Origin: Octopus sinensis
Lineage: Eukaryota
Assembly (NCBI RefSeq): GCF_006345805.1
Contig: NC_043004.1
Span: forward strand, 18,724,001-18,788,000
Direction of reading: 5' to 3'
DNA length: 64,000 bases
A model generated the notes under the pieces. That model was not told the DNA's origin and did no database searches. It saw only the letters and a program-made list of their open reading frames with translations. Numbering within the stretch: position 1 is the stretch's first letter; each line of letters begins with the position of its first letter. Of this stretch, positions 1-64,000 are shown in pieces. The position numbers were made by a program, and so were the translations under genes.

Positions 1-600
1 GAATTCAAGAAAAATAAGGTCCAGATTCTTCTCTCCCATTATGCCAAACCCATGGCTTCTAAATACGTGGTCCACAAGAACACAGCCATTTCAGACAACG
101 CCAAGTTCAATATTCTTATAGCAGACTTGGTGAGGGTGATGAAGAATGTGTCTTGCATGTACGATCCTATGAAATTAGAAAGAGACACACAACATTTCAT
201 CCACCTCCTGCAGTTCTCTCGCTACAACGAAAGCCATAGGATTAGAGTGTACAAAAGAGCCAGGACAAAGTCTTTATAGAGAGTGGTGCAAAAGAGATCT
301 GCCTGCTATACAGGAATAAATGCTCATCTACGGAGCAAGTCCCCATGTACGGAGAACAATTGTATTGTATGTAGGATGAACCCACAGGTTAACTGTAAGA
401 TTAGGAATCTTGTGTATAGCTCACAATGTACTGAAGGACGGTACAGCACGCAGCATAGGAGAGCTTATAAGTGAACACTGGGGAGAGCTGAAAGAAGAGA
501 AAGGCTCGTCAGTGCTCAACCAACATCCTCAAGCAGAACATAGAGGCTCAGTCAGTAGTATAGAATTCAAAGTATTATCATGATGAAATGCTACAGCTGA
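1..600 (+). mobile_element. Penelope-like element (PLE) remnant, RT C-terminus and GIY-YIG region
   Basis: Translation KPMASKYVVHKNTAISDNAKFNILIADLVRVMKNVS...QHFIHLLQFSRY, then CIVCRMNPQVNCKIRNLVYSSQC, resembles the PLE thumb/linker and GIY-YIG region; stops and frameshifts present. Confidence 0.75.
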
Positions 601-1998
601 AACACATTGTTTATTTTCTCAGTCAGTGCTGATCTAGGAATAAACAACCAATTATAAAACTAATCAATTATAGAAACCGATTAATTAGTCCAAAACATCG
701 GTAATTATTCACATATTCAACAGATAATCAGAAGAGGAAAATTACGTGCATAGTTAATTCTAAAAGTGAAATTCTTATAATTTGTTTACATTACATTCAG
801 GGTTAATTTAAAGATAGTATTGATGAAAAGTTTTGACATTCTTATTGCAATTTGCCCTCCTGAAAGGCACATCTATAGGCTGATTATATTTCGGGAAGTT
901 TTTGTGCAATGTTACGTGTAAGTACCAAGAAGTAAGTGTTGACTAGTAAGTTGGATTATATTACTTTTAAAAACAGCATTGCGAGATACTGATTATGAGA
1001 CAACATTAATAGTGTTGTATACTATGAACTAATCTGAGGTAAGCTGAAAGTGGAACGTGATTTTAAGTTTTGTTTATATCCATTTTTCTTTTTTAATCTT
1101 CAAAGATGAATAAAAGTGAAATAATTTCTTATGGGGAGAAGTTTGTTTCACATTTCTCAAATCTCGTTCCATACAAGGGTACGTTGTTACATGCTCAAAA
1201 CGTTCACGTTTAACAGTTGAAAGTTTCTGGGTTCGCAGTCTTCTATACAATTTCTTTCCTGGCATTCTCAGTAGTTGTGTAACTGAAAATCGAAACGAAT
1301 TCAAGCATTCATATTTCAATAGTAAATATCTTTTTCTCCTTTTCAGCATATAATGCACATGATTCGCATCTCTAGCATGACATTAAAATTTATTTTTGCT
1401 CTTCAGAAATGAATTTTAATCATTGTTATATTTTCCCCCGAAATGGATTGAACTTTACTAAATTTTGCTATGGCTAAAGCATTCCGACATCTAATTTGTT
1501 TCTTTGACCTCACACTAACGATTAACTATATAATGCTTGAATTTCATTTCAATAATAATACCGAACATAAATATTTACTATCTATAGGATAATATAACTA
1601 CTTTTAATCCAAGCGTGAATATTAACCATGCATAGGAATGATATATACTACATTGCATTATGTAATATTTAAATATATGCTTAATAATAGTAATTGAGCA
1701 TTGACATTCACTAATTAACCAAATAATATGATACATTTCAATTTTAATGCAAATTTTAGGAAGTTATAAATTAGAATTTAAGTATAATTAGTATAGTTTA
1801 ATATAACTGTACTTACAAACCTAACATAAGTTAAGTATAACATAATATAATCATAGATAACATACACTATGTTATGTTAGAATATACAATGGTGATGGTA
1901 ATAATAAAATTGAGTACTGATCTCTATTAATTAATCGTATAAAACTATACACTTAAAAATAATATAAATCTAACAATGACGTCAATTTTGATGACGTA

Positions 1999-3273
1999 CA
2001 AGGGGTGTCTGAAAAGTCTTGAGCCTCAAAAATACAAAACAAGACTTCTGATGATTTATTTTTCAACATAGTCCCCTTTGATGGCTGAACACTTTCTCCA
2101 GCGGTGCTGTAGTGCCATTATCCTGGCGTAGCGGAAATCTTTTGTTTGAGACTCCAAGAAACTTCCTACAGTATCTATGACGTCATTGTCTGTGGCAAAA
2201 TGGCAACCAGCCAGGGCATTTTTCATTTTGGGGAATAGATGAAAGTCAGAGGGGGCTAAGTCTAGCGAATAAGGCAGATGGGGAACAAGTTCGTATCCAC
2301 AATCACGAATTGTTGCCATGGCAACCACTGAGGTGTGGGCTGGACATTGTCGTGATGAAAAAGGACTCCTCTGGTGAGCATTCCTGGCCTTTTTTCTCTG
2401 ATTGCTTCCTGGAGGCACTACAGTAGCTGAGAATAATACAGCCCTGTCACAGTGTGAGCCTTTTCAAGGTAATCGATCAGCAAGACACCTTGAGAATCCA
2501 AAAAAACTGACGCCATGACCTTGCAAGCTGAAGGAATGACACTGACCTTCTTTGAGATTAGGAGAAGATGTGTGCTTCCACTGCTTTCATTGTTCTTTGG
2601 TTTCAGGCTGGTAGTGATGAACCCAACTTTCGTCCATAGTAATAAAACGAGCAAGAAAATTCTCTTCATCGTCTTCATACAGTTTCAGACAATGTGCATC
2701 TGGTGCGTTTCTGATTAGGAGTCAAAAGGCGAGGGACCCACTTTTCAGAAACCTTTGAGAACCCAAGTTTTTTTGTCATAATGTTGTCTGCTCTTTCGTT
2801 TCAGATGCCCAGTCTCTCAGCTATCTGGCGACATGATATTCGATGTTCTTGCATTATCATACCAAGAGCAAAGTCAATGTTGTCCTCGGTGGTTGCAGTT
2901 AGAGGCCTCCCTGGTGTGGGATCATCTTCCACACTCTCCCTGCCACGCTGGAATTCATTTACCCAGCGTTTGACTGTTGCATATGAAGGAGCATTGTCTG
3001 TTAAGGTTCACACCATATCTTTATGGATTTTTGAATGGAATCATGCCTTTTAAATGAAGGTACTTTATGACAGCACGATACTCAGTTTTCTCCATTTTCC
3101 TTGTAACCTCGACACTTGTTTATTCAAAAATCTGTAAAAAAAAAATTATAATATCAGAATCATGAAAATGAGCAAGAATACTCAGAAAAGACTGTACTTA
3201 CCAGAAAAAATTGTTTCAGCTATATAGCAGCCCCGTTTCTAGATTAGGCTCAAAACTTTTTATACACCCCTCG
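1999..3273 (-). mobile_element. Full-length, decayed mariner (Tc1/mariner) DNA transposon
   Basis: ~28-bp imperfect TIRs (caaggggtgtctgaaaagtcttgagcct / aggctcaaaactttttatacacccctcg) with flanking TA; transposase from ATG ~3095 (MEKTEYRAVIKYL) to 2056 with KWVPRLL and HLPYSLDLAPSDFHLFPKMK motifs; frameshifted. Confidence 0.95.
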
Positions 3274-3364
3274 TAATACACCAAATAACTTCACGTAATA
3301 ATCATAAATGTATAGAGTAAGCCCAAATATGAATATTAAGTACCCCATCCCAACATATATCTAA

Positions 3365-3465
<101 letters not shown>

Positions 3466-3689
3466 CCTATAATATAATAACTAGTATTAAATATAATCAT
3501 TAATATAATTACTTTAATATAATCTTTCAATAATATACATATACGCTTAAGATCTAATGAAATAATTTTAGAACGAAATATCTATATACACACGCACACA
3601 CATACACACACATGCACACACACACACGCCCACAAAATAAACGTGTGTATGTGTGTGTGTCTTTGTGTAAGTGTACATCCACTAAAATC

Positions 3690-3790
3690 ACTTGACGACC
3701 GGCGTTGGTTTATTGCCTCCCCGTAACATTAATGTTTCGGCAAAGAGTACTTGATTAAAAACATGTATGTATGATTTAAAAACTGTATGT
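3690..3790 (+). mobile_element. SINE family A, partial 3' part
   Basis: Matches the gaccggcgttggt...ccccgtaac...ttcggcaaa segment of the 38590-39010 copy. Confidence 0.7.
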
Positions 3791-4084
3791 ATCCAGAAAA
3801 TAAACAGCACAGTTAGTGAAGGAAACGTAAAGGATAATTTATCTATTAAAAACACTGACAATAAGGAAAAAACAAGTTAAGCAGTTACCAATAATTACAA
3901 TTAAATTCATAGAATAAGCTTGTACTACAAAATACCACTGACAGAGAATATGGTGAAAATTCAGATGCTCATAATACTTATTACAGCTGCAATGAAATTA
4001 ACGAAAGCCAATTAGGGACATATAAAGGAAAAATGATAGCAGTATTAGGAGTGGAGGAATAACGAAACAGTATGTATGTATATA

Positions 4085-4800
4085 TGTATGTAACCCAGTA
4101 CAACCTGTTGCATGGTCGGGTCGTCGGCGTCTAAACCGGTAACCCCACCAAGCTTGCTTGGTGAGGGGGGGGGGTGTTTATTGGACACCCTGCGGGATGA
4201 AAAACAAAATCCGTCAAAGGGCGGAGGAACTCTTGAGAGTGAACGACCACCTAATAAATGTCTTAAGGCTGTATCATGCGCGGGGACATAGAAATAATCG
4301 GACTGAATACCCGATCGCGCAGTTAAACCATTGGGAGTGAAGGACACCTAGCCTTTGTTAGGGCATCCTTCTAGGAGAAGGTAACTAAAGTATCTGGGAT
4401 AACTCTGACATAAAACCTGCGGCTCAGTAGTTACCGACGATGTTGACTTGTTCTTCTTTTCGGATTATGGCTGCTGTTGCTTAGTGAGTGGGATTGACAG
4501 CCTTTCCTCACTTAAAAAAAATCTTCATGCACAGGCATTGCACGATAACAACATTGACTAAGCTTCGTGCAATGGCCATACTCGATAACGAGGGGGCAGC
4601 CACTATGTATGTATGTATGTATGTATGTATGTATGTATGTATGTATGTATGTATGTATGTATGTATGCATGTATGCATGTATATATGTATGTATGTATGT
4701 ATTTATATATGTATATATATATGTATGTAAGTATGTATGTATGTATGTAAGTATGTATGTATGTATGTATGGATGGATGGATGGATGGATGGATGGATAT
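4085..4800 (+). mobile_element. Internally deleted LINE-like element (possibly RTE) with (ATGT)n tail
   Basis: GC-richer block ending gggcagccact followed by a long (ATGT)n tail; family assignment from general resemblance only. Confidence 0.4.
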
Positions 4801-5004
4801 CCTAAATTATTTGCTTTGGTGAAATGAAAAGGTCATAAATATCTGATTGTTTTTTTGTTCTGTTCTGATCGAATGTAAATTTTATAGTTTTATTTAAAAG
4901 TGTCTTCTTATCGGTGTAGTATATTATATTTCATTCATTTATTTTTTTTATTCCTTATTCTTTATCCTTCTATATTTTATTTTATTGCATATATGAGAAG
5001 ATTT

Positions 5005-5450
5005 TTTTTATTATCTTGCGCGCGTAAGGGAAAGCAGGGTATTGTAATCACTCGTCTTTGTGTGCTTGCAAAATTTCTGAACAACGGCTGAACGGATTTT
5101 CACCACATTTGGCAGAAATACTCATTGATGAACATTTGGTCTGATCATCTTAAAAAAAAAGGACTCGAACTTTAAAATTTCCCAATAAAAAAGTCGTCAT
5201 ATTATTTTGTTCACTTTCTTTTTCATATGAATCGATTCTCATTTGCCTGTTTCATTTATTTACGAGCTGATTTCTTAATTTCACCGGAAGATAAATATTT
5301 ATAATGGTGGTAGTTAAAAAAAAAAGTAATAATAATTTAGTTCAATTAAAAAGCATGTGTAAGCAACGCATTGTAAGCCACACTATAATCTGCGAACAAA
5401 TTCATCCGCACGCAGAGTATGCATCGCCCCTCCGATTCTGTATGTATATA
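5005..5450. mobile_element. Non-autonomous Helentron/DINE-1-like repeat
   Basis: Contains gtattgtaatcac...tgtgtg...aacggctgaacggattttcaccacatttggc, a layout typical of DINE/HINE-type elements. Confidence 0.35.
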
Positions 5451-6059
5451 AGTATATGTGTATGTATATGCGTTTTATCGTAATAATTCTGATGCACACT
5501 CTATACAATCTTTTTACTCTTTCGGTTTTCTCTTTTTCTCTCTCTTATTCTTTTACTTTCTCTTCTCCCACTATTTTATCCTATTACACGGTCGCTCTCT
5601 CTCTCTCTCCCACTCTTCTTCCCTTGCTCAAGTGGCTCCCACGTGACCATTCGGCCATCTTTCTTTCTCTCCGTTGTAGCTGGAACAAGGAAGACGTGTT
5701 CTTGTTTGTCTCCTGCCCTAGCTTGATTTACGCGTTCGCCACTACAACCTCGTTTAGGCATAGCAGCCCTTCCTGTTTCTTTTATTGTCCTGTTTCTGTT
5801 ACCTATTTTGACCCTCCGCAAAATCACAAATTTTATTTAATTTGCTTTGCAGGAGCAATTGTTTTATCGAAAGCATATATTGTTAAGTGCTCGAAAAACG
5901 AAACTAGAAATACAGCCAAGGATAGATGAAGGGTCGTTCTTTATGTTGTTTGTTATGTTTTCCATTTGTATCTTTCGTTGTTTGAAGGAATAGTTCATGT
6001 TCCATGTTCTCGTGCTTCGTACTTTTTATTGTACTTGTTTCGTGACGTCCTGTGCCCAC

Positions 6060-6062
6060 ATA

Positions 6063-6138
<76 letters not shown>
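6060..6138. repeat. (AT)n microsatellite; AT/AC/GT-rich simple-repeat field continues to ~7300
   Basis: Direct reading. Confidence 0.95.
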
Positions 6139-6139
<1 letters not shown>

Positions 6140-6142
<3 letters not shown>

Positions 6143-6350
6143 ATCCAAACATGAAAACACAAAGAGAAAACACAGCAACGCGAGGACGTGGAACAAGTAT
6201 AGTATTATTGGACGCTCAGGAAAGAGGGAAAGAAGGAGGGTTTAACGTTTCGAGCGGAGCTCTTCGTCAGAAACATAGGAAAAGGAAAGATCCAAAGAAA
6301 GGAAGACGGAGGAAAAAAAATCGCCAACGGTATGCCCTCATCCTCTTCCA
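6140..6350 (-). mobile_element. Short PLE-type terminal-repeat element carrying a hammerhead ribozyme, embedded in TA repeats
   Basis: Related copies at ~17085-17290 and ~61325-61470; hammerhead core at 6240-6274. Confidence 0.65.
6240..6274 (-). ncRNA. Minimal type I hammerhead ribozyme
   Basis: Minus strand GTTT-CTGACGA-A-GAGC-tcc-GCTC-GAAA-CGTT-AAAC: stem I, core, stem II and palindromic stem III all present. Confidence 0.8.
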
Positions 6351-6368
6351 AGTAAGTTTTATATACAT

Positions 6369-6451
<83 letters not shown>

Positions 6452-6746
6452 TATATATATGTATATATTTGTAAGTGTGCATGTTCATGTGTATATATTT
6501 ATGTATGTATGTGTGTATATGAATATATTTATATGGATATGTATATGCATGTACACGCACACACGTACATATATATGTATGTGTGTATGTACCTATACAC
6601 GTGTCTGTATGGATGAACTGATATACCTATGCGATCATGTAGTTGTCCCTCTCCGTGTATGTTCAAGTGTGTTATGCGTCCCCACGGAGTATATATACGT
6701 ATATGTATCTATGTATATGTGCATATTTATGTGGATATGTACTCAT

Positions 6747-6825
<79 letters not shown>

Positions 6826-7309
6826 AAACATATACATTTGTGTATAGGTCTGTGTGTATGGGTCTAAGTGTTTGTGTACGTATACCTATGGCTGTATGCA
6901 AGTATGTATGTACGTGTGTGTATATATGTAAAGTATATGTGTTTCTGTGTGTGTATGTATGTGTTGGTGGTTATTTGTATACGTGCATGTACTTGGATAT
7001 ATGAGTGGGTATATGTATATGTAGGTACAGGTGTGTAAGGATAGAGATACATGTGTTTCACCTGTACTTACATTTTTTTTCATTTTAATCTTACCTGTAT
7101 AATTGTATATATTTTAGAATTACCCTGTCCAATCTTTAATTATTTTACCACTAATGTGTGTGTGTGTGTGTGTTGTGTGTGTGTGTGTGTGTCTGTATGT
7201 GTATGTGTGGGTTGGTGTGTTTTCACCCTCTTGAACGTGTGCGTACCTCTGTACATTTCGTGTGTGTGTATCTATATGTACATTTCTGTATGCATGTTCG
7301 TCTTTTACT

Positions 7310-7530
7310 ATTACTATTTCTACATCTCTGCTACTGCTGAAACATTCTAAGGACTCCCCACATCCCTCATCTTTAACATCCTCATCCTATGACTCGAGGC
7401 AATCGTCTAGTTATCTATGTAATAGATCTTTTCACTTTAAGTTGTCGCAGACTAATGTCGTTATGTGGTTAAATACATCGCTTTCCAACGTACGAATCTT
7501 GATAACAATGGCCCTGTCAGTAGTACTGGA
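7310..7530 (-). mobile_element. Degenerate RT fragment, probably PLE
   Basis: ESDVFNHITTLVCDNLK...DLLHR*LDDCLE resembles the YxDD region. Confidence 0.35.
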
Positions 7531-7544
7531 TGACACACCGCCAG

Positions 7545-7645
7545 CTTCGTCTTCTTCTTCTTCTTCTTCTTCTTCTTCTTCTTCTTCTTCTTCTTCTCTT
7601 CTTCTTCTCCTCCTCCTCCTCCTCCTCCTCCTCCTCCTCCACCTC
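7545..7645. repeat. (CTT)n(CCT)n trinucleotide repeat
   Basis: Direct reading; explains the poly-S/L/E/K/G ORFs. Confidence 0.98.
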
Positions 7646-8042
7646 CTACTTTTTCTGGTTCCACTCTTTCGCCTTGTATTCTTTTTTCTCCCCTCCTTAC
7701 CTTTCTCCCTCCTATCATTATACCCCATCCCCTCGATTCCCTTACCCCACATAATTTCATCCACTCAGCCCCATTCCACACACATGCTTTTAATTTTTAT
7801 CCTTTTTTTCTCTCCCGATTCTTTCATTACAACAACGTCTGTTTAGACGGACAATGTAACAGCATGTCTTTGAGGCCAGTCTGAGGAAGTGCCCCTCCAA
7901 TACATAAAACCGGATATATTAATTAATTTTTTTTTAGAATTTTCGCGTAATCTGGCGTTGCAAAAGGAGATGGTACGGAAATATGTGCAACTTATGATTA
8001 AAGCTGTGTTAAAGAATTTTGTTGTCTTCTTCTTTTCATTGT

Positions 8043-8080
<38 letters not shown>

Positions 8081-8193
8081 CATATACACACATACACACA
8101 TATATGTATAGTTCCATTAATAAACTAACTGAAGTGAAATTAATATTTGACCAAATTTAGAAAGTGATATGGCTTTTCATTAATGTAGTTGTT

Positions 8194-9610
8194 TTTATTT
8201 TAAAGCACCAGCTCAGATCAAGAGACTTGCCAATCTAATAATAAACTGTATTTGAATAGAAATGCACGAAATAGAAAATCGAATATTACCTGGCATAACG
8301 TTTCATTTGACCTGTCAACATGAAACTTTTACGTTCGCTCATTAAGTTACTTATTTTCCACTTCATCAGAAGTTCTACCAAATATTCAATAGATCTACCA
8401 TTAAACTTTTGAAGTTCTCCACTTGTAGGTTATGGGGAAGATTCTTGTTGGTAGTTAAGCCATAGAGACCATTATTCTTTTGGTCTTACGACTGATTCTT
8501 CATCTTTCATAATCACCATCTCATACTCAAAATATGAGAATTCGTCGTGAACAGCAACAACTGAAGATACTGTTGCTTGGTAAGCGTTGGTACCTCCATG
8601 AGAGAGACGTGTAGGTATTGTTTCTCCATATTGATGCTGTCGTGATTACCTATCGCTAGAATTCACTAGGTTGGAATTATTTTTGTAATTAACACTGAGC
8701 TAAGATGTCCGGCACGAGTCCATTGAGTTTAGGTTACGGTAAACTCCTTCATTAAACTTTAATCAGCATATCGAAGGATAGGGTAAATTTCTAAGTCAAA
8801 GCCACATTAGATAATAGAAAACGCAGAAAGCATTGATATTCTTATGCGTTGGTATGCCCGTGTTACAACGAGCCGATTGCAGATGTCCATTTTTTTGGTA
8901 TTTATGCAAAGAATACAATATTTTAGTTGTGGTGTACTCTTTTATACATATTTTCATGAAAAATGTACAAAAATGAAGTGATGTAACAACAAACAATAAA
9001 ACAAATATGAATATCAGCCAGAGAGGATAGAGAGGGGAAAAGAGAGAAATACTGAGATGATGTTAAGAGAAAAGAGAGAAAAAAGAGAAAAGAAGGAAGT
9101 AAAGAACACTAAAGTGCGTGTATGTATTGTGTGTGTGAGTGTGTTTTGTGGCGTGTGTTTGTGTGTCTATGTGATATATATATATATATATATATCACAT
9201 AGATATATATATCTCTATGTGAGAAATGAAATTGGGATAATGGCAAAGCGGATGATAAAAGTTGGGTCGTAAATTTACCTTCCAAATCAATTTAAGATTC
9301 GGAAAAATGGTTTTAGATGTAGAACACTTATCGGCAAAGGGAGAAGTAATTACAACGCGTATGTACATAACAATAGAAATAAAAATTTATTCGTATAATG
9401 ATTAGTTTTAATGAATTAAATTCCTAATGAATTAAATTCCTAATGAATAAATTGCCTTAATTCTAGATATACTGGTAATTAATATTTATCACTTGAGTAT
9501 AATCAGTTGAAATGTACAATCTGCATCCTATATAGAGGATGACAGCCACATACAGAGGGCAAAACCGTTTTCGTACATCAGTGGGAGTTATATAACTATT
9601 ACGCCATCAC
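8194..9610 (-). pseudogene. Putative decayed paralogue (A-type) of the peptide gene
   Basis: 55-nt GT..AG segment (8289-8235) preceded by K-R-Y-A codons; AATAAA at 8194-8199; TATA/exon-1-like block near 9560-9610; no intact signal-peptide exon found. Confidence 0.35.
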
Positions 9611-10699
9611 TTGTTAACAGAATAACTATAAACATTACCATTATTGCAAATCTGTTTTAATTAAAGAATGTTTGCCATGATGGATCTTGTATAGAAAAAT
9701 ATATATACACACTTTAAAACTATATATTTTCCCGAAATATTCTACATAAAAAGCTTCAATACGAACACAACAGAGAACAAAACAGAGAGGAAAATTTACA
9801 TTATTTTGAAAGACAAATTTTGTAGAGGTGAACGACTGGTTAAAACATCCAGAAAACTGACCATTTGTCAAACTTGAGTTATAAACTTTTGAGTCATACT
9901 CGTGCTCATTTTAAAGTCATAAATGGAGGGATTTTATTATAGACACTTTGAAATGCTGGGAGTAGAAAACTTACTTTTAGTTTTAGGTTCCTTTAATCGG
10001 TGAAGCGCTGAGGATGTAGAAAGATGTGTTCAAAGACTTGCGTTTTATTCTCCTAGTGAAACATCTGCCATCTTACGCATGCATACATGCACGCATACAT
10101 ACACAACAGATATAAAGAAATTCGATTTTTTACGACAAGAAAGAACGATTATTTTATTCTAATGCAAAGCACTTAAATATACTTTTGGAAACAACATTCT
10201 TCGTTATTGAATTACTTATAAAGTGCAGTAACATCTTTAAAGTAAAATTCCGTATGCGTATATTTCAAACATTGGCGTTTCATTGGTTTTCATTTCTTAT
10301 GTGAGATAGTTGCGTCGTGACGCTAAATTCTCACTGCCTTAAGTGGAAGTACGTGGCCTAATGTGTTGAGTGTTGGTCTCACAATCATTAGGTGATTGGT
10401 TCGATTCTCAAACCAGGCAGTTTGCTGATTCCTTGAGAAAGGTACAATATTCAAGCTCCTCCATATGGCGTAAATGAAATGGATGACCGACAAATATGCC
10501 TCTTAATCAGGAGTGAGTGTTGCATTGCTGGTTGTCTAGATGTCTCGATTATCCATATAAGTTTCAGTCTCGTGTGACAGTAGACTCCAGGCAGACTAAT
10601 CTGTTTTGTAACGATTAACAAACATAAACGATTTAATCGTCTGAAGAGAAACATGTGCATTTGACACTCTCTTATACGCGCCTATACTCATTTATATCA

Positions 10700-10962
10700 T
10701 GCTTTATTCCCTTTACTTGTTTCGGCAATGGGACTGGAGCCATGTAGGGATACTACGTTCAAAACATTAATCGATCATATACAGACCAGTACTTATTTTC
10801 TATCTGGTGCATTGTTTTATCGCTCTCTTTTCTCTAGTCCGCTAAGTTACGGAAACATAAACAATGCAACACTGGTCGCCAAGCGGTGAGAGATAAACAC
10901 AAACATAAATAGATAGACAGACAAGTAAATATATAGATAGATAGATAGCCATGTAGCTAGCT

Positions 10963-11008
<46 letters not shown>

Positions 11009-11035
11009 AGAGATAGATAGATAGATAGATAGATT

Positions 11036-11083
<48 letters not shown>

Positions 11084-11230
11084 TACAACAGGATTTAGTG
11101 CAGTTTCTGTTTACCACGTAATCTCTGAAGGTATTAGTCGTGCGTAGGGCATAGAGAGAGACGTTTGCTCAAGATGCTGTGGTATGGAACTTGAACCCGA
11201 AACCATGTGGTTGCCAAGCGTACTTCTTAA
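10700..11230 (-). mobile_element. SINE family A with internal (GA)n/(GATA)n
   Basis: Head (ggttccgggttcaagttccataccacagcatcttgagcaaacgtc) and body similar to the 38590-39010 copy. Confidence 0.85.
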
Positions 11231-12808
11231 CAACATAGGTATGCTTGTGTGCATGTGTCTTTTAATGAGAGCCTGATTATTATATTATATTACATTATAT
11301 TATATTATGTTATATGTTATATTATATTATGTAACATATGTGTCTTTGTTTTGAAACTATATTAGTACGAATTACAAACTTGCATCGTTTGCTATTTTTG
11401 CCAGCATGTTTTACAAACTTTGAGAAACAGTATTTTTAATTCAACAGAAGGATTTCACTGATATTGTATTTGAAGTCAGCTTTCATTATCTTCATAAATT
11501 CTTCTTTCTTACGAGTATAAGGAATAATTTACAGAACTTTGTAGAAAAATGTTATGGCTTGTAATATTTGATAGCTAATATCAGAAAAAAATGTAATTAA
11601 TAAGACTCAAGGGAGATAATTATCATTTATAGAGTTCTCTCCCCTGGACAACTTGGTGTATTTCGCCTACAACTTCCTTTCACTAAACAAAGTTTACATT
11701 TGCTTTTCTTAAATTAGATTGGCTAGGAAAATATTAGAGTTTACAAAGAAAATGCTGCGCAGTCGACCAAATCAACTGAGTCATAAATAAAATTTTAAAG
11801 ATGCTTATTTTACCTCATTGTATTTCTATTTTTTTTGTACCATGTATAATTTTTCTCCTTTTTGACATGATGAAAATAATCGACTGAGAGGGGAGAAATG
11901 AGACGTTGTGCAATTCATGCGTTTATTGTAACACTGTGACATAAGTGAACTGATGTAAGCTAAAATCATACAGTAGACAGCTGACTTTTTACTACGGAAC
12001 TTTTGCTTGAAATTTTCGTCACCATTCTTAAGGTTTTATATTATGAGGGGCAAGCTAATATGATACCATGGAATTCATATAATTTCCAAGAGAATATATT
12101 AAAGATATGGATAACATCAAATATCTGCATTGGAGGGCAGAAGTTGTTTTTAGTGGCCTTTGATATTGTACATAAAAATACTGATTTTCAATTTGTTCCC
12201 CGAAAATTTTGATAAAGAAAATGTTTATTCTTTACTTAAACAAAGAAAAACGTTGTTCTTGTTACGAACGACAAAACAGCGATAGAGTTTAGAGATAATT
12301 ATTATTGGTTTGGTGTGACTGTAGCAGCAGTCAAAGTGGGGTTAACCGGCGCTGGTGTTGCTGTCACCATTCTTTCATTGTTCAGCTTCTGTCAATTTGG
12401 GTCAGCTGTTGTCTGCGTCTCTACACTGTCTGCTTGCCGTCTCGTCTCTATGTAGGATCAGAAAGAGGTGCGCCAAAAGATGAAATCGTTGTTTGAGTCT
12501 ATTCCACGCGAAGTCGCGAATGGTCAGTTTTCTTTCGATCACATGGGTAATATTCTAGTGAATCGTGACATTAGATACAGTGATTTCATTGCTAAATGAC
12601 TTTCCCACTAGATTAAAATCTCTTCACACTGAATTGAACAAATGATGAGAATAGTGCAGGAATTGCGTATGTGAAGTGCATAAAGGATCATGCATTAGAA
12701 AAAGTGTTAATGGAGGACTAAGAATGTTGGTTAAATTGTATTGTACTATCAGAAAATGCTTTCGTGCGCAGTGCAGTGCTACCTTATACACGAAATACTG
12801 TACAAGTG

Positions 12809-13231
12809 ACGTATATTTGCCATTACGTCACGATGTGTTGTAGCTACTATTTATAACTCGCTCTGAGATTTATTATTGCTTGTTTCCACTTTTTCGATAT
12901 CAGTGTCTATCGATACTGGAAAAAGGTATAAGTATTTGTGAAGGGAACCTACTTCTCATCGACAACTGTGATTGTCACACGCCGATGACGGGTCAATACT
13001 CAGAAACTCGAGTCTGTGTGTATCATAAGTTGAAGACGGGAAGGATGGCTCCCCTTTGCAAATACTGACAGGGCACAGAAAGTGTGTCTATAGCCAGCTG
13101 GAGGAGGTGTCCTCCTGGGGCTACAAACTACAGTAGCATCCACCCTTTGGGGTTAGCCATAATTGAATGGCAAATATACGTCACGATGTGTTGTAGCTAC
13201 TGTTTATAACTCACTCTGAGATTTATTATTG
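12809..13231 (+). mobile_element. Non-coding hammerhead-bearing retroelement (PLE-derived, retrozyme-like) with 12-bp TSD
   Basis: TSD actgtacaagtg at 12797-12808 and 13232-13243; absent from A'; ~55-bp terminal direct repeat; short inverted 5' end; internal hammerhead. Confidence 0.75.
12976..13020 (+). ncRNA. Minimal hammerhead ribozyme (variant core)
   Basis: CACACG-CCGATGA-CGGGtcaataCTCA-GAAA-CTCGA-GTC-TGTGTG; palindromic ACTCGAGT stem III. Confidence 0.65.
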
Positions 13232-13879
13232 ACTGTACAAGTGTATGTTGCAAAAGTCTGCGAGTCCAAGTAGATGAGAAATAAAACAAAAATTAAACAA
13301 ACAGTACGCAAGAAAGGTCAGAATTGTGGCTGAAAATTAGGCCAGAATATAATTGTAAAAATAGCAGGAAAGAAAATCTGATGAGGATACCCCTATGTAC
13401 GTGAGCGAGACGAGGGCAGCTAAATGCGGGACTGAGTGAGTGAGAGGCTCGTACATGATCATGTGCATGTACACCAGTGAGTCGGTGTAGTGTCTAATCT
13501 TGGGTCGGTAGTTGCACATTTATATGCATTTGGATAAGTGCATTTGAATTGAATACTCGTGGGTGAGTATTGTGAACGATTTCAGCTATTTTCGAGCGTT
13601 GGAGCATAAGCAGCTGAAGGGCGCTGGCATCTTCTAACCATTGCAATTATATGCATATTGCTAGCAATGAATGTGTTTGCAAGTGTTGGTATGCATGCTG
13701 TTCATGTTATAGTGCTTGCGATGTATACGTGTGCTTTGAATCGTATAGTCAAAGAAATGCACCCCACTACTGACACTCGTTCAATCGCATTCTTTTGCGG
13801 TACCGCTAATTTAAACAAACCAACAACGGTTGGAGAGTAGTTGGAGGGGTAATACCTGCCTATATACATATTTACAGTA

Positions 13880-14080
13880 AACTTCCGCACAATTTCCCTC
13901 TGTTAAATTCACTAAGGAATTACAACCGTGTTTCGTGGTCTGCTACCACAACAGCTCCTTTATAGGATCCAGTTAGCTCAAGACATCATCAGGAGAAACC
14001 ACGTCCGGTTTCGGCCCCTACTCCTCTACCGTTTTGACGTGGCGCCCCCCCCCCTTTCGGAGGTGTCTTCAGCTCTGGTG
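13880..14080 (-). mobile_element. PLE terminal-repeat-like fragment with degenerate hammerhead cores
   Basis: Minus strand CTGATGA-TGTC...GACCAC-GAAAC-ACG-GTT and CTGAAGA...GGCC-GAAAC. Confidence 0.4.
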
Positions 14081-15061
14081 TTGGTCGGCCGGAATTATGC
14101 AGAAGATACAGTCGGACTGAACCCAAAACCAAGTGGTTCCTAAGCAAATTTCTTAACCACAGCCATGCCTTTACCTGTATATATCATTCGTGTATTAGTG
14201 TGCGTGTTTGTATGTGTGCGTGTATATATGTATATGTATGTGTGTGTACATGTCTGAGCATGTGTGCGCGTGTGCGTGTGTGTCTGCCTAATAGATTGCT
14301 ATAGGGAAAAGTAAATTTTTCAGAGTTAAGTTTCGGGTCAATAATTAATAAAATCATCTCTCCTGTTAAGTCAAATTTTGAAACATGAAACGATAATTTT
14401 TGATTATAAACAGATTTTGAATTGTAAGAAAATACTAATGATCACTGAAACATGTTCAACTGGTTTTTCAAAGTTTATTTCAGAGGTAGAGAGTGAAAAT
14501 ATTTATAATAGTCATATTCAAATAATAATGCTGACGTTAGAAAACGAATAAATTCTCATTCCTTATCTTCGATACTTCGGAAATATTTACATACCGGATT
14601 AATGACCAAGAACACTGTAATGACAAACGAAAATGTAATAATAAAACCAGTTTTAAATAAATCAAATATAATTAATGAAATGATATCGAAATGATTTAAA
14701 GCTATCATTACATGAAAACATTTTATTCAACAGAATTTCATTTAATATTCTTTCTGAGAAGCATTTCGAAGTTGAAGTTAAATAATTATATTCAACAACC
14801 ATTACCATCAGTTATATTGACGAAGACAGAAAATAATAAATTTGAAAAAGCACCATTAGTATTTACCTATGTCTGTCTCAGAGGCAGAATATTACAAAAA
14901 AAAGCCAAAACAGGAGATCACAAATTCCATCAAATACTGATACCTTTCTGTCGGTATATTATTATCTCCTCTTCTGCCATCTCAACGTTGTGCTCCCGTA
15001 TTTGTGTGTTACCAAATGATAAAGTTGTTAAACATCCAATCTTCTACACCTTTATACCAAA

Positions 15062-15567
15062 CTAGCAGTATCGCCCGGCGTTGCTCGGGTTTGTAAGGGA
15101 AATAACTATATAAGCATTTTTAGAGAGTTACTTCCCTTATAAATTCGGGCTTTCTTAGCCATTTTTATTTTGGTGTCTTCAAGCCATGAAGTCGTTGTTC
15201 TAAAAGAACGCTGGTTTCCTTCACAACGCATTACGACGTTGATTTCTTTACACTCCCTTCCCCACAGCTTCACGAGGGAGGGAAGGGGGAGAAGCAAACA
15301 GGTGCAGCTGTGAGCGTGGACGCCAACTCCGCCGCCATCGACACACGATGCATTTTATGCATTAAAATGGAATAAAAAATGATGTTAAATTATTTTTAAA
15401 ATCGTAGACTCATCGTTGACGCGCGCTAATAGTCAGACGGGCTCGATATGAATCACGACTATAAGATACCCGAATTTGGTTAAATTGCACCGCAAAATGT
15501 GGGAGGAGTTAGGAATCTAAATCGAAGGGGACAGACACTCACACAACTAGAGTTTTATATATATAGA
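15062..15567 (-). mobile_element. Non-autonomous Helitron
   Basis: Minus strand starts TC and ends CTAG; 3' hairpin cccgagcaacgccggg; inserted at A|T with no TSD; empty site in A' (gcata|tttga at ~37370). Confidence 0.9.
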
Positions 15568-15989
15568 TATGCTACAGCATTTAAGCCATTGCGAATTAAC
15601 TTCAACAGTCTCCAAAAGAAATGTCAGCCATTGTACTCTAATTCTAATTTCCGAATATTTTGGAAATTTCAGAATTTTTTGAAGTAAACTTTTAATTAAT
15701 TAGGTTTCCCTTCATTTCCCTTTACTCAATAATATGCCATTATTCGTTAGGTTGATATATATTAGTAATAATAGAAAAAGTGTAATGCTTGTAAATGATT
15801 TTACTCACATGCGGCAGGCTCCAGAACAGAGAAATTCCCATATTCCATCGACAAGTGTCTCGCATACATTTACACAACCTGCAGATAAATCTAATCCACG
15901 AAGCTTGTCAACAAGTCCGGACACTTAAAAATATGAAAAAGAAAAATAATTAATTTTAAGAATTGTTAGTAAATGAATGAAAGATACAG

Positions 15990-16680
15990 TATTCGAAAGG
16001 CGGTTAAAAAGTTCATAGGCCCAAAAGGTACAGTCATTGAATGTGACCAGATGAGGTTTGTTTTTCAACATAGTCTCCCTTGCGCTCCACACACTTCTTC
16101 GATCGGTGTTGCAGTGCTTCGATCATATTGGTGAACAAGCTTTCATCCTGTTGGTAAAAACTCATTAACAGCAGATATGATGTCATCCTCACTGCCATAG
16201 TGGTTCCCAGCCAAGTGTTTTTTCCTGTTGGTGAACAAATGGGGGCCAAATCAGGAGAACAGTGAGGGTAATCAACCAGTTTAAAGCCACAGTTACGCAC
16301 AACAGCCATTGAAGCCAAGGACTTGTGTCCTGAAGCATTGTTCTGATAACCAACACTCCTTTCCTCAGTTTCCCTAGGTGTATGGTATTGACATCCTTTC
16401 GCAACTGCCTCAGCAATCTGGCATAGTACTCTCCATCGATGGCATGGAAATTTTGGAGATATTCAATAAACACAATGATTTTTGCATCCTAAAAAGCTGA
16501 GGCCATCACCTTTCCTGAAAATGAAATGACTTTGGTCTTCGTTGGAACAAATGAGGAGGAGTGATTCCACTGCATGGATTGTCATCCTGTCTCTGGTTCA
16601 AAGTGCTGAACCTAACATTCATCCTGGATTAGAAAACGTCCAAGGAAACCAAATGGATCTGCCTCATACAATGACAGATG
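15990..16680 (-). mobile_element. Mariner fragment (3' half), inserted before the duplication
   Basis: YPHCSPDLAP and GKLRKGVL motifs; one TIR at 15990; same insertion at 37762. Confidence 0.9.
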
Positions 16681-16819
16681 AGAAAGATTAGAGGAGGGGA
16701 GACATTCGATAGAAGAAGGGAAAGAGAATGGCCGAAATTGAGGAAGGGATAATCATAAAGATAGCTTTTGTAATTGGTTCATCTCACAAAACATTTGTTT
16801 GGTGCAGGAATGGCTGTAT

Positions 16820-16950
16820 GGTAAGAAGATTGTTTCAGTCTCACTGCGCGGTACCTTGGGCAGGTGTCTTCTAATATAGCCTCGGGTCGACCAAAACCTT
16901 GTGAATGGATTTGGTGGACAGAGACTCACAGAAGACCTTCGTATAAATTC
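16820..16950 (+). mobile_element. SINE family A head (CORE-like ccttgggcaggtgtctt); tail at ~17700-17890
   Basis: Similarity to other family A copies. Confidence 0.75.
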
Positions 16951-17106
16951 TGCTACATTTTTTCTGAGAGGAAATACAGTTCTTATTTCCATATATATTA
17001 TATATATCATAAATTAAAAAAAAATCGGGGAAAAGGCAACAATAAAAAGCAATAACGTGAGGACGTAGCACATGTACAGTATTAATAAGGCGCTCACAGA
17101 AGGATT

Positions 17107-17141
17107 GCTTTATGTTTCGAGCATAGCTCTTCTTCGGAAAC
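17107..17141 (-). ncRNA. Minimal hammerhead ribozyme (variant core) in a 6140-type repeat
   Basis: Minus strand GTTT-CCGAAGA-A-GAGC-tat-GCTC-GAAAC-ATA-AAGC. Confidence 0.6.
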
Positions 17142-17398
17142 AGGAAGTATAGGAAAGTCCAAAGGAAAAGGAAGAAGGAGGGAAAAAAGTCGACAACAGT
17201 CGACGCGTAATTATATTTTTGAAACGACCGGAATTAGAAGGATAAAGAGAAAGTGCTTTCTGGGACAGGTGCGTGTGAGGAATGGTTGGTATATGTGTGC
17301 ATATGTGTGTGTACCTGTATGCGTGTATGGTGGCATGTTTGTGTGTGTGTGTGATAGCGTATGCGTGTATGGTAGCGTGTGTATGTGTGTGTGATAGT

Positions 17399-17433
<35 letters not shown>

Positions 17434-18489
17434 GCGTGATAGCATGTGTGCGTGTGGCGGTAACTGCGTTTGTAATGTCGTAGTGAGAGATCAGCTGCTA
17501 TAGTGACAGGTGTGTGTATGGGTGGGTGTGGTAGTGCGTGTGTACGTATGTATGTGTGTTTTAGCATGTGAGTTTAGATGCAATGGTCAATATTGAGTTG
17601 GAGCAGTCTGAAGCAGTCTGATAGGTATGTGAATGAGTGGACGTGGATGTGCGTTCATGTGTGTTTTCGTGTATGCATGTATGTGTGCGTGTGTTTGTCT
17701 ATGTTTGTCCCCAACATCACCGCTTGACAACCGGTGTTGGTGTGTTTACGTCCCCGTAACTTAGCGGTTCTGCAAAAGAGAAGGATACAAGTACAATCCT
17801 TAAAAAATAAATTCTTGATTGTCTGAAACCCCACAAGGCGGTGTTCCATCGTGTGTTCAGTCAGATGATAAAAACAAGAAAAAGAATAACAGAAAAGAAA
17901 CAACTGTCTTCAGGTCATTTACTATTGTATTGAAATTTCACACCGGCCACTCACTCTCATGGTCAACTTAAATCTATAATATTTGGTCATTCGGACCATC
18001 TCACATTGAGAGTGAATTGTATTCGAAAAAAAAAATGATTGAAAACTTAGCAGTAACTACAGGGCAGGTAAGAGTGGATAGTAAATAGAAATAGAAGAAA
18101 AATGTGAGGTTAAAAATAAGACCAAATTAAAAATTAAATAAAAATGAAATCGAAATATAACTTTGAATTAAGTTTAACAATTTTCAAAAAATTAAAATAT
18201 GAAAAGAATTAAGGATTAAAAATTAGAATTGAAAAATTAAAAATCAAAAAATATTAAAAGCATTAAAAAATGAAAAAGATTGAAAAAAATTGTAAAAACT
18301 AGTTATGCCTTGTCTTGTATATTCACTGATTAAAAACCAGCATAAGCGGAACACAACAATGGATTTACAATATGGAATGGTGATGAACTATAACTTTGGA
18401 CCCTGTTTATTTTGAGTGTTCAAAAATAGCTATGGTGTGAATAAATTGGATGGCTGTACCTTTTATTTCTCGGTTTTTGTCAACAATAT

Positions 18490-18710
18490 TTGGCACAGGT
18501 CCAGCAAGTTTGTGTGGGATGGTGTGTGGGGTGCGGTGGATAAGCCGATTACATCGATCACAATGTTCTACTGGCACTTATTTTATCGATCTAGAAAGGG
18601 TGAAAGGCAAAGTCGACCTCAGTGGCATTTTAACTCAGAACGTGAAGACGGACGAAATGTCGCCAAGAATTTTGCCTGGCGCTCTAACGATTCTGCAACC
18701 TCGCCAACTT
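18490..18710 (+). mobile_element. SINE family B
   Basis: tggcacttattttatcgat...aaaggcaaagtcgacctc...aactcagaacgt motif; also at 21020, 41940 and 47795. Confidence 0.85.
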
Positions 18711-18773
18711 TGTCAACGATATTTAAGAACGTAAAGTAGAAGCCAGCTAAGGAAAGACATGCAAGGCTTTTTT

Positions 18774-18779
18774 TTTATT
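18774..18779 (-). terminator. AATAAA polyadenylation signal of peptide gene B
   Basis: About 86 nt downstream of the stop; conserved in B' (42205-42210). Confidence 0.7.
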
Positions 18780-18864
18780 CTTCCCATTAATTTGATGAAC
18801 ATAGACGTTTAGGTGAATTGTCGATAACTAAAGGCGGTATTTGGGAGTGACGTTTATACCTTTT

Positions 18865-19074
18865 TCAAGGGTACTTGCAGAATAAAGCTTTACAAAAGAA
18901 GTCATCCTTGTAGATTCGTTCACCTGTAGATAACTTTAAATAGAAATATGTCCAAATGTAATGAAATGACAGCAACTTACAAGAAAATCTCTTATCGATA
19001 TCCTCGTCATATTGGGACATAGCTGCCATTGCCAATGGCAACAAAACCAGCAACATTATAAACACGACCTTCAT
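18865..19074 (-). CDS. Small secreted prepropeptide, copy B: join(19074..18981,18923..18865), MKVVFIMLLVLLPLAMA-AMSQYDEDIDKR-FSCERIYKDDFFCKALFCKYP (50 aa)
   Basis: Hydrophobic signal peptide ending A-M-A; acidic pro-region; KR site; donor T|GTAAGT at 18980 and acceptor CTACAG| at 18924 (57-nt intron); upstream acceptor ttttcttttcatttaatttgttccag at 19083; A at -3; intact in both paralogues. Confidence 0.85.
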   Translation of the reverse strand: MKVVFIMLLVLLPLAMAAMSQYDEDIDKRFSCKLLSFHYIWTYFYLKLSTGERIYKDDFFCKALFCKYP

Positions 19075-19563
19075 TATTGTTTCTGGAACAAATTAAATGA
19101 AAAGAAAAAGATTATTTTTCTAAATACTGTTTCAATTGTTAAAAACTCGGAAAATAAAACCCAACCTAAAATAGTTCTACAAATTTGCACTGTACAAGGA
19201 TATTTGGTCTCAGAAGAAACTATGATTTAGGGATGAACTAATGGAATAATTTCATACTTAAGCGGTTTAGCGACATTATTTATAAATATATAGGCAAGTG
19301 GAATCAAGGATTGTTTTGATTTTGAAAAGAAGTTATAGCTTGCTCTACAGTAATCACCACAAAGTCGATTAATAGTTGAAAGTAATATTATTGTTATGTT
19401 TACTTGTGAGAATGTCTGATAAAAGTGTATAGGGAATGGTATGTTCTTGAAGCTTTTGTCAAGGACATTTGTATGACGTAAGGTACTAACAATTAATTTG
19501 GATATTGTAACTGAGTTACAAAAAATTATATACAGGACTTTCAACTCCTTGTGTAAAGCGTAC

Positions 19564-19602
19564 CGTCTCTGCTACATCATCGTCCCCGTTAGTTTATTTA
19601 TA
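19564..19602 (-). promoter_or_regulatory. TATA box (TATAAATA, 19602-19595) and short 5'UTR exon ending at donor ACG|GTACGC (19563)
   Basis: Conserved in B' (TATA 42809-42802, donor GTATGC at 42770); a ~220-bp deletion in B' lies wholly within the predicted intron 1. Confidence 0.6.
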
Positions 19603-21019
19603 AAAATCACAGGTAAGAGAAATATTATTATGTAACTTTTCTGTCTTTCTCGTGAATAGTTACAAAATATTTTCAGTATTTCGAATCATTACTAAACCAC
19701 CGATAACTTACTTAGATCATGTGGATCTAATTATAATGATAATAGTTTGTTTTGGTTAAAGAGAATAATCCTATATGTAAAAGGGAATTATCATTTTTCC
19801 AAATACATCAGCAGCACAAATGATTTCATGATTTCAAACTGGAATCGAAATCTTTTCACACGGTCATTTCTGTTACTCTGCCTTCTTAAATTTTCCATAC
19901 TGACATATATGGAAATGATATTAATCTTAATCTTGCTATGTACTTTTAGAGACAGAACAGCTAAAGAGATTAGATTAAATAAGTACAAAGGCCTTCTACT
20001 ATAAAGTATATGTACAAAGAACTGATTTATAAGCGAAGAAGCATGCAATTCTACATCTTTCACATCAAGTAATATTTCGTAAGCTTTGTTATTTATAGAA
20101 ATCCTGGATTACTAAATGAGTTTGATGTTTCAGTTAATTCTACCACCTTCATTTATGCTGAAGGTTAATTGAAAACTTAACATTCGGTGGTGGAATATCT
20201 CATTTGTTCAACACAGAAATAATAAATTCGAGAAGGCACGATCGGTATTTACTTATGTCTTTCTCAGAGACAGAATATTACAACTAAAGTGAAAACGGGA
20301 AATCACCAGATCCTATCCATAAAGTTAATTCTTTTACTAATCATGGAGTTCCATAGCAACGCCGTATTGCTTTTCATGGAACTAGACGGGTGAGAGACAC
20401 ATCAACCGTTGAATAAAATGCTAGCCTATTGCAGATAACTTTATCAGGATGTCGCCGTATCGCTATTTACACTTTAGGTCGAATGGGACAATTTAAAACC
20501 AAATTTCCTCCCAAGCAATTGAATCAATTCCCCATAACGGAAATGAATTCACAGTATAAGGCTTCAAGATAACATTTATCAGGCTAAACTGATTAAAATT
20601 TCTGAATTTGCACTACCCAAACTAGTGTTTCTCTTTTGAATTAGTGAATCAATAAGTTCAATAAGTTATTAATATAAGGACAATATTCCGCAGAAATAAA
20701 TTCCTTACCTTGGTTGATGCAGGACTTCCAATTCTAAAGTACCGACCTTTGCTCCCTTAAACCTATTTATTGAATCTTCACAGATGGCACTTTTCCCTTA
20801 GGGTATGCTTTATCGTTCAGAAATATCTAAATGTGATAAAGAATATGAAGTTATCATAAAATAGGTGAATTTATTTGCCTTTTGTAAAAGCGTTTAAAAG
20901 TGCTAATCATCTTTAGACAGAGTAATAATCTATTCAACAATTACCTAAATCTGAGTTAACCAAACAAGGACACATGTACTATAGTTAATCACATATAAAG
21001 TAGTTTCAAATTTTGGCAG

Positions 21020-21190
21020 CAATTTCAATATTAGTGGATTAGACTGATCCCAGTGTTCAACTGGTACATATTTTATCGACCCAGAAATGATAAAAGGCGA
21101 AGTCGACCGCAGCTGAATTTGAACTCTGAACGTAAACACAAACGAAATACTGCTAAGCATTTTGCCCCACGTGCTAACGATTCTCGATTC
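21020..21190 (+). mobile_element. SINE family B
   Basis: Same motif as the 18490 copy; paralogous to 47795. Confidence 0.8.
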
Positions 21191-21429
21191 TGTCAACTCT
21201 CCGTCTTACTTACTATATTAAGATATGTTATTGTTTGTATTATTATCAAGATGATCGTGGCCCGTGATCATCATGAAGTGCAAGAAGTCTTGTGTGTGAT
21301 AATTCTAACGTGGGATGGTTTTGAGTATTAGAAAGTCTACGTATTCAATATGTCTTACCTTTATTTTTATAACGGTTTAGTGCGACAGACCAGCTACTTT
21401 TACTTTGCTGAGCAACTAAGTAGTAGCTA

Positions 21430-21600
21430 TCCCGTTGGCTCACTTCTTTAGTGGTAAGAAGCTTGCTTCCCAATGACATGATTTCGGGTTCGGTTTCACT
21501 GCGTGGTACATTTGGCAAGTGTCTTCTGCTATACCATCGGAATGATCAGTTGTGACAGGATTTGGTAGACAGAAACCGAAAGAAGCCCATTGTGTGTTTA
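21430..21600 (+). mobile_element. SINE family A head
   Basis: gtggtaagaagcttgcttcccaa...gggttcggtttcactgcgtggtacatttggcaagtgtctt. Confidence 0.8.
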
Positions 21601-21620
21601 TGTGAGTGTATCTTTGTGTA

Positions 21621-22913
21621 CGATGTGGTATCATAAAGTTCCAGGAATAGTTATGTTTATTAAAAAATAACTTATTTACCTAAGTTTTAACATCATTTCT
21701 TTCGAAATAGTCATCTTATGCAGCAATACACCGGTCCCAGTGATCCCGCTACTTTTAAAATCCGGCCTAGAAGTCGTTTTCCGTAAGCGCACCGAGGACC
21801 CTCTGCGATTCGCTCTTGATCTCCAACGGTGACATCTGAGCTACATTTTCATCTTGGGAAAGAGATGGAAATCCGCAGGTGCTAAATCTGGTAAATAGGG
21901 CGAGTTGCAGAAGCGATGCCATGTTTTTGGCGAGAAACTCGCGAGTGAGAAGACCTGGGTGATAGGGTGCATTGTCGGCGTGAAGAATCCAATTCTTCAC
22001 AGTCCACAGATCCGGTGGCTTTCACTGAATGTCCTCCCTCAGATGCTTCAAATCTTCGCAGTAGAACTCTCTGGCTCTGGGGGGCGAATTCTTGATGTAC
22101 AATATCGCGTATGTCGAAAAAAAACAAAAACGACGAGTACGTACTTGATTGAGATGCGACTCTGTTGTGCATTTTTCGGTTGTAGAGATGAATGGCTCTT
22201 CCATCGTGATGACTGCTGCTTAGTCTCAGGGTCGTACCCATAGATCCAGCTCTCGTAACCGGTGATGATCCTCGACATGAAGCATGGATCATCAGCGGCA
22301 CGCTGACGGAGATCTTGACAGACTTGGACGCGATGCACTTTCTGCTAAGTGGTCAGCAGGCGGGGACAAACTTGACAGAGACACGCTTCATGTTCAATTC
22401 AAAGGTTAGGATTGCCTGCACGGACCCATACAACAGATGAACAACATCAACATTGTCGTTGATTTTTCTTCGACGGTCCTTATGCACAAGATGATGAAAT
22501 TTCTTCCCATTTCCAGGGCTGACGCTTGTGGCAGGTCTTCCAGATCGCTTATCATCTTCCAGGGACGTTCTTCCATTTTCGAAGCGCCCGTGCCACTCGA
22601 AACATAGCTTAGACCCATTTCCCCGTCGCTGTAGGCTTGGCGAAGCATCATCAATGTCTCTGTAGCAGACTTCCCAAGTTTAGCGCAAAATTTCACGTTG
22701 ACTCTTTGTTTCTGTTCATGAAAAAATTGCAGACTACAGCATACATGAGATCACAAACATACAAATTTCACAGCTTTCGAAGTAAACACAGCGATGTCAC
22801 GCGGCATACTGCCTCTAGAAAGTCACTGCTAGCTCTTACTGTACACGCAATCATGTGCTGCCATCTCCTGACGCGCTACAGAACTAGTCCGGGAACATTT
22901 TGATACCACCTCA
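21621..22913 (-). mobile_element. Full-length, decayed mariner transposon
   Basis: Imperfect ~32-bp TIRs; transposase pieces VKFCAKLGKSATETL, IITGYESWIYGYDPETKQQS, WILHADNAPYH; frameshifts. Confidence 0.93.
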
Positions 22914-23382
22914 TGTGTACATCTCTCAAGATCGCTTGACGACCTGTGTTGGTTTTTTTACACTCCCGTAACATTAATAATTCGGCAAAAGAGACCGATA
23001 CAATAAGTACCTGATTAAAAAAATTGTATGGGTGTGGTGGGGTTAGATTCGTTCGACAAAACTACGAATAAGAAATATAAATATTAGAAATAATATAGGA
23101 ACTGAAAATAAGGAATACCAAAATATGAAGTTTAAATATAACCGTTGAATAGTGACACTTCCACATCGTATATTAGCAACAATAAACCGCCCCCAAAATG
23201 TAAGAAATCTGATGTTCTATGGTACAATTCTGTCTACGGATAATAAATATCATCTAAAAGTGGTCAAGAATTCTTTACCGCAGTGGATAAATATTTTACA
23301 AAATCCAATGCATACCATAATTTTTTTTTACAGGCAAACAGTGAAGGTATCATATGCAAACTCTAGTAACCTAGAATACTAT

Positions 23383-24370
23383 CAGTGGCGGAGAGTGGTT
23401 AGTAAGCTAGGGCATGCAGTCCACACCTACCCCGCAAACTGAGGTTTTTCTTGGGGGAATTTCCGAGTGTTCCGCCGTCCCCCGTTTTCCGCGAAAAGTG
23501 TAGTATTATATATGCTTTGTGATATGGAGAGTCTGAAAATGAAAATAATTTCCCCCTGCGACGCACCGTTTTGAAGTAATTAGTAAGTGACGAGAAACGT
23601 ACATATAACTTTAGAAATCAACCTTCCAGCGATTTCATCCAGTATGGGCTATTCGAGTCGTCCACACTGAGAAAAAATCGAAATTATTTTTATAAGGTTT
23701 GGAAGAAAATTTGACGTCCACGAACTCTTGAAGCTGTTTGAGAGAGTACCAAATTAAGTGAATGTGTATATCAATGTACAACTTCAGCCAGTAATGCAGC
23801 TTTTCTCTCTTTATTGACATCGAATGATCACATAAATCTTTCTTGAAGCCTTCCCTTCTCATCAACAAATCGCAAAACGTGTAACAGTTAAGATTTCATG
23901 TGAAGGTCTGTAGTCTCGCCAAGCATAACAGCAACAAATGCTATTTTGTTTCGATCATTGGCTTAGTTACATCTTTATTTGTAACAGCTATGCTATTAAA
24001 TGATTTCGTTTTGAATATCACTTGAAAGTGATATCCGTTTTCAATATCACTTCAAAGCTGAGAAAATGTGTTCTTATACTGACAAACTAACAGACATGGG
24101 AAACAGAAAAATTTATTCAGATTGGGTCATCTAATCATTCACTCAGACTATTCAGAATACTTTCAAAGTAATGATGACATTCCTTGCTGCCCACTTTGGC
24201 TTTGATTTTTCAGTTTAAGCTTTGGTTTCTCTTTTCCAGGAATGATAATATTCTTCTGATCTGTTTCAAAGTTGGGGAAAATAGCGAGAAAACTGAACTG
24301 ATTGACCCCTTTTGCCATCCTTGGGACAATTAAAAGCATGATAAATTCTACTGGATTATAATATTTTTAA
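23383..24370 (-). mobile_element. hAT-type (Tip100/ZMYM-like) transposase remnant
   Basis: Minus-strand pieces NKFFCFPCLLV, GETTD, LRFVDEKGRLQERF, HSLNLVLSQTAS; TIR-like cagtggcgga at 23383. Confidence 0.7.
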
Positions 24371-24512
24371 ATGAATCTTGGCTTTATGCTAATAGATAAT
24401 TTAGGTGTTAGTTTACTTTTTTACGTAACATTTCTTAAATAACTTTAAATGTTTAAGATTAAATTTTAAGCATTGGTATGAAAGAATGGATAAAAACTTT
24501 ACTTTTTAATAA

Positions 24513-24561
<49 letters not shown>

Positions 24562-24589
24562 GACACACAAATTATTGGTTTCTTCTTTT

Positions 24590-24910
24590 CGCTCTATGTG
24601 TGAAATAGTCAAGAAAACTCTGGGGTCTCATGACTGAATTCAGTTTGAGGTAAGAAGTTTGCTTCCCAACCACATGGTTCCAGGTTCAGTCTTCTACTAG
24701 TGTCTTCTATTATTCTATTATAGTCTAGGGCCGACAACCGGCGTTGGTGTTTTTACGTTCTCGTAACTTAGCAGTTCGGTACGAGAGATCAAAACAATAA
24801 GCACCAGGCTTTAAAAAAAGCAGTGGGGTAGATTCCTTAGGCTAAAAATTATTGAAGGTGGTGCCCCAGAATGGCCACAATCTGCTGATTGAAACGAGTA
24901 GCAGATAAAA
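24590..24910 (+). mobile_element. SINE family A
   Basis: Head, body and gaaggtggtgccccagaatggcc tail. Confidence 0.85.
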
Positions 24911-25273
24911 GATAAAATGTGTACTGAATAATCGAATAATCTAAAAGCAATAAAACAAACATCAGCACTTCTGCTGGCTTAACATATCTGCTGAAAGGTA
25001 AGCAGACATTTTTGTTGCTTGCCTTTCAGCCGTGTTCAGTTGTCAATAAAAAGGAGAGGGAAGCAAATTTTTTACTGCTTGCTTTATCTAATTTCTCTGT
25101 CTTTCTCTTTTTGACGCTTCTTTCTCGAAAATAATAGAATAGAAAGAATATAGCATCACTGCTCTTACTATGACTGAAAGCAGGCAGTAAAATATTTTCT
25201 TCCCTTTCCTTTTCTTTCACAAAAATTAATCGTTTCTTAATCGAATTGTAACATGTGATGAGAAATTGATCCA

Positions 25274-25889
25274 ATACAACAACCGTAAACGTTCAGCACA
25301 ATGGTTAAGCAAAGACGAAACACCAAAACACAGTCCAAAAAGCAAAATTCATCAAGAGAAGCTGACGGTGTGTGTTTGGTGTTCTGGCGAAGGTGTGATC
25401 CATTATGATTTCATTAAACCTGGTTCGTCAATCACGGCCTAAGTATACTGCTGCCAACTGGAGCAAATAATGCAGAAACTTACAAAAAGAAAAAACAACA
25501 GCCTAGATTAGTCAATAGATTTACTCCTATTTTATTGCAAGTCAGCACCAGATCACACATCACAAAAATGGCATTGGCGAAACTACAGGAGTTGGAGTTG
25601 GAAGTTCTCCATCATCCACCATACTCACCTGATCTTGCCCCCACTGACTATCATTTCTTCCAGAATTTGGATAACTTTTTGATAGGAAAAAAAGTTAATT
25701 CCGACGATGTTGTAAAACAGGCCTTCCAAGATTTTATTGATTTCCGATTGCCAGGCTTTTACATTTCCGGGAAATGGCAAAGTGTATTGACAATACGGGT
25801 GCATACTTTGATGAATAAAACTATTCCTTGTATTTATAAAACATTAGCAAACTTTTTCTGTTCTACAAATTTCGTACTTGATGACCTAA
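25274..25889 (+). mobile_element. Mariner fragment (3' half with right TIR)
   Basis: NRKRSAQWLSKDE, VWCSGEGVIHYD, HPPYSPDLAPTDYHFF; TIR ending gatgacctaaTA. Confidence 0.92.
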
Positions 25890-26119
25890 TATTAATAAGG
25901 TCTTAGAAAATAACGGAAAGAATGTAAACATTAATATTAATAGTAAAACTAACAGGGAGGGCAATATAAATAGAAATGATAACAAGGACAACAGCAGCAG
26001 CAGTGATGGTGATAGTAATAGTAATAACAATGATAATGATAGTAATACTAGTAATAATTGAAGATAGTGGTAGTGATGATGATGGGAATGATGGTGATAA
26101 TAATAATAACGGTAACAGT

Positions 26120-26620
26120 GATAGTAACTGCACAGGTAGTAAGAATAGGAAAGATAGGGCCAGTTGCAACTGTAGAGGAGATAGAGAATGCCTTTTAAAT
26201 AAATCATGTCTAGAAAAGAACACAGTATATGAATGTGCTGTAGTAACTCGCGATAAAATTTACAATTACTTTGGATGTTGCTCAACGACATATAAGCTCC
26301 ACTATTACAACCACATCTCGTCATTCAAACATAAAAAGAAGTAAAACGCGACATCATTTAGCAAGTTTATATTCCAACTTAGGGACGAAAAGACAGAATA
26401 TGAGCTAAAATGGTCAATGCTATGTACAGTAAAACCTTATGAAATAGGAAGAAGTAGATGTAAACTCTGTCTAGAGGAATCACTCCAAATGCTTACACCA
26501 AAGAGTAACCTCGGAAAGAATTAATGATACACTGTAAACATTCCTATAATAAATCCTTCAGAAGATCTCCTATATAACTTTAATACCATAGCGAGAAACA
26601 TTAATCAGGATGAGTATGAT
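26120..26620 (+). mobile_element. PLE GIY-YIG endonuclease fragment with degenerate terminal hammerhead
   Basis: CNCRGDRECLLNKSCLEKNTVYECAV...YFG...HYYNHISSF...CKLCLEESL. Confidence 0.88.
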
Positions 26621-26787
26621 GCGTAAGAGAAAAATGAAAATTACATAATTATACACACACACACACACATACACACGCGCGCACACACACACACATATAT
26701 GTATATGATTTCTTTTAGTTAAATTTTAAAATCTTAAAAATTGAAAAATTTCTATTTTATCTGTTTATTCATTTTAATATTGTTGCA

Positions 26788-26789
<2 letters not shown>

Positions 26790-26874
<85 letters not shown>

Positions 26875-26875
26875 G
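26790..26875. repeat. (ATT)n microsatellite
   Basis: Direct reading. Confidence 0.99.
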
Positions 26876-27879
26876 CTGTTGTTGTTGTTCTAGTATTACT
26901 ATCTATTTCGTAAAATTCTTTTAATTCTTATAAATTTTAGTTTGTTTTAATGTTAATTTTATAAAGTTTAACTTTAGTTGAAATTTTAATTCTTAATCTA
27001 TTTAATGGTTTAAGTTTAGATATTCTATTAGTTTAGATCCTAGCTAACCAAAGCTTCCTCAATATCTCCATCATTATATGATTATTATGGCTGTTTCATT
27101 CATTTTCTAATACAATTCCCCTACTATGCATGATAGTAAAAATGACCAAATATTAAAGACTTGAGTTGACCATGTGTCTAAATGGCCCATATTAAATTTC
27201 AACACAATATTTGGAGAATATCTAACCTAAAAACAATGCAAATATATTCATGTGTGTTGACCTGATTACAAAACACTAATGTTTTATGACTGTCCTTTCC
27301 TCAATTTCGGCCATCCTATCATCCTTCTTTTATCGAGTGCTTCCCTTCCTCTCTTCTTTTCTTCCATTCTTTCTCTTCACTTTAGTCCTTCCGTTCCAAA
27401 TCATTACTTATCTTGCCCTTTCCTCTTTATCTCTTTTCGACTTGCCTCTTTTCTATTCTTTTTTCCTCTCCTCCAATTGAGACATATATTAGTAACGAAC
27501 CTATAATGACTACTGGAAACAGCTGAAAGACAAATTTACTCCAATAAAGGAAAAATATTTAATGAGCATTATTTATACATTGTCTTGTGTATCACTCCAT
27601 GTAACAATGAATTTTATTGAAGCACAACCACGGATTTACTATATAGAACAGCGATAAACTATAATGTCGGATCCTGCCAGAAGAACACTTGGAGTTCCTT
27701 TTACTAATATAAACAATATTGTTAGCCTGGCGTGCCAGCAGAGAGCTTATGGAGTATTTTGCTCGGATTGATAATCCCTCACCTATGAATATATATATAC
27801 CAATTCATTAATAAATTAACGGAAGTTTAATTGACATTTGACCACGTTTAAAAAGTGATATGGCTTTTCATTAATGTAG

Positions 27880-29093
27880 TTGATTTTATTTTAAAGCACC
27901 ATCTCCGATCAAGGGACCTGCCAAACCAGTATGATCTAATAAATATATCTAATAGTAAACTATATTTGAATAGAGATGGCTGAAATAGAAAATCGAATAT
28001 TTCCTGGTAAAACGTTTCATTTAACCTGTCAACATATAACTTTGACATTTGCTCCTTATGATATTTATGGAGAATTTTCCACCTCATCATAAGTACTACC
28101 ATATATTCAATAGGTCTACCATTAAACTTTTGAAGTTCTCCTCTAGTAGGTTATGGGGTAGATTATTGTAGGTACTTAAGCTACATAAACCATTATTCTT
28201 TTGGTCTTACGACTGATTGTTCATCTTTCATACTCACCATCTTATACTCAAAAAATGAGAATTCGTCGTGAACAGCAGCAACTGAAGATACTGTTGCTTG
28301 GTAAGCGTTGGTACCTCCATGAGAGAGACGTGTAGATATTGTTTTCGTGATTACCTATCGCTAGAATTCAGCAGGTTGGAAATAACTCTGTAATTAACAG
28401 CGTGGTAAGATGCCCAGGACGAGTCCATTGAGTTTAGGTAACAGTAACGGTTTGCTCATTAACCTCCTATATCCTACGTGCTATAAATTAAATCACCATA
28501 TCCAAGGATATGAGAGAGAGAGAGAGAGAGGGATAGATAGATAGATAGATAGATAGATAGAGAGAGAGAAATCTAAAAATAAAGTACGACAGCATAGTTA
28601 TAATAGTAGTAATGATGGTGATGAAAACATCAACCGTCTTAATGCATTCACCACCAGCAAAAGCAAACAATTGTAGTGTTGAGTATACGAAAAGTGTATA
28701 AAGATACGGACAACAGTAAGAGATGAAATTGGGATAATGGCAAAGCAGATGATAAAATATTCGGGTCGTAAATTTACCTTCCAAATCAATTTAAGATTTG
28801 GAAAAATGGCTTTAGATATAGAACGCTTATCAGTAAACGGAGAAGTAATTACAACGTGCATGTACACAGCAATGGTGATAAAAATGTATTCGTATAATGA
28901 TCAGTTGTAATGAATTAAATTCCTAATGAATAAATTGCCTTAATTCTAGGTATACTGGTAATAAATATTTATCACTAGAATATAATCAGTTGAAATGTAC
29001 AATCTGCATCCTATATAGAGGATGACAGCCACATACAGAGGGCAAAACCGTTTTCGTATATCAGTGGGAGTTTTATAACTATTACGCCATCAC
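27880..29093 (-). pseudogene. Putative decayed paralogue (A'-type) of the peptide gene
   Basis: 55-nt intron-like segment (28003-27949) with donor mutated to GA, preceded by K-R-F-T codons; downstream flank 27575-27680 homologous to B flank 18310-18410. Confidence 0.35.
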
Positions 29094-29859
29094 CTGTTAA
29101 CTTAATGTCCATAAACCATCATTGCAAATCTGTTTTAATTAAGGCTATACATAGAAAGGAATATTTGCCATGATGGATATTGTATAAGCATAATAAAAAA
29201 ATGTATGTACAAACTTTAAAACTATGTATTTTCCCGAAATATTCTACATAAAAACTTCAATACAAACTCAGCAGAGAACAAAACATGGAGGAAAATATAC
29301 ATTATTTTGAAAGACGAATTTTGTAGCTGAAACTTCCAGAAAATTGCCCATTTTTCAAACTTGAGTTATAAAGTTCGATTCACAATTGTCCTCAGTTTAA
29401 AGTCATAAATGTAGTGGACTATTAGTCAAATTCTCTGTGCGTATATTTCAAACATTGGCGTTTCATTGCTTCTCATTTCTACTTTGAGATACTGTTTTTG
29501 ATGAAGATACGTGGCCTAATGTGTCGAGTGTTGGTCTCCCTATCATTAGGTGATTGGTTCGATTCTTAGACTTGCTGGGTGTACTGAGTCCTTGAGAAAA
29601 GTACATTATTCATGTTGATCCATATAGCCGTAAATGAAACGGAAGAGTGACAGATTTGCTTCTTAATCAGAACCGAATGTTGCACTGTTGGTTGCCTAGA
29701 TGTTTCAATTATCCAGATAAGTTCCAGCCTCGTATGACAGTAGATTCCAGACAGACTAATCTTTTTTATAACGATTAACAAACGTCGGCGATTTAATCTT
29801 CCGAAGAGAAATATGTACATTTGTACTCTCATATACGCGCCTATAGTTATTTATACTCT

Positions 29860-30179
29860 TTTTATTCCTTTCACATGTTTCAGCTATTGGATTGAGACCA
29901 TACAATTGACACTACCTTCAAAGCATTAATCGATCAAATAAAGACTAGTACTTATCTTCTACCTGGTACTTCTCTTTTATCACCCACTTTTCACTAGCCC
30001 GCTAAGTTACGGAAACATAAACAATGCAACACCGGTCGAAAAGCGGTGGGAGATAAACACAAACACAAATAGATAGACAGACACACAGTGAGACAGGTAA
30101 ATGCATAGATAAATTGGTAGATATACAGCTGGCTAAATAGATAAAGAGATAGATAGACAGACAGACGGACAGATTGATA

Positions 30180-30180
<1 letters not shown>
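29860..30180 (-). mobile_element. SINE family A, split by the PLE; remainder at ~33596-33750
   Basis: Paralogue of the uninterrupted 10700-11230 copy. Confidence 0.8.
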
Positions 30181-30275
<95 letters not shown>

Positions 30276-30365
30276 GTGTGTGTAACGGTTAAAAAACATG
30301 ATAGCGTTCCCTTCATATACGCAGTCATCACATTCTGTTAAAATGTCTTATTGATGTTTGGTTTC

Positions 30366-30460
30366 TTTCTTTCCCCGATGAGAAGATTGCATTGTTTTAC
30401 ACCATTTTAGTCCTTCTGGAATAATATCAATGTTGTCTTCGAAACATATGTCGGAAGTAA
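30366..30460 (+). ncRNA. Hammerhead ribozyme in the 5' terminal repeat
   Basis: TTCC-CCGATGA-GAAGA..CATTG/CAATG..TCTTC-GAAA-CATATGTC-GGAA; palindromic ACATATGT. Confidence 0.65.
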
Positions 30461-33349
30461 AAGAATTTGAATAACAACTGCGTTTAACTCCATTTATTTA
30501 TTTATCAATATTATACAAACCATTTCACCTAAACCTGGAATTTCTACCTTTATAAATAGGCTGTTACATCCTTGTTACTTGTGTGAATATTTGCTACTCT
30601 GGTAATTGTTTATTTTCTCCGTGTTATTTGTAAGCACTGCAAAAATACATATACATTTATACACACTTCAAACAGGTTTTCATATAACCTGCTAATAAAA
30701 TAGTTTCTGCATGCTGAGTTGTTTGTTATAAAGGCATCTCTTAAGGATATACACATTCCCCCAGGAAAGTTTTCCTTACGCATATCATTAGTAAGACAAA
30801 CTCCTTTATTAACCGTATTAGATGGCTTGCCTTTTTCTTCGACAATGAAGACATTAAACGGCCCTCTAACAATCCAGCTTCTGAATTCAAAAGATTGTTT
30901 AAATCTAAAAACAATCCTCCACCTAACCCAAGATTGAAACAGTTTGAAGACGATCCCTGGTCTATTGTGAGGAATGTGAAATTCCACCGTTCACTCTTAA
31001 GGAATAAACATTTGAGGTATCTTCACACTATCACCAAAGAAATTCAGAGCATGGATGAGACACTGGTTCAATCGGATAAAACAGGAAACCTGTATAGGCT
31101 TACCAAGGACTATTAGCTAAAATTGCTTAGAAAAGAAATACAGAAGAATTAAAGAATTCCCGGTAAAAGTGCAATTAGTAAAGCCAATCTTGAGGCTAAG
31201 AAAATTATGGAGAAATATGACTTACAGATGAAGACTAAACTTCTTGACCCCAAACAACCCCGTTTTATTTTAAAAGATCACAAACAAAATTTTTTTAATA
31301 ACCCATCCTTACGACTTATTTGTCCTTCTATCTCTGACATCGGTGTATTTAGGGAAAATATTCTAGATAAATATACTCCTACCTTAGTTAAAAAATTAAA
31401 TATTAATTCATGGTCTAATTCGTTACAAGTGGTCGATTGCTTTCGTTCTATTGAACAAGAAGTGCACTAAGTTTATCCAGTTTGACATTTCTAGTTTCTA
31501 TTCCTCTATCAACCCAATCGTACTTAACAAGGTACTCTGGCTCGCTGACAACAAAGCAGGTCTCACCAGGGATGAAATTAATGTCGTGTTGGCCGCCAGA
31601 AAATCTATTATTAAATTTGATAACAAGCTGTAGGTCCGTAAAGATACACCCGACAGTTTTGATGTTACGATGGGAAGTTCTGAATCAGCACAAATCGCTG
31701 ATTTGGTCGGTATATATATATATATCCTTTATGAGATGGCTGACCAATACCCAAAGATCAATATATAGATCAAGGTCTATATCGGGATGATTGTCTACTC
31801 TACCTTCAAAACACTTCTAACCAAAAATTACAAGCTTACTTAAATTTTTCCGAAACTGGGGCTTAAGAATTGTTTTTGACGATGATGTAACTAAAGCCAA
31901 CTTTTGGATATTACCCTTAACTTGCATAATGTTTCGTATTTCCCATAGAATAAGCCCTCAACTAATTTAAAATATATTAGCTCTTTCAGTAATCACTCTA
32001 AGGCTATTACAAAGAATTTAGTTAGGAATATTTCACTTAGACTTTCTAGATTATCTGCTAAATGTTGATATCTTCAATGATAAAGTTGAATTTTATAACT
32101 CTGCCTTACTTAAAGCAGGCTATAAAGAAAAATTACCTATATTAACCATATAGGTATTAATTCTACCTCTATTAATCAGGACATGAAATCAAGTTGTAAC
32201 GATATTAACAACTTCAATTTTATTTCGAATAACAACACCAAATCGAGTAATGTATTTATGCAGCGTAAGGGAGATAACTGTTATTTGAGACTATTTTTCA
32301 TTATAAAGGTACTTCGAGGACTTTTAAAGACAATTACCCTAATAACAAGGTATGTCACAGAAAAACTGTTTGGTTAATAATTGCATATGGTAGGCAGATC
32401 AAATTTAACCTCCCTTACCAGTTTTGTGAAGCTATAGAAAATAATTTCCCAAGAAATTCAAGATACTATTCGATTATTAACTCACACCGAATTAGAATAG
32501 ATTTTTCTAACCCAAAAACCTTTCATAAATCATCTGTTCGCATAATAATTTGTTAAATACAAATCTACTAAATGAAAATACTAACATTGATTTTGTTAAC
32601 ACTAACCATTCTTTAAATAATATTAACAGCGGGGTTACTGTTTATGAAGTCAACTCCAATCGCATTAATTTTCTTAGCAGTAATTCTAAGACTAGAAGCT
32701 CTATTTATAAATGTAAAATTACTTCTGGTTCTGACGTCTTTTTTTATATAGCCAGTTCTTCATCTCAGCTGTCCAAAAGAATATATAATCATTATTCTAC
32801 TGTTAGGCATATCAATAAACGTAACAATACTGGGCTTAGTAAATTAATCTGGTATCTAACAGATCATAATACACAATTTAATTTGGAATGGAATATTCTC
32901 TCTATTTCTTTACCTTATGACAAAGGTAAATCTTTTAGCTCCCTTGTAATAGTGAAATGGTTTTTATCCTATTCACAAAGAATCCATTTCTAAACACGTT
33001 TATAGAATGCGTTTATTGTTGCAAATATTGGCAGAAACATACCTTTAGTTCCTATAAGTAATTTCTACCAATCTATATAATTCAATCTTTGACTGTCTTC
33101 TTACATTGCACTTCACTAAATATATCTACTTCCATTCCTTTAAGCTTTATTCTAATTCACCTATCGCTCTATATCTCTTCACTACGAGTTTACTGCTATT
33201 TTTTTCTTTCTCTTCCTTGTCTTTCTATAAACTACCTTTGATGTTATACATACTAACAGTTTAAAAAAACAACAACATGATAGCATTCCCTTCATCATAT
33301 ATGCAGTCATCATATTCTGTTAAAATGTCTTATTGATGTCTTTGGTTTA

Positions 33350-33445
33350 TTTCTTTCCCTGATGAGTAGATTGCATTGTTTTACACCATCTTATTCCTTC
33401 TGGAATAATACCAATGTTGTCTTCGAAACACATGTTGGAAGTAAA
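33350..33445 (+). ncRNA. Hammerhead ribozyme in the 3' terminal repeat
   Basis: TTCC-CTGATGA...TCTTC-GAAA-CACATGTT-GGAA. Confidence 0.65.
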
Positions 33446-33472
33446 ATAATTTAAATAACACCTGTGTTTAAC

Positions 33473-33594
<122 letters not shown>

Positions 33595-35629
33595 TACAAC
33601 AAACCTTCATACAATTTCCGTTTACCAAATGAACTCTGAATGCATTAGACGGGCGGGGTGGAGGAATAGTAAGAGACATTTGTCCAAGATGTTGTGCTGT
33701 GTAATTTGAACCCGAAACCATTTGATTGCGAAGCGTAATTCTTAACTATTTAGGTATGTTTGTGTGCATGTGCCTATTACTGAAAGCCTGATTATTACAT
33801 TACATTACATTATATTATATTATATATATTATATTATATTATATTATATATAACATGTGTTTTTGTTTTGAAGCCATAATAGTACGAATTACAAATTTGC
33901 TCCGTTTGCTATTTTTGCAACCTTGTTTTACAAATTTCGAGAAACTATTTTTAAAGCAATAGAAGTCATTTAGAACTTTCTTAGGATTTCACTGACATTG
34001 TAATTGAAGTCATCTTTCATTGTCTTCATACAACTTTTCTTTCTTACGAGCATAGAATAATTAGCAGAACTTAGTACTGCAATATCATCGCTTAAAATAT
34101 TTTATATTTAATATCAGAAATAAATGTAATTAATCAGACTCGAGGGAGATAATTATTTATAGAGTTCACTCCCTTGTATAACTTTGTGTACTGCGCCATA
34201 ATTTTCCTTTCGTTAACAGTTTATTTTTGCTTTTCCCAAATTAGATTGTCTAGGAAAATATTAGAGTTTACAAAGAAAATGATGCTCAGTCGACTAAATC
34301 AAGCGAGTCATAAAGAAGTTTTAGAGATGCTTATTTTATCAACTTATTGTATTTCTCTTAACTTGATCGTTATTTTGTGATACAATGTATACGTATTTTT
34401 TTTTCTTTTCTGACATGGCGAAAACAATCGACTGAGATAGGAGAAATGAGACGTTGTGAAATTCATGCGTTTATTGTAATACTGTGATATATGTGAACTG
34501 ATATAATTTAGAATCAAACAATGGACAGCTGAACTCTTTGCTACAAAACATTTGCTTGACATTTTCCTCAATATACTTAAAGTATTATTTTATAAGGGAC
34601 AAGTTAAATTGATACCGTGGAATTCACATATTTTCATATATTTTCCAACATCAAATATCCGCGTAGCAGGGTCAGAAGCTATTTTTGGTGACCCTCGATG
34701 TTGTGCATAACGATATTGATTTTCATTTTGTTCCCCCAAAAAGTAGTACTTGTAGGGAAGATGACTACTGATGTCTATTAGCAATTTTGACAAACAAAAT
34801 GTTTCTTTGCTTAAACAAAGAACGACAAAACAACGATACAGTTTGGAGATAATTATTCTTGGCTTGGTGTGACTGTAGCAGCAGTCGCTGTCCGCGTCTC
34901 TACATTCTGTCTACCGCCTCATCTCTACCTAAGCAGCTAAGATGCACAGAATTATATATTGATGGCCGGGATCAGAAAGGATTGCACCAAAAGATGAAAT
35001 AGTTGTTTGAGTGTATTTCATGCGAAATCTCTATTGATCAGGTTTGTTTCGATCACATTGGTAATATTATAGCGAGTCGCGACATTAGATACAGTGATCT
35101 GATTGCGAAATGACTTTCCCGCTAGTATAAAATCCCTTCATTGTGAATTGAACAAAATGATGAGAATAGTGCAGGAATTGCATATGTGAAGTGCATAAAG
35201 GAGCATGTATTAGAAAAGTGAATGGAGGACTAAGAATGTTGGTTAAATTGTATTGTACTATCAGAAAATGCTTTCGTGCGCAGTGCTGTTCTACCTTATA
35301 CACGAAATGCTGTACATGAGTCTAAGAAAATGAGAAATAAAACAAAAATTAAATAACCTGTATGCAAGAGAAATCAGAATTGTGATGGAATATTAAACCA
35401 GAGTATAACTGTAAAAATACTAAGAAAGAAAATCCTAATCAGATTTGTACATGTATGTACGTGAGCGAGATGAGTGCAGCTCAGTGAGAGACTCGTATAT
35501 GATCATATGCATGTATATCAGTGAATCGGTAGTGTCTAACTTTGAGGCAGAAATCTGTTACAGTCATTGGTCATTTAGTTATCCAAGAATAAATAGCTCG
35601 GCGTCAGTGATGACGGCTTATCTCCCCTA

Positions 35630-35990
35630 GAGCAGCTAATTGTGGGCTAGTAGATGGGGAACAAGGAATTTATCTTTCGGACTTCTTTTAGATCGTAAGG
35701 ACACTTCTAGGTTTTGTCTGCGAACGGGGAATCCTATACTCGCTGGAAATGGTAGTGCTGGAAATGGATGCATGGAGTGAAAACTTCTTGGCGAGTAATT
35801 AGCGACCCAGGTTTCAGAGAATCTTAGAGCTACCTCGGCTAAGAAAGTTTGCAGCGAAAACTCACGTTCATGTAGGGCTCCGGCCCCTCTAAGAAAGGAC
35901 ACACATACGAGCACACACACATACCTTATACATACATACATACATACATACATACATACATACATACATACATACATACATACATACACA
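35630..35990 (+). mobile_element. Probable LINE 3' end with (CATA)n tail
   Basis: GC-richer insert absent from A, ending in a simple-repeat tail. Confidence 0.3.
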
Positions 35991-37761
35991 TACGAGAATA
36001 CGCTACAATATTTGTTTTGAGAAGATGTAAAGATCAGTATAAATGTCCGATGTTATTTTTGCTCTATTCTGATCGCATGTATGTTTTGTTTTATTTATCA
36101 GTGTGTCCCATTTTCTTTAACGCATTTTATTTTTGACTCCTCATTTTCTTTATACTTGCATACTTCATTTTATTGCTGATATGAGAAGATTTTTTTTTAT
36201 ATCTCAGTTCTTATGAGGACGCAGAGTACGCTACACTTATCAAAATGTATTGTTACACAAATAAGAGAAGCGCAAATAGAAAACGAAGTAATTTTAAATA
36301 AGTCATCAGAGGAGACGCTTCCGCACATAAGATGCATCACAACTGTTTGTACAACATCTCGCCTGGATGGTACCGGTGCATGACGGGTTGAAACGATCGT
36401 AATGGTTCCGAAAAAAAGAGTGTCATGAATTTCCATTTTTTTTTCTTATAAAATAAAGCAATTCTTCAAGTAAATCCAGTGGCATATACACCCATACGGA
36501 TGTTGATATCATGTAACCGAATATTGTGAAAGAGCTTTTAACAGTACACTACAATGTGTATACCTGATTATAAAGTTATTACTTATATATGTATATATAT
36601 AACTAATGTAGGATAAGATTTTTTTCGAAAGAAAAAAAATTAATCAATGGCCAGCATATCAAAAAATACCTTTAAAGGTTAAATTTATAAATATAAGTTA
36701 TATATATATATATATATATATAATCAAAGAATTCCTTGTTTTTCTCTTGTTTCGCATTTTATATGCTGCATGTTTAGTAGGGTGGTTAGTGAAAATATTC
36801 ACAATTGTTACTTTCAAATAATAATGCTGACATTAGAAAAGAAAAGTAGTAAAACGAATAACTTCTCATTGTTTATTTTCTATACTTAGGATATGTTTAC
36901 ATACTGCATTAATTACCAACAAGCCTGTAATGATAAAAGAAAATGTAATAATAAAACCAATTTTAAATGAATTAAATATAATTATTGAAATAATAATCAA
37001 AATAATTTAAAGCTATCGTTGCGTTGAAAACATTTTAGTCAATAGGCTTTCATTTAATATTCTTTCTGAGAAGCATTTCCAAATTGAAGTTAAATAATTA
37101 TATTCAACAACCATTGCCTTCAGTTATATTGATGAAGAGATAAAAGAATAAATTTGAAAAGGTACCATTAATATTTAGCTATACTCAGAGGTAGAATATT
37201 ACAATAAAAGCCGAAACGGGAGATCACAAACTCCATCGAAAATAGGAATAGTGATCCCTTTCTGTCGGTATACTATTATTTCCTCTTCTGCCATCTCAAT
37301 CTTGTGCTTTCGCATTTGTATGTTATCAAATGATAAAGTTGTTAAACATTCAATCTTCTACACATTTATATCAAATATGCTACAGCTTTTAAGCCATTGC
37401 GAATTAACTTTTTTCAACAGTGTCTAAAGGAAATAATGTCAGACATTGTACTATAATTCTAATTTCCGGATAGTTTGACAATTTCGGAATTTTTGAAGTA
37501 AACTTTAATTCATTAGGTTGGTATATATTTAATAGTAATAGAAGAGTGTGACGTTTATAAATGATTCTACTTACAAGTCGCAGGCTGAAGGACAGAGAAA
37601 ACTCCAAAATCCTCCGGCAATTGCTGAGCATGCAGATTCACAGCCTTTAGATAAATCTAAGCTACGGAGCTTCTCAACAAGATCGGACACTGAGAAATAT
37701 GAAAAAAAAAGAAAATAATTAATTTTAAGGATTGTTAGTAAATAAAAAAATATATATATAG

Positions 37762-38070
37762 TATTCGAGAGTCGGTTATAAAGTTCATAGGCCGAAAAGG
37801 TACAGTCATGAATGTGACCAAAGGAAGTTTATCTTTAAACATAGTCACCCTTGCGGTCCACACACTTCTTCCATCGATGTCGTAGTGCTTCGATCCCACT
37901 GGTGAACAAGCTTTCATTTTGTTGGTCAAAAAAGTCATTAACATCAGATATGAAGTTATCCTCAATACTATTCTGGTTCCCAGCCAGGTGTTTTTTCATG
38001 TTGGGGAATAGACGATAGTCAGATGGGGCCAAATCAGGAGAATAGGGACAGTAATCAACCAAGAACCAAT
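37762..38070 (-). mobile_element. Mariner fragment (paralogue of 15990)
   Basis: YSPDLAPSDYRLFPNMKKHL...RHRWKKCV. Confidence 0.9.
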
Positions 38071-38237
38071 ACAGTTATTGATAAGAAGAGTTGAAGTGCA
38101 TGCAAGATTTCACAGCTCTAGAATCACTTCTTCATAGTCAGCCTATGAACGTTTTATCCTACCATCGTAGAATACACACACACACGCGCGCGCACACACA
38201 CACAGACACACACACACACACAGACATACACGCACGC

Positions 38238-38273
<36 letters not shown>

Positions 38274-38429
38274 GCACGTACACACAAACACACACAGACA
38301 CAAACACATACGCACACACACACTCAGACACACATACATATATATATATATATACGTATATGTATTCTGTGTGTGTATGTCGGTATACACACACACTCAC
38401 ACACACACACACATACATACGTGTATGTT

Positions 38430-38792
38430 CTTTTATTCCTTTATTCTTTTACTCGTTTACTTGTTTCAGTCATTTGACTGCCGCCATGCTGGACAACCGC
38501 CTTTAGTCGAAAAACTCGACTCCAAGACTGATCCTTTGCAAGCTTTGTACTTATCCTATCGGTTTCTTTTGCCAAACCGCTAAGTTATACACTTTACTCT
38601 TTACTCTTTTACTTGTTTCAGTCATTTGACTGCGGCCATGCTGGAGCACCGCCTTTAGTCGAGCAAATCGACCCCGGGACTTATTCTTTGTAAGCCCAGT
38701 ACTTATTCTATCGGTCTCTTTTGCCGAACCGCTAAGTGACGGGGACGTAAACACACCAGCATCAGTTGGGGGGGACAAACACAGACACACAA

Positions 38793-38831
<39 letters not shown>

Positions 38832-39010
38832 CGACAGGCTTCTTTCAGTTTCTTTCAGTTTCTTTCAATTTCCGTCTACCAAATCCACTCACAAGGCATT
38901 GGTCGGCCCGGGGCTATAGCAGAAGACACTTGCCCAAGATGCCACGCAGTGGGACTGAACCCGGAACCATGTGGTTGGTTAGCTTGCTACTTACCACACA
39001 GCCACGCCTG
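38430..39010 (-). mobile_element. SINE family A, near-complete copy plus a duplicated tail; tRNA-like head with CORE-like segment
   Basis: Head aggcgtggctgtgtggtaag...ggttccgggttcagtccc, CORE-like cttgggcaagtgtctt, (aaaagagt)n tail. Confidence 0.9.
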
Positions 39011-39072
39011 TGTAAACACACAAACATAGGTTGTCAAGTGATGGTGATTGGGCAAACACAGACACACAAATA

Positions 39073-39700
39073 CAAGGTGCATACGATATTAGAGGACAGA
39101 TTTATGTTTATATAAAAACAGTTATATAATAACAAATAACTTTATTTATCAAAAAATACTATGGGGATAAAGATAAGCATTCTTTTAAGTTTCAACAACC
39201 GTTTCTATACGAGATCTAAATCATCCACATGCTCGAATCGAGTGGTCGAGATTCATTTTCGACATTACTCTGAATATGGCAGATTTCAAAGACTCTTTGG
39301 TGTTATGACTGTGTTTACTGACCTCTCTCTCAACAACGTTCGACATGTAATAGTCCAATGGATCGATATCTGGGGAATTAGGAGGCCAAATGTTAGAGGT
39401 TATGTGATCATGAAAAATTTTCAGTTATCCATTCCTGCGTTACTAGAGCCATGTATGATAGCGCAGAGTCTTACTGAAACACATATGGCTTTCCATTGCA
39501 TACACTGCCCATCCAGGGCTTAACAATGTTTTTCAGGATCTTAATGTAAGCGGTGGAGTTAACTCTAAATCCTTGTGGACAGAAATAAGGAGGCATTACA
39601 TGCCCTTTATTGATGACAACCCCTAAACCATGACAGTTTTAGGAACTTTTGTATGCATAACACTTGGAACTTGAGAAGGGTCTGCACGTCTGTCATTTCT
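39073..39700 (-). mobile_element. Tc1/mariner fragment (maT-like WPPNSPD motif)
   Basis: Minus strand IWPPNSPDIDPLDYY...RACG*FRSRIETVVE. Confidence 0.8.
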
Positions 39701-40229
39701 TCTGTTATTGATCAAAGTTTTTCTTGTCTGAGAAAAAACAAATCGTCTGAGAAAATAGAGATAGAGGGAGAAATGTGATGCTAATAACTAAAATAAAATA
39801 AAATAAAAGTTATTCTAAAACTACATAAAATTGAAGGCGAAATATAATGTTGAATTAAATTAAATGGAAATAATTTTCAAAATATTAAAAAATTAAAACT
39901 TAAAAAATATTAAAAGCAATCGCAAGAATGGCTGTGTGGTAAGAAGCTTGCTTCCGGTCGTACGACGTGGTCGTGCTTCTTTGTGCTGGTAAGCGTTTTG
40001 CTATTGTTGCATTCCGCTTTTTGGGGGGATCGTTACCGTTGTTGTATTTGTTGAACTGTATTTATTTTTACTATTCCCCGGTATACCGGGAAATACGAAC
40101 TGTTAAATTTAATTCTGTGGCCATTGTGGCATTACTTTTTTCTTTTGAATTTTGTGTAAAATTCGAACTGTTTTAAGTCGTTTAAGACTTTGGTTTTGTT
40201 CTCATCCCCCAGCGGGATTCGAGCTATTA

Positions 40230-40500
40230 TCCTGTTTTAGAGGAAAATTTATTATAAGCTTCCACTTTAAGTGGAAGCAATATCTTCTGTTGAACATTTT
40301 CTGTAAACTTTAAAAAGCCATTGTAGCCATTATTTTTGTATTGAATTAATTTCGATCGAATATGTCGGTCGAAATTATTAAAGAAAAATGTACTCTCGAA
40401 GAGAGTGGTGTTAATGTTGGCGGAGGTGCCAATATTGTAAAAAAGATTTTCGGCAGTTGCAGCAGTGGTAACTGAAACCATTGTTATTCTAATCGAAAAA
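40230..40500 (-). mobile_element. Possible degenerate PLE GIY-YIG fragment
   Basis: FYNIGTSANINT...FNNFDRHIRSKLIQYKNN loosely follows the PLE endonuclease pattern. Confidence 0.3.
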
Positions 40501-40559
40501 CTGAAGGAATACTTCGAAAGAATGGAGTAGGACTGTGATATTAAGATATCACTCACCTC

Positions 40560-41210
40560 CAATGCAATAGAGACACAAAAAAAATCTGTTATATTTAAAT
40601 CCTACTGTCCTGAGAACAAGCGGTTAAAACATTTCGAAAGGAACATTATAGAAAAATGCCTGGCCACTATGTGGAAGGACATTGTATATATCGCAAGGGG
40701 AAAGGCATATGCGACAATCGAAATCAGGTTCGCAACTGAGGAGAAGGCTCACGGATACTCTGTGAGCCTCATGAAAACAAAGGAGGTGGTGCTTCTAACA
40801 GTCTACACGGGGTGGCGCACTTTCCATGTAAAGGTGACAGAAGTGCCCCCAAAAATAGACCCACGAGAAGTGATGACTGCCTTGTTGGCTGGGACAGAGC
40901 ATTTCAACCATAATTCAGGAGGCACCGGAAGACATAGAAATCCTTCCAGAGAAGGTGCTCGTGGGCGAGAATGTGGTCCTTCGTATACAGGTGGAAGGAA
41001 AAAACCCACCTGTTATGAGTGTGGAAAGAAGGGCCACATTCGTTTGGACTACGAAGAAAGAAAAAAGAGAGAGGAGGAAAAAAGAAAAAGAGACAATCTT
41101 GTACAGACACCAGGCCCTACATCTCAGAAAAGCAATCCCAAGCCCCCACACACACCAGTCCTCTCAAGCCAAGCACTCCCATCCTTTCTGTTGCGGTTCC
41201 GCATGATCTC
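40560..41210 (+). mobile_element. L1/Tx1-like LINE ORF1 fragment
   Basis: ATIEIRFATEE...VKVTEVPP and zinc knuckle CYECGKKGH; homologous to ORF1 at 51640-52300. Confidence 0.75.
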
Positions 41211-41610
41211 TGGTGTGGCAGAGGAGCTACGGATTATGCGGATGACATCTCCATCAACGTGGCAGATGAGGCGATCAAAAGTTACAAGTCACCGTATGTA
41301 CTGCACAAGGACCATAAGATGATAACTGACCCAGTGACAGGACCAATGACGAGACCAATCTGCTGAGCCAATGTTGCCAATAACTACCGGATTTCCTACT
41401 TCCTCTTAATAATCATACGCCCTCTGATAAAAGTGTCCCGAGATATGTGTGACAGCTCGGGGGAACTACTCAGGAGAATCAAAGAGTGCAACGATGCCTA
41501 CGACCTGACGGGACGCATTATAGGCAGTATGGACGTAGTGTCCCTATACCCGTCCATTGATGTTGATTTTACTGTGGAGAAATATGTGGGGGTGATCATC
41601 GATATATTGA
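41210..41610 (+). mobile_element. PLE reverse-transcriptase fragment
   Basis: LHKDHK..DPVTGPMTRPIC and IIGSMDVVSLYPSID. Confidence 0.85.
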
Positions 41611-41939
41611 TCAGAAATCTATTGCCCTTATTAATACTTATGCAAGCAATGTCAATGACGACATTGATAGCATACCGAATTCTTAGCCAAAATTTCTTCA
41701 ATAATTACCTGGTGACGCAAAATGGTTATAAAATTAATCATATCTGAGATTTAGGGGATTTGTTTTAGATAATTTTTGTGGTATCAGATAACTTGCGGAC
41801 GAGTCACCTAACTTTTAGAATTGGAGAACATTACTTCATATTTACTTTGAGCATTCAAAAATATCTATGGCGTGAATAAACTGGATGGCCGTATCTTTCT
41901 TTTCCCGGTGTTTGTCAACAATATTTGGTTTCAAATTTT

Positions 41940-42140
41940 AAACACATGTTCAGCAAGTTCGTGGGGAAGGCATAAGTCAATTACATCGATCACAGTGTTC
42001 TACTGGTACTTATTTTATCGACCCAGAAAGGGTGAAAGGCAAAGTCGACCTCGGTGGTATTTTAACTCAAAACGTGAAGACGGACGGAATGTCGCCAAGA
42101 ATTTTGCCTGGCGCGTGAACAATTCTGCAACCTCGCCAGC
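41940..42140 (+). mobile_element. SINE family B (paralogue of 18490)
   Basis: Sequence identity to 18490-18710. Confidence 0.85.
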
Positions 42141-42204
42141 TTTGTCAACGATATTTAAGAACGTAAAGTAGAACCTAGCTAAGGAAAGACATGCAAGGCT
42201 TTTT

Positions 42205-42210
42205 TTTATT
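42205..42210 (-). terminator. AATAAA polyadenylation signal of peptide gene B'
   Basis: Same position relative to the stop as in B. Confidence 0.7.
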
Positions 42211-42295
42211 CTTCCCATTAATTTGGTGAACGCAGACGTTTAGGTGAATTGTCGATAACAAAAGGCGGTATTTGGGAGTAACGTTTATACCTTTT

Positions 42296-42502
42296 TCAAG
42301 GGTACTTGCAGAATAAAGATTTACAAAAGAAGTCATCCTTGTAGATTCGTTCATCTGTAGATAACTTTAAATAGAAATACGTCCAAATGTAATGAAATGA
42401 CAACTTACAAGAGAATCTCTTATCGATATCCTCGTCATATTGGGACATAGCTGCCATTGCCAATGGCAACACAACCAGCAAAATTATAAACACGACCTTC
42501 AT
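42296..42502 (-). CDS. Small secreted prepropeptide, copy B': join(42502..42409,42354..42296), MKVVFIILLVVLPLAMA-AMSQYDEDIDKR-FSYERIYKDDFFCKSLFCKYP (50 aa)
   Basis: Same architecture as B; donor GTAAGT at 42408, acceptor at 42355 (54-nt intron), upstream acceptor at 42511. Confidence 0.85.
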   Translation of the reverse strand: MKVVFIILLVVLPLAMAAMSQYDEDIDKRFSCKLSFHYIWTYFYLKLSTDERIYKDDFFCKSLFCKYP

Positions 42503-42770
42503 TGTTGTTTCTGGAACAAATTAAATGAAAAGAAAAAGATTATTTTCTAAATACTATTTCAATTGTTAAAAACTTGGAAAATAAAACCCAACCTAAAACA
42601 GTTCTACAAATTTGCACTGCACAAGGATATTTGGTCTCAGAAGAAACTATAATTTAGGGATGAACTAATGGAATAATTTGATACTACGTTACCAACAATT
42701 AATTTGGATATTGTAACTGAGTTATAAAAAAATGATATACAGGACTTTCAACTCATTGTGTATGGCATAC

Positions 42771-42809
42771 CGTCTCTGTTACATCATCGTCCCAGTTAGT
42801 TTATTTATA
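42771..42809 (-). promoter_or_regulatory. TATA box and short 5'UTR exon of B'
   Basis: TATAAATA at 42809-42802; donor ACG|GTATGC at 42770. Confidence 0.6.
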
Positions 42810-44175
42810 AAAATCACAGGTAAGATAAATATTATTATGTAACTTTTCTGTCCTTCTCAGGAATAGTTACAAAATATTTTCAGAAATTCGAATCATTACT
42901 AAACCACCGATAACTTTCTTAGACCATATGGAGCTAAATATTATAATAGTTTGTTTTGGTTAAACAGAATTATCCCATATGTAAAAAGGAGTCTACGGCG
43001 TCCATTCTCATTTTTCCAAATAAATCAGCAGCGCAAATGAAAGTACATGATTTCAAACTGGAATCGAAATCTTTTCACACGTCCAATTGTCTTACCCTGC
43101 CCTTTTCTTAAATTTTCTATACTGACACATATGGAAATGACATTAATTTTGATTTCGCTTTATATTTTTAGAGACAGAACAGCTAAAGAGATTAGATTGA
43201 ATAAGTACAAAGGCCTTCTACTATAAAATATCTGTACAAAGAACTGATTTATAAGCGAAGAAGCATGCAATTCTACATCTTTCACATCAAGTAATATTTC
43301 GTAAGCTTTGTTATTTATAGAAATCCTGGATTACTAAATGAGTTTGATGTTTCAGTTAATTCTACCACCTTCATTTATGCTGAAGGTTAATTGAAAACTT
43401 AATATTCTGTGGTGAAATATCTCATTTGTTGAACACAGAAATAATAAATTCGAGAAGGCACGATCGATATTTACTTATGTCTTTCTCGGAGACAGAATAT
43501 TACAACAAATGTCAAAACAGGAAATCACATACCCCGTCGATAAAGTTAATTATTATACGAATAAAGTTAAATCTTACACGCCGATAAAGTTAATTCTTAT
43601 ACAAATCATGGATTTCCACAGTAACGCAATATTGCTTTCTGCAGAACTAGACGGGTGAGAGACATATCAACTGTTGAATAAGATGCTAGCCTATTCAGAT
43701 AACTTTGTCGCTATTTACACTTTAGGTCGAATGGGACAATTTAAAACTAAATTTCCTCCCAAGCGATTTAATCAAGCCCCTATAACGGAATTGAATCCAC
43801 AGTATAAGGCTTCAAGATAACATTTTCAGGCTAAACTGATTAAAATTTCTGAATTTGCATTACACAAATTAGTGTTTCTCTTTTGAATTAGTGAATCATA
43901 TTCAGTAAGTCAGTATCCATAAGTTTAGTAAGTTTGTATCGACAGTAACACGATATTGTTTAGAAATAAATTCCTTACCTAGTTTGATGCAGGACTCCTA
44001 CTTCTGAAGTGCTGATCTCTGCTTCCATAAACCTATTTATCGAATCAACACAGATGGCGGTTTTCCCTTATAGCATGCTTTATCATTCAGAGATATCTAA
44101 ATGTGATAAAGAATAGGCAGTTATCATAAAATAGGTTAATTTATTCATCTTTTGTAAAGAAGTTTATAAATACAA

Positions 44176-47100
44176 CACTGGGGAACAAATCTCAATTATT
44201 GTCTATTGAATTAAATTTGACGTCTTGTTCTATGTAAATTAGATGCGCTGAGCACAAATTTTTAATTGGTTTTTCTCTATCAGGTTCTGCTGATGGAACG
44301 TTTACAATTTTATAAAACTACGTAATTTAGTCACTGATATACTGTAACTTACCTAAATATAATTGTAACTGAGGAATATAAACAAAACTTTTCAGAAAAT
44401 GTTATAAACATCTCAAATATTGCATAAGGTTGGAACACATAGAAATGTTAAATCTTTGAGTGACAACTTTTGATAAAATTCATAAAAGCAAGTCTTTCGT
44501 CGTTTTTGTTAATGCGTTTCCAAATGCCGACAAACAGGCACTTGATACATTCCGCTCTGTGCTTTCTTACCCATGTACTCATGTACAAGTACGTTTGACT
44601 AAGTTTGAATAGAAGGAAGGTGAATTTGATCGAATGGGAATCAAAGAAGAATGGTTTAATTGAATTTAACTTAATTGCGTTACGTGAGCGATTTTTGTTT
44701 ATGTAAAAAATGACCTTTTGACACATTTCGTTTTCCATATGGGATGTGGTGAGAGCCTACTAATTATGAGACGGCTGACTACTTTTGCCTTGTCAAAACT
44801 TCGGGCTTCAATAAGAAAAATAGACATAGTGTCGAGTACCCAAATTTTGACACAGCGATACATTAAAATGAAATCTCCATTCCAATATTTAAAAATCTGC
44901 CACCTCAAGAATTAGTTGAAGATGTTTCAGAAAATATTGTTATGCACTCTGAGGAGTCTGACACTGATTTTGATCGCAGCATATTTGAAAGTCAAAATGA
45001 TCCTCAAAAGTTTAACCAGTTGGGTTGCATGATCTTTTAAGGGATCTAAATTTGCCATTTTAGCTTCAAGACTTAGAGAGGAAAACTTGCTTACTTCAAA
45101 TATATACATTACATTTTACAGAGAAAGTGAAAAACCTAAATATCTTAAAACAGGGGATAGTTTAGCATATTGCTGCGACATACCTAGTTTATTACAGATC
45201 GGGGCTGAGACTTACGATACAAATGATTGGTGTTTATTTTTAGACAGTTCGGAAAGAAGTCTTAAGTGTATATTGTTACATACCGGCAATCTATACGGCT
45301 CGACACCGATTGGGCACTCAATAAAATTAAAAGAAATCTATGAACATATAGAAAAGGTTCTAAATATTATCAAATATAATGAGCACGAGTGGATCATATG
45401 TGTTGACTTAAAAATAGTTAATTTTCTGTTAGGACGAAAAGCAGGGACCCAGCCAGACACGTATGTTTTTCCGTCCGTCAAGGACTTTTTCCATTTCTTT
45501 GAGTTACCTCACTACGTCTGCTTGATAGCCAAAAAGGCTTTTTTCTGTTTGTAATCAATCATTTTAGTGCTATATACGTATAATTATTGCCATTGCTTAT
45601 TGTACAGCCTGAAGGCATTTTCTATTGTGTTTAACGTTATTTTGTTCTGCCTCGCACATACATATTCGTCAGCATTTTCCTGTAGCTCTATGCTCTGGCG
45701 CTGCTGTTAGATGACAGTGGTCTTGGTTTAATTAGCATGAGACCACTATAACGTCTCGGATTCCAACAGATGAGAAAGTTGGCTGCGAATGTTTCTTGTA
45801 GCGTTTTTTTGACTCCCCTTTTCTGTCCGTTAGGTCTTCGCCCAGTTTTCATCCATTTTTACCTTTTCTGCCTAACTTTTGTAGTATACTAAATAACCCC
45901 GTTTCCTTTGCTTATGGAATAGCAGAGCCAAGGTATAACATTATTTCAAACAAATATGGCCAGCACAAACATCACTGGCTGTTGAAGAAAAAAATGTAAT
46001 AAATCAACCTTTAGTGACCAGAGATAAAATCATATTTCCTCCTCCTCTGCATATTAAACTAGGCCTCATTAGACAATATGTAAAAGCTTTAGATACGAAC
46101 GGTGATCGTTTCAGATACATAACTTCAAAATTTCCAAGTTTAAGTTATGAAAAAATCAAGGCGGGAATTTCGGCGGTCCACAAACAAGAACATTAATTAA
46201 AGACGGTGATTTTCTTAATGTTATGAATGAACGCGAAAAAAATGCCTGGTTCTCATTCGTGGACTTGATAGAAAATAATTTAGGCAATTATGGGGTAGAT
46301 AATGACGAAGAAATCGCAAAAAACATTTTAAGTGACTATAAAGAGTTAGGCTGCAATATGAGCATAAAAACGGTAAGGTTTTTTTTTCTACTATAACATA
46401 GTTGTTCCACAAAGAATTATGCCAGAGCGTCTTTTCCAGCTGGTTAACGACACACAACTTGTGTCCGGTATATTGTGAGTAAGGGAGCGAATGACACCCC
46501 TCCAGCGTGGCAAGACCAGTAGATCATAGTTTCTGGGTCTTTACCTTTCAACGGTACTGGATACATGCCTGCTAGAGATGGTAGTCATTCACCCCTACTA
46601 ACAATATATAAACAGGGAAGCGGCAGATAGCGGTTCATATCATAAGGAGCAAAATAGGTAGTTCTAAAATCTCTAAACGAGATATAAGTAGTAACAATAC
46701 TACACAGTAACGATTTTTTTGCCACTATAACATGGCTGTTCTATAAAGAAATATGTTACTATATTTTAACCCCAGGAAATCATTTTTCCAGCGGTTAACA
46801 ACACACAATCTGTGTCCGATATAATGTAGAAAGGGAGCAAATCACTCCTCTCAAGCTCGTTTACTGATTTTAGAACTAGCTGTTTGGCTCGTTACGAGAT
46901 CGGCAGCTGTTTGCTGCTTCCTTGTTTATATATTATGAGTAGGGGTGAGTGACTGCCATCTCTAGCAGGTAGGTGTCCAGTATCTATGAAACCATGGTCT
47001 ATTGGTCTTGCCAAGCTGGAGTGTGCTGATTCGCTCCCTTACTCACAATATATCGGACACAGATTGTGTGTCGTTAACCTGAGGAAAAGACGTTTTCCTG

Positions 47101-47688
47101 GGGTTAGAATGTAGTAACATTGTTCTTTATAGAGCAGGTATGTTATAGTGGCAAAAAAAGTTACCTCTAGTATTGTTACTAATTATATCTCGTTTATAGA
47201 TTTTAGAACTAACTATCTTCTCCTTAGCATAAAAATGCAATTTTTGAATTGCCATCTTGACCGATTTCCAAGTAACTTAGGTGCTTTAAGTGATGAACAA
47301 GATATAAAAAAGTATGTCTGAATGGTACCAAAGACACTGGGATTCTCTCACTGTTGGTGCTTGAAAAGAAATCAGCCATCAACAAGAAAATACGATAGAA
47401 AATTTTTACCAGAGTGAAAGCTTCATATCTCTTTAAGTAATTTCTATCGTTATAATGTAATTTTACAGAAGTTTAGACTGTTTGTATTCATGAACCTTGA
47501 AAATAAATTTGAACACAGGCCTCAATTTTTTAGTCCTAATTTGAGAAAATCTGGAAAATGACACAAAGGCTATTGACAAAAATCAGGACCTGATGGAGCC
47601 GAACCGACTTCACAAATTCATATTTAGCGCACTCAAAATACTTGGAATCAAGTATCAGTTATCATTCACTAAAATACGTTCCCCGGTT
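44176..47688 (+). mobile_element. Chapaev3-like (CMC superfamily) DNA transposon, decayed, with nested insertions
   Basis: Termini cactggggaac / gttccccggt; transposase pieces WCLFLDSS.RSLKCILLHTGN, KYNEHEWIICVDLK, PLHIKLGL, LGCNMSIK, LGALSDEQ; empty site in B at ~20905; superfamily name is from memory. Confidence 0.75.
46372..47230. repeat. Foldback / MITE-like insertion inside the Chapaev-like element
   Basis: 46640-46860 is an inverted repeat of 46985-47230; a third partial arm lies at 46372-46560. Confidence 0.75.
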
Positions 47689-47794
47689 TTATATGTAGAC
47701 GGCATAATAATTTATTGGACAATTACCCAAACCTGAGTTATCAGACAAGAACACATACGCTATAGTTAGCTACATATATATTGGTAGGAAATTT

Positions 47795-47985
47795 TGGCAC
47801 AAGGCCGGCAATTTCAGAGAAGGTATAATTCGATTGGATTGACCCCAGTGTCCAACTGGTACTTATTTTATCGAATTAGAAAGGGGGAAAGGCAAAGACA
47901 ACCCGGGGGAATTTTAACTCAGAACGTAAAGACGGACGAAATACCGCTAGGCATTTTGCCCGGCGTACTAACGATTCTGCCAACT
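47795..47985 (+). mobile_element. SINE family B (paralogue of 21020)
   Basis: Shared motif and flanks. Confidence 0.8.
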
Positions 47986-49413
47986 CTCTACTTTAACTAC
48001 TACATATATATTAAGATATTTTATTGTTTGTATTACTATCAAGATGATAGTGGCCCATGATCATAATAGATTGCAAGAACCTCCGTGCGTGATAATTCTA
48101 AAGTGGGATGATTTTGAGCATTAGGAAGTCTACGTAGCACATCACCAGAACAGTAGTATGTATTCAATGGCAAAAATCAACACAGAAGTCAAGGATGTCC
48201 GAGTTTTCTATGTTTAGAGTAAGATTATAGTTTCTCTTTTTTAATGCTCACAGCCGGAGTTGCACACCGTAAATGCGGACAGTAATAGATTCGTCAATGT
48301 TACAGTGCTGTCGCAGCAGATATCCTCAAAGTTTTCTTACTATAAAATATCAACCAACAAATTAGCAGACATGACCATTTGTGGGTCAAGTTTATTGGTG
48401 ACATGAAACGCTGTATCGTTCGCATGATAATAATTATTTTTCTCCTAGTTAGCTGTCTGCTACTATAATCATTCCACTATCCATGCAATTATTTCTTCTA
48501 TATGATCATTAAATTTAATATGCTTATGATATAAGCATCTGATGTCTCAAATGAAGAGTTTTTGTTACGAAATCTCTCACTCCTACAAATGAAATACTAT
48601 TACAAACCATGGTAGTAAAACCAAGAATATTATAGAGAAACAGAAATTGTAAAGATATCTAATTTAAATTGGAATTCTCTTCCGAATCAATGTTTTTTGT
48701 TTGATTTTCTTTCTTTCTCAGTTTAAGTTTCTAGTCAAGAAAATTTTGTCTTGTGATGCTGATATACCACTAGATACCTACGTCAGACATTTTATGATAC
48801 CTAAGATTTTTAAGTAAATACCTTACCAGTTCTGTGGTTAAGAATTTCGCGAGCGTGTCGTTCAAATTCGATTAAAATTCTTTTGGCTTTGGACAAGTAT
48901 ATTTAACAGTAACCACACGTTGAACAATAGCTTTTAATGAAATCTCCTTGTCTGAAAGTATGCGGAAGCCTGTCATATGTATGTATGTATGTATGTATGA
49001 TTTTTTTTACTGAATTTAATCTAAATTCTTCTTGAGAGAGTTCAAGTCGGTTGCTAACAAAGTAATAAGACATTTTGAATTAAGAGACATCCTGGTATTT
49101 GTAAATATTTGATTGAGTTTGTGTGCTGGATGAACTGCCGATGTATGTATGTATGTATGTATGCATGTATGTATGTATGTATGTAGGTAGGTAGGTAGGT
49201 AGGTAGGTAGGTAGGTAGGTAGGCATGCATATATGTATGTATGTATGTATATATGTAGATAAGCTAATATTTAAGTGTTGGGTATGTTCCTAGTAGTAGG
49301 CCGATAAAGCATACTCACTGTCTATGGCTATCTGGCGTCATCCACTGTAATTACAAAATTACCCTAGAACAACTTCAGGAAATTCTCAGTGTACGTTGAG
49401 CATAAAACAAACA

Positions 49414-49562
49414 ATAGAGACAGAAAATGGAATACGTGGGAAACTTTATTGCACACAACGATCGTTTCGACATATGCTGCATCGATGGGATCGATGCAGG
49501 ATGTGTCGAAACGATCGTTGTGAGCAATAAAATTTCTCGTGTATTCCATTTTCCGTCTCTAT
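49414..49562. repeat. Near-perfect palindrome, ~73-bp arms with a ggg spacer
   Basis: agagacagaaaatggaatac...gcatcgat-ggg-atcgatgc...gtattccattttccgtctct. Confidence 0.95.
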
Positions 49563-50204
49563 AATTTATTTTATATATGTATTAAAACAGAGTGGTTTTA
49601 GTGGCAAAGTAGTATTACTTTGAAGAAATTTTTTTGTATAAGGCCGGAAAAATGCGAGAAAGTATAAAGTAAAGTACAATAGGAAAAAAATAAAACAAAG
49701 TTGCAGTTTTAACTTGTGTTTTTATATTTTGGGGTTATAATCACTTCCTCAAGACATTTGTAAAAATGAGGGATGGAAAAATAGTAGCTCGGATCTATGA
49801 GAAAAAAGAGGTAGGAAGGAGAAGGAAGGAGGAAAGTAACTGGTGTTGCTCAGAATGATGTTACAATAAGAACCAGTCCTCTCCCCGTAGTCCCTTCCTG
49901 TTGTTAATGGCTGATTTCAGTTTGTTGAGAAGGCAGGTCCCTATGATTCTGAGATCCCCACTGTTGCACGAAGTGGCTCTGTTGGATATCTTAAAATCCT
50001 GGGAGTGGCACTTCTGTAGGTGTTTTTTCCTATTGAAATGTTTCTGTCTGTCTGTCTGTCTGTCTGTCTGTATGTATGTATGTATGTATGCATGCATGCA
50101 TGTATGTATGTATGTATGTATGTATGTATGTATGTATGTATGTATGTATGCATTGTGTGTTTGTATGTACCATGTACATACATTCTTCATATATATTCTT
50201 TTAA

Positions 50205-50630
<426 letters not shown>

Positions 50631-50764
50631 GCACCTGTTGTTGGTGTTTTTTCTTTTTTGAATTTTTCGCTCTCCTTTCCGACAAAGAACTATGCTCAAA
50701 ACATTAAAATCTCTCTTTTCTTTTCGAACGTCAAACTAATACATTCCATTTCTATATTAGAGAT

Positions 50765-50990
50765 GAAGAATTATGTACATTATTTACATTATTTACATTT
50801 GACAGATATGTGTCTTCATCTTGTTTGTTATTAACACAACGTTTCGGCTGATATACCCTCCAGGTTCGAAATTTCCCCAAGACACCTGATGAAGGCTGGA
50901 GGGTATATCAGCCGAAACGTTGTGTTACCAACAAACACGACGAGGACAAATATCCGTCAAATGTAAATAATGTAATACATTCCATGTACA
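50765..50990. repeat. Inverted-repeat PLE terminal fragment containing a hammerhead
   Basis: ~100-bp arms; inner ~30 bp perfectly complementary (50834-50863 / 50897-50926). Confidence 0.85.
50881..50926 (+). ncRNA. Minimal type I hammerhead ribozyme, canonical core
   Basis: GACAC-CTGATGA-A-GGCTG-gagggtatat-CAGCC-GAAA-CGTT-GTGTT. Confidence 0.85.
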
Positions 50991-51299
50991 CGTCCTCTTG
51001 TTTATTATTATTTTTAATGTTCGTTTATTTGATCTGACTATCTCTCTCTCTGAACTAAGTGTGGCGTTGTACTATTGTTTATAGCCCCAGGAAGACATCT
51101 CCTCCCGCTGGCTCACGACAGTCTGAGTCCGATTAGCTGGCAAATATATGTTACAATTCCGTACCGCTACTGTTTTTACCTGCAACAGTAAGTCGCCAGT
51201 AAAGTATATAGTAATTTTCGAGTGGAATGAATTTTCATCACTAGCTAGTGATTCCAACTCTTCTGTGTTTACTACTGCTTCGCTGTGTGAGTAACCAAT

Positions 51300-53800
51300 C
51301 AATTATTATTAATGTTTTCTTGTTAGTCATTGCATTGTTGAAAATTGAACGTTGAACGTTATTTTAATGGTAAATTCGACCTTCGGGGCAGAAAATTGCT
51401 TCTGCTCTGCTCCTGTTGTGGAGAAAAATAATTTTTGAACTGTTTTGTGTTCCTGTTCGAGGGATTAATTTATTTTTGTGTAAAATGTTTGAAGGCTATC
51501 TGGAAAATATTGAAGAAATGGCAGAAAGGTTATACTTTCTTCTCACCGAAATGGACTTCCTACAAATACTAGAAGGAGATTTACAAAGCGTACAAGGATA
51601 ATAAAAAGGAAAATAATTTCTCGGCCGCCGTAGGTGGAAAATTTCAGGAAATTAAAACCGCTAAAGAACAACTATTCAAGTACAGAAATATTGTAAAACG
51701 AAAAAAAGCAGGGAACGAGACAAAATTAATACCGCCAAAAGAAGTAATACAGAGTTTGGCGGAGAAACTGTTGTACATAATATATACAACAGGAAGAAAA
51801 AATAATAATGTCAATGAAAATGACATTATCGAAAAGTGCCTCGCCCCCATATGGGACAAAATAAAATACGTAGGACGCGGTCCTAGAATAGCGACAGTAG
51901 AGGCACAATTTGAAAGTGCCGACATTGCAAAACAAATTTCAACAGAGACATTAAGAACCGAACAAGTAATGCTGTTACCTACATACCTAGGCCGGAGAAC
52001 TGCAAAAATAGTAATTGAAGAGATTCCGGCCGGGTATGACGTTAACTGGATCACCGCAACAGTCATTTATGATGCAGAGGAGGAAATAAACATACTAAGC
52101 ATGATAAAAAGGGAAGCTATTATTTAGAAGGGCCAGACGCTCGAATTGTTGGTTCAAGCGTCAAACGAAACGTTAGAAACGAGGCCCGATAGAATATTTA
52201 TAGGAGAGGGACTCAGTGCAAGAGTGTAGGTGGAGGAGCGTCGACCCAGATGCTTCAAATGTGGAGAAAAGTGTCTCGTCCGCTCCGAGTGAGAAAAAGT
52301 AAAAAAAAAAACCGGCACAAAAAACAGCTGTTCCTCCACCAACAAAACCAAGCGGAAAGACGACAGAAGAAAAATAATAAGGAAAAGGAAACGGGAAAAA
52401 AATACAAGAAACAAAAGGAACAGAGAAAGACCAAGAAGAGACAGAAGGAAAACAAGATACGGATTACACATTGGTAACCAACAACAAAAAAGGAAAGATA
52501 CCCCCGCCCCAGACTCCCCTCCTCCAAACAGAAAAAAGAAAAAAAAACAAGGCAGAACACAAACAAAAAAACCAGCCCCATCCACTTCCAAACCAAACCC
52601 TCCACAAGGTGAAAAAATAATTGCATACAACACGAATAACACAGTGATACAAACATTAATACAAGAGAAGAAATACGCAAAGTGGGGACCAATAGAGGGT
52701 AAACCGCCACATTTATGGATGGCAAGATTAAGCATTAATGACTTTAAAAGTTTTGAAAAAGATATCCGAGAGATATTATGGATGTCAGTAAGAGAATAGA
52801 TAAAGAAATAAATTGTGCTGAGACCAGCGACTGTACCGGAAGGAGAAATTCTTTCCACAACCATCCTCCCTGGAGGAATTTACACCCGGTTTGATTAAAA
52901 GACAAAACACGGCAGAATGTCAAAAGGAATGCCGGCAGGCACTCGCGCTAATCCATAAGGCGGGTAAGGCCGGCAGCGGGAATACGACCTGTACATTTTA
53001 TAAAGCGTTAGTAGAGTACAAAAGTGACAACGTTCTAGGAGAGACACTGGGACTCGATGAGAACCAGCTATCCAAACTGTTTCAGAACACTTTCAGGGCA
53101 GGGTATTTGGATAATTACCAAAGATCCCTGACCTGGCAGTGTTTTAGGAATGCGTTACCTGTTCACGACAAATTGTCCAGGCACGGATTGTCAGTGCCAC
53201 CAGAATGTCCAAGGTGTAAACAGGAGAAGGAAACTATCCTGCATGCCCCTGTACAGTGTACCCAACTTTCGGAGTTGATAATTTACGTAGAACACGTGCT
53301 GTCGCACCTAGCTATCAGCTGAGTCTGTGATTAAGAGTGTACCGTCCACCGCATTATCCAAATAAGGTGAGGCTTGTTTTCTATGTACAGTCGCAGTAAT
53401 GAAAGAGTGTGCATGGAGAACTAGAATGCAAGGTATCAAGACAGAAGCCTTCATTTCCGGCAATGGAATGCCGCTCTACTTCAGGTATCACCAGAAAAGC
53501 TAGATAAAGCTGGAGAAGAGGCACCTGTCAAGAAGTATATATGAGAAAAGATGGAAAAATAGGGAAAGGAAGTTGGGAATGAATGTCCCTGCTTAATTCC
53601 TCCAATGGTAAAAGTAAAGTGTCGTCGCTGGATAACAAACATGATGTCGGACAAGTCAATTAATTAAATTGTAAATATTGTTAATATACAAAAACATAAA
53701 AAAAAACGACTATCGATAAAACTCACAAAACGAGTATCTTAAATGTTTGTAGTGTCCTGTGCCGCCCACTCTATATTTGATAAATTTTATCTTAATAAAG
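51300..53800 (+). mobile_element. L1/Tx1-like LINE with ORF1, an internal deletion of most of ORF2, and the ORF2 C-terminal zinc-binding region
   Basis: ORF1 KIKYVGRGPRIATVEAQF...LLPTYLGRRTAKI...RPRCFKCG; ORF2 end WQCFRNALPVHDKL...CPRCKQEKETILH..VQC. Confidence 0.85.
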
Positions 53801-53809
53801 AAAATAGCT

Positions 53810-54060
53810 ATTGATTAACACACGCTGGGGACGGGTAACCACTCAGGAACTCGAGACAGTGTGTATCACGTAAAGCTAGAGATGGGAGCGATGACCTTCC
53901 CTCGCAAATATTAATCGTACACAGGCTATGTCGTTAGAAAGCTGGAGGAGGTGTCTTCCTGGGGATATAAACAACAGTAACACTGTCCTGTATAGGACGT
54001 CACACTTAGTTGGCAAATATATGTTACGATTCCGTACCGCTACTGTTTGTATCTCGCTCA
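53810..54060 (+). mobile_element. Second, degenerate copy of the 12809-type hammerhead element
   Basis: cacgctggggacgggtaaccactcaggaactcgagacagtgtg, plus shared agctggaggaggtgtc..cctgggg and tggcaaatat..gctactgttt modules. Confidence 0.6.
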
Positions 54061-54209
54061 AAGATTTAATATTATATATATACCTTATATCCCATTTTTT
54101 GGGGATGGGGGTATCTCTTATGTGTTTGAATGTACACTGTATTCTTCTCTGAATAATGTATAGTCTATTGACTAAATTTTTTCCTTCTCGCTAGACCACT
54201 GGTAACAAA

Positions 54210-54270
<61 letters not shown>

Positions 54271-54306
54271 ATATAATGTTTGTGTGTGTGTATGTGTGTG
54301 TGTGTG

Positions 54307-54338
<32 letters not shown>

Positions 54339-54453
54339 CGTGCGTATGTTCTTTATGCATTTTAAAACCGATTTGCCGTTTTGACGTATGGGCTATCAAA
54401 TGATTCGGTAAGCTTTTCGCTACCAACTAAACTATATTTTTATCCACTTATTT

Positions 54454-54518
<65 letters not shown>

Positions 54519-56437
54519 TCTAATGACAGAGGCAAACACACAGAGACAGAGATAGGCTTCACGTATGCGTTAATGTACGTGTGTGTGTGTGTCGTACAAA
54601 TATGTGTGTAACTCCCCACCCCAACAGTGAAACGCGCCGCCAACGTTCACTTTGAAGTACTATTAACATGAAGATTTGACTGATTTAACACCACTCACAA
54701 TACTCGCAAATATATCTAAAAAAAAAAAAAACAGAAAGAATATTATTCTGGTTATTATAACAAATTCGGAAACTTGGCGAAATAGAAAGCCTCAGCAGCT
54801 CTTTCAATATAATTACAGAAATGTTATTCTACTCCTTCTAACCATATTCAAGATAATATTTTCTAATAGTCCCTGTATTCTCCATTGCTGTGAGTATCAA
54901 CGTCGCATAACCTTTTTACTACGTTACTCACTATTTATTCTACAGCCTATAATGTTATACAGTTCAAAAACAGCATCTTCCTTTTTACACACTTGGTTCA
55001 GCGTTCGTTTCAAAATTGTAAAATAAACTATTTTTGTATGAGAAATTGAATTATGCCTTCTGAATTTTCTTGGACTTTCACTTTCTTCGCCGTGACATTC
55101 ACTCAATCGTGAATTTTATAACATTTAGTACATGCTCCAAATAAATGTTGACTTTCTGTATTTTGTTACGTTGGTGACGCTAGCTTACTTTTGCTAAATT
55201 GGTTACTTTCCATTTTTTTATAGCATAACTATGCTACAGAAAGTATACTTTGCACCTATATTGACTACATTTCGCTTCGCTTGAACTTCGTGCGTGTACG
55301 TTTTGCTGTTTTCAATATTATCAATTCTATGTGTGTGTGTGTTTCTGCATTCGTTACGTCTATAGTAAACTATAGTAAAGAACATTTTACGCTGTTTTAA
55401 TGAGTAGCCATCCTTATGGTTGGTGATCCCATTGAAAATACTGATATTCTCATTCGTGTTCAAGGTAACAAACATGTTTCACGGATTCATCCCTCTCTGT
55501 CTCACACACACGTGTCCTCTCTTTTACTTTCTCCTCTCACTTCAGAGCAAATTTCACCTTTTCAGTTTCTCCTCTCTTTCAATTTCTGCTCTCTTCAAAG
55601 CATACAGGAATTAAACCAATTTTAAGGAAATTAACAAGCAATCACACGATCCCATATATGTCAAGTTGACAAATTTGCTTCTTCAAATGAAAAAATGCCA
55701 TAAAATAACTTCCTTTGACACATACACATGCATACACACACTCTAGGTAAAACTTCTGTGAGAATTATATTGATTTTTGCAGTGTGCACGTGTAAATTTA
55801 CAGCTCAAACCTAATTGAAGTGACCTTTTTCTATTATGTAATTTGTGTTTGTGATGAGCGTATTTAAAAATCTGATTTTCGATATTAACATAAAACGAAG
55901 TTTTCCCCAAAATTCTGTCCTTTATCTCTTCTTTCTAGCATGTCCGAGGTAACATTTCCTCCCCCATTTTTATCCCTACATTTCTTCCGATTCCTATGTT
56001 TGCGATACAGGAGATTAGGATTGCACTCACAAAACACGTTCTCAACATTTTCATTTTCTCCCTCTCCACACGAAATTTCTTTTTTACCTTTTCAAATTTT
56101 TATTCTTGGTAATCCATGCAAAATAAACAGAGAGAACGAATCTTTAAGAATTTTACCCATCACCTCACCACTTTCAAAAAGCAACACACACCCAATGTTT
56201 CACTTTTAGCTTTTTGGAAATCCTATCAACCCCCTTTTATACGAAGAAACAATACATAGTTTCTGATCCTTCTTCTGAAGACAAAGCACTTTCATGCAAG
56301 CCCATGCAAATTGTGCACTCGCCCTTCACTATTAAACAAAAAATGACTTCCATTATTCCATTAAGTATATATTAGCTGTGCCGATTCTGCCCACAAGAAA
56401 GGAGTAAATAATTCAATGTGTTTCTAGGGTCATAACA

Positions 56438-56464
56438 CCCGAGCAACGCCGGGATGCATTACTA

Positions 56465-56465
<1 letters not shown>
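56438..56465 (+). mobile_element. Helitron 3' terminus (hairpin + CTAG|T); 5' extent not defined
   Basis: cccgagcaacgccggg hairpin identical to that of the 15062 element. Confidence 0.75.
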
Positions 56466-56521
<56 letters not shown>

Positions 56522-56609
56522 TATATATATATATTTATAAATACTCTGTTGCATATATGTATATATGTACACACACATATATATATATATATATGTATGT
56601 TACATGGTG

Positions 56610-56640
<31 letters not shown>

Positions 56641-56694
56641 CATTTATATATGTATATATGTGCAACGTATATATATATGTATATTACAAACTGT

Positions 56695-56734
<40 letters not shown>

Positions 56735-56750
56735 ATATACACACACACAT
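56466..56750. repeat. (AT)n-rich simple repeat field
   Basis: Direct reading. Confidence 0.95.
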
Positions 56751-56989
56751 ACAAATAATTATTGTAAGTACACATGAAATTTTCAGCTAGATAAGGTATG
56801 TGAAAATTAGCTATCATGTCGGATGCGCATTATCCTTGCTGTATCAGCATTGTTTTAACATTATATGTTGTATTACCCGCATGTGCAATTTTTGTAGATA
56901 ATTAAGTTACATAATGCATTTGAAGGATTAGATTAGAGGTAGATTCTAACTAATGTCTTTACGAATGTGATCTCTAGAAATCCTCGGTA

Positions 56990-57570
56990 TAGAAACCTTT
57001 CAGTAGCGCTGAAGTAATTGGAAATTAAATCCTGATGCAGTACCAGACAGTGCCTCTCATGGCTTCTATTCTTAACTAATTGGAAGTGTTATCGTGCACG
57101 TTCCTTTGTCTTGGTATAAAAAATGGGCAACAGTAAATATTCTGCTGAATACCACAGATTTGCTTGTTAGTTGTTTGATCTTAACCACTTGAGCATATCT
57201 TTTAATGTCTGATGATATGTGCATCTATGATCACGAGCAGAAGTAGTAGAGGAGCATCATAGCCATGTATTGAGAAAAATTCTTTGGGGTTTGGACAATT
57301 CACCTCTGGAAACATGGGTCTTTCGTTCAACAACATTAAGCAACCCTTATTCAGGGACCTTTTGAACGGGATGGGCTACTTGACCTGAACAAAGTTCTAA
57401 CTGGGCTCCACTTGCTGCTAGGTCATGCGCTGTTTATCTTGATATGAGATCATAATGTCACGCACATATGGTCGTGATGCATGAGCCTGGTGTACCCTTG
57501 TCAGACGGGTAGTAATGATGGGTTTTCTGGGCTTTCATGCCATTGATGGCATGCACTGCACTCGCACTCT
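56990..57570. mobile_element. Interspersed repeat, probably LINE-derived
   Basis: GC-richer block ending in (ata)n; recognised only by general resemblance. Confidence 0.35.
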
Positions 57571-59642
57571 ATAATAATAATAGTTGATGAAGGAAACCGA
57601 ATATAGATTTAGCACTAGTCTTTATTCAGTTCGACGATCGTTTCGACCCATCCCGAAACTGTCCGTTATGGGTAATTTAATGTACAACGGGCAAGTACAA
57701 AATGCCTAGGACAACTCGGTATATCTAGAGCGACATCCCCTACTTTATGCATGTAGCTGCTGTGATACAAACTGCACAGATTGTTGTAACACAGTTAGAT
57801 GCATAATATATTACCCATTTTGGTGTAAAAAATGCAGCAATGCACAAGGAGCGTTATGAGTGCACTTGTGATGCACAAAACCCTATTTGTCAACGGAAAA
57901 TTACCAAAGAACATGCTTTTTTGCACAATTATTGGCACCTTTCCCGCCAATAATGACCTTTGTGCCACAATTAAACTGCCAATGTGAACGTCTTCAGTAT
58001 TCCATGATGAAACAATGTCATTGATGTATTGTGATACCATTTCTTTGCATAAAGCCATATTTGTCAACAGAAAATTGACTAATGAACCGAGTTTCAGATA
58101 TAACTGTGATCGTTTCTGACATTACTACTGAAAACAATATGTCCATGTAGACAAATAACAAAATAGCTTTCTCAGGTTTAAATTTAATAAAATTTCCCCA
58201 AGGATGAAGCACAGTAAAGGCATATATTCGTTTAAGTGTAGTAAGGACATGAAGCAATGACCAAAACCTTTCGACCCTTTTTGCCTTTAACATTTTTTCT
58301 CTTTATTCAACCCAGTTTATGCAAAGTTGCTAATCGCTATTAGTATATATTTATGCCTAGTATTCATTCCATAAGCCACAAAGCTTGCAAGGATTTTGCG
58401 GCATTAGCCTTATTTTTCGGTGGTTGAGCGTGTACTATAACGGGTGTGGTGCGATGGAAAACAAATGTCTGACCTGATAACCGCAGTGAAGACAACAACA
58501 ATAACATCGCGCATCTTTGCGAGAGCAAATTAAGGTCACATACATACATGAGTCTGCCCATACATACATGAGTCTGCGTGTCCTGTCATTGGTCGGGATG
58601 CATTGCGTGTTCACAGATTGGTACAATTTGAATCAATTTTTCCTTAGAGGCATGTACTACAATACCAGTTGTTCGTGGTGTTATTGTTATCAACGACCCG
58701 GGCAACGCAGGAGTGTATTGCGTGTAGTGCGTACTTTCCACTAATCTCAATACACTTACTACTCCACAATGGTTGATCCTCCTTTCACTGTGTAGCACAC
58801 TTACTCACGCATACGTAGTAACATCATGCTGATCACGCGTGCACAACGCACAGTGGTGCTAATCCCTAGATCCCCTCTCCCATTCTCTGCTATCCTGTGC
58901 CTGTGCCATCAACACCTTTTTCTACAACTACCCTTTCCTACCACACCATTTGGCGTTAAACGCATGTTTGCTTCCTATAAATGTTCGCTGTTGTAACTAA
59001 GTCAACGAATCTGTTACCAGCAACTGGTATTCCCCTTACCCACGTCCGCGTACATCACACCTACAAATTCTATACATTTGGCGTTCGCAAAATCGTTCGT
59101 TCTGCCAGTCCCGTACTGATAATGTACTGGAGCTGCCTTAGTGTGTGTTATTGCCTTCCGTATGCCAAACATTAAAGCTTACCAATAAGAAGTACGATTT
59201 AAGCAAGCGAGTATGACTCAAACTTACTTTTGACTCATGACCAGGATTCATCTGCTCACTTTTTATGAACCAATGTCGCATGACATACCGCTAACTGATG
59301 TCACTTAGGCAGCTTCCGTTTCGACAATCTGCATTTTTAACCCCCTTTTATACGATGAAAATATAGATAGTTTGTGACGCTTATTAAGAACAGAAAACAC
59401 TTTCATGAAAGCCTCTGCAAAATGTACACCGCACCAGCTCAGTTTTCAACAAACAATAACTTACATTAGGCCATTAATCGAGTCGACTCTAAATCAGCTA
59501 CCAGAATACATTACGCTTATAAACAGAGAACATAGCGAATAAGTACTACGCTTACAAAGAATAAGTCCTTGGGTTGGTTTACTCGATTAAAGGTGGTGCT
59601 TCACCATGAATCTAATAAAAAAAGAATATATATATATATAGA

Positions 59643-59950
59643 GTGGAGGCGCAATGGCCTAGTTGTTAGGGCAGCGGACTCGCGGTCGCAGGATCGCGGT
59701 TTCGATTCACAGACCAGGCGTTGTGTGTGTTTATTGAGCGAAAACACCTAAAAAAAAGCTCCACGAAGCTCCGGCAGGGGGTGGTGATCCCTGCTGTACT
59801 CTTTCACCACTCTTTCTCCCACTCTTTCTTCTGTTGGCCTGCTCGCTTAGCCAGCGGGGTGGCGTCATTCGAAGGCTAAAACAATGCGAACGCATTGTGA
59901 CCAGCGATGTGTAACAACATCTGATGGTCTGGTCGGTCACGTGATCACTT
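59643..59950 (+). mobile_element. tRNA-derived SINE (family C)
   Basis: A-box-like tggcctagttgtt and B-box-like ggtttcgattc, followed by a non-tRNA body and microsatellite. Confidence 0.8.
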
Positions 59951-59951
59951 G

Positions 59952-59995
<44 letters not shown>

Positions 59996-60119
59996 AGATA
60001 CATGCATTCATGCATACTAAACTTGCGGACAGACACGCATACGTATATATAAAATACAACCCGACGACAGACGCACACACGGATAGGGGAAAAGAAGAGA
60101 GTGAGAGAGTTCGCGGAAT

Positions 60120-61130
60120 TATTATCACTACTCGATTGTGTTGTATCTGGAAAATACAAATTTGCCACGGTGACAACATCTTGGTATTTTCTCAGCATGC
60201 TTGTTTACCAAGTTTTCGTTACTTAACAGAATTCACAAGGCTTCCTGAAGGCACAAGTCACATACGCCGGATAGTGTATTTTTTATTATAGACCCTTCTA
60301 TTTCATATTTTCTTTTTCTTTCTTTTAATCTCCGTATTATTCCGCTAGTGATGTTTCGCGTTGCCAGCTCATCTTTGGGAGATATGGTTGCGATAACGGA
60401 CCGGAAATTAGTTTTCGGATGCCCGTATGTTTGTGTATTTATGTCGCAGGGTGGTGATTGTGCTTTTGTATATGATGTTTTTTTTTGTTGCATGCATTGG
60501 TTCTTGAGAGGACGTGCAGATTTCTTTTTGTGTGAAAGATTTCTTGCGACAGCTGCAAAGATTTGCCCTATTATTATTTTTTTCAGTTATTTGGTGACCT
60601 CTTGCTTTTGTTTCTCTGATGTTCCGGTTGATTAGCAGTGTCTGAAGTATTGTTGATGTTGTTTGTTGATTCTCTTTTGAGTTTTTGTTTGAATTCCATT
60701 ATAACTGTCGGGGTCGCTATGTATGTTTGTGTGGCCCATATTATATTTACTTTTGCTATTGTTCTTATACCCTGTGTTGTTTTGATCAGTTTCTTCCTTG
60801 TTTGTGGTCGTCGTTTGCATGTATATTTTCTTATAGATGTATTTGAGTATGTAGTGCCCCATGTTGTTGGAGAGGGTATACGATACTTTCACTGTGTGCT
60901 TGTTGAAAATACGATGGTATTTATGTGTTTTAGGGAAGTACCTATCTCACACTGCAAGGAATTGTTTACCTACCTTCGGTGATATTTGCAATCCAAAAAC
61001 TGGACCAAAAACCGGTCCTTCAGCTGTGATTAACTTAGTGACTACTACTAAATTTAGGCCACGACAGACAGAGTTTTTTTCATAAGCCGAGAATGTGAAC
61101 TTACTGAATCAGTATTTATATATCGCCTGA
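60120..61130 (-). mobile_element. PLE fragment (linker and GIY-YIG)
   Basis: KVGKQFLAV*DRYFPKTHKYHRIFNKHTVKVSY, CSCRKKS, NIIYKSTI, VRYRNHIS, CDLCLQEAL. Confidence 0.88.
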
Positions 61131-61250
61131 GGAAACACAACTAGATCCCAAAATGCAGAGAAACAGTTGCTTGGAAACAATTGTAGTGATTAAGAAATAA
61201 ATGTCCAGCCGTACTCCTTTTCGTTGACTCCAATTTTTTCAATTACACTC

Positions 61251-61324
<74 letters not shown>

Positions 61325-61327
<3 letters not shown>

Positions 61328-61469
61328 GGGAGAATTCACAAAAAAAAAAAGACGGAGACAAGTGATTTAGGCAACAAACAGATGTATTAGTATAACGCTC
61401 GGGAAGTGAAAAATACGCTCTTCCACAGAAAGGAACACAGAAAGAAACAAGAATGTGTAGTGGCTAGCG

Positions 61470-61470
<1 letters not shown>
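61325..61470 (-). mobile_element. Truncated copy of the 6140-type repeat between TA repeats
   Basis: Shared gtattagtataacgctcgggaag...gctctt..cagaaa segment. Confidence 0.5.
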
Positions 61471-61531
<61 letters not shown>

Positions 61532-64000
61532 CATATATAATTATTTTAAGGAGACATAAAATGTTCAGATTGATAAGGTATGTGGTAATTAGCTATTACG
61601 CCGTTTGTATATTATCTCTGCTTAGTTATTATTATTCAGAACATTATACATTGCTTTTAATGTGGTTAACCATTGAAAATCTACTGACAAATCTTATAGA
61701 TATTGTACATTCGATAGAATGGTGTTACGCGTGGGGTGAGAAGAAACTTTCACTCTGCTTCACGGTAAGGATTGCAAGCTAAAACATATGGTAAAGCATG
61801 TATAGTCACAGAACCCCACCAAAATCTTTCACACAAAAAGATTATGGATTTGCTCCAATCATAGACAGGCTCCAATTATTGCAATAATGTGCGTAATGAC
61901 CTTGGAAAAGCTATCGAGAAAAGCATTTACCAGCGGCTATCTACTAAAATACAAACACCCGAGATAAAATTAAACTCACGCTTTCATAGAAAAAACAAAC
62001 TTAAACTTAAAAACAATAACTTTATCTTTGCCAGATATCAGGTGTTTCCTAGAGAGCGCCATTTTAACACTTGAAAGACGTGAAAATGATTGGGCTTTAA
62101 TTGTTGGTTTAATTCATATCTTTCCCTCACTGGTCATGAATAATGCTGGGTTAGGGTTAGGGTTATCCTTAAACTGATAGAATTCATCTATCTATTAACA
62201 CAATCATTCAACTCTACTTTCTTCAGGAAAAACCAGATACATATATATTTTACCATGTGTGCTGTTTTCTGGCACTGATTGAAAATGGAAGCGCAGCATT
62301 GTATTCGTTCTCGAGTTTCGGCCGGATTCCCATTTTTGATTGTAAATGCCGATTCTGAACAGTTTAATGTTTGAAAGAAACCGAAGAAAGCACGAAAATC
62401 ACACCCAATAGTTCTAATAAGTTACTCCAAGATTTCACGAAAAATCCTTTTTTTTTTTAAATTTCATTATTCACAAAGGTTACATATTTCGTTATGTGTG
62501 CATGGGGAGTGATATTCATATTCTTGTGAAATTAGTGGAATAAGTGAAGTTGTATTCTTTCAGCCGGAAATGGAAATAGTTCCACAGTCTAGAATCTTAA
62601 CTCCAGCTATATTCAGTGCTCGCCTTTAGTTAAGAAAACTTTATGATGTGTAGTGAATCATTACTACAGGGCCATGAATATTCTGTTATTTGATGTGTTA
62701 TTTTCGGAGAGAAACGAAGCTTCAGTTATCTAAAAATGCTTTTTATACTTCATTTTTCCTTTTTACACTGGTCATATTTGCAGTAGCATATGATTCTAGC
62801 AGAATCGGTGGAGTGGAAAAGTTTGCTATGTGACATTTAACTGAAAAAGTTTTGTTAAATAATGACAGAATCAATTTGATCTCTTATCTTCCCAGAGTCC
62901 ATGAAATAATTACCAGTGATGTACAGCAGTAGATTAGAAGCATTGATTCTTACTCCCACAATTTATGATCTTGTACCTAAATCAAAATTTATCATACTGT
63001 TCAAATCTTAATTGGAGAATTCCTTGTCCTTCATCCTTTGTCTTGGAGCCAATGTAGTAAGAGCCATTCGTTTACTAGGATTCCTCTAAAATCATTTGAA
63101 GTATCTGCCTATTAGTGAGAAACGTTAACTTTGCATCTCCAATTAATAAAATTTTACTTGAGCAATACACAAGTCATACATTTATGGCAATGGCACATAT
63201 GTAACGATTCAGTGATTAAAAATTCTAAGTGCCAGGAAAACTTCAGCTTCTATTATTTGCTGTTCAATGTCAATTAAGTTTCACATTGCAATATTGACCA
63301 AAGGGTCATTGTTACTTCTACACGCATTCTTGTTTGCGTACAAGCTATCGTCATTTAGCAAATTGAAAATGACATATTCAGGCAATGAATTATAGCCAAG
63401 GACTTTCTTCTCTCTATCCTGTTGCAAATGCAAAAGTATTTTCTCATTTGAACTCTTAATTTGCATATTTTGTTACACTTGCCAGAGACATTTTCTCTCA
63501 TTCCGTTCACCTCCCATTCTTTAACACCATGCATTCAAACTTTCCTCCCCAAGGAATCCAATTGGCTGGTGATATTGTCTCAGTATGTAAAAAAAACTGC
63601 TCTAACTGAAATCAATCGAATAAGTAATTCCTTGAGACGGTCCACAAAGTTTATTGCTGCTTCCACCCCTTTAATTACGAAATTGAAGAGCATGTGAATA
63701 ATGTTCAGGGAATTTGATGTAGTTCTGTAGCGTGGAGTGTATTATTTAAATGTTTTTTTTGTATTGATATAGTGATTTAGATTGCAATGTTATTATACAA
63801 TCAAACCGTCTACTTGAAGCAAGATACAATATCTGATGTACGTGTAATATCCTGGTACAAAAAGATAGTTGATCAATATCAATGACCTGTTATCTACTTT
63901 TGGGGCATATTTTCTGAAAAATATGATTATTTGGCAGAAGAACGTAATAATTTACATTAATACTTAAGAGATACTTAATTTTTTTTTACATTGCCTTTAC

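Follow-up and report, generated by a model that had tools for sequence, protein, structure and literature searches.

Two tandem copies of a small gene lie on the minus strand of the window, as we call the whole 64,000-nt stretch of Octopus sinensis DNA analysed here; a third gene of the same family was searched for in these 64 kb and not found. The first of the two, copy 1, falls partly within positions 18774-19602, where the initial annotation had described a complete compact gene for a secreted Cys-containing peptide, and inspection of the sequence found all of the letter-level features that it had named on the minus strand: TATAAA at 19602-19597, a donor GACG/GTACGC (slashes mark splice boundaries throughout) with its intron running from 19563, an acceptor AG at 19084-19083, 8 nt upstream of an ATG at 19074 with A at -3, and AATAAA at 18779-18774. 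In the window as a whole, AATAAA occurs 1.3 and TATAAA 1.1 times per kb, and 80 ATG-initiated open reading frames reach at least 69 aa. Exon 2 of copy 1 (18981..19082, minus strand) comprises 8 nt of 5' UTR and the coding sequence from the ATG at 19074, and encodes the signal peptide MKVVFIMLLVLLPLAMA (a hydrophobic leader of 17 aa, followed by AMSQYDEDID and then KR), the propeptide AMSQYDEDIDKR, and FS plus the first base of the next codon, ending at a phase 1 donor, T/GTAAGT, at 18981/18980. Its peptide is 94% identical to residues 1-31 of P0001, a 74-aa hypothetical protein of Octopus vulgaris, and tblastn (E ~1e-15) and profile searches alike place the exon in a conserved protein family; this family homology supports the exon 2 boundaries and the donor, and bears out the layout proposed previously, in which a signal peptide and an acidic propeptide lead up to a KR site and a secreted peptide containing Cys. 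Judged by sequence comparison, this signal/pro exon is the one part of 18774-19602 that has support beyond chance.

The remainder of the coding sequence of copy 1 appears to lie well outside those limits. Intron 2 (15924..18980, minus strand; 3057 nt, phase 1), the middle of which (18400-16300) is without homology to intron 2 of copy 2, would end at 15924 with the acceptor ttttaag/, preceded by a long pyrimidine tract, and would be followed by a 115-nt exon 3 (15809..15923, minus strand; tblastn E = 5e-12) that encodes (L)SGLVDKLRGLDLSAGCVNVCETLVDGIWEFLCSGACR(I) and thus contains the CX3C-X11-CX3C mature domain LDLSAGCVNVCETLVDGIWEFLCSGAC with its four Cys and Ala kept. This exon has a phase 2 donor, AT/GTGAGT, and the terminal coding exon, aligned to the last exon of copy 2, is found at 14599..14614 (minus strand; (I)VLGH, with TAA at 14601-14599). 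Both distal exons are intact, with AG/GT splice sites and 4/4 Cys, and the spliced product is a 74-aa sequence, MKVVFIMLLVLLPLAMAAMSQYDEDIDKRFSLSGLVDKLRGLDLSAGCVNVCETLVDGIWEFLCSGACRIVLGH, which matches all of the family members over its full length (blastp E 1e-37 to 1e-4). The gene would accordingly be composed of four minus-strand exons, namely, a 5'-UTR exon ending at 19564, 19082-18981, 15923-15809 and 14614-14599. We rate this exon structure, with its distal exons lying ~3 kb and 4.4 kb past exon 2, as very likely, the use of the distal acceptors in copy 1 being predicted purely from homology, and the full explanation that we consider best, a four-exon gene for a 74-aa prepropeptide belonging to a molluscan secreted peptide family, as likely.

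Copy 2 provides the closest template for this model. Its exon 2 (42409..42510, minus strand; ATG at 42502) encodes MKVVFIILLVVLPLAMAAMSQYDEDIDKRFS, identical to P0001 residues 1-31, its exon 3 (37575..37689, minus strand) encodes (L)SDLVEKLRSLDLSKGCESACSAIAGGFWSFLCPSACD(L), and its terminal coding exon (36909..36924, minus strand) encodes (L)LVGN and a stop, with AATAAA 32 nt downstream. The spliced product of copy 2 is identical to P0001, in which the paralogous exon is joined to the distal CX3C-X11-CX3C exon and then to a 16-nt terminal coding exon; the annotation pipeline behind P0001 used a mix of Iso-Seq, RNA-seq and ab initio models. The AATAAA that copy 2 has 32 nt past its stop is lost in copy 1, where the nearest one is 120 nt 3' of the stop.

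As the same donor continues into CX3C-X11-CX3C in P0001, in the Octopus bimaculoides orthologue, in Sepia mRNAs and in oyster genes, the gene of copy 1 is not a compact one: a small minus-strand gene is indeed present, as initially proposed, but it is not complete within 18774-19602, its CX3C-X11-CX3C domain being located ~3 kb downstream. Joining of exon 2 to distant exons of a larger known protein, an outcome previously named as one that would speak against the compact gene, is nearly what homology indicates, although the larger protein is itself only hypothetical. The compact alternative has a 57-nt intron (18980-18924, acceptor ACAG/ at 18924) and a terminal mini-exon (18923-18865, encoding CERIYKDDFFCKALFCKYP and ending with TGA at 18867-18865), giving a 50-aa precursor and a mature peptide FSCERIYKDDFFCKALFCKYP, either as the sole product or as an alternative isoform. 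We regard it as very improbable, even though a GTAAGT donor, an ACAG acceptor, an open frame, a stop and a downstream AATAAA are all in place, the frame is open in copy 2 and the O. vulgaris reference too, and a minor isoform might escape notice, as the protein database stores a single product, the longest, for each gene. Being in frame and free of stops, the 57-nt “intron” leaves an unspliced reading frame of 69 aa, which can be explained without any splicing; similar read-throughs are frequent in gene calls of the family (P0011, P0034-P0038), and, among the GTRAGT sites of the window, 8/65 are followed by at least 38 stop-free in-frame codons (12-16% at comparable sites). The homology search that had been suggested as a check divided the model in two, as exon 2 has relatives, whereas the mini-exon peptide has no homologue among the 5.8 billion proteins searched, and the 69-aa read-through frame, used as a database query, matched P0001 alone, via the leader only, with an exact look-up returning nothing. 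No counterpart of the mini-exon is present in the paralogous locus L003. The mini-exon sits in a tract that is 93-97% identical between the copies, spanning exon and intron alike, so it is conserved no better than the surrounding intron; both of the two differences between the copies within it are non-synonymous, and one of them turns the first Cys (present in the O. vulgaris reference) into Tyr in copy 2. That Cys substitution, an odd number of Cys (three) and the lack of a homologue in the searches above all tell against the 21-residue mature peptide formerly proposed. The mini-exon acceptor is preceded by an AG at a distance of 10 nt and by a weak pyrimidine tract, the distal acceptor by a strong one. 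The best reading of the 57-nt “intron” and mini-exon is that they are a chance in-frame read-through at the start of the 3.06-kb intron 2, of which they take up 116 nt (18865..18980, minus strand), and the case illustrates that an in-frame read-through just past a donor can mimic a terminal mini-exon. A transposon as the source of the exons was rejected: none of the exons is covered by a repeat or transposon match, a strong transposon match having been another outcome that was to count against the gene, and the nearest repeat is a SINE-like element at 18540-18702.

At the 5' end, the putative UTR exon of copy 1, of which the 3' end (19564..19602, minus strand) carries TATAAA and the donor, both kept in copy 2, probably starts farther upstream than 19602. 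The TATAAA at 19602 is just 38 nt 5' of the exon 1 donor, so if it acted as the promoter, the first exon would be ~9 nt long, and in the Sepia homologue transcripts the 5'-UTR exon spans 613 nt or more, with its splice junction 2 nt ahead of the ATG. Another motif resembling TATAAATA is seen at ~20096, within a block that is 98% identical between copies 1 and 2.

The family to which both copies belong was found to extend far beyond octopuses, which does not agree with the lineage-specific octopus family envisaged at first, relatives being present in cuttlefish and oysters as well. About 25 members sharing the same layout, all of them labelled “uncharacterized”, were retrieved by HMMER against 1.84 billion representatives and by profile search from O. 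bimaculoides, O. vulgaris, Argonauta hians, Magallana, Crassostrea, Ostrea, Saccostrea and Pinctada, in addition to Sepia esculenta transcripts. These include P0001 on OX597821.1 (GCA_951406725.2) and its paralogue P0016 (CAI9736015.1) on OX597831.1 in O. vulgaris, A0A0L8IA49, A0A0L8GWF1 and A0A0L8FGZ6 in O. bimaculoides, GAB1605707.1 in Argonauta hians, LOC125645877 and LOC125645876 in Ostrea edulis, A0A8W8NII5 in Magallana gigas and A0A194ANM4 in Pinctada fucata. End to end, P0001 and its orthologue in O. bimaculoides, P0021, share 77% identity. Of two further candidates, P0004 (a 1521-aa bacterial repeat protein) was discarded as a spurious HMMER match, and P0012 (2831 aa), with no aligned stretch in the HMMER search, was set aside. 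The molluscan relatives are all unnamed, with no Pfam family assigned and no function described; a Pfam scan that took in the 50-aa and 74-aa models together with eight relatives yielded nothing at threshold, and literature searches on octopus Cys-rich salivary peptides, family motifs, molluscan CX3C helical hairpins and the LOC identifiers turned up no description of the family.

Exon 2 of copy 1 can be aligned with every member of the family. From octopus to oyster, the invariant residues are M1, K2, P13, K-R and C-x3-C-x11-C-x2-A-C. The signal peptide of copy 1 fits the family pattern M-K...L...(L/I/V)-P, in which M1, K2, L9 and P13 are invariant over 12-16 members, its propeptide is short and acidic and ends in K-R (K28 and R29 being invariant or nearly so in the family), and its mature domain has the L-(D/N)-L-S/T-x-G type motif that precedes the Cys core in cephalopod members. 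Like copy 1, the uncharacterised molluscan proteins are of ~70-80 aa with an MK..L..LP.. signal, an acidic pro region, K-R and the Cys core, and, like both genes in the window, their genes have three coding exons, phase 1 and phase 2 introns and a tandem arrangement. Ostrea edulis has two such genes in tandem, with a phase 1 intron soon after KR and a phase 2 intron in the second codon past the last Cys; the intron phases are the same as in the octopus genes, and so is the position of the second intron. The splice contexts read TCT T/GTAAGT and CGC AT/GTGAGT in copy 1, TCT T/GTAAGT and GAC TT/GTAAGT in copy 2, and AAT C/GTAAGT and TCA AC/GTGAGT in Ostrea edulis. Larval RNA-seq contigs of Sepia esculenta carry a contiguous signal-pro-mature coding sequence, one of them with a poly(A) tail after AATAAA, and have GT-AG introns removed or retained where expected. 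Tandem arrays of at least seven genes in O. bimaculoides and at least five in O. vulgaris (the unannotated copy 1 counted) were seen. The suspicion that such small genes are often missed by annotation proved justified for one of the two copies, copy 1, and the family seems to be systematically under-annotated: neither an O. sinensis member nor the copy 1 model is present in the databases searched.

What sets copy 1 apart from its molluscan relatives is precisely that it is in none of the databases searched and that, in the mature peptide, even the nearest of them share no more than 53-58% identity with it (24/45 residues for copy 2 and 26/45 for O. bimaculoides, as against 35/45 between copy 2 and O. 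bimaculoides). It might be supposed that copy 1 is a duplicate that has fallen silent or lost its function and that the only working gene is copy 2, the annotated one of the pair and the orthologue of the O. bimaculoides gene. We consider this improbable. In its favour, besides the greater divergence of the mature region and the loss of the proximal poly(A) signal, copy 1 itself has no transcript or annotated protein and is missing from all of the annotated proteomes and transcript-derived proteins searched, its mature sequence being absent from the protein collection, and dN/dS is at or above 1 (~1.7 for the mature region of copy 1 versus copy 2, with every Cys kept; the sites are few, and the value is not significantly different from neutrality). 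The absence from databases, however, is weakened by the evident under-annotation of the small genes of this family, no O. sinensis member having been among the matches. Moreover, the frame of copy 1 is unbroken over three exons; although 28% of the nucleotides in exon 3 differ, copy 1 has retained the four splice dinucleotides, both pyrimidine tracts, the four Cys and the Ala that is invariant in the family, and it matches copy 2 at 88-98% identity across the upstream region and exon 2, exon 2 taken singly being 97% identical. Exon 3 has also diverged more between the copies than the flanking intron (32/115 versus 62/493 differences, Fisher p = 1.5e-4), which is not what neutral decay predicts. 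Copy 1 is thus best regarded as a real gene that had been given the wrong 3' end, an unannotated and fast-evolving member of an undescribed peptide family. An example of a peptide stretch specific to copy 1 is GCVNVCETLVDGIWEF.

From the layout of the precursor, we infer how the copy 1 product would be processed, folded, disulfide-paired, secreted and expressed: the signal peptide would be cleaved after AMA, and a subtilisin-like proprotein convertase would cut after KR, which would release a net-anionic peptide of 45 residues, FSLSGLVDKLRGLDLSAGCVNVCETLVDGIWEFLCSGACRIVLGH, whose two CX3C motifs would lie on consecutive helices, two disulfides probably linking these into a helical hairpin, before the peptide is secreted and acts outside the cell. 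The corrected target peptide would hence be one of 45 residues with two predicted disulfides, replacing a 21-mer with three Cys. AlphaFold2 models the mature exon of copy 1 as three short helices (mean pLDDT 74) and the full precursor with low confidence (pLDDT 61); both CX3C motifs are present, with helices predicted over both of them at no more than moderate confidence (pLDDT 61-74). No match in the PDB was obtained by sequence profile search or by two Foldseek searches of the AlphaFold2 models.

A CX3C...CX3C motif is common to CS-alpha/alpha toxins and plant alpha-hairpinins. Like the family described here, the CS-alpha/alpha peptides (scorpion kappa-KTx of the hefutoxin type, framework-XIV cone-snail peptides and plant alpha-hairpinins) are small and secreted and have two CX3C motifs ~11 residues apart, which in the family fall on two predicted consecutive helices, but the family has no sequence homology or Foldseek match to them, is longer, at 45-54 residues, has an extra N-terminal amphipathic helix and is anionic, so that the likeness is at best convergent. 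Conotoxin prepropeptides offer another parallel: they too run from a conserved signal through a propeptide and a basic cleavage site to a short, disulfide-rich mature peptide, and their genes are multi-copy, with a mature region evolving faster than the leader and an intron between the leader and mature exons, whereas the Cys framework is not that of the inhibitor-cystine-knot O-superfamily, and the family occurs in non-venomous bivalves and is without known venom-gland expression. The Pfam Conotoxin profile (PF02950) matched P0001 at 13.1 bits (E = 0.19, cut-off 25.1), and neither the long copy 1 model nor the 50-aa one. The salivary tachykinins (eledoisin, OctTK) are, like copy 1, small secreted octopus peptides cut from a precursor; the copy 1 products, however, contain Cys, are much longer, and have neither homology to them nor a tie to the posterior salivary gland, and the FxGLM-amide motif (FxGLMG plus basic residues) is absent from both the 50-aa and 74-aa products.

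A further reading would make the family a defence or offence effector, antimicrobial or delivered in venom or saliva, acting on microbial membranes or prey ion channels in the manner of disulfide-stapled helical hairpins. The tandem arrays, the conserved signal/pro region with a diverging mature region and dN/dS >1 between paralogues, the CX3C...CX3C motif and the weak, sub-threshold Conotoxin match over the leader would all fit, but we nevertheless find this reading rather unlikely: the mature peptides carry a net negative charge (-2) and are hydrophobic, which sets them apart from typical cationic antimicrobial peptides, the family is strongly conserved in filter-feeding oysters and is expressed in whole cuttlefish larvae, and the O. 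vulgaris and O. bimaculoides orthologues have no hypervariable mature region (78% identity, versus 76% for the leader). The venom role entertained initially is unsupported, nothing tying the gene to venom or salivary glands. We would instead tentatively lean towards an extracellular ligand, signalling or hormone-like, over a defence or other role, this guess being prompted by the strong oyster conservation, a Gly at the C terminus of many members, and their anionic charge. With still more reserve, one might picture an ancient molluscan ligand system, a two-disulfide helical-hairpin hormone or neuropeptide that predates the bivalve-cephalopod split together with its intron positions and signal peptide, of which copy 1 would be a new member within a diversifying octopod tandem expansion; in octopods, the family seems to have been secondarily expanded and diversified. 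In any case, this is a compact unnamed peptide family whose leader and gene structure are unusually conserved across two mollusc classes, with an octopod-specific expansion, and such families are candidate orphan ligands for mollusc neuroendocrinology, or else candidate defence peptides. Of the traits common to precursors of amidated neuropeptides or hormones, a signal peptide and a KR site are present; a C-terminal Gly, the amide donor in such precursors, is seen in the oyster members (...SLNG) and in some of the octopus ones (...LEQTG), while ...LGH and ...VGN close the products of the window's two genes.

All of the sequence features on which the initial annotation based a compact gene with a 21-residue mature peptide are present on the minus strand as stated when the sequence is inspected, namely, a TATAAA at 19602, a GT at 19563 (the proposed exon-1 donor), an acceptor with a pyrimidine-rich tract and its AG at 19084-19083, an ATG with an A at -3 at 19074 (8 nt downstream of this acceptor), a hydrophobic leader of 17 residues (MKVVFIMLLVLLPLAMA) followed by AMSQYDEDID, KR, FS and a T/GTAAGT donor at 18981/18980, an ACAG acceptor at 18924, the spliced reading CERIYKDDFFCKALFCKYP with its stop at 18867-18865, and an AATAAA at 18779-18774. 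The gene is real and secreted-peptide-like; its 3' end, however, was wrongly called. The proposed 57-nt intron is divisible by three and stop-free, the ORF left unspliced having 69 codons, and a search of this 69-aa ORF against 5.8 billion proteins returned one match, P0001, an Octopus vulgaris entry of 74 aa named "hypothetical predicted protein" (assembly GCA_951406725.2), which shares the first 31 residues alone and then continues as ...KRFS-LSDLVEKLRSLDLSKGCESACSAIAGGFWSFLCPSACDLLVGN. The annotation pipeline behind P0001 drew on ab initio models as well as on Iso-Seq, RNA-seq and protein alignments (PMC10700109), any of which could underlie this entry. The P0001 gene extends over 5.5 kb, and its locus matches the window at 94-98.5% identity; falling short of 100%, this points to another individual, assembly or sister species as the source of the window.

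Homology to P0001 placed the coding exons of a tandem paralogue (copy 2) at 42502..42409, 37689..37575 and 36924..36909 of the minus strand, their spliced translation being identical to P0001, and the gene originally proposed (copy 1) has intact distal exons on the same strand at 15923..15809 (acceptor tttttcatatttttaag, donor AT/GTGAGT) and 14614..14599 (acceptor tcattacag, coding for VLGH plus the stop), giving a 74-aa product, MKVVFIMLLVLLPLAMAAMSQYDEDIDKRFSLSGLVDKLRGLDLSAGCVNVCETLVDGIWEFLCSGACRIVLGH. Copy 1 was absent from every database searched, and copy 2 is already annotated (as P0001). The 18923-18865 mini-exon as the 3' end is contradicted, as both P0001 and the mRNAs of its family continue into a mature coding sequence and a short C-terminal exon, and the peptide worth pursuing is the 45-mer encoded by 15923..15809 and 14614..14599, not the 21-mer.

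Two Logan contigs, L002 and L004, represent one and the same family member with a contiguous coding sequence. L002 (run SRR19578103, Sepia esculenta larval RNA-seq) has the upstream intron spliced out, with the junction 2 nt 5' of the ATG, and keeps the last intron (…AAAAT/GTAAGT); L004 (run SRR25158133, taken as Sepia esculenta on the strength of 830 nt shared with L002 at 100% identity) has the last intron spliced out, keeps a GT-AG intron directly 5' of the ATG, and ends in an AATAAA followed by a poly(A) tail. A different family member, P0013, was found in another Sepia esculenta larval RNA-seq run, SRR20545812. The family mRNA so consists of a 5'-UTR exon, an acceptor just 5' of the ATG, a coding sequence running from the signal through the pro to the mature part, and a short exon for the C-terminus, a layout that upholds the proposed exon-1/exon-2 junction in outline and contradicts the proposed 3' end. 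As the proposed exon-1 donor of copy 1 lies just 38 nt downstream of the TATAAA at 19602, taking the latter as the promoter would leave an exon 1 of only ~9 nt. A second TATAAATA-like motif is found on the minus strand at ~20096-20088, within a 98%-identical block (20166-19967), and would, as the promoter, imply an exon 1 of ~500 nt, similar in size to the Sepia homologue's 5'-UTR exon (at least 613 nt).

At the Ostrea edulis locus, two tandem genes have three coding exons apiece, with a phase 1 intron a few codons past the KR (AAT C/GTAAGT) and a phase 2 intron at the second codon past the last Cys (TCA AC/GTGAGT); the octopus genes share both intron phases and, for the second intron, also the matching position, which makes the gene structure of the family, judging from these genomic sequences, ancient. 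An O. vulgaris paralogue on chromosome OX597831.1 is likewise split directly after KRSL and is without a mini-exon counterpart.

The 69-aa unspliced ORF itself is not remarkable in this AT-rich window, where at least 38 stop-free in-frame codons follow 8 of the 65 GTRAGT sites and 16% of arbitrary positions, ATG ORFs of at least 69 aa number 80, and AATAAA and TATAAA both have a frequency of roughly one per kb. Long trinucleotide runs read as poly-Leu/poly-Ser (7550-7680 and 26774-26875) and abundant microsatellites, including many (TA)n/(TATG)n tracts, add to the long stop-free frames. The mini-exon shows only two differences between copies, both non-synonymous (its first "mature" Cys is Tyr in copy 2 and Cys in the O. 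vulgaris reference), yet its conservation is uninformative, since conservation in the surrounding 93-98% identity tract is the same for exon and intron. Automatic gene calls of the family often read through past the same donors (P0011, P0034-P0038), and the 69-aa ORF is just such a read-through.

A full HMMER scan with P0001 over 1.84 billion representative proteins, combined with a profile search, recovered ~25 small proteins, each labelled uncharacterised: at least seven from O. bimaculoides (including the orthologue A0A0L8IA49, 77% identical to P0001), three additional ones from O. vulgaris, on a different chromosome, and others from Argonauta hians, Magallana gigas, Crassostrea virginica, Ostrea edulis, two Saccostrea spp. 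and two Pinctada spp. All have a signal peptide of the M-K...L...LP... type, a short acidic propeptide, K-R and C-x3-C-x11-C-x2-A-C, and the copy-1 spliced model can be aligned with each along its entire length, which places copy 1, by homology, in an unnamed family known solely as "uncharacterized protein" entries. A literature search found no description of this family. No O. sinensis proteins were among the family matches, versus four to seven each in O. vulgaris and O. bimaculoides, and the O. sinensis annotation seems to have overlooked the family. What emerges is an orphan, pan-molluscan peptide family with an octopod expansion, not a categorically new kind of system. One Pinctada imbricata entry (P0010, KAK3097380.1, 346 aa) carries two successive mature domains with RKR between them and a C-terminal part that looks transposon-derived by eye; it may be a true precursor with two repeats or else a mis-annotated fusion.

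The precursor would presumably enter the ER co-translationally, with the signal peptide cut after AMA and a convertase cutting after KR; the 45-mer would then fold into short helices, two consecutive ones bearing a CX3C motif each, and form two disulfides prior to secretion. The AlphaFold2 model of the mature exon had a pLDDT of 74, that of the full precursor 61, and no match was found in the PDB by either sequence or fold. The best guess for the product is an extracellular ligand, the main rival being a defence or venom role. The precursor logic is like that of conotoxin-type prepropeptides, although Pfam has no model for the family and its best match is a sub-threshold Conotoxin one over the leader (13 bits vs. 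a cut-off of 25); the Cys motif recalls cysteine-stabilised alpha/alpha hairpins, a likeness of motif and predicted helices only. Against the rival, the mature peptides are anionic (net charge -2), making them a poor fit to a typical cationic antimicrobial peptide, and nothing links the gene to the salivary gland. A C-terminal Gly (a possible amidation donor) is present in many members and absent from both window genes.

The paralogue of the compact model (42502..42299, minus strand) was found by tblastn against the window, and self-comparison of the latter revealed a tandem segmental duplication (~8100-20900 vs. 27789-44169, 75-90% identity) holding both family genes. The copies are 93-98% identical from far upstream of exon 2 to ~580 nt inside the next intron (20170-18590 vs. 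~43400-42020, the counterpart coordinates being estimated), a tract that reaches from the upstream region across exon 2 into the first 400-580 nt of intron 2 and looks like either a product of gene conversion or a conserved block of regulatory sequence, while the rest of the duplicated unit is ~76-90% identical. The leaders match at 27/29 residues (dN 0.03, dS 0) and the mature parts at 24/45 (dN 0.38, dS 0.22); nucleotide identity is 72% in exon 3 vs. 86-89% in the flanking intron (32/115 vs. 62/493 differences, Fisher p=1.5e-4). Such an exon outpacing its flanks, with all Cys, the Ala and every splice site kept despite the divergence, argues that copy 1 is functional and rapidly diversifying, not a paralogue in decay, although the numbers are small and gene conversion of the 5' half would add to the contrast. 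The mature part of the O. bimaculoides gene is matched at 35/45 residues by copy 2 and at 26/45 by copy 1, copy 2 being the conservative orthologue of that gene and copy 1 the divergent copy. The mature peptide is highly conserved in oysters; tandem paralogues 7 kb apart in Ostrea edulis (L006, OX387709.1, 8001-10919 and 14940-17651) have leaders 86% and mature exons 73-76% identical, a tandem-duplication pattern as in octopus.

The middle of intron 2 of copy 1 (18400-16300) is unrelated to its copy-2 counterpart, and a ~225-nt intron 1 segment (19484-19259, minus strand) is present in copy 1 only, reflecting either an insertion there or a deletion in copy 2. A ~160-nt interspersed repeat, probably a SINE-like element, occurs at 18540-18702 (directly downstream of the AATAAA of the compact model), 21037-21184, 41972-42126 and 47825-47986 (76-81% identity). 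The plus-strand ORFs at 40669-41322, 51756-52127 and 52891-53322 comprise Gag-like ones, among them one that has a CCHC zinc knuckle, and one for the C-terminal part of a LINE-type reverse transcriptase, the first sitting inside intron 2 of copy 2 and partly accounting for its 4.7 kb vs. 3.06 kb in copy 1. The mariner/Tc1-type transposase C-terminal motifs PYSLDLAPSDFHLFPKMK and PYSPDLAPTDYHFFQNL occur in ORFs 2056-2418 (minus) and 25535-25906 (plus), judged by eye to be transposon remnants.
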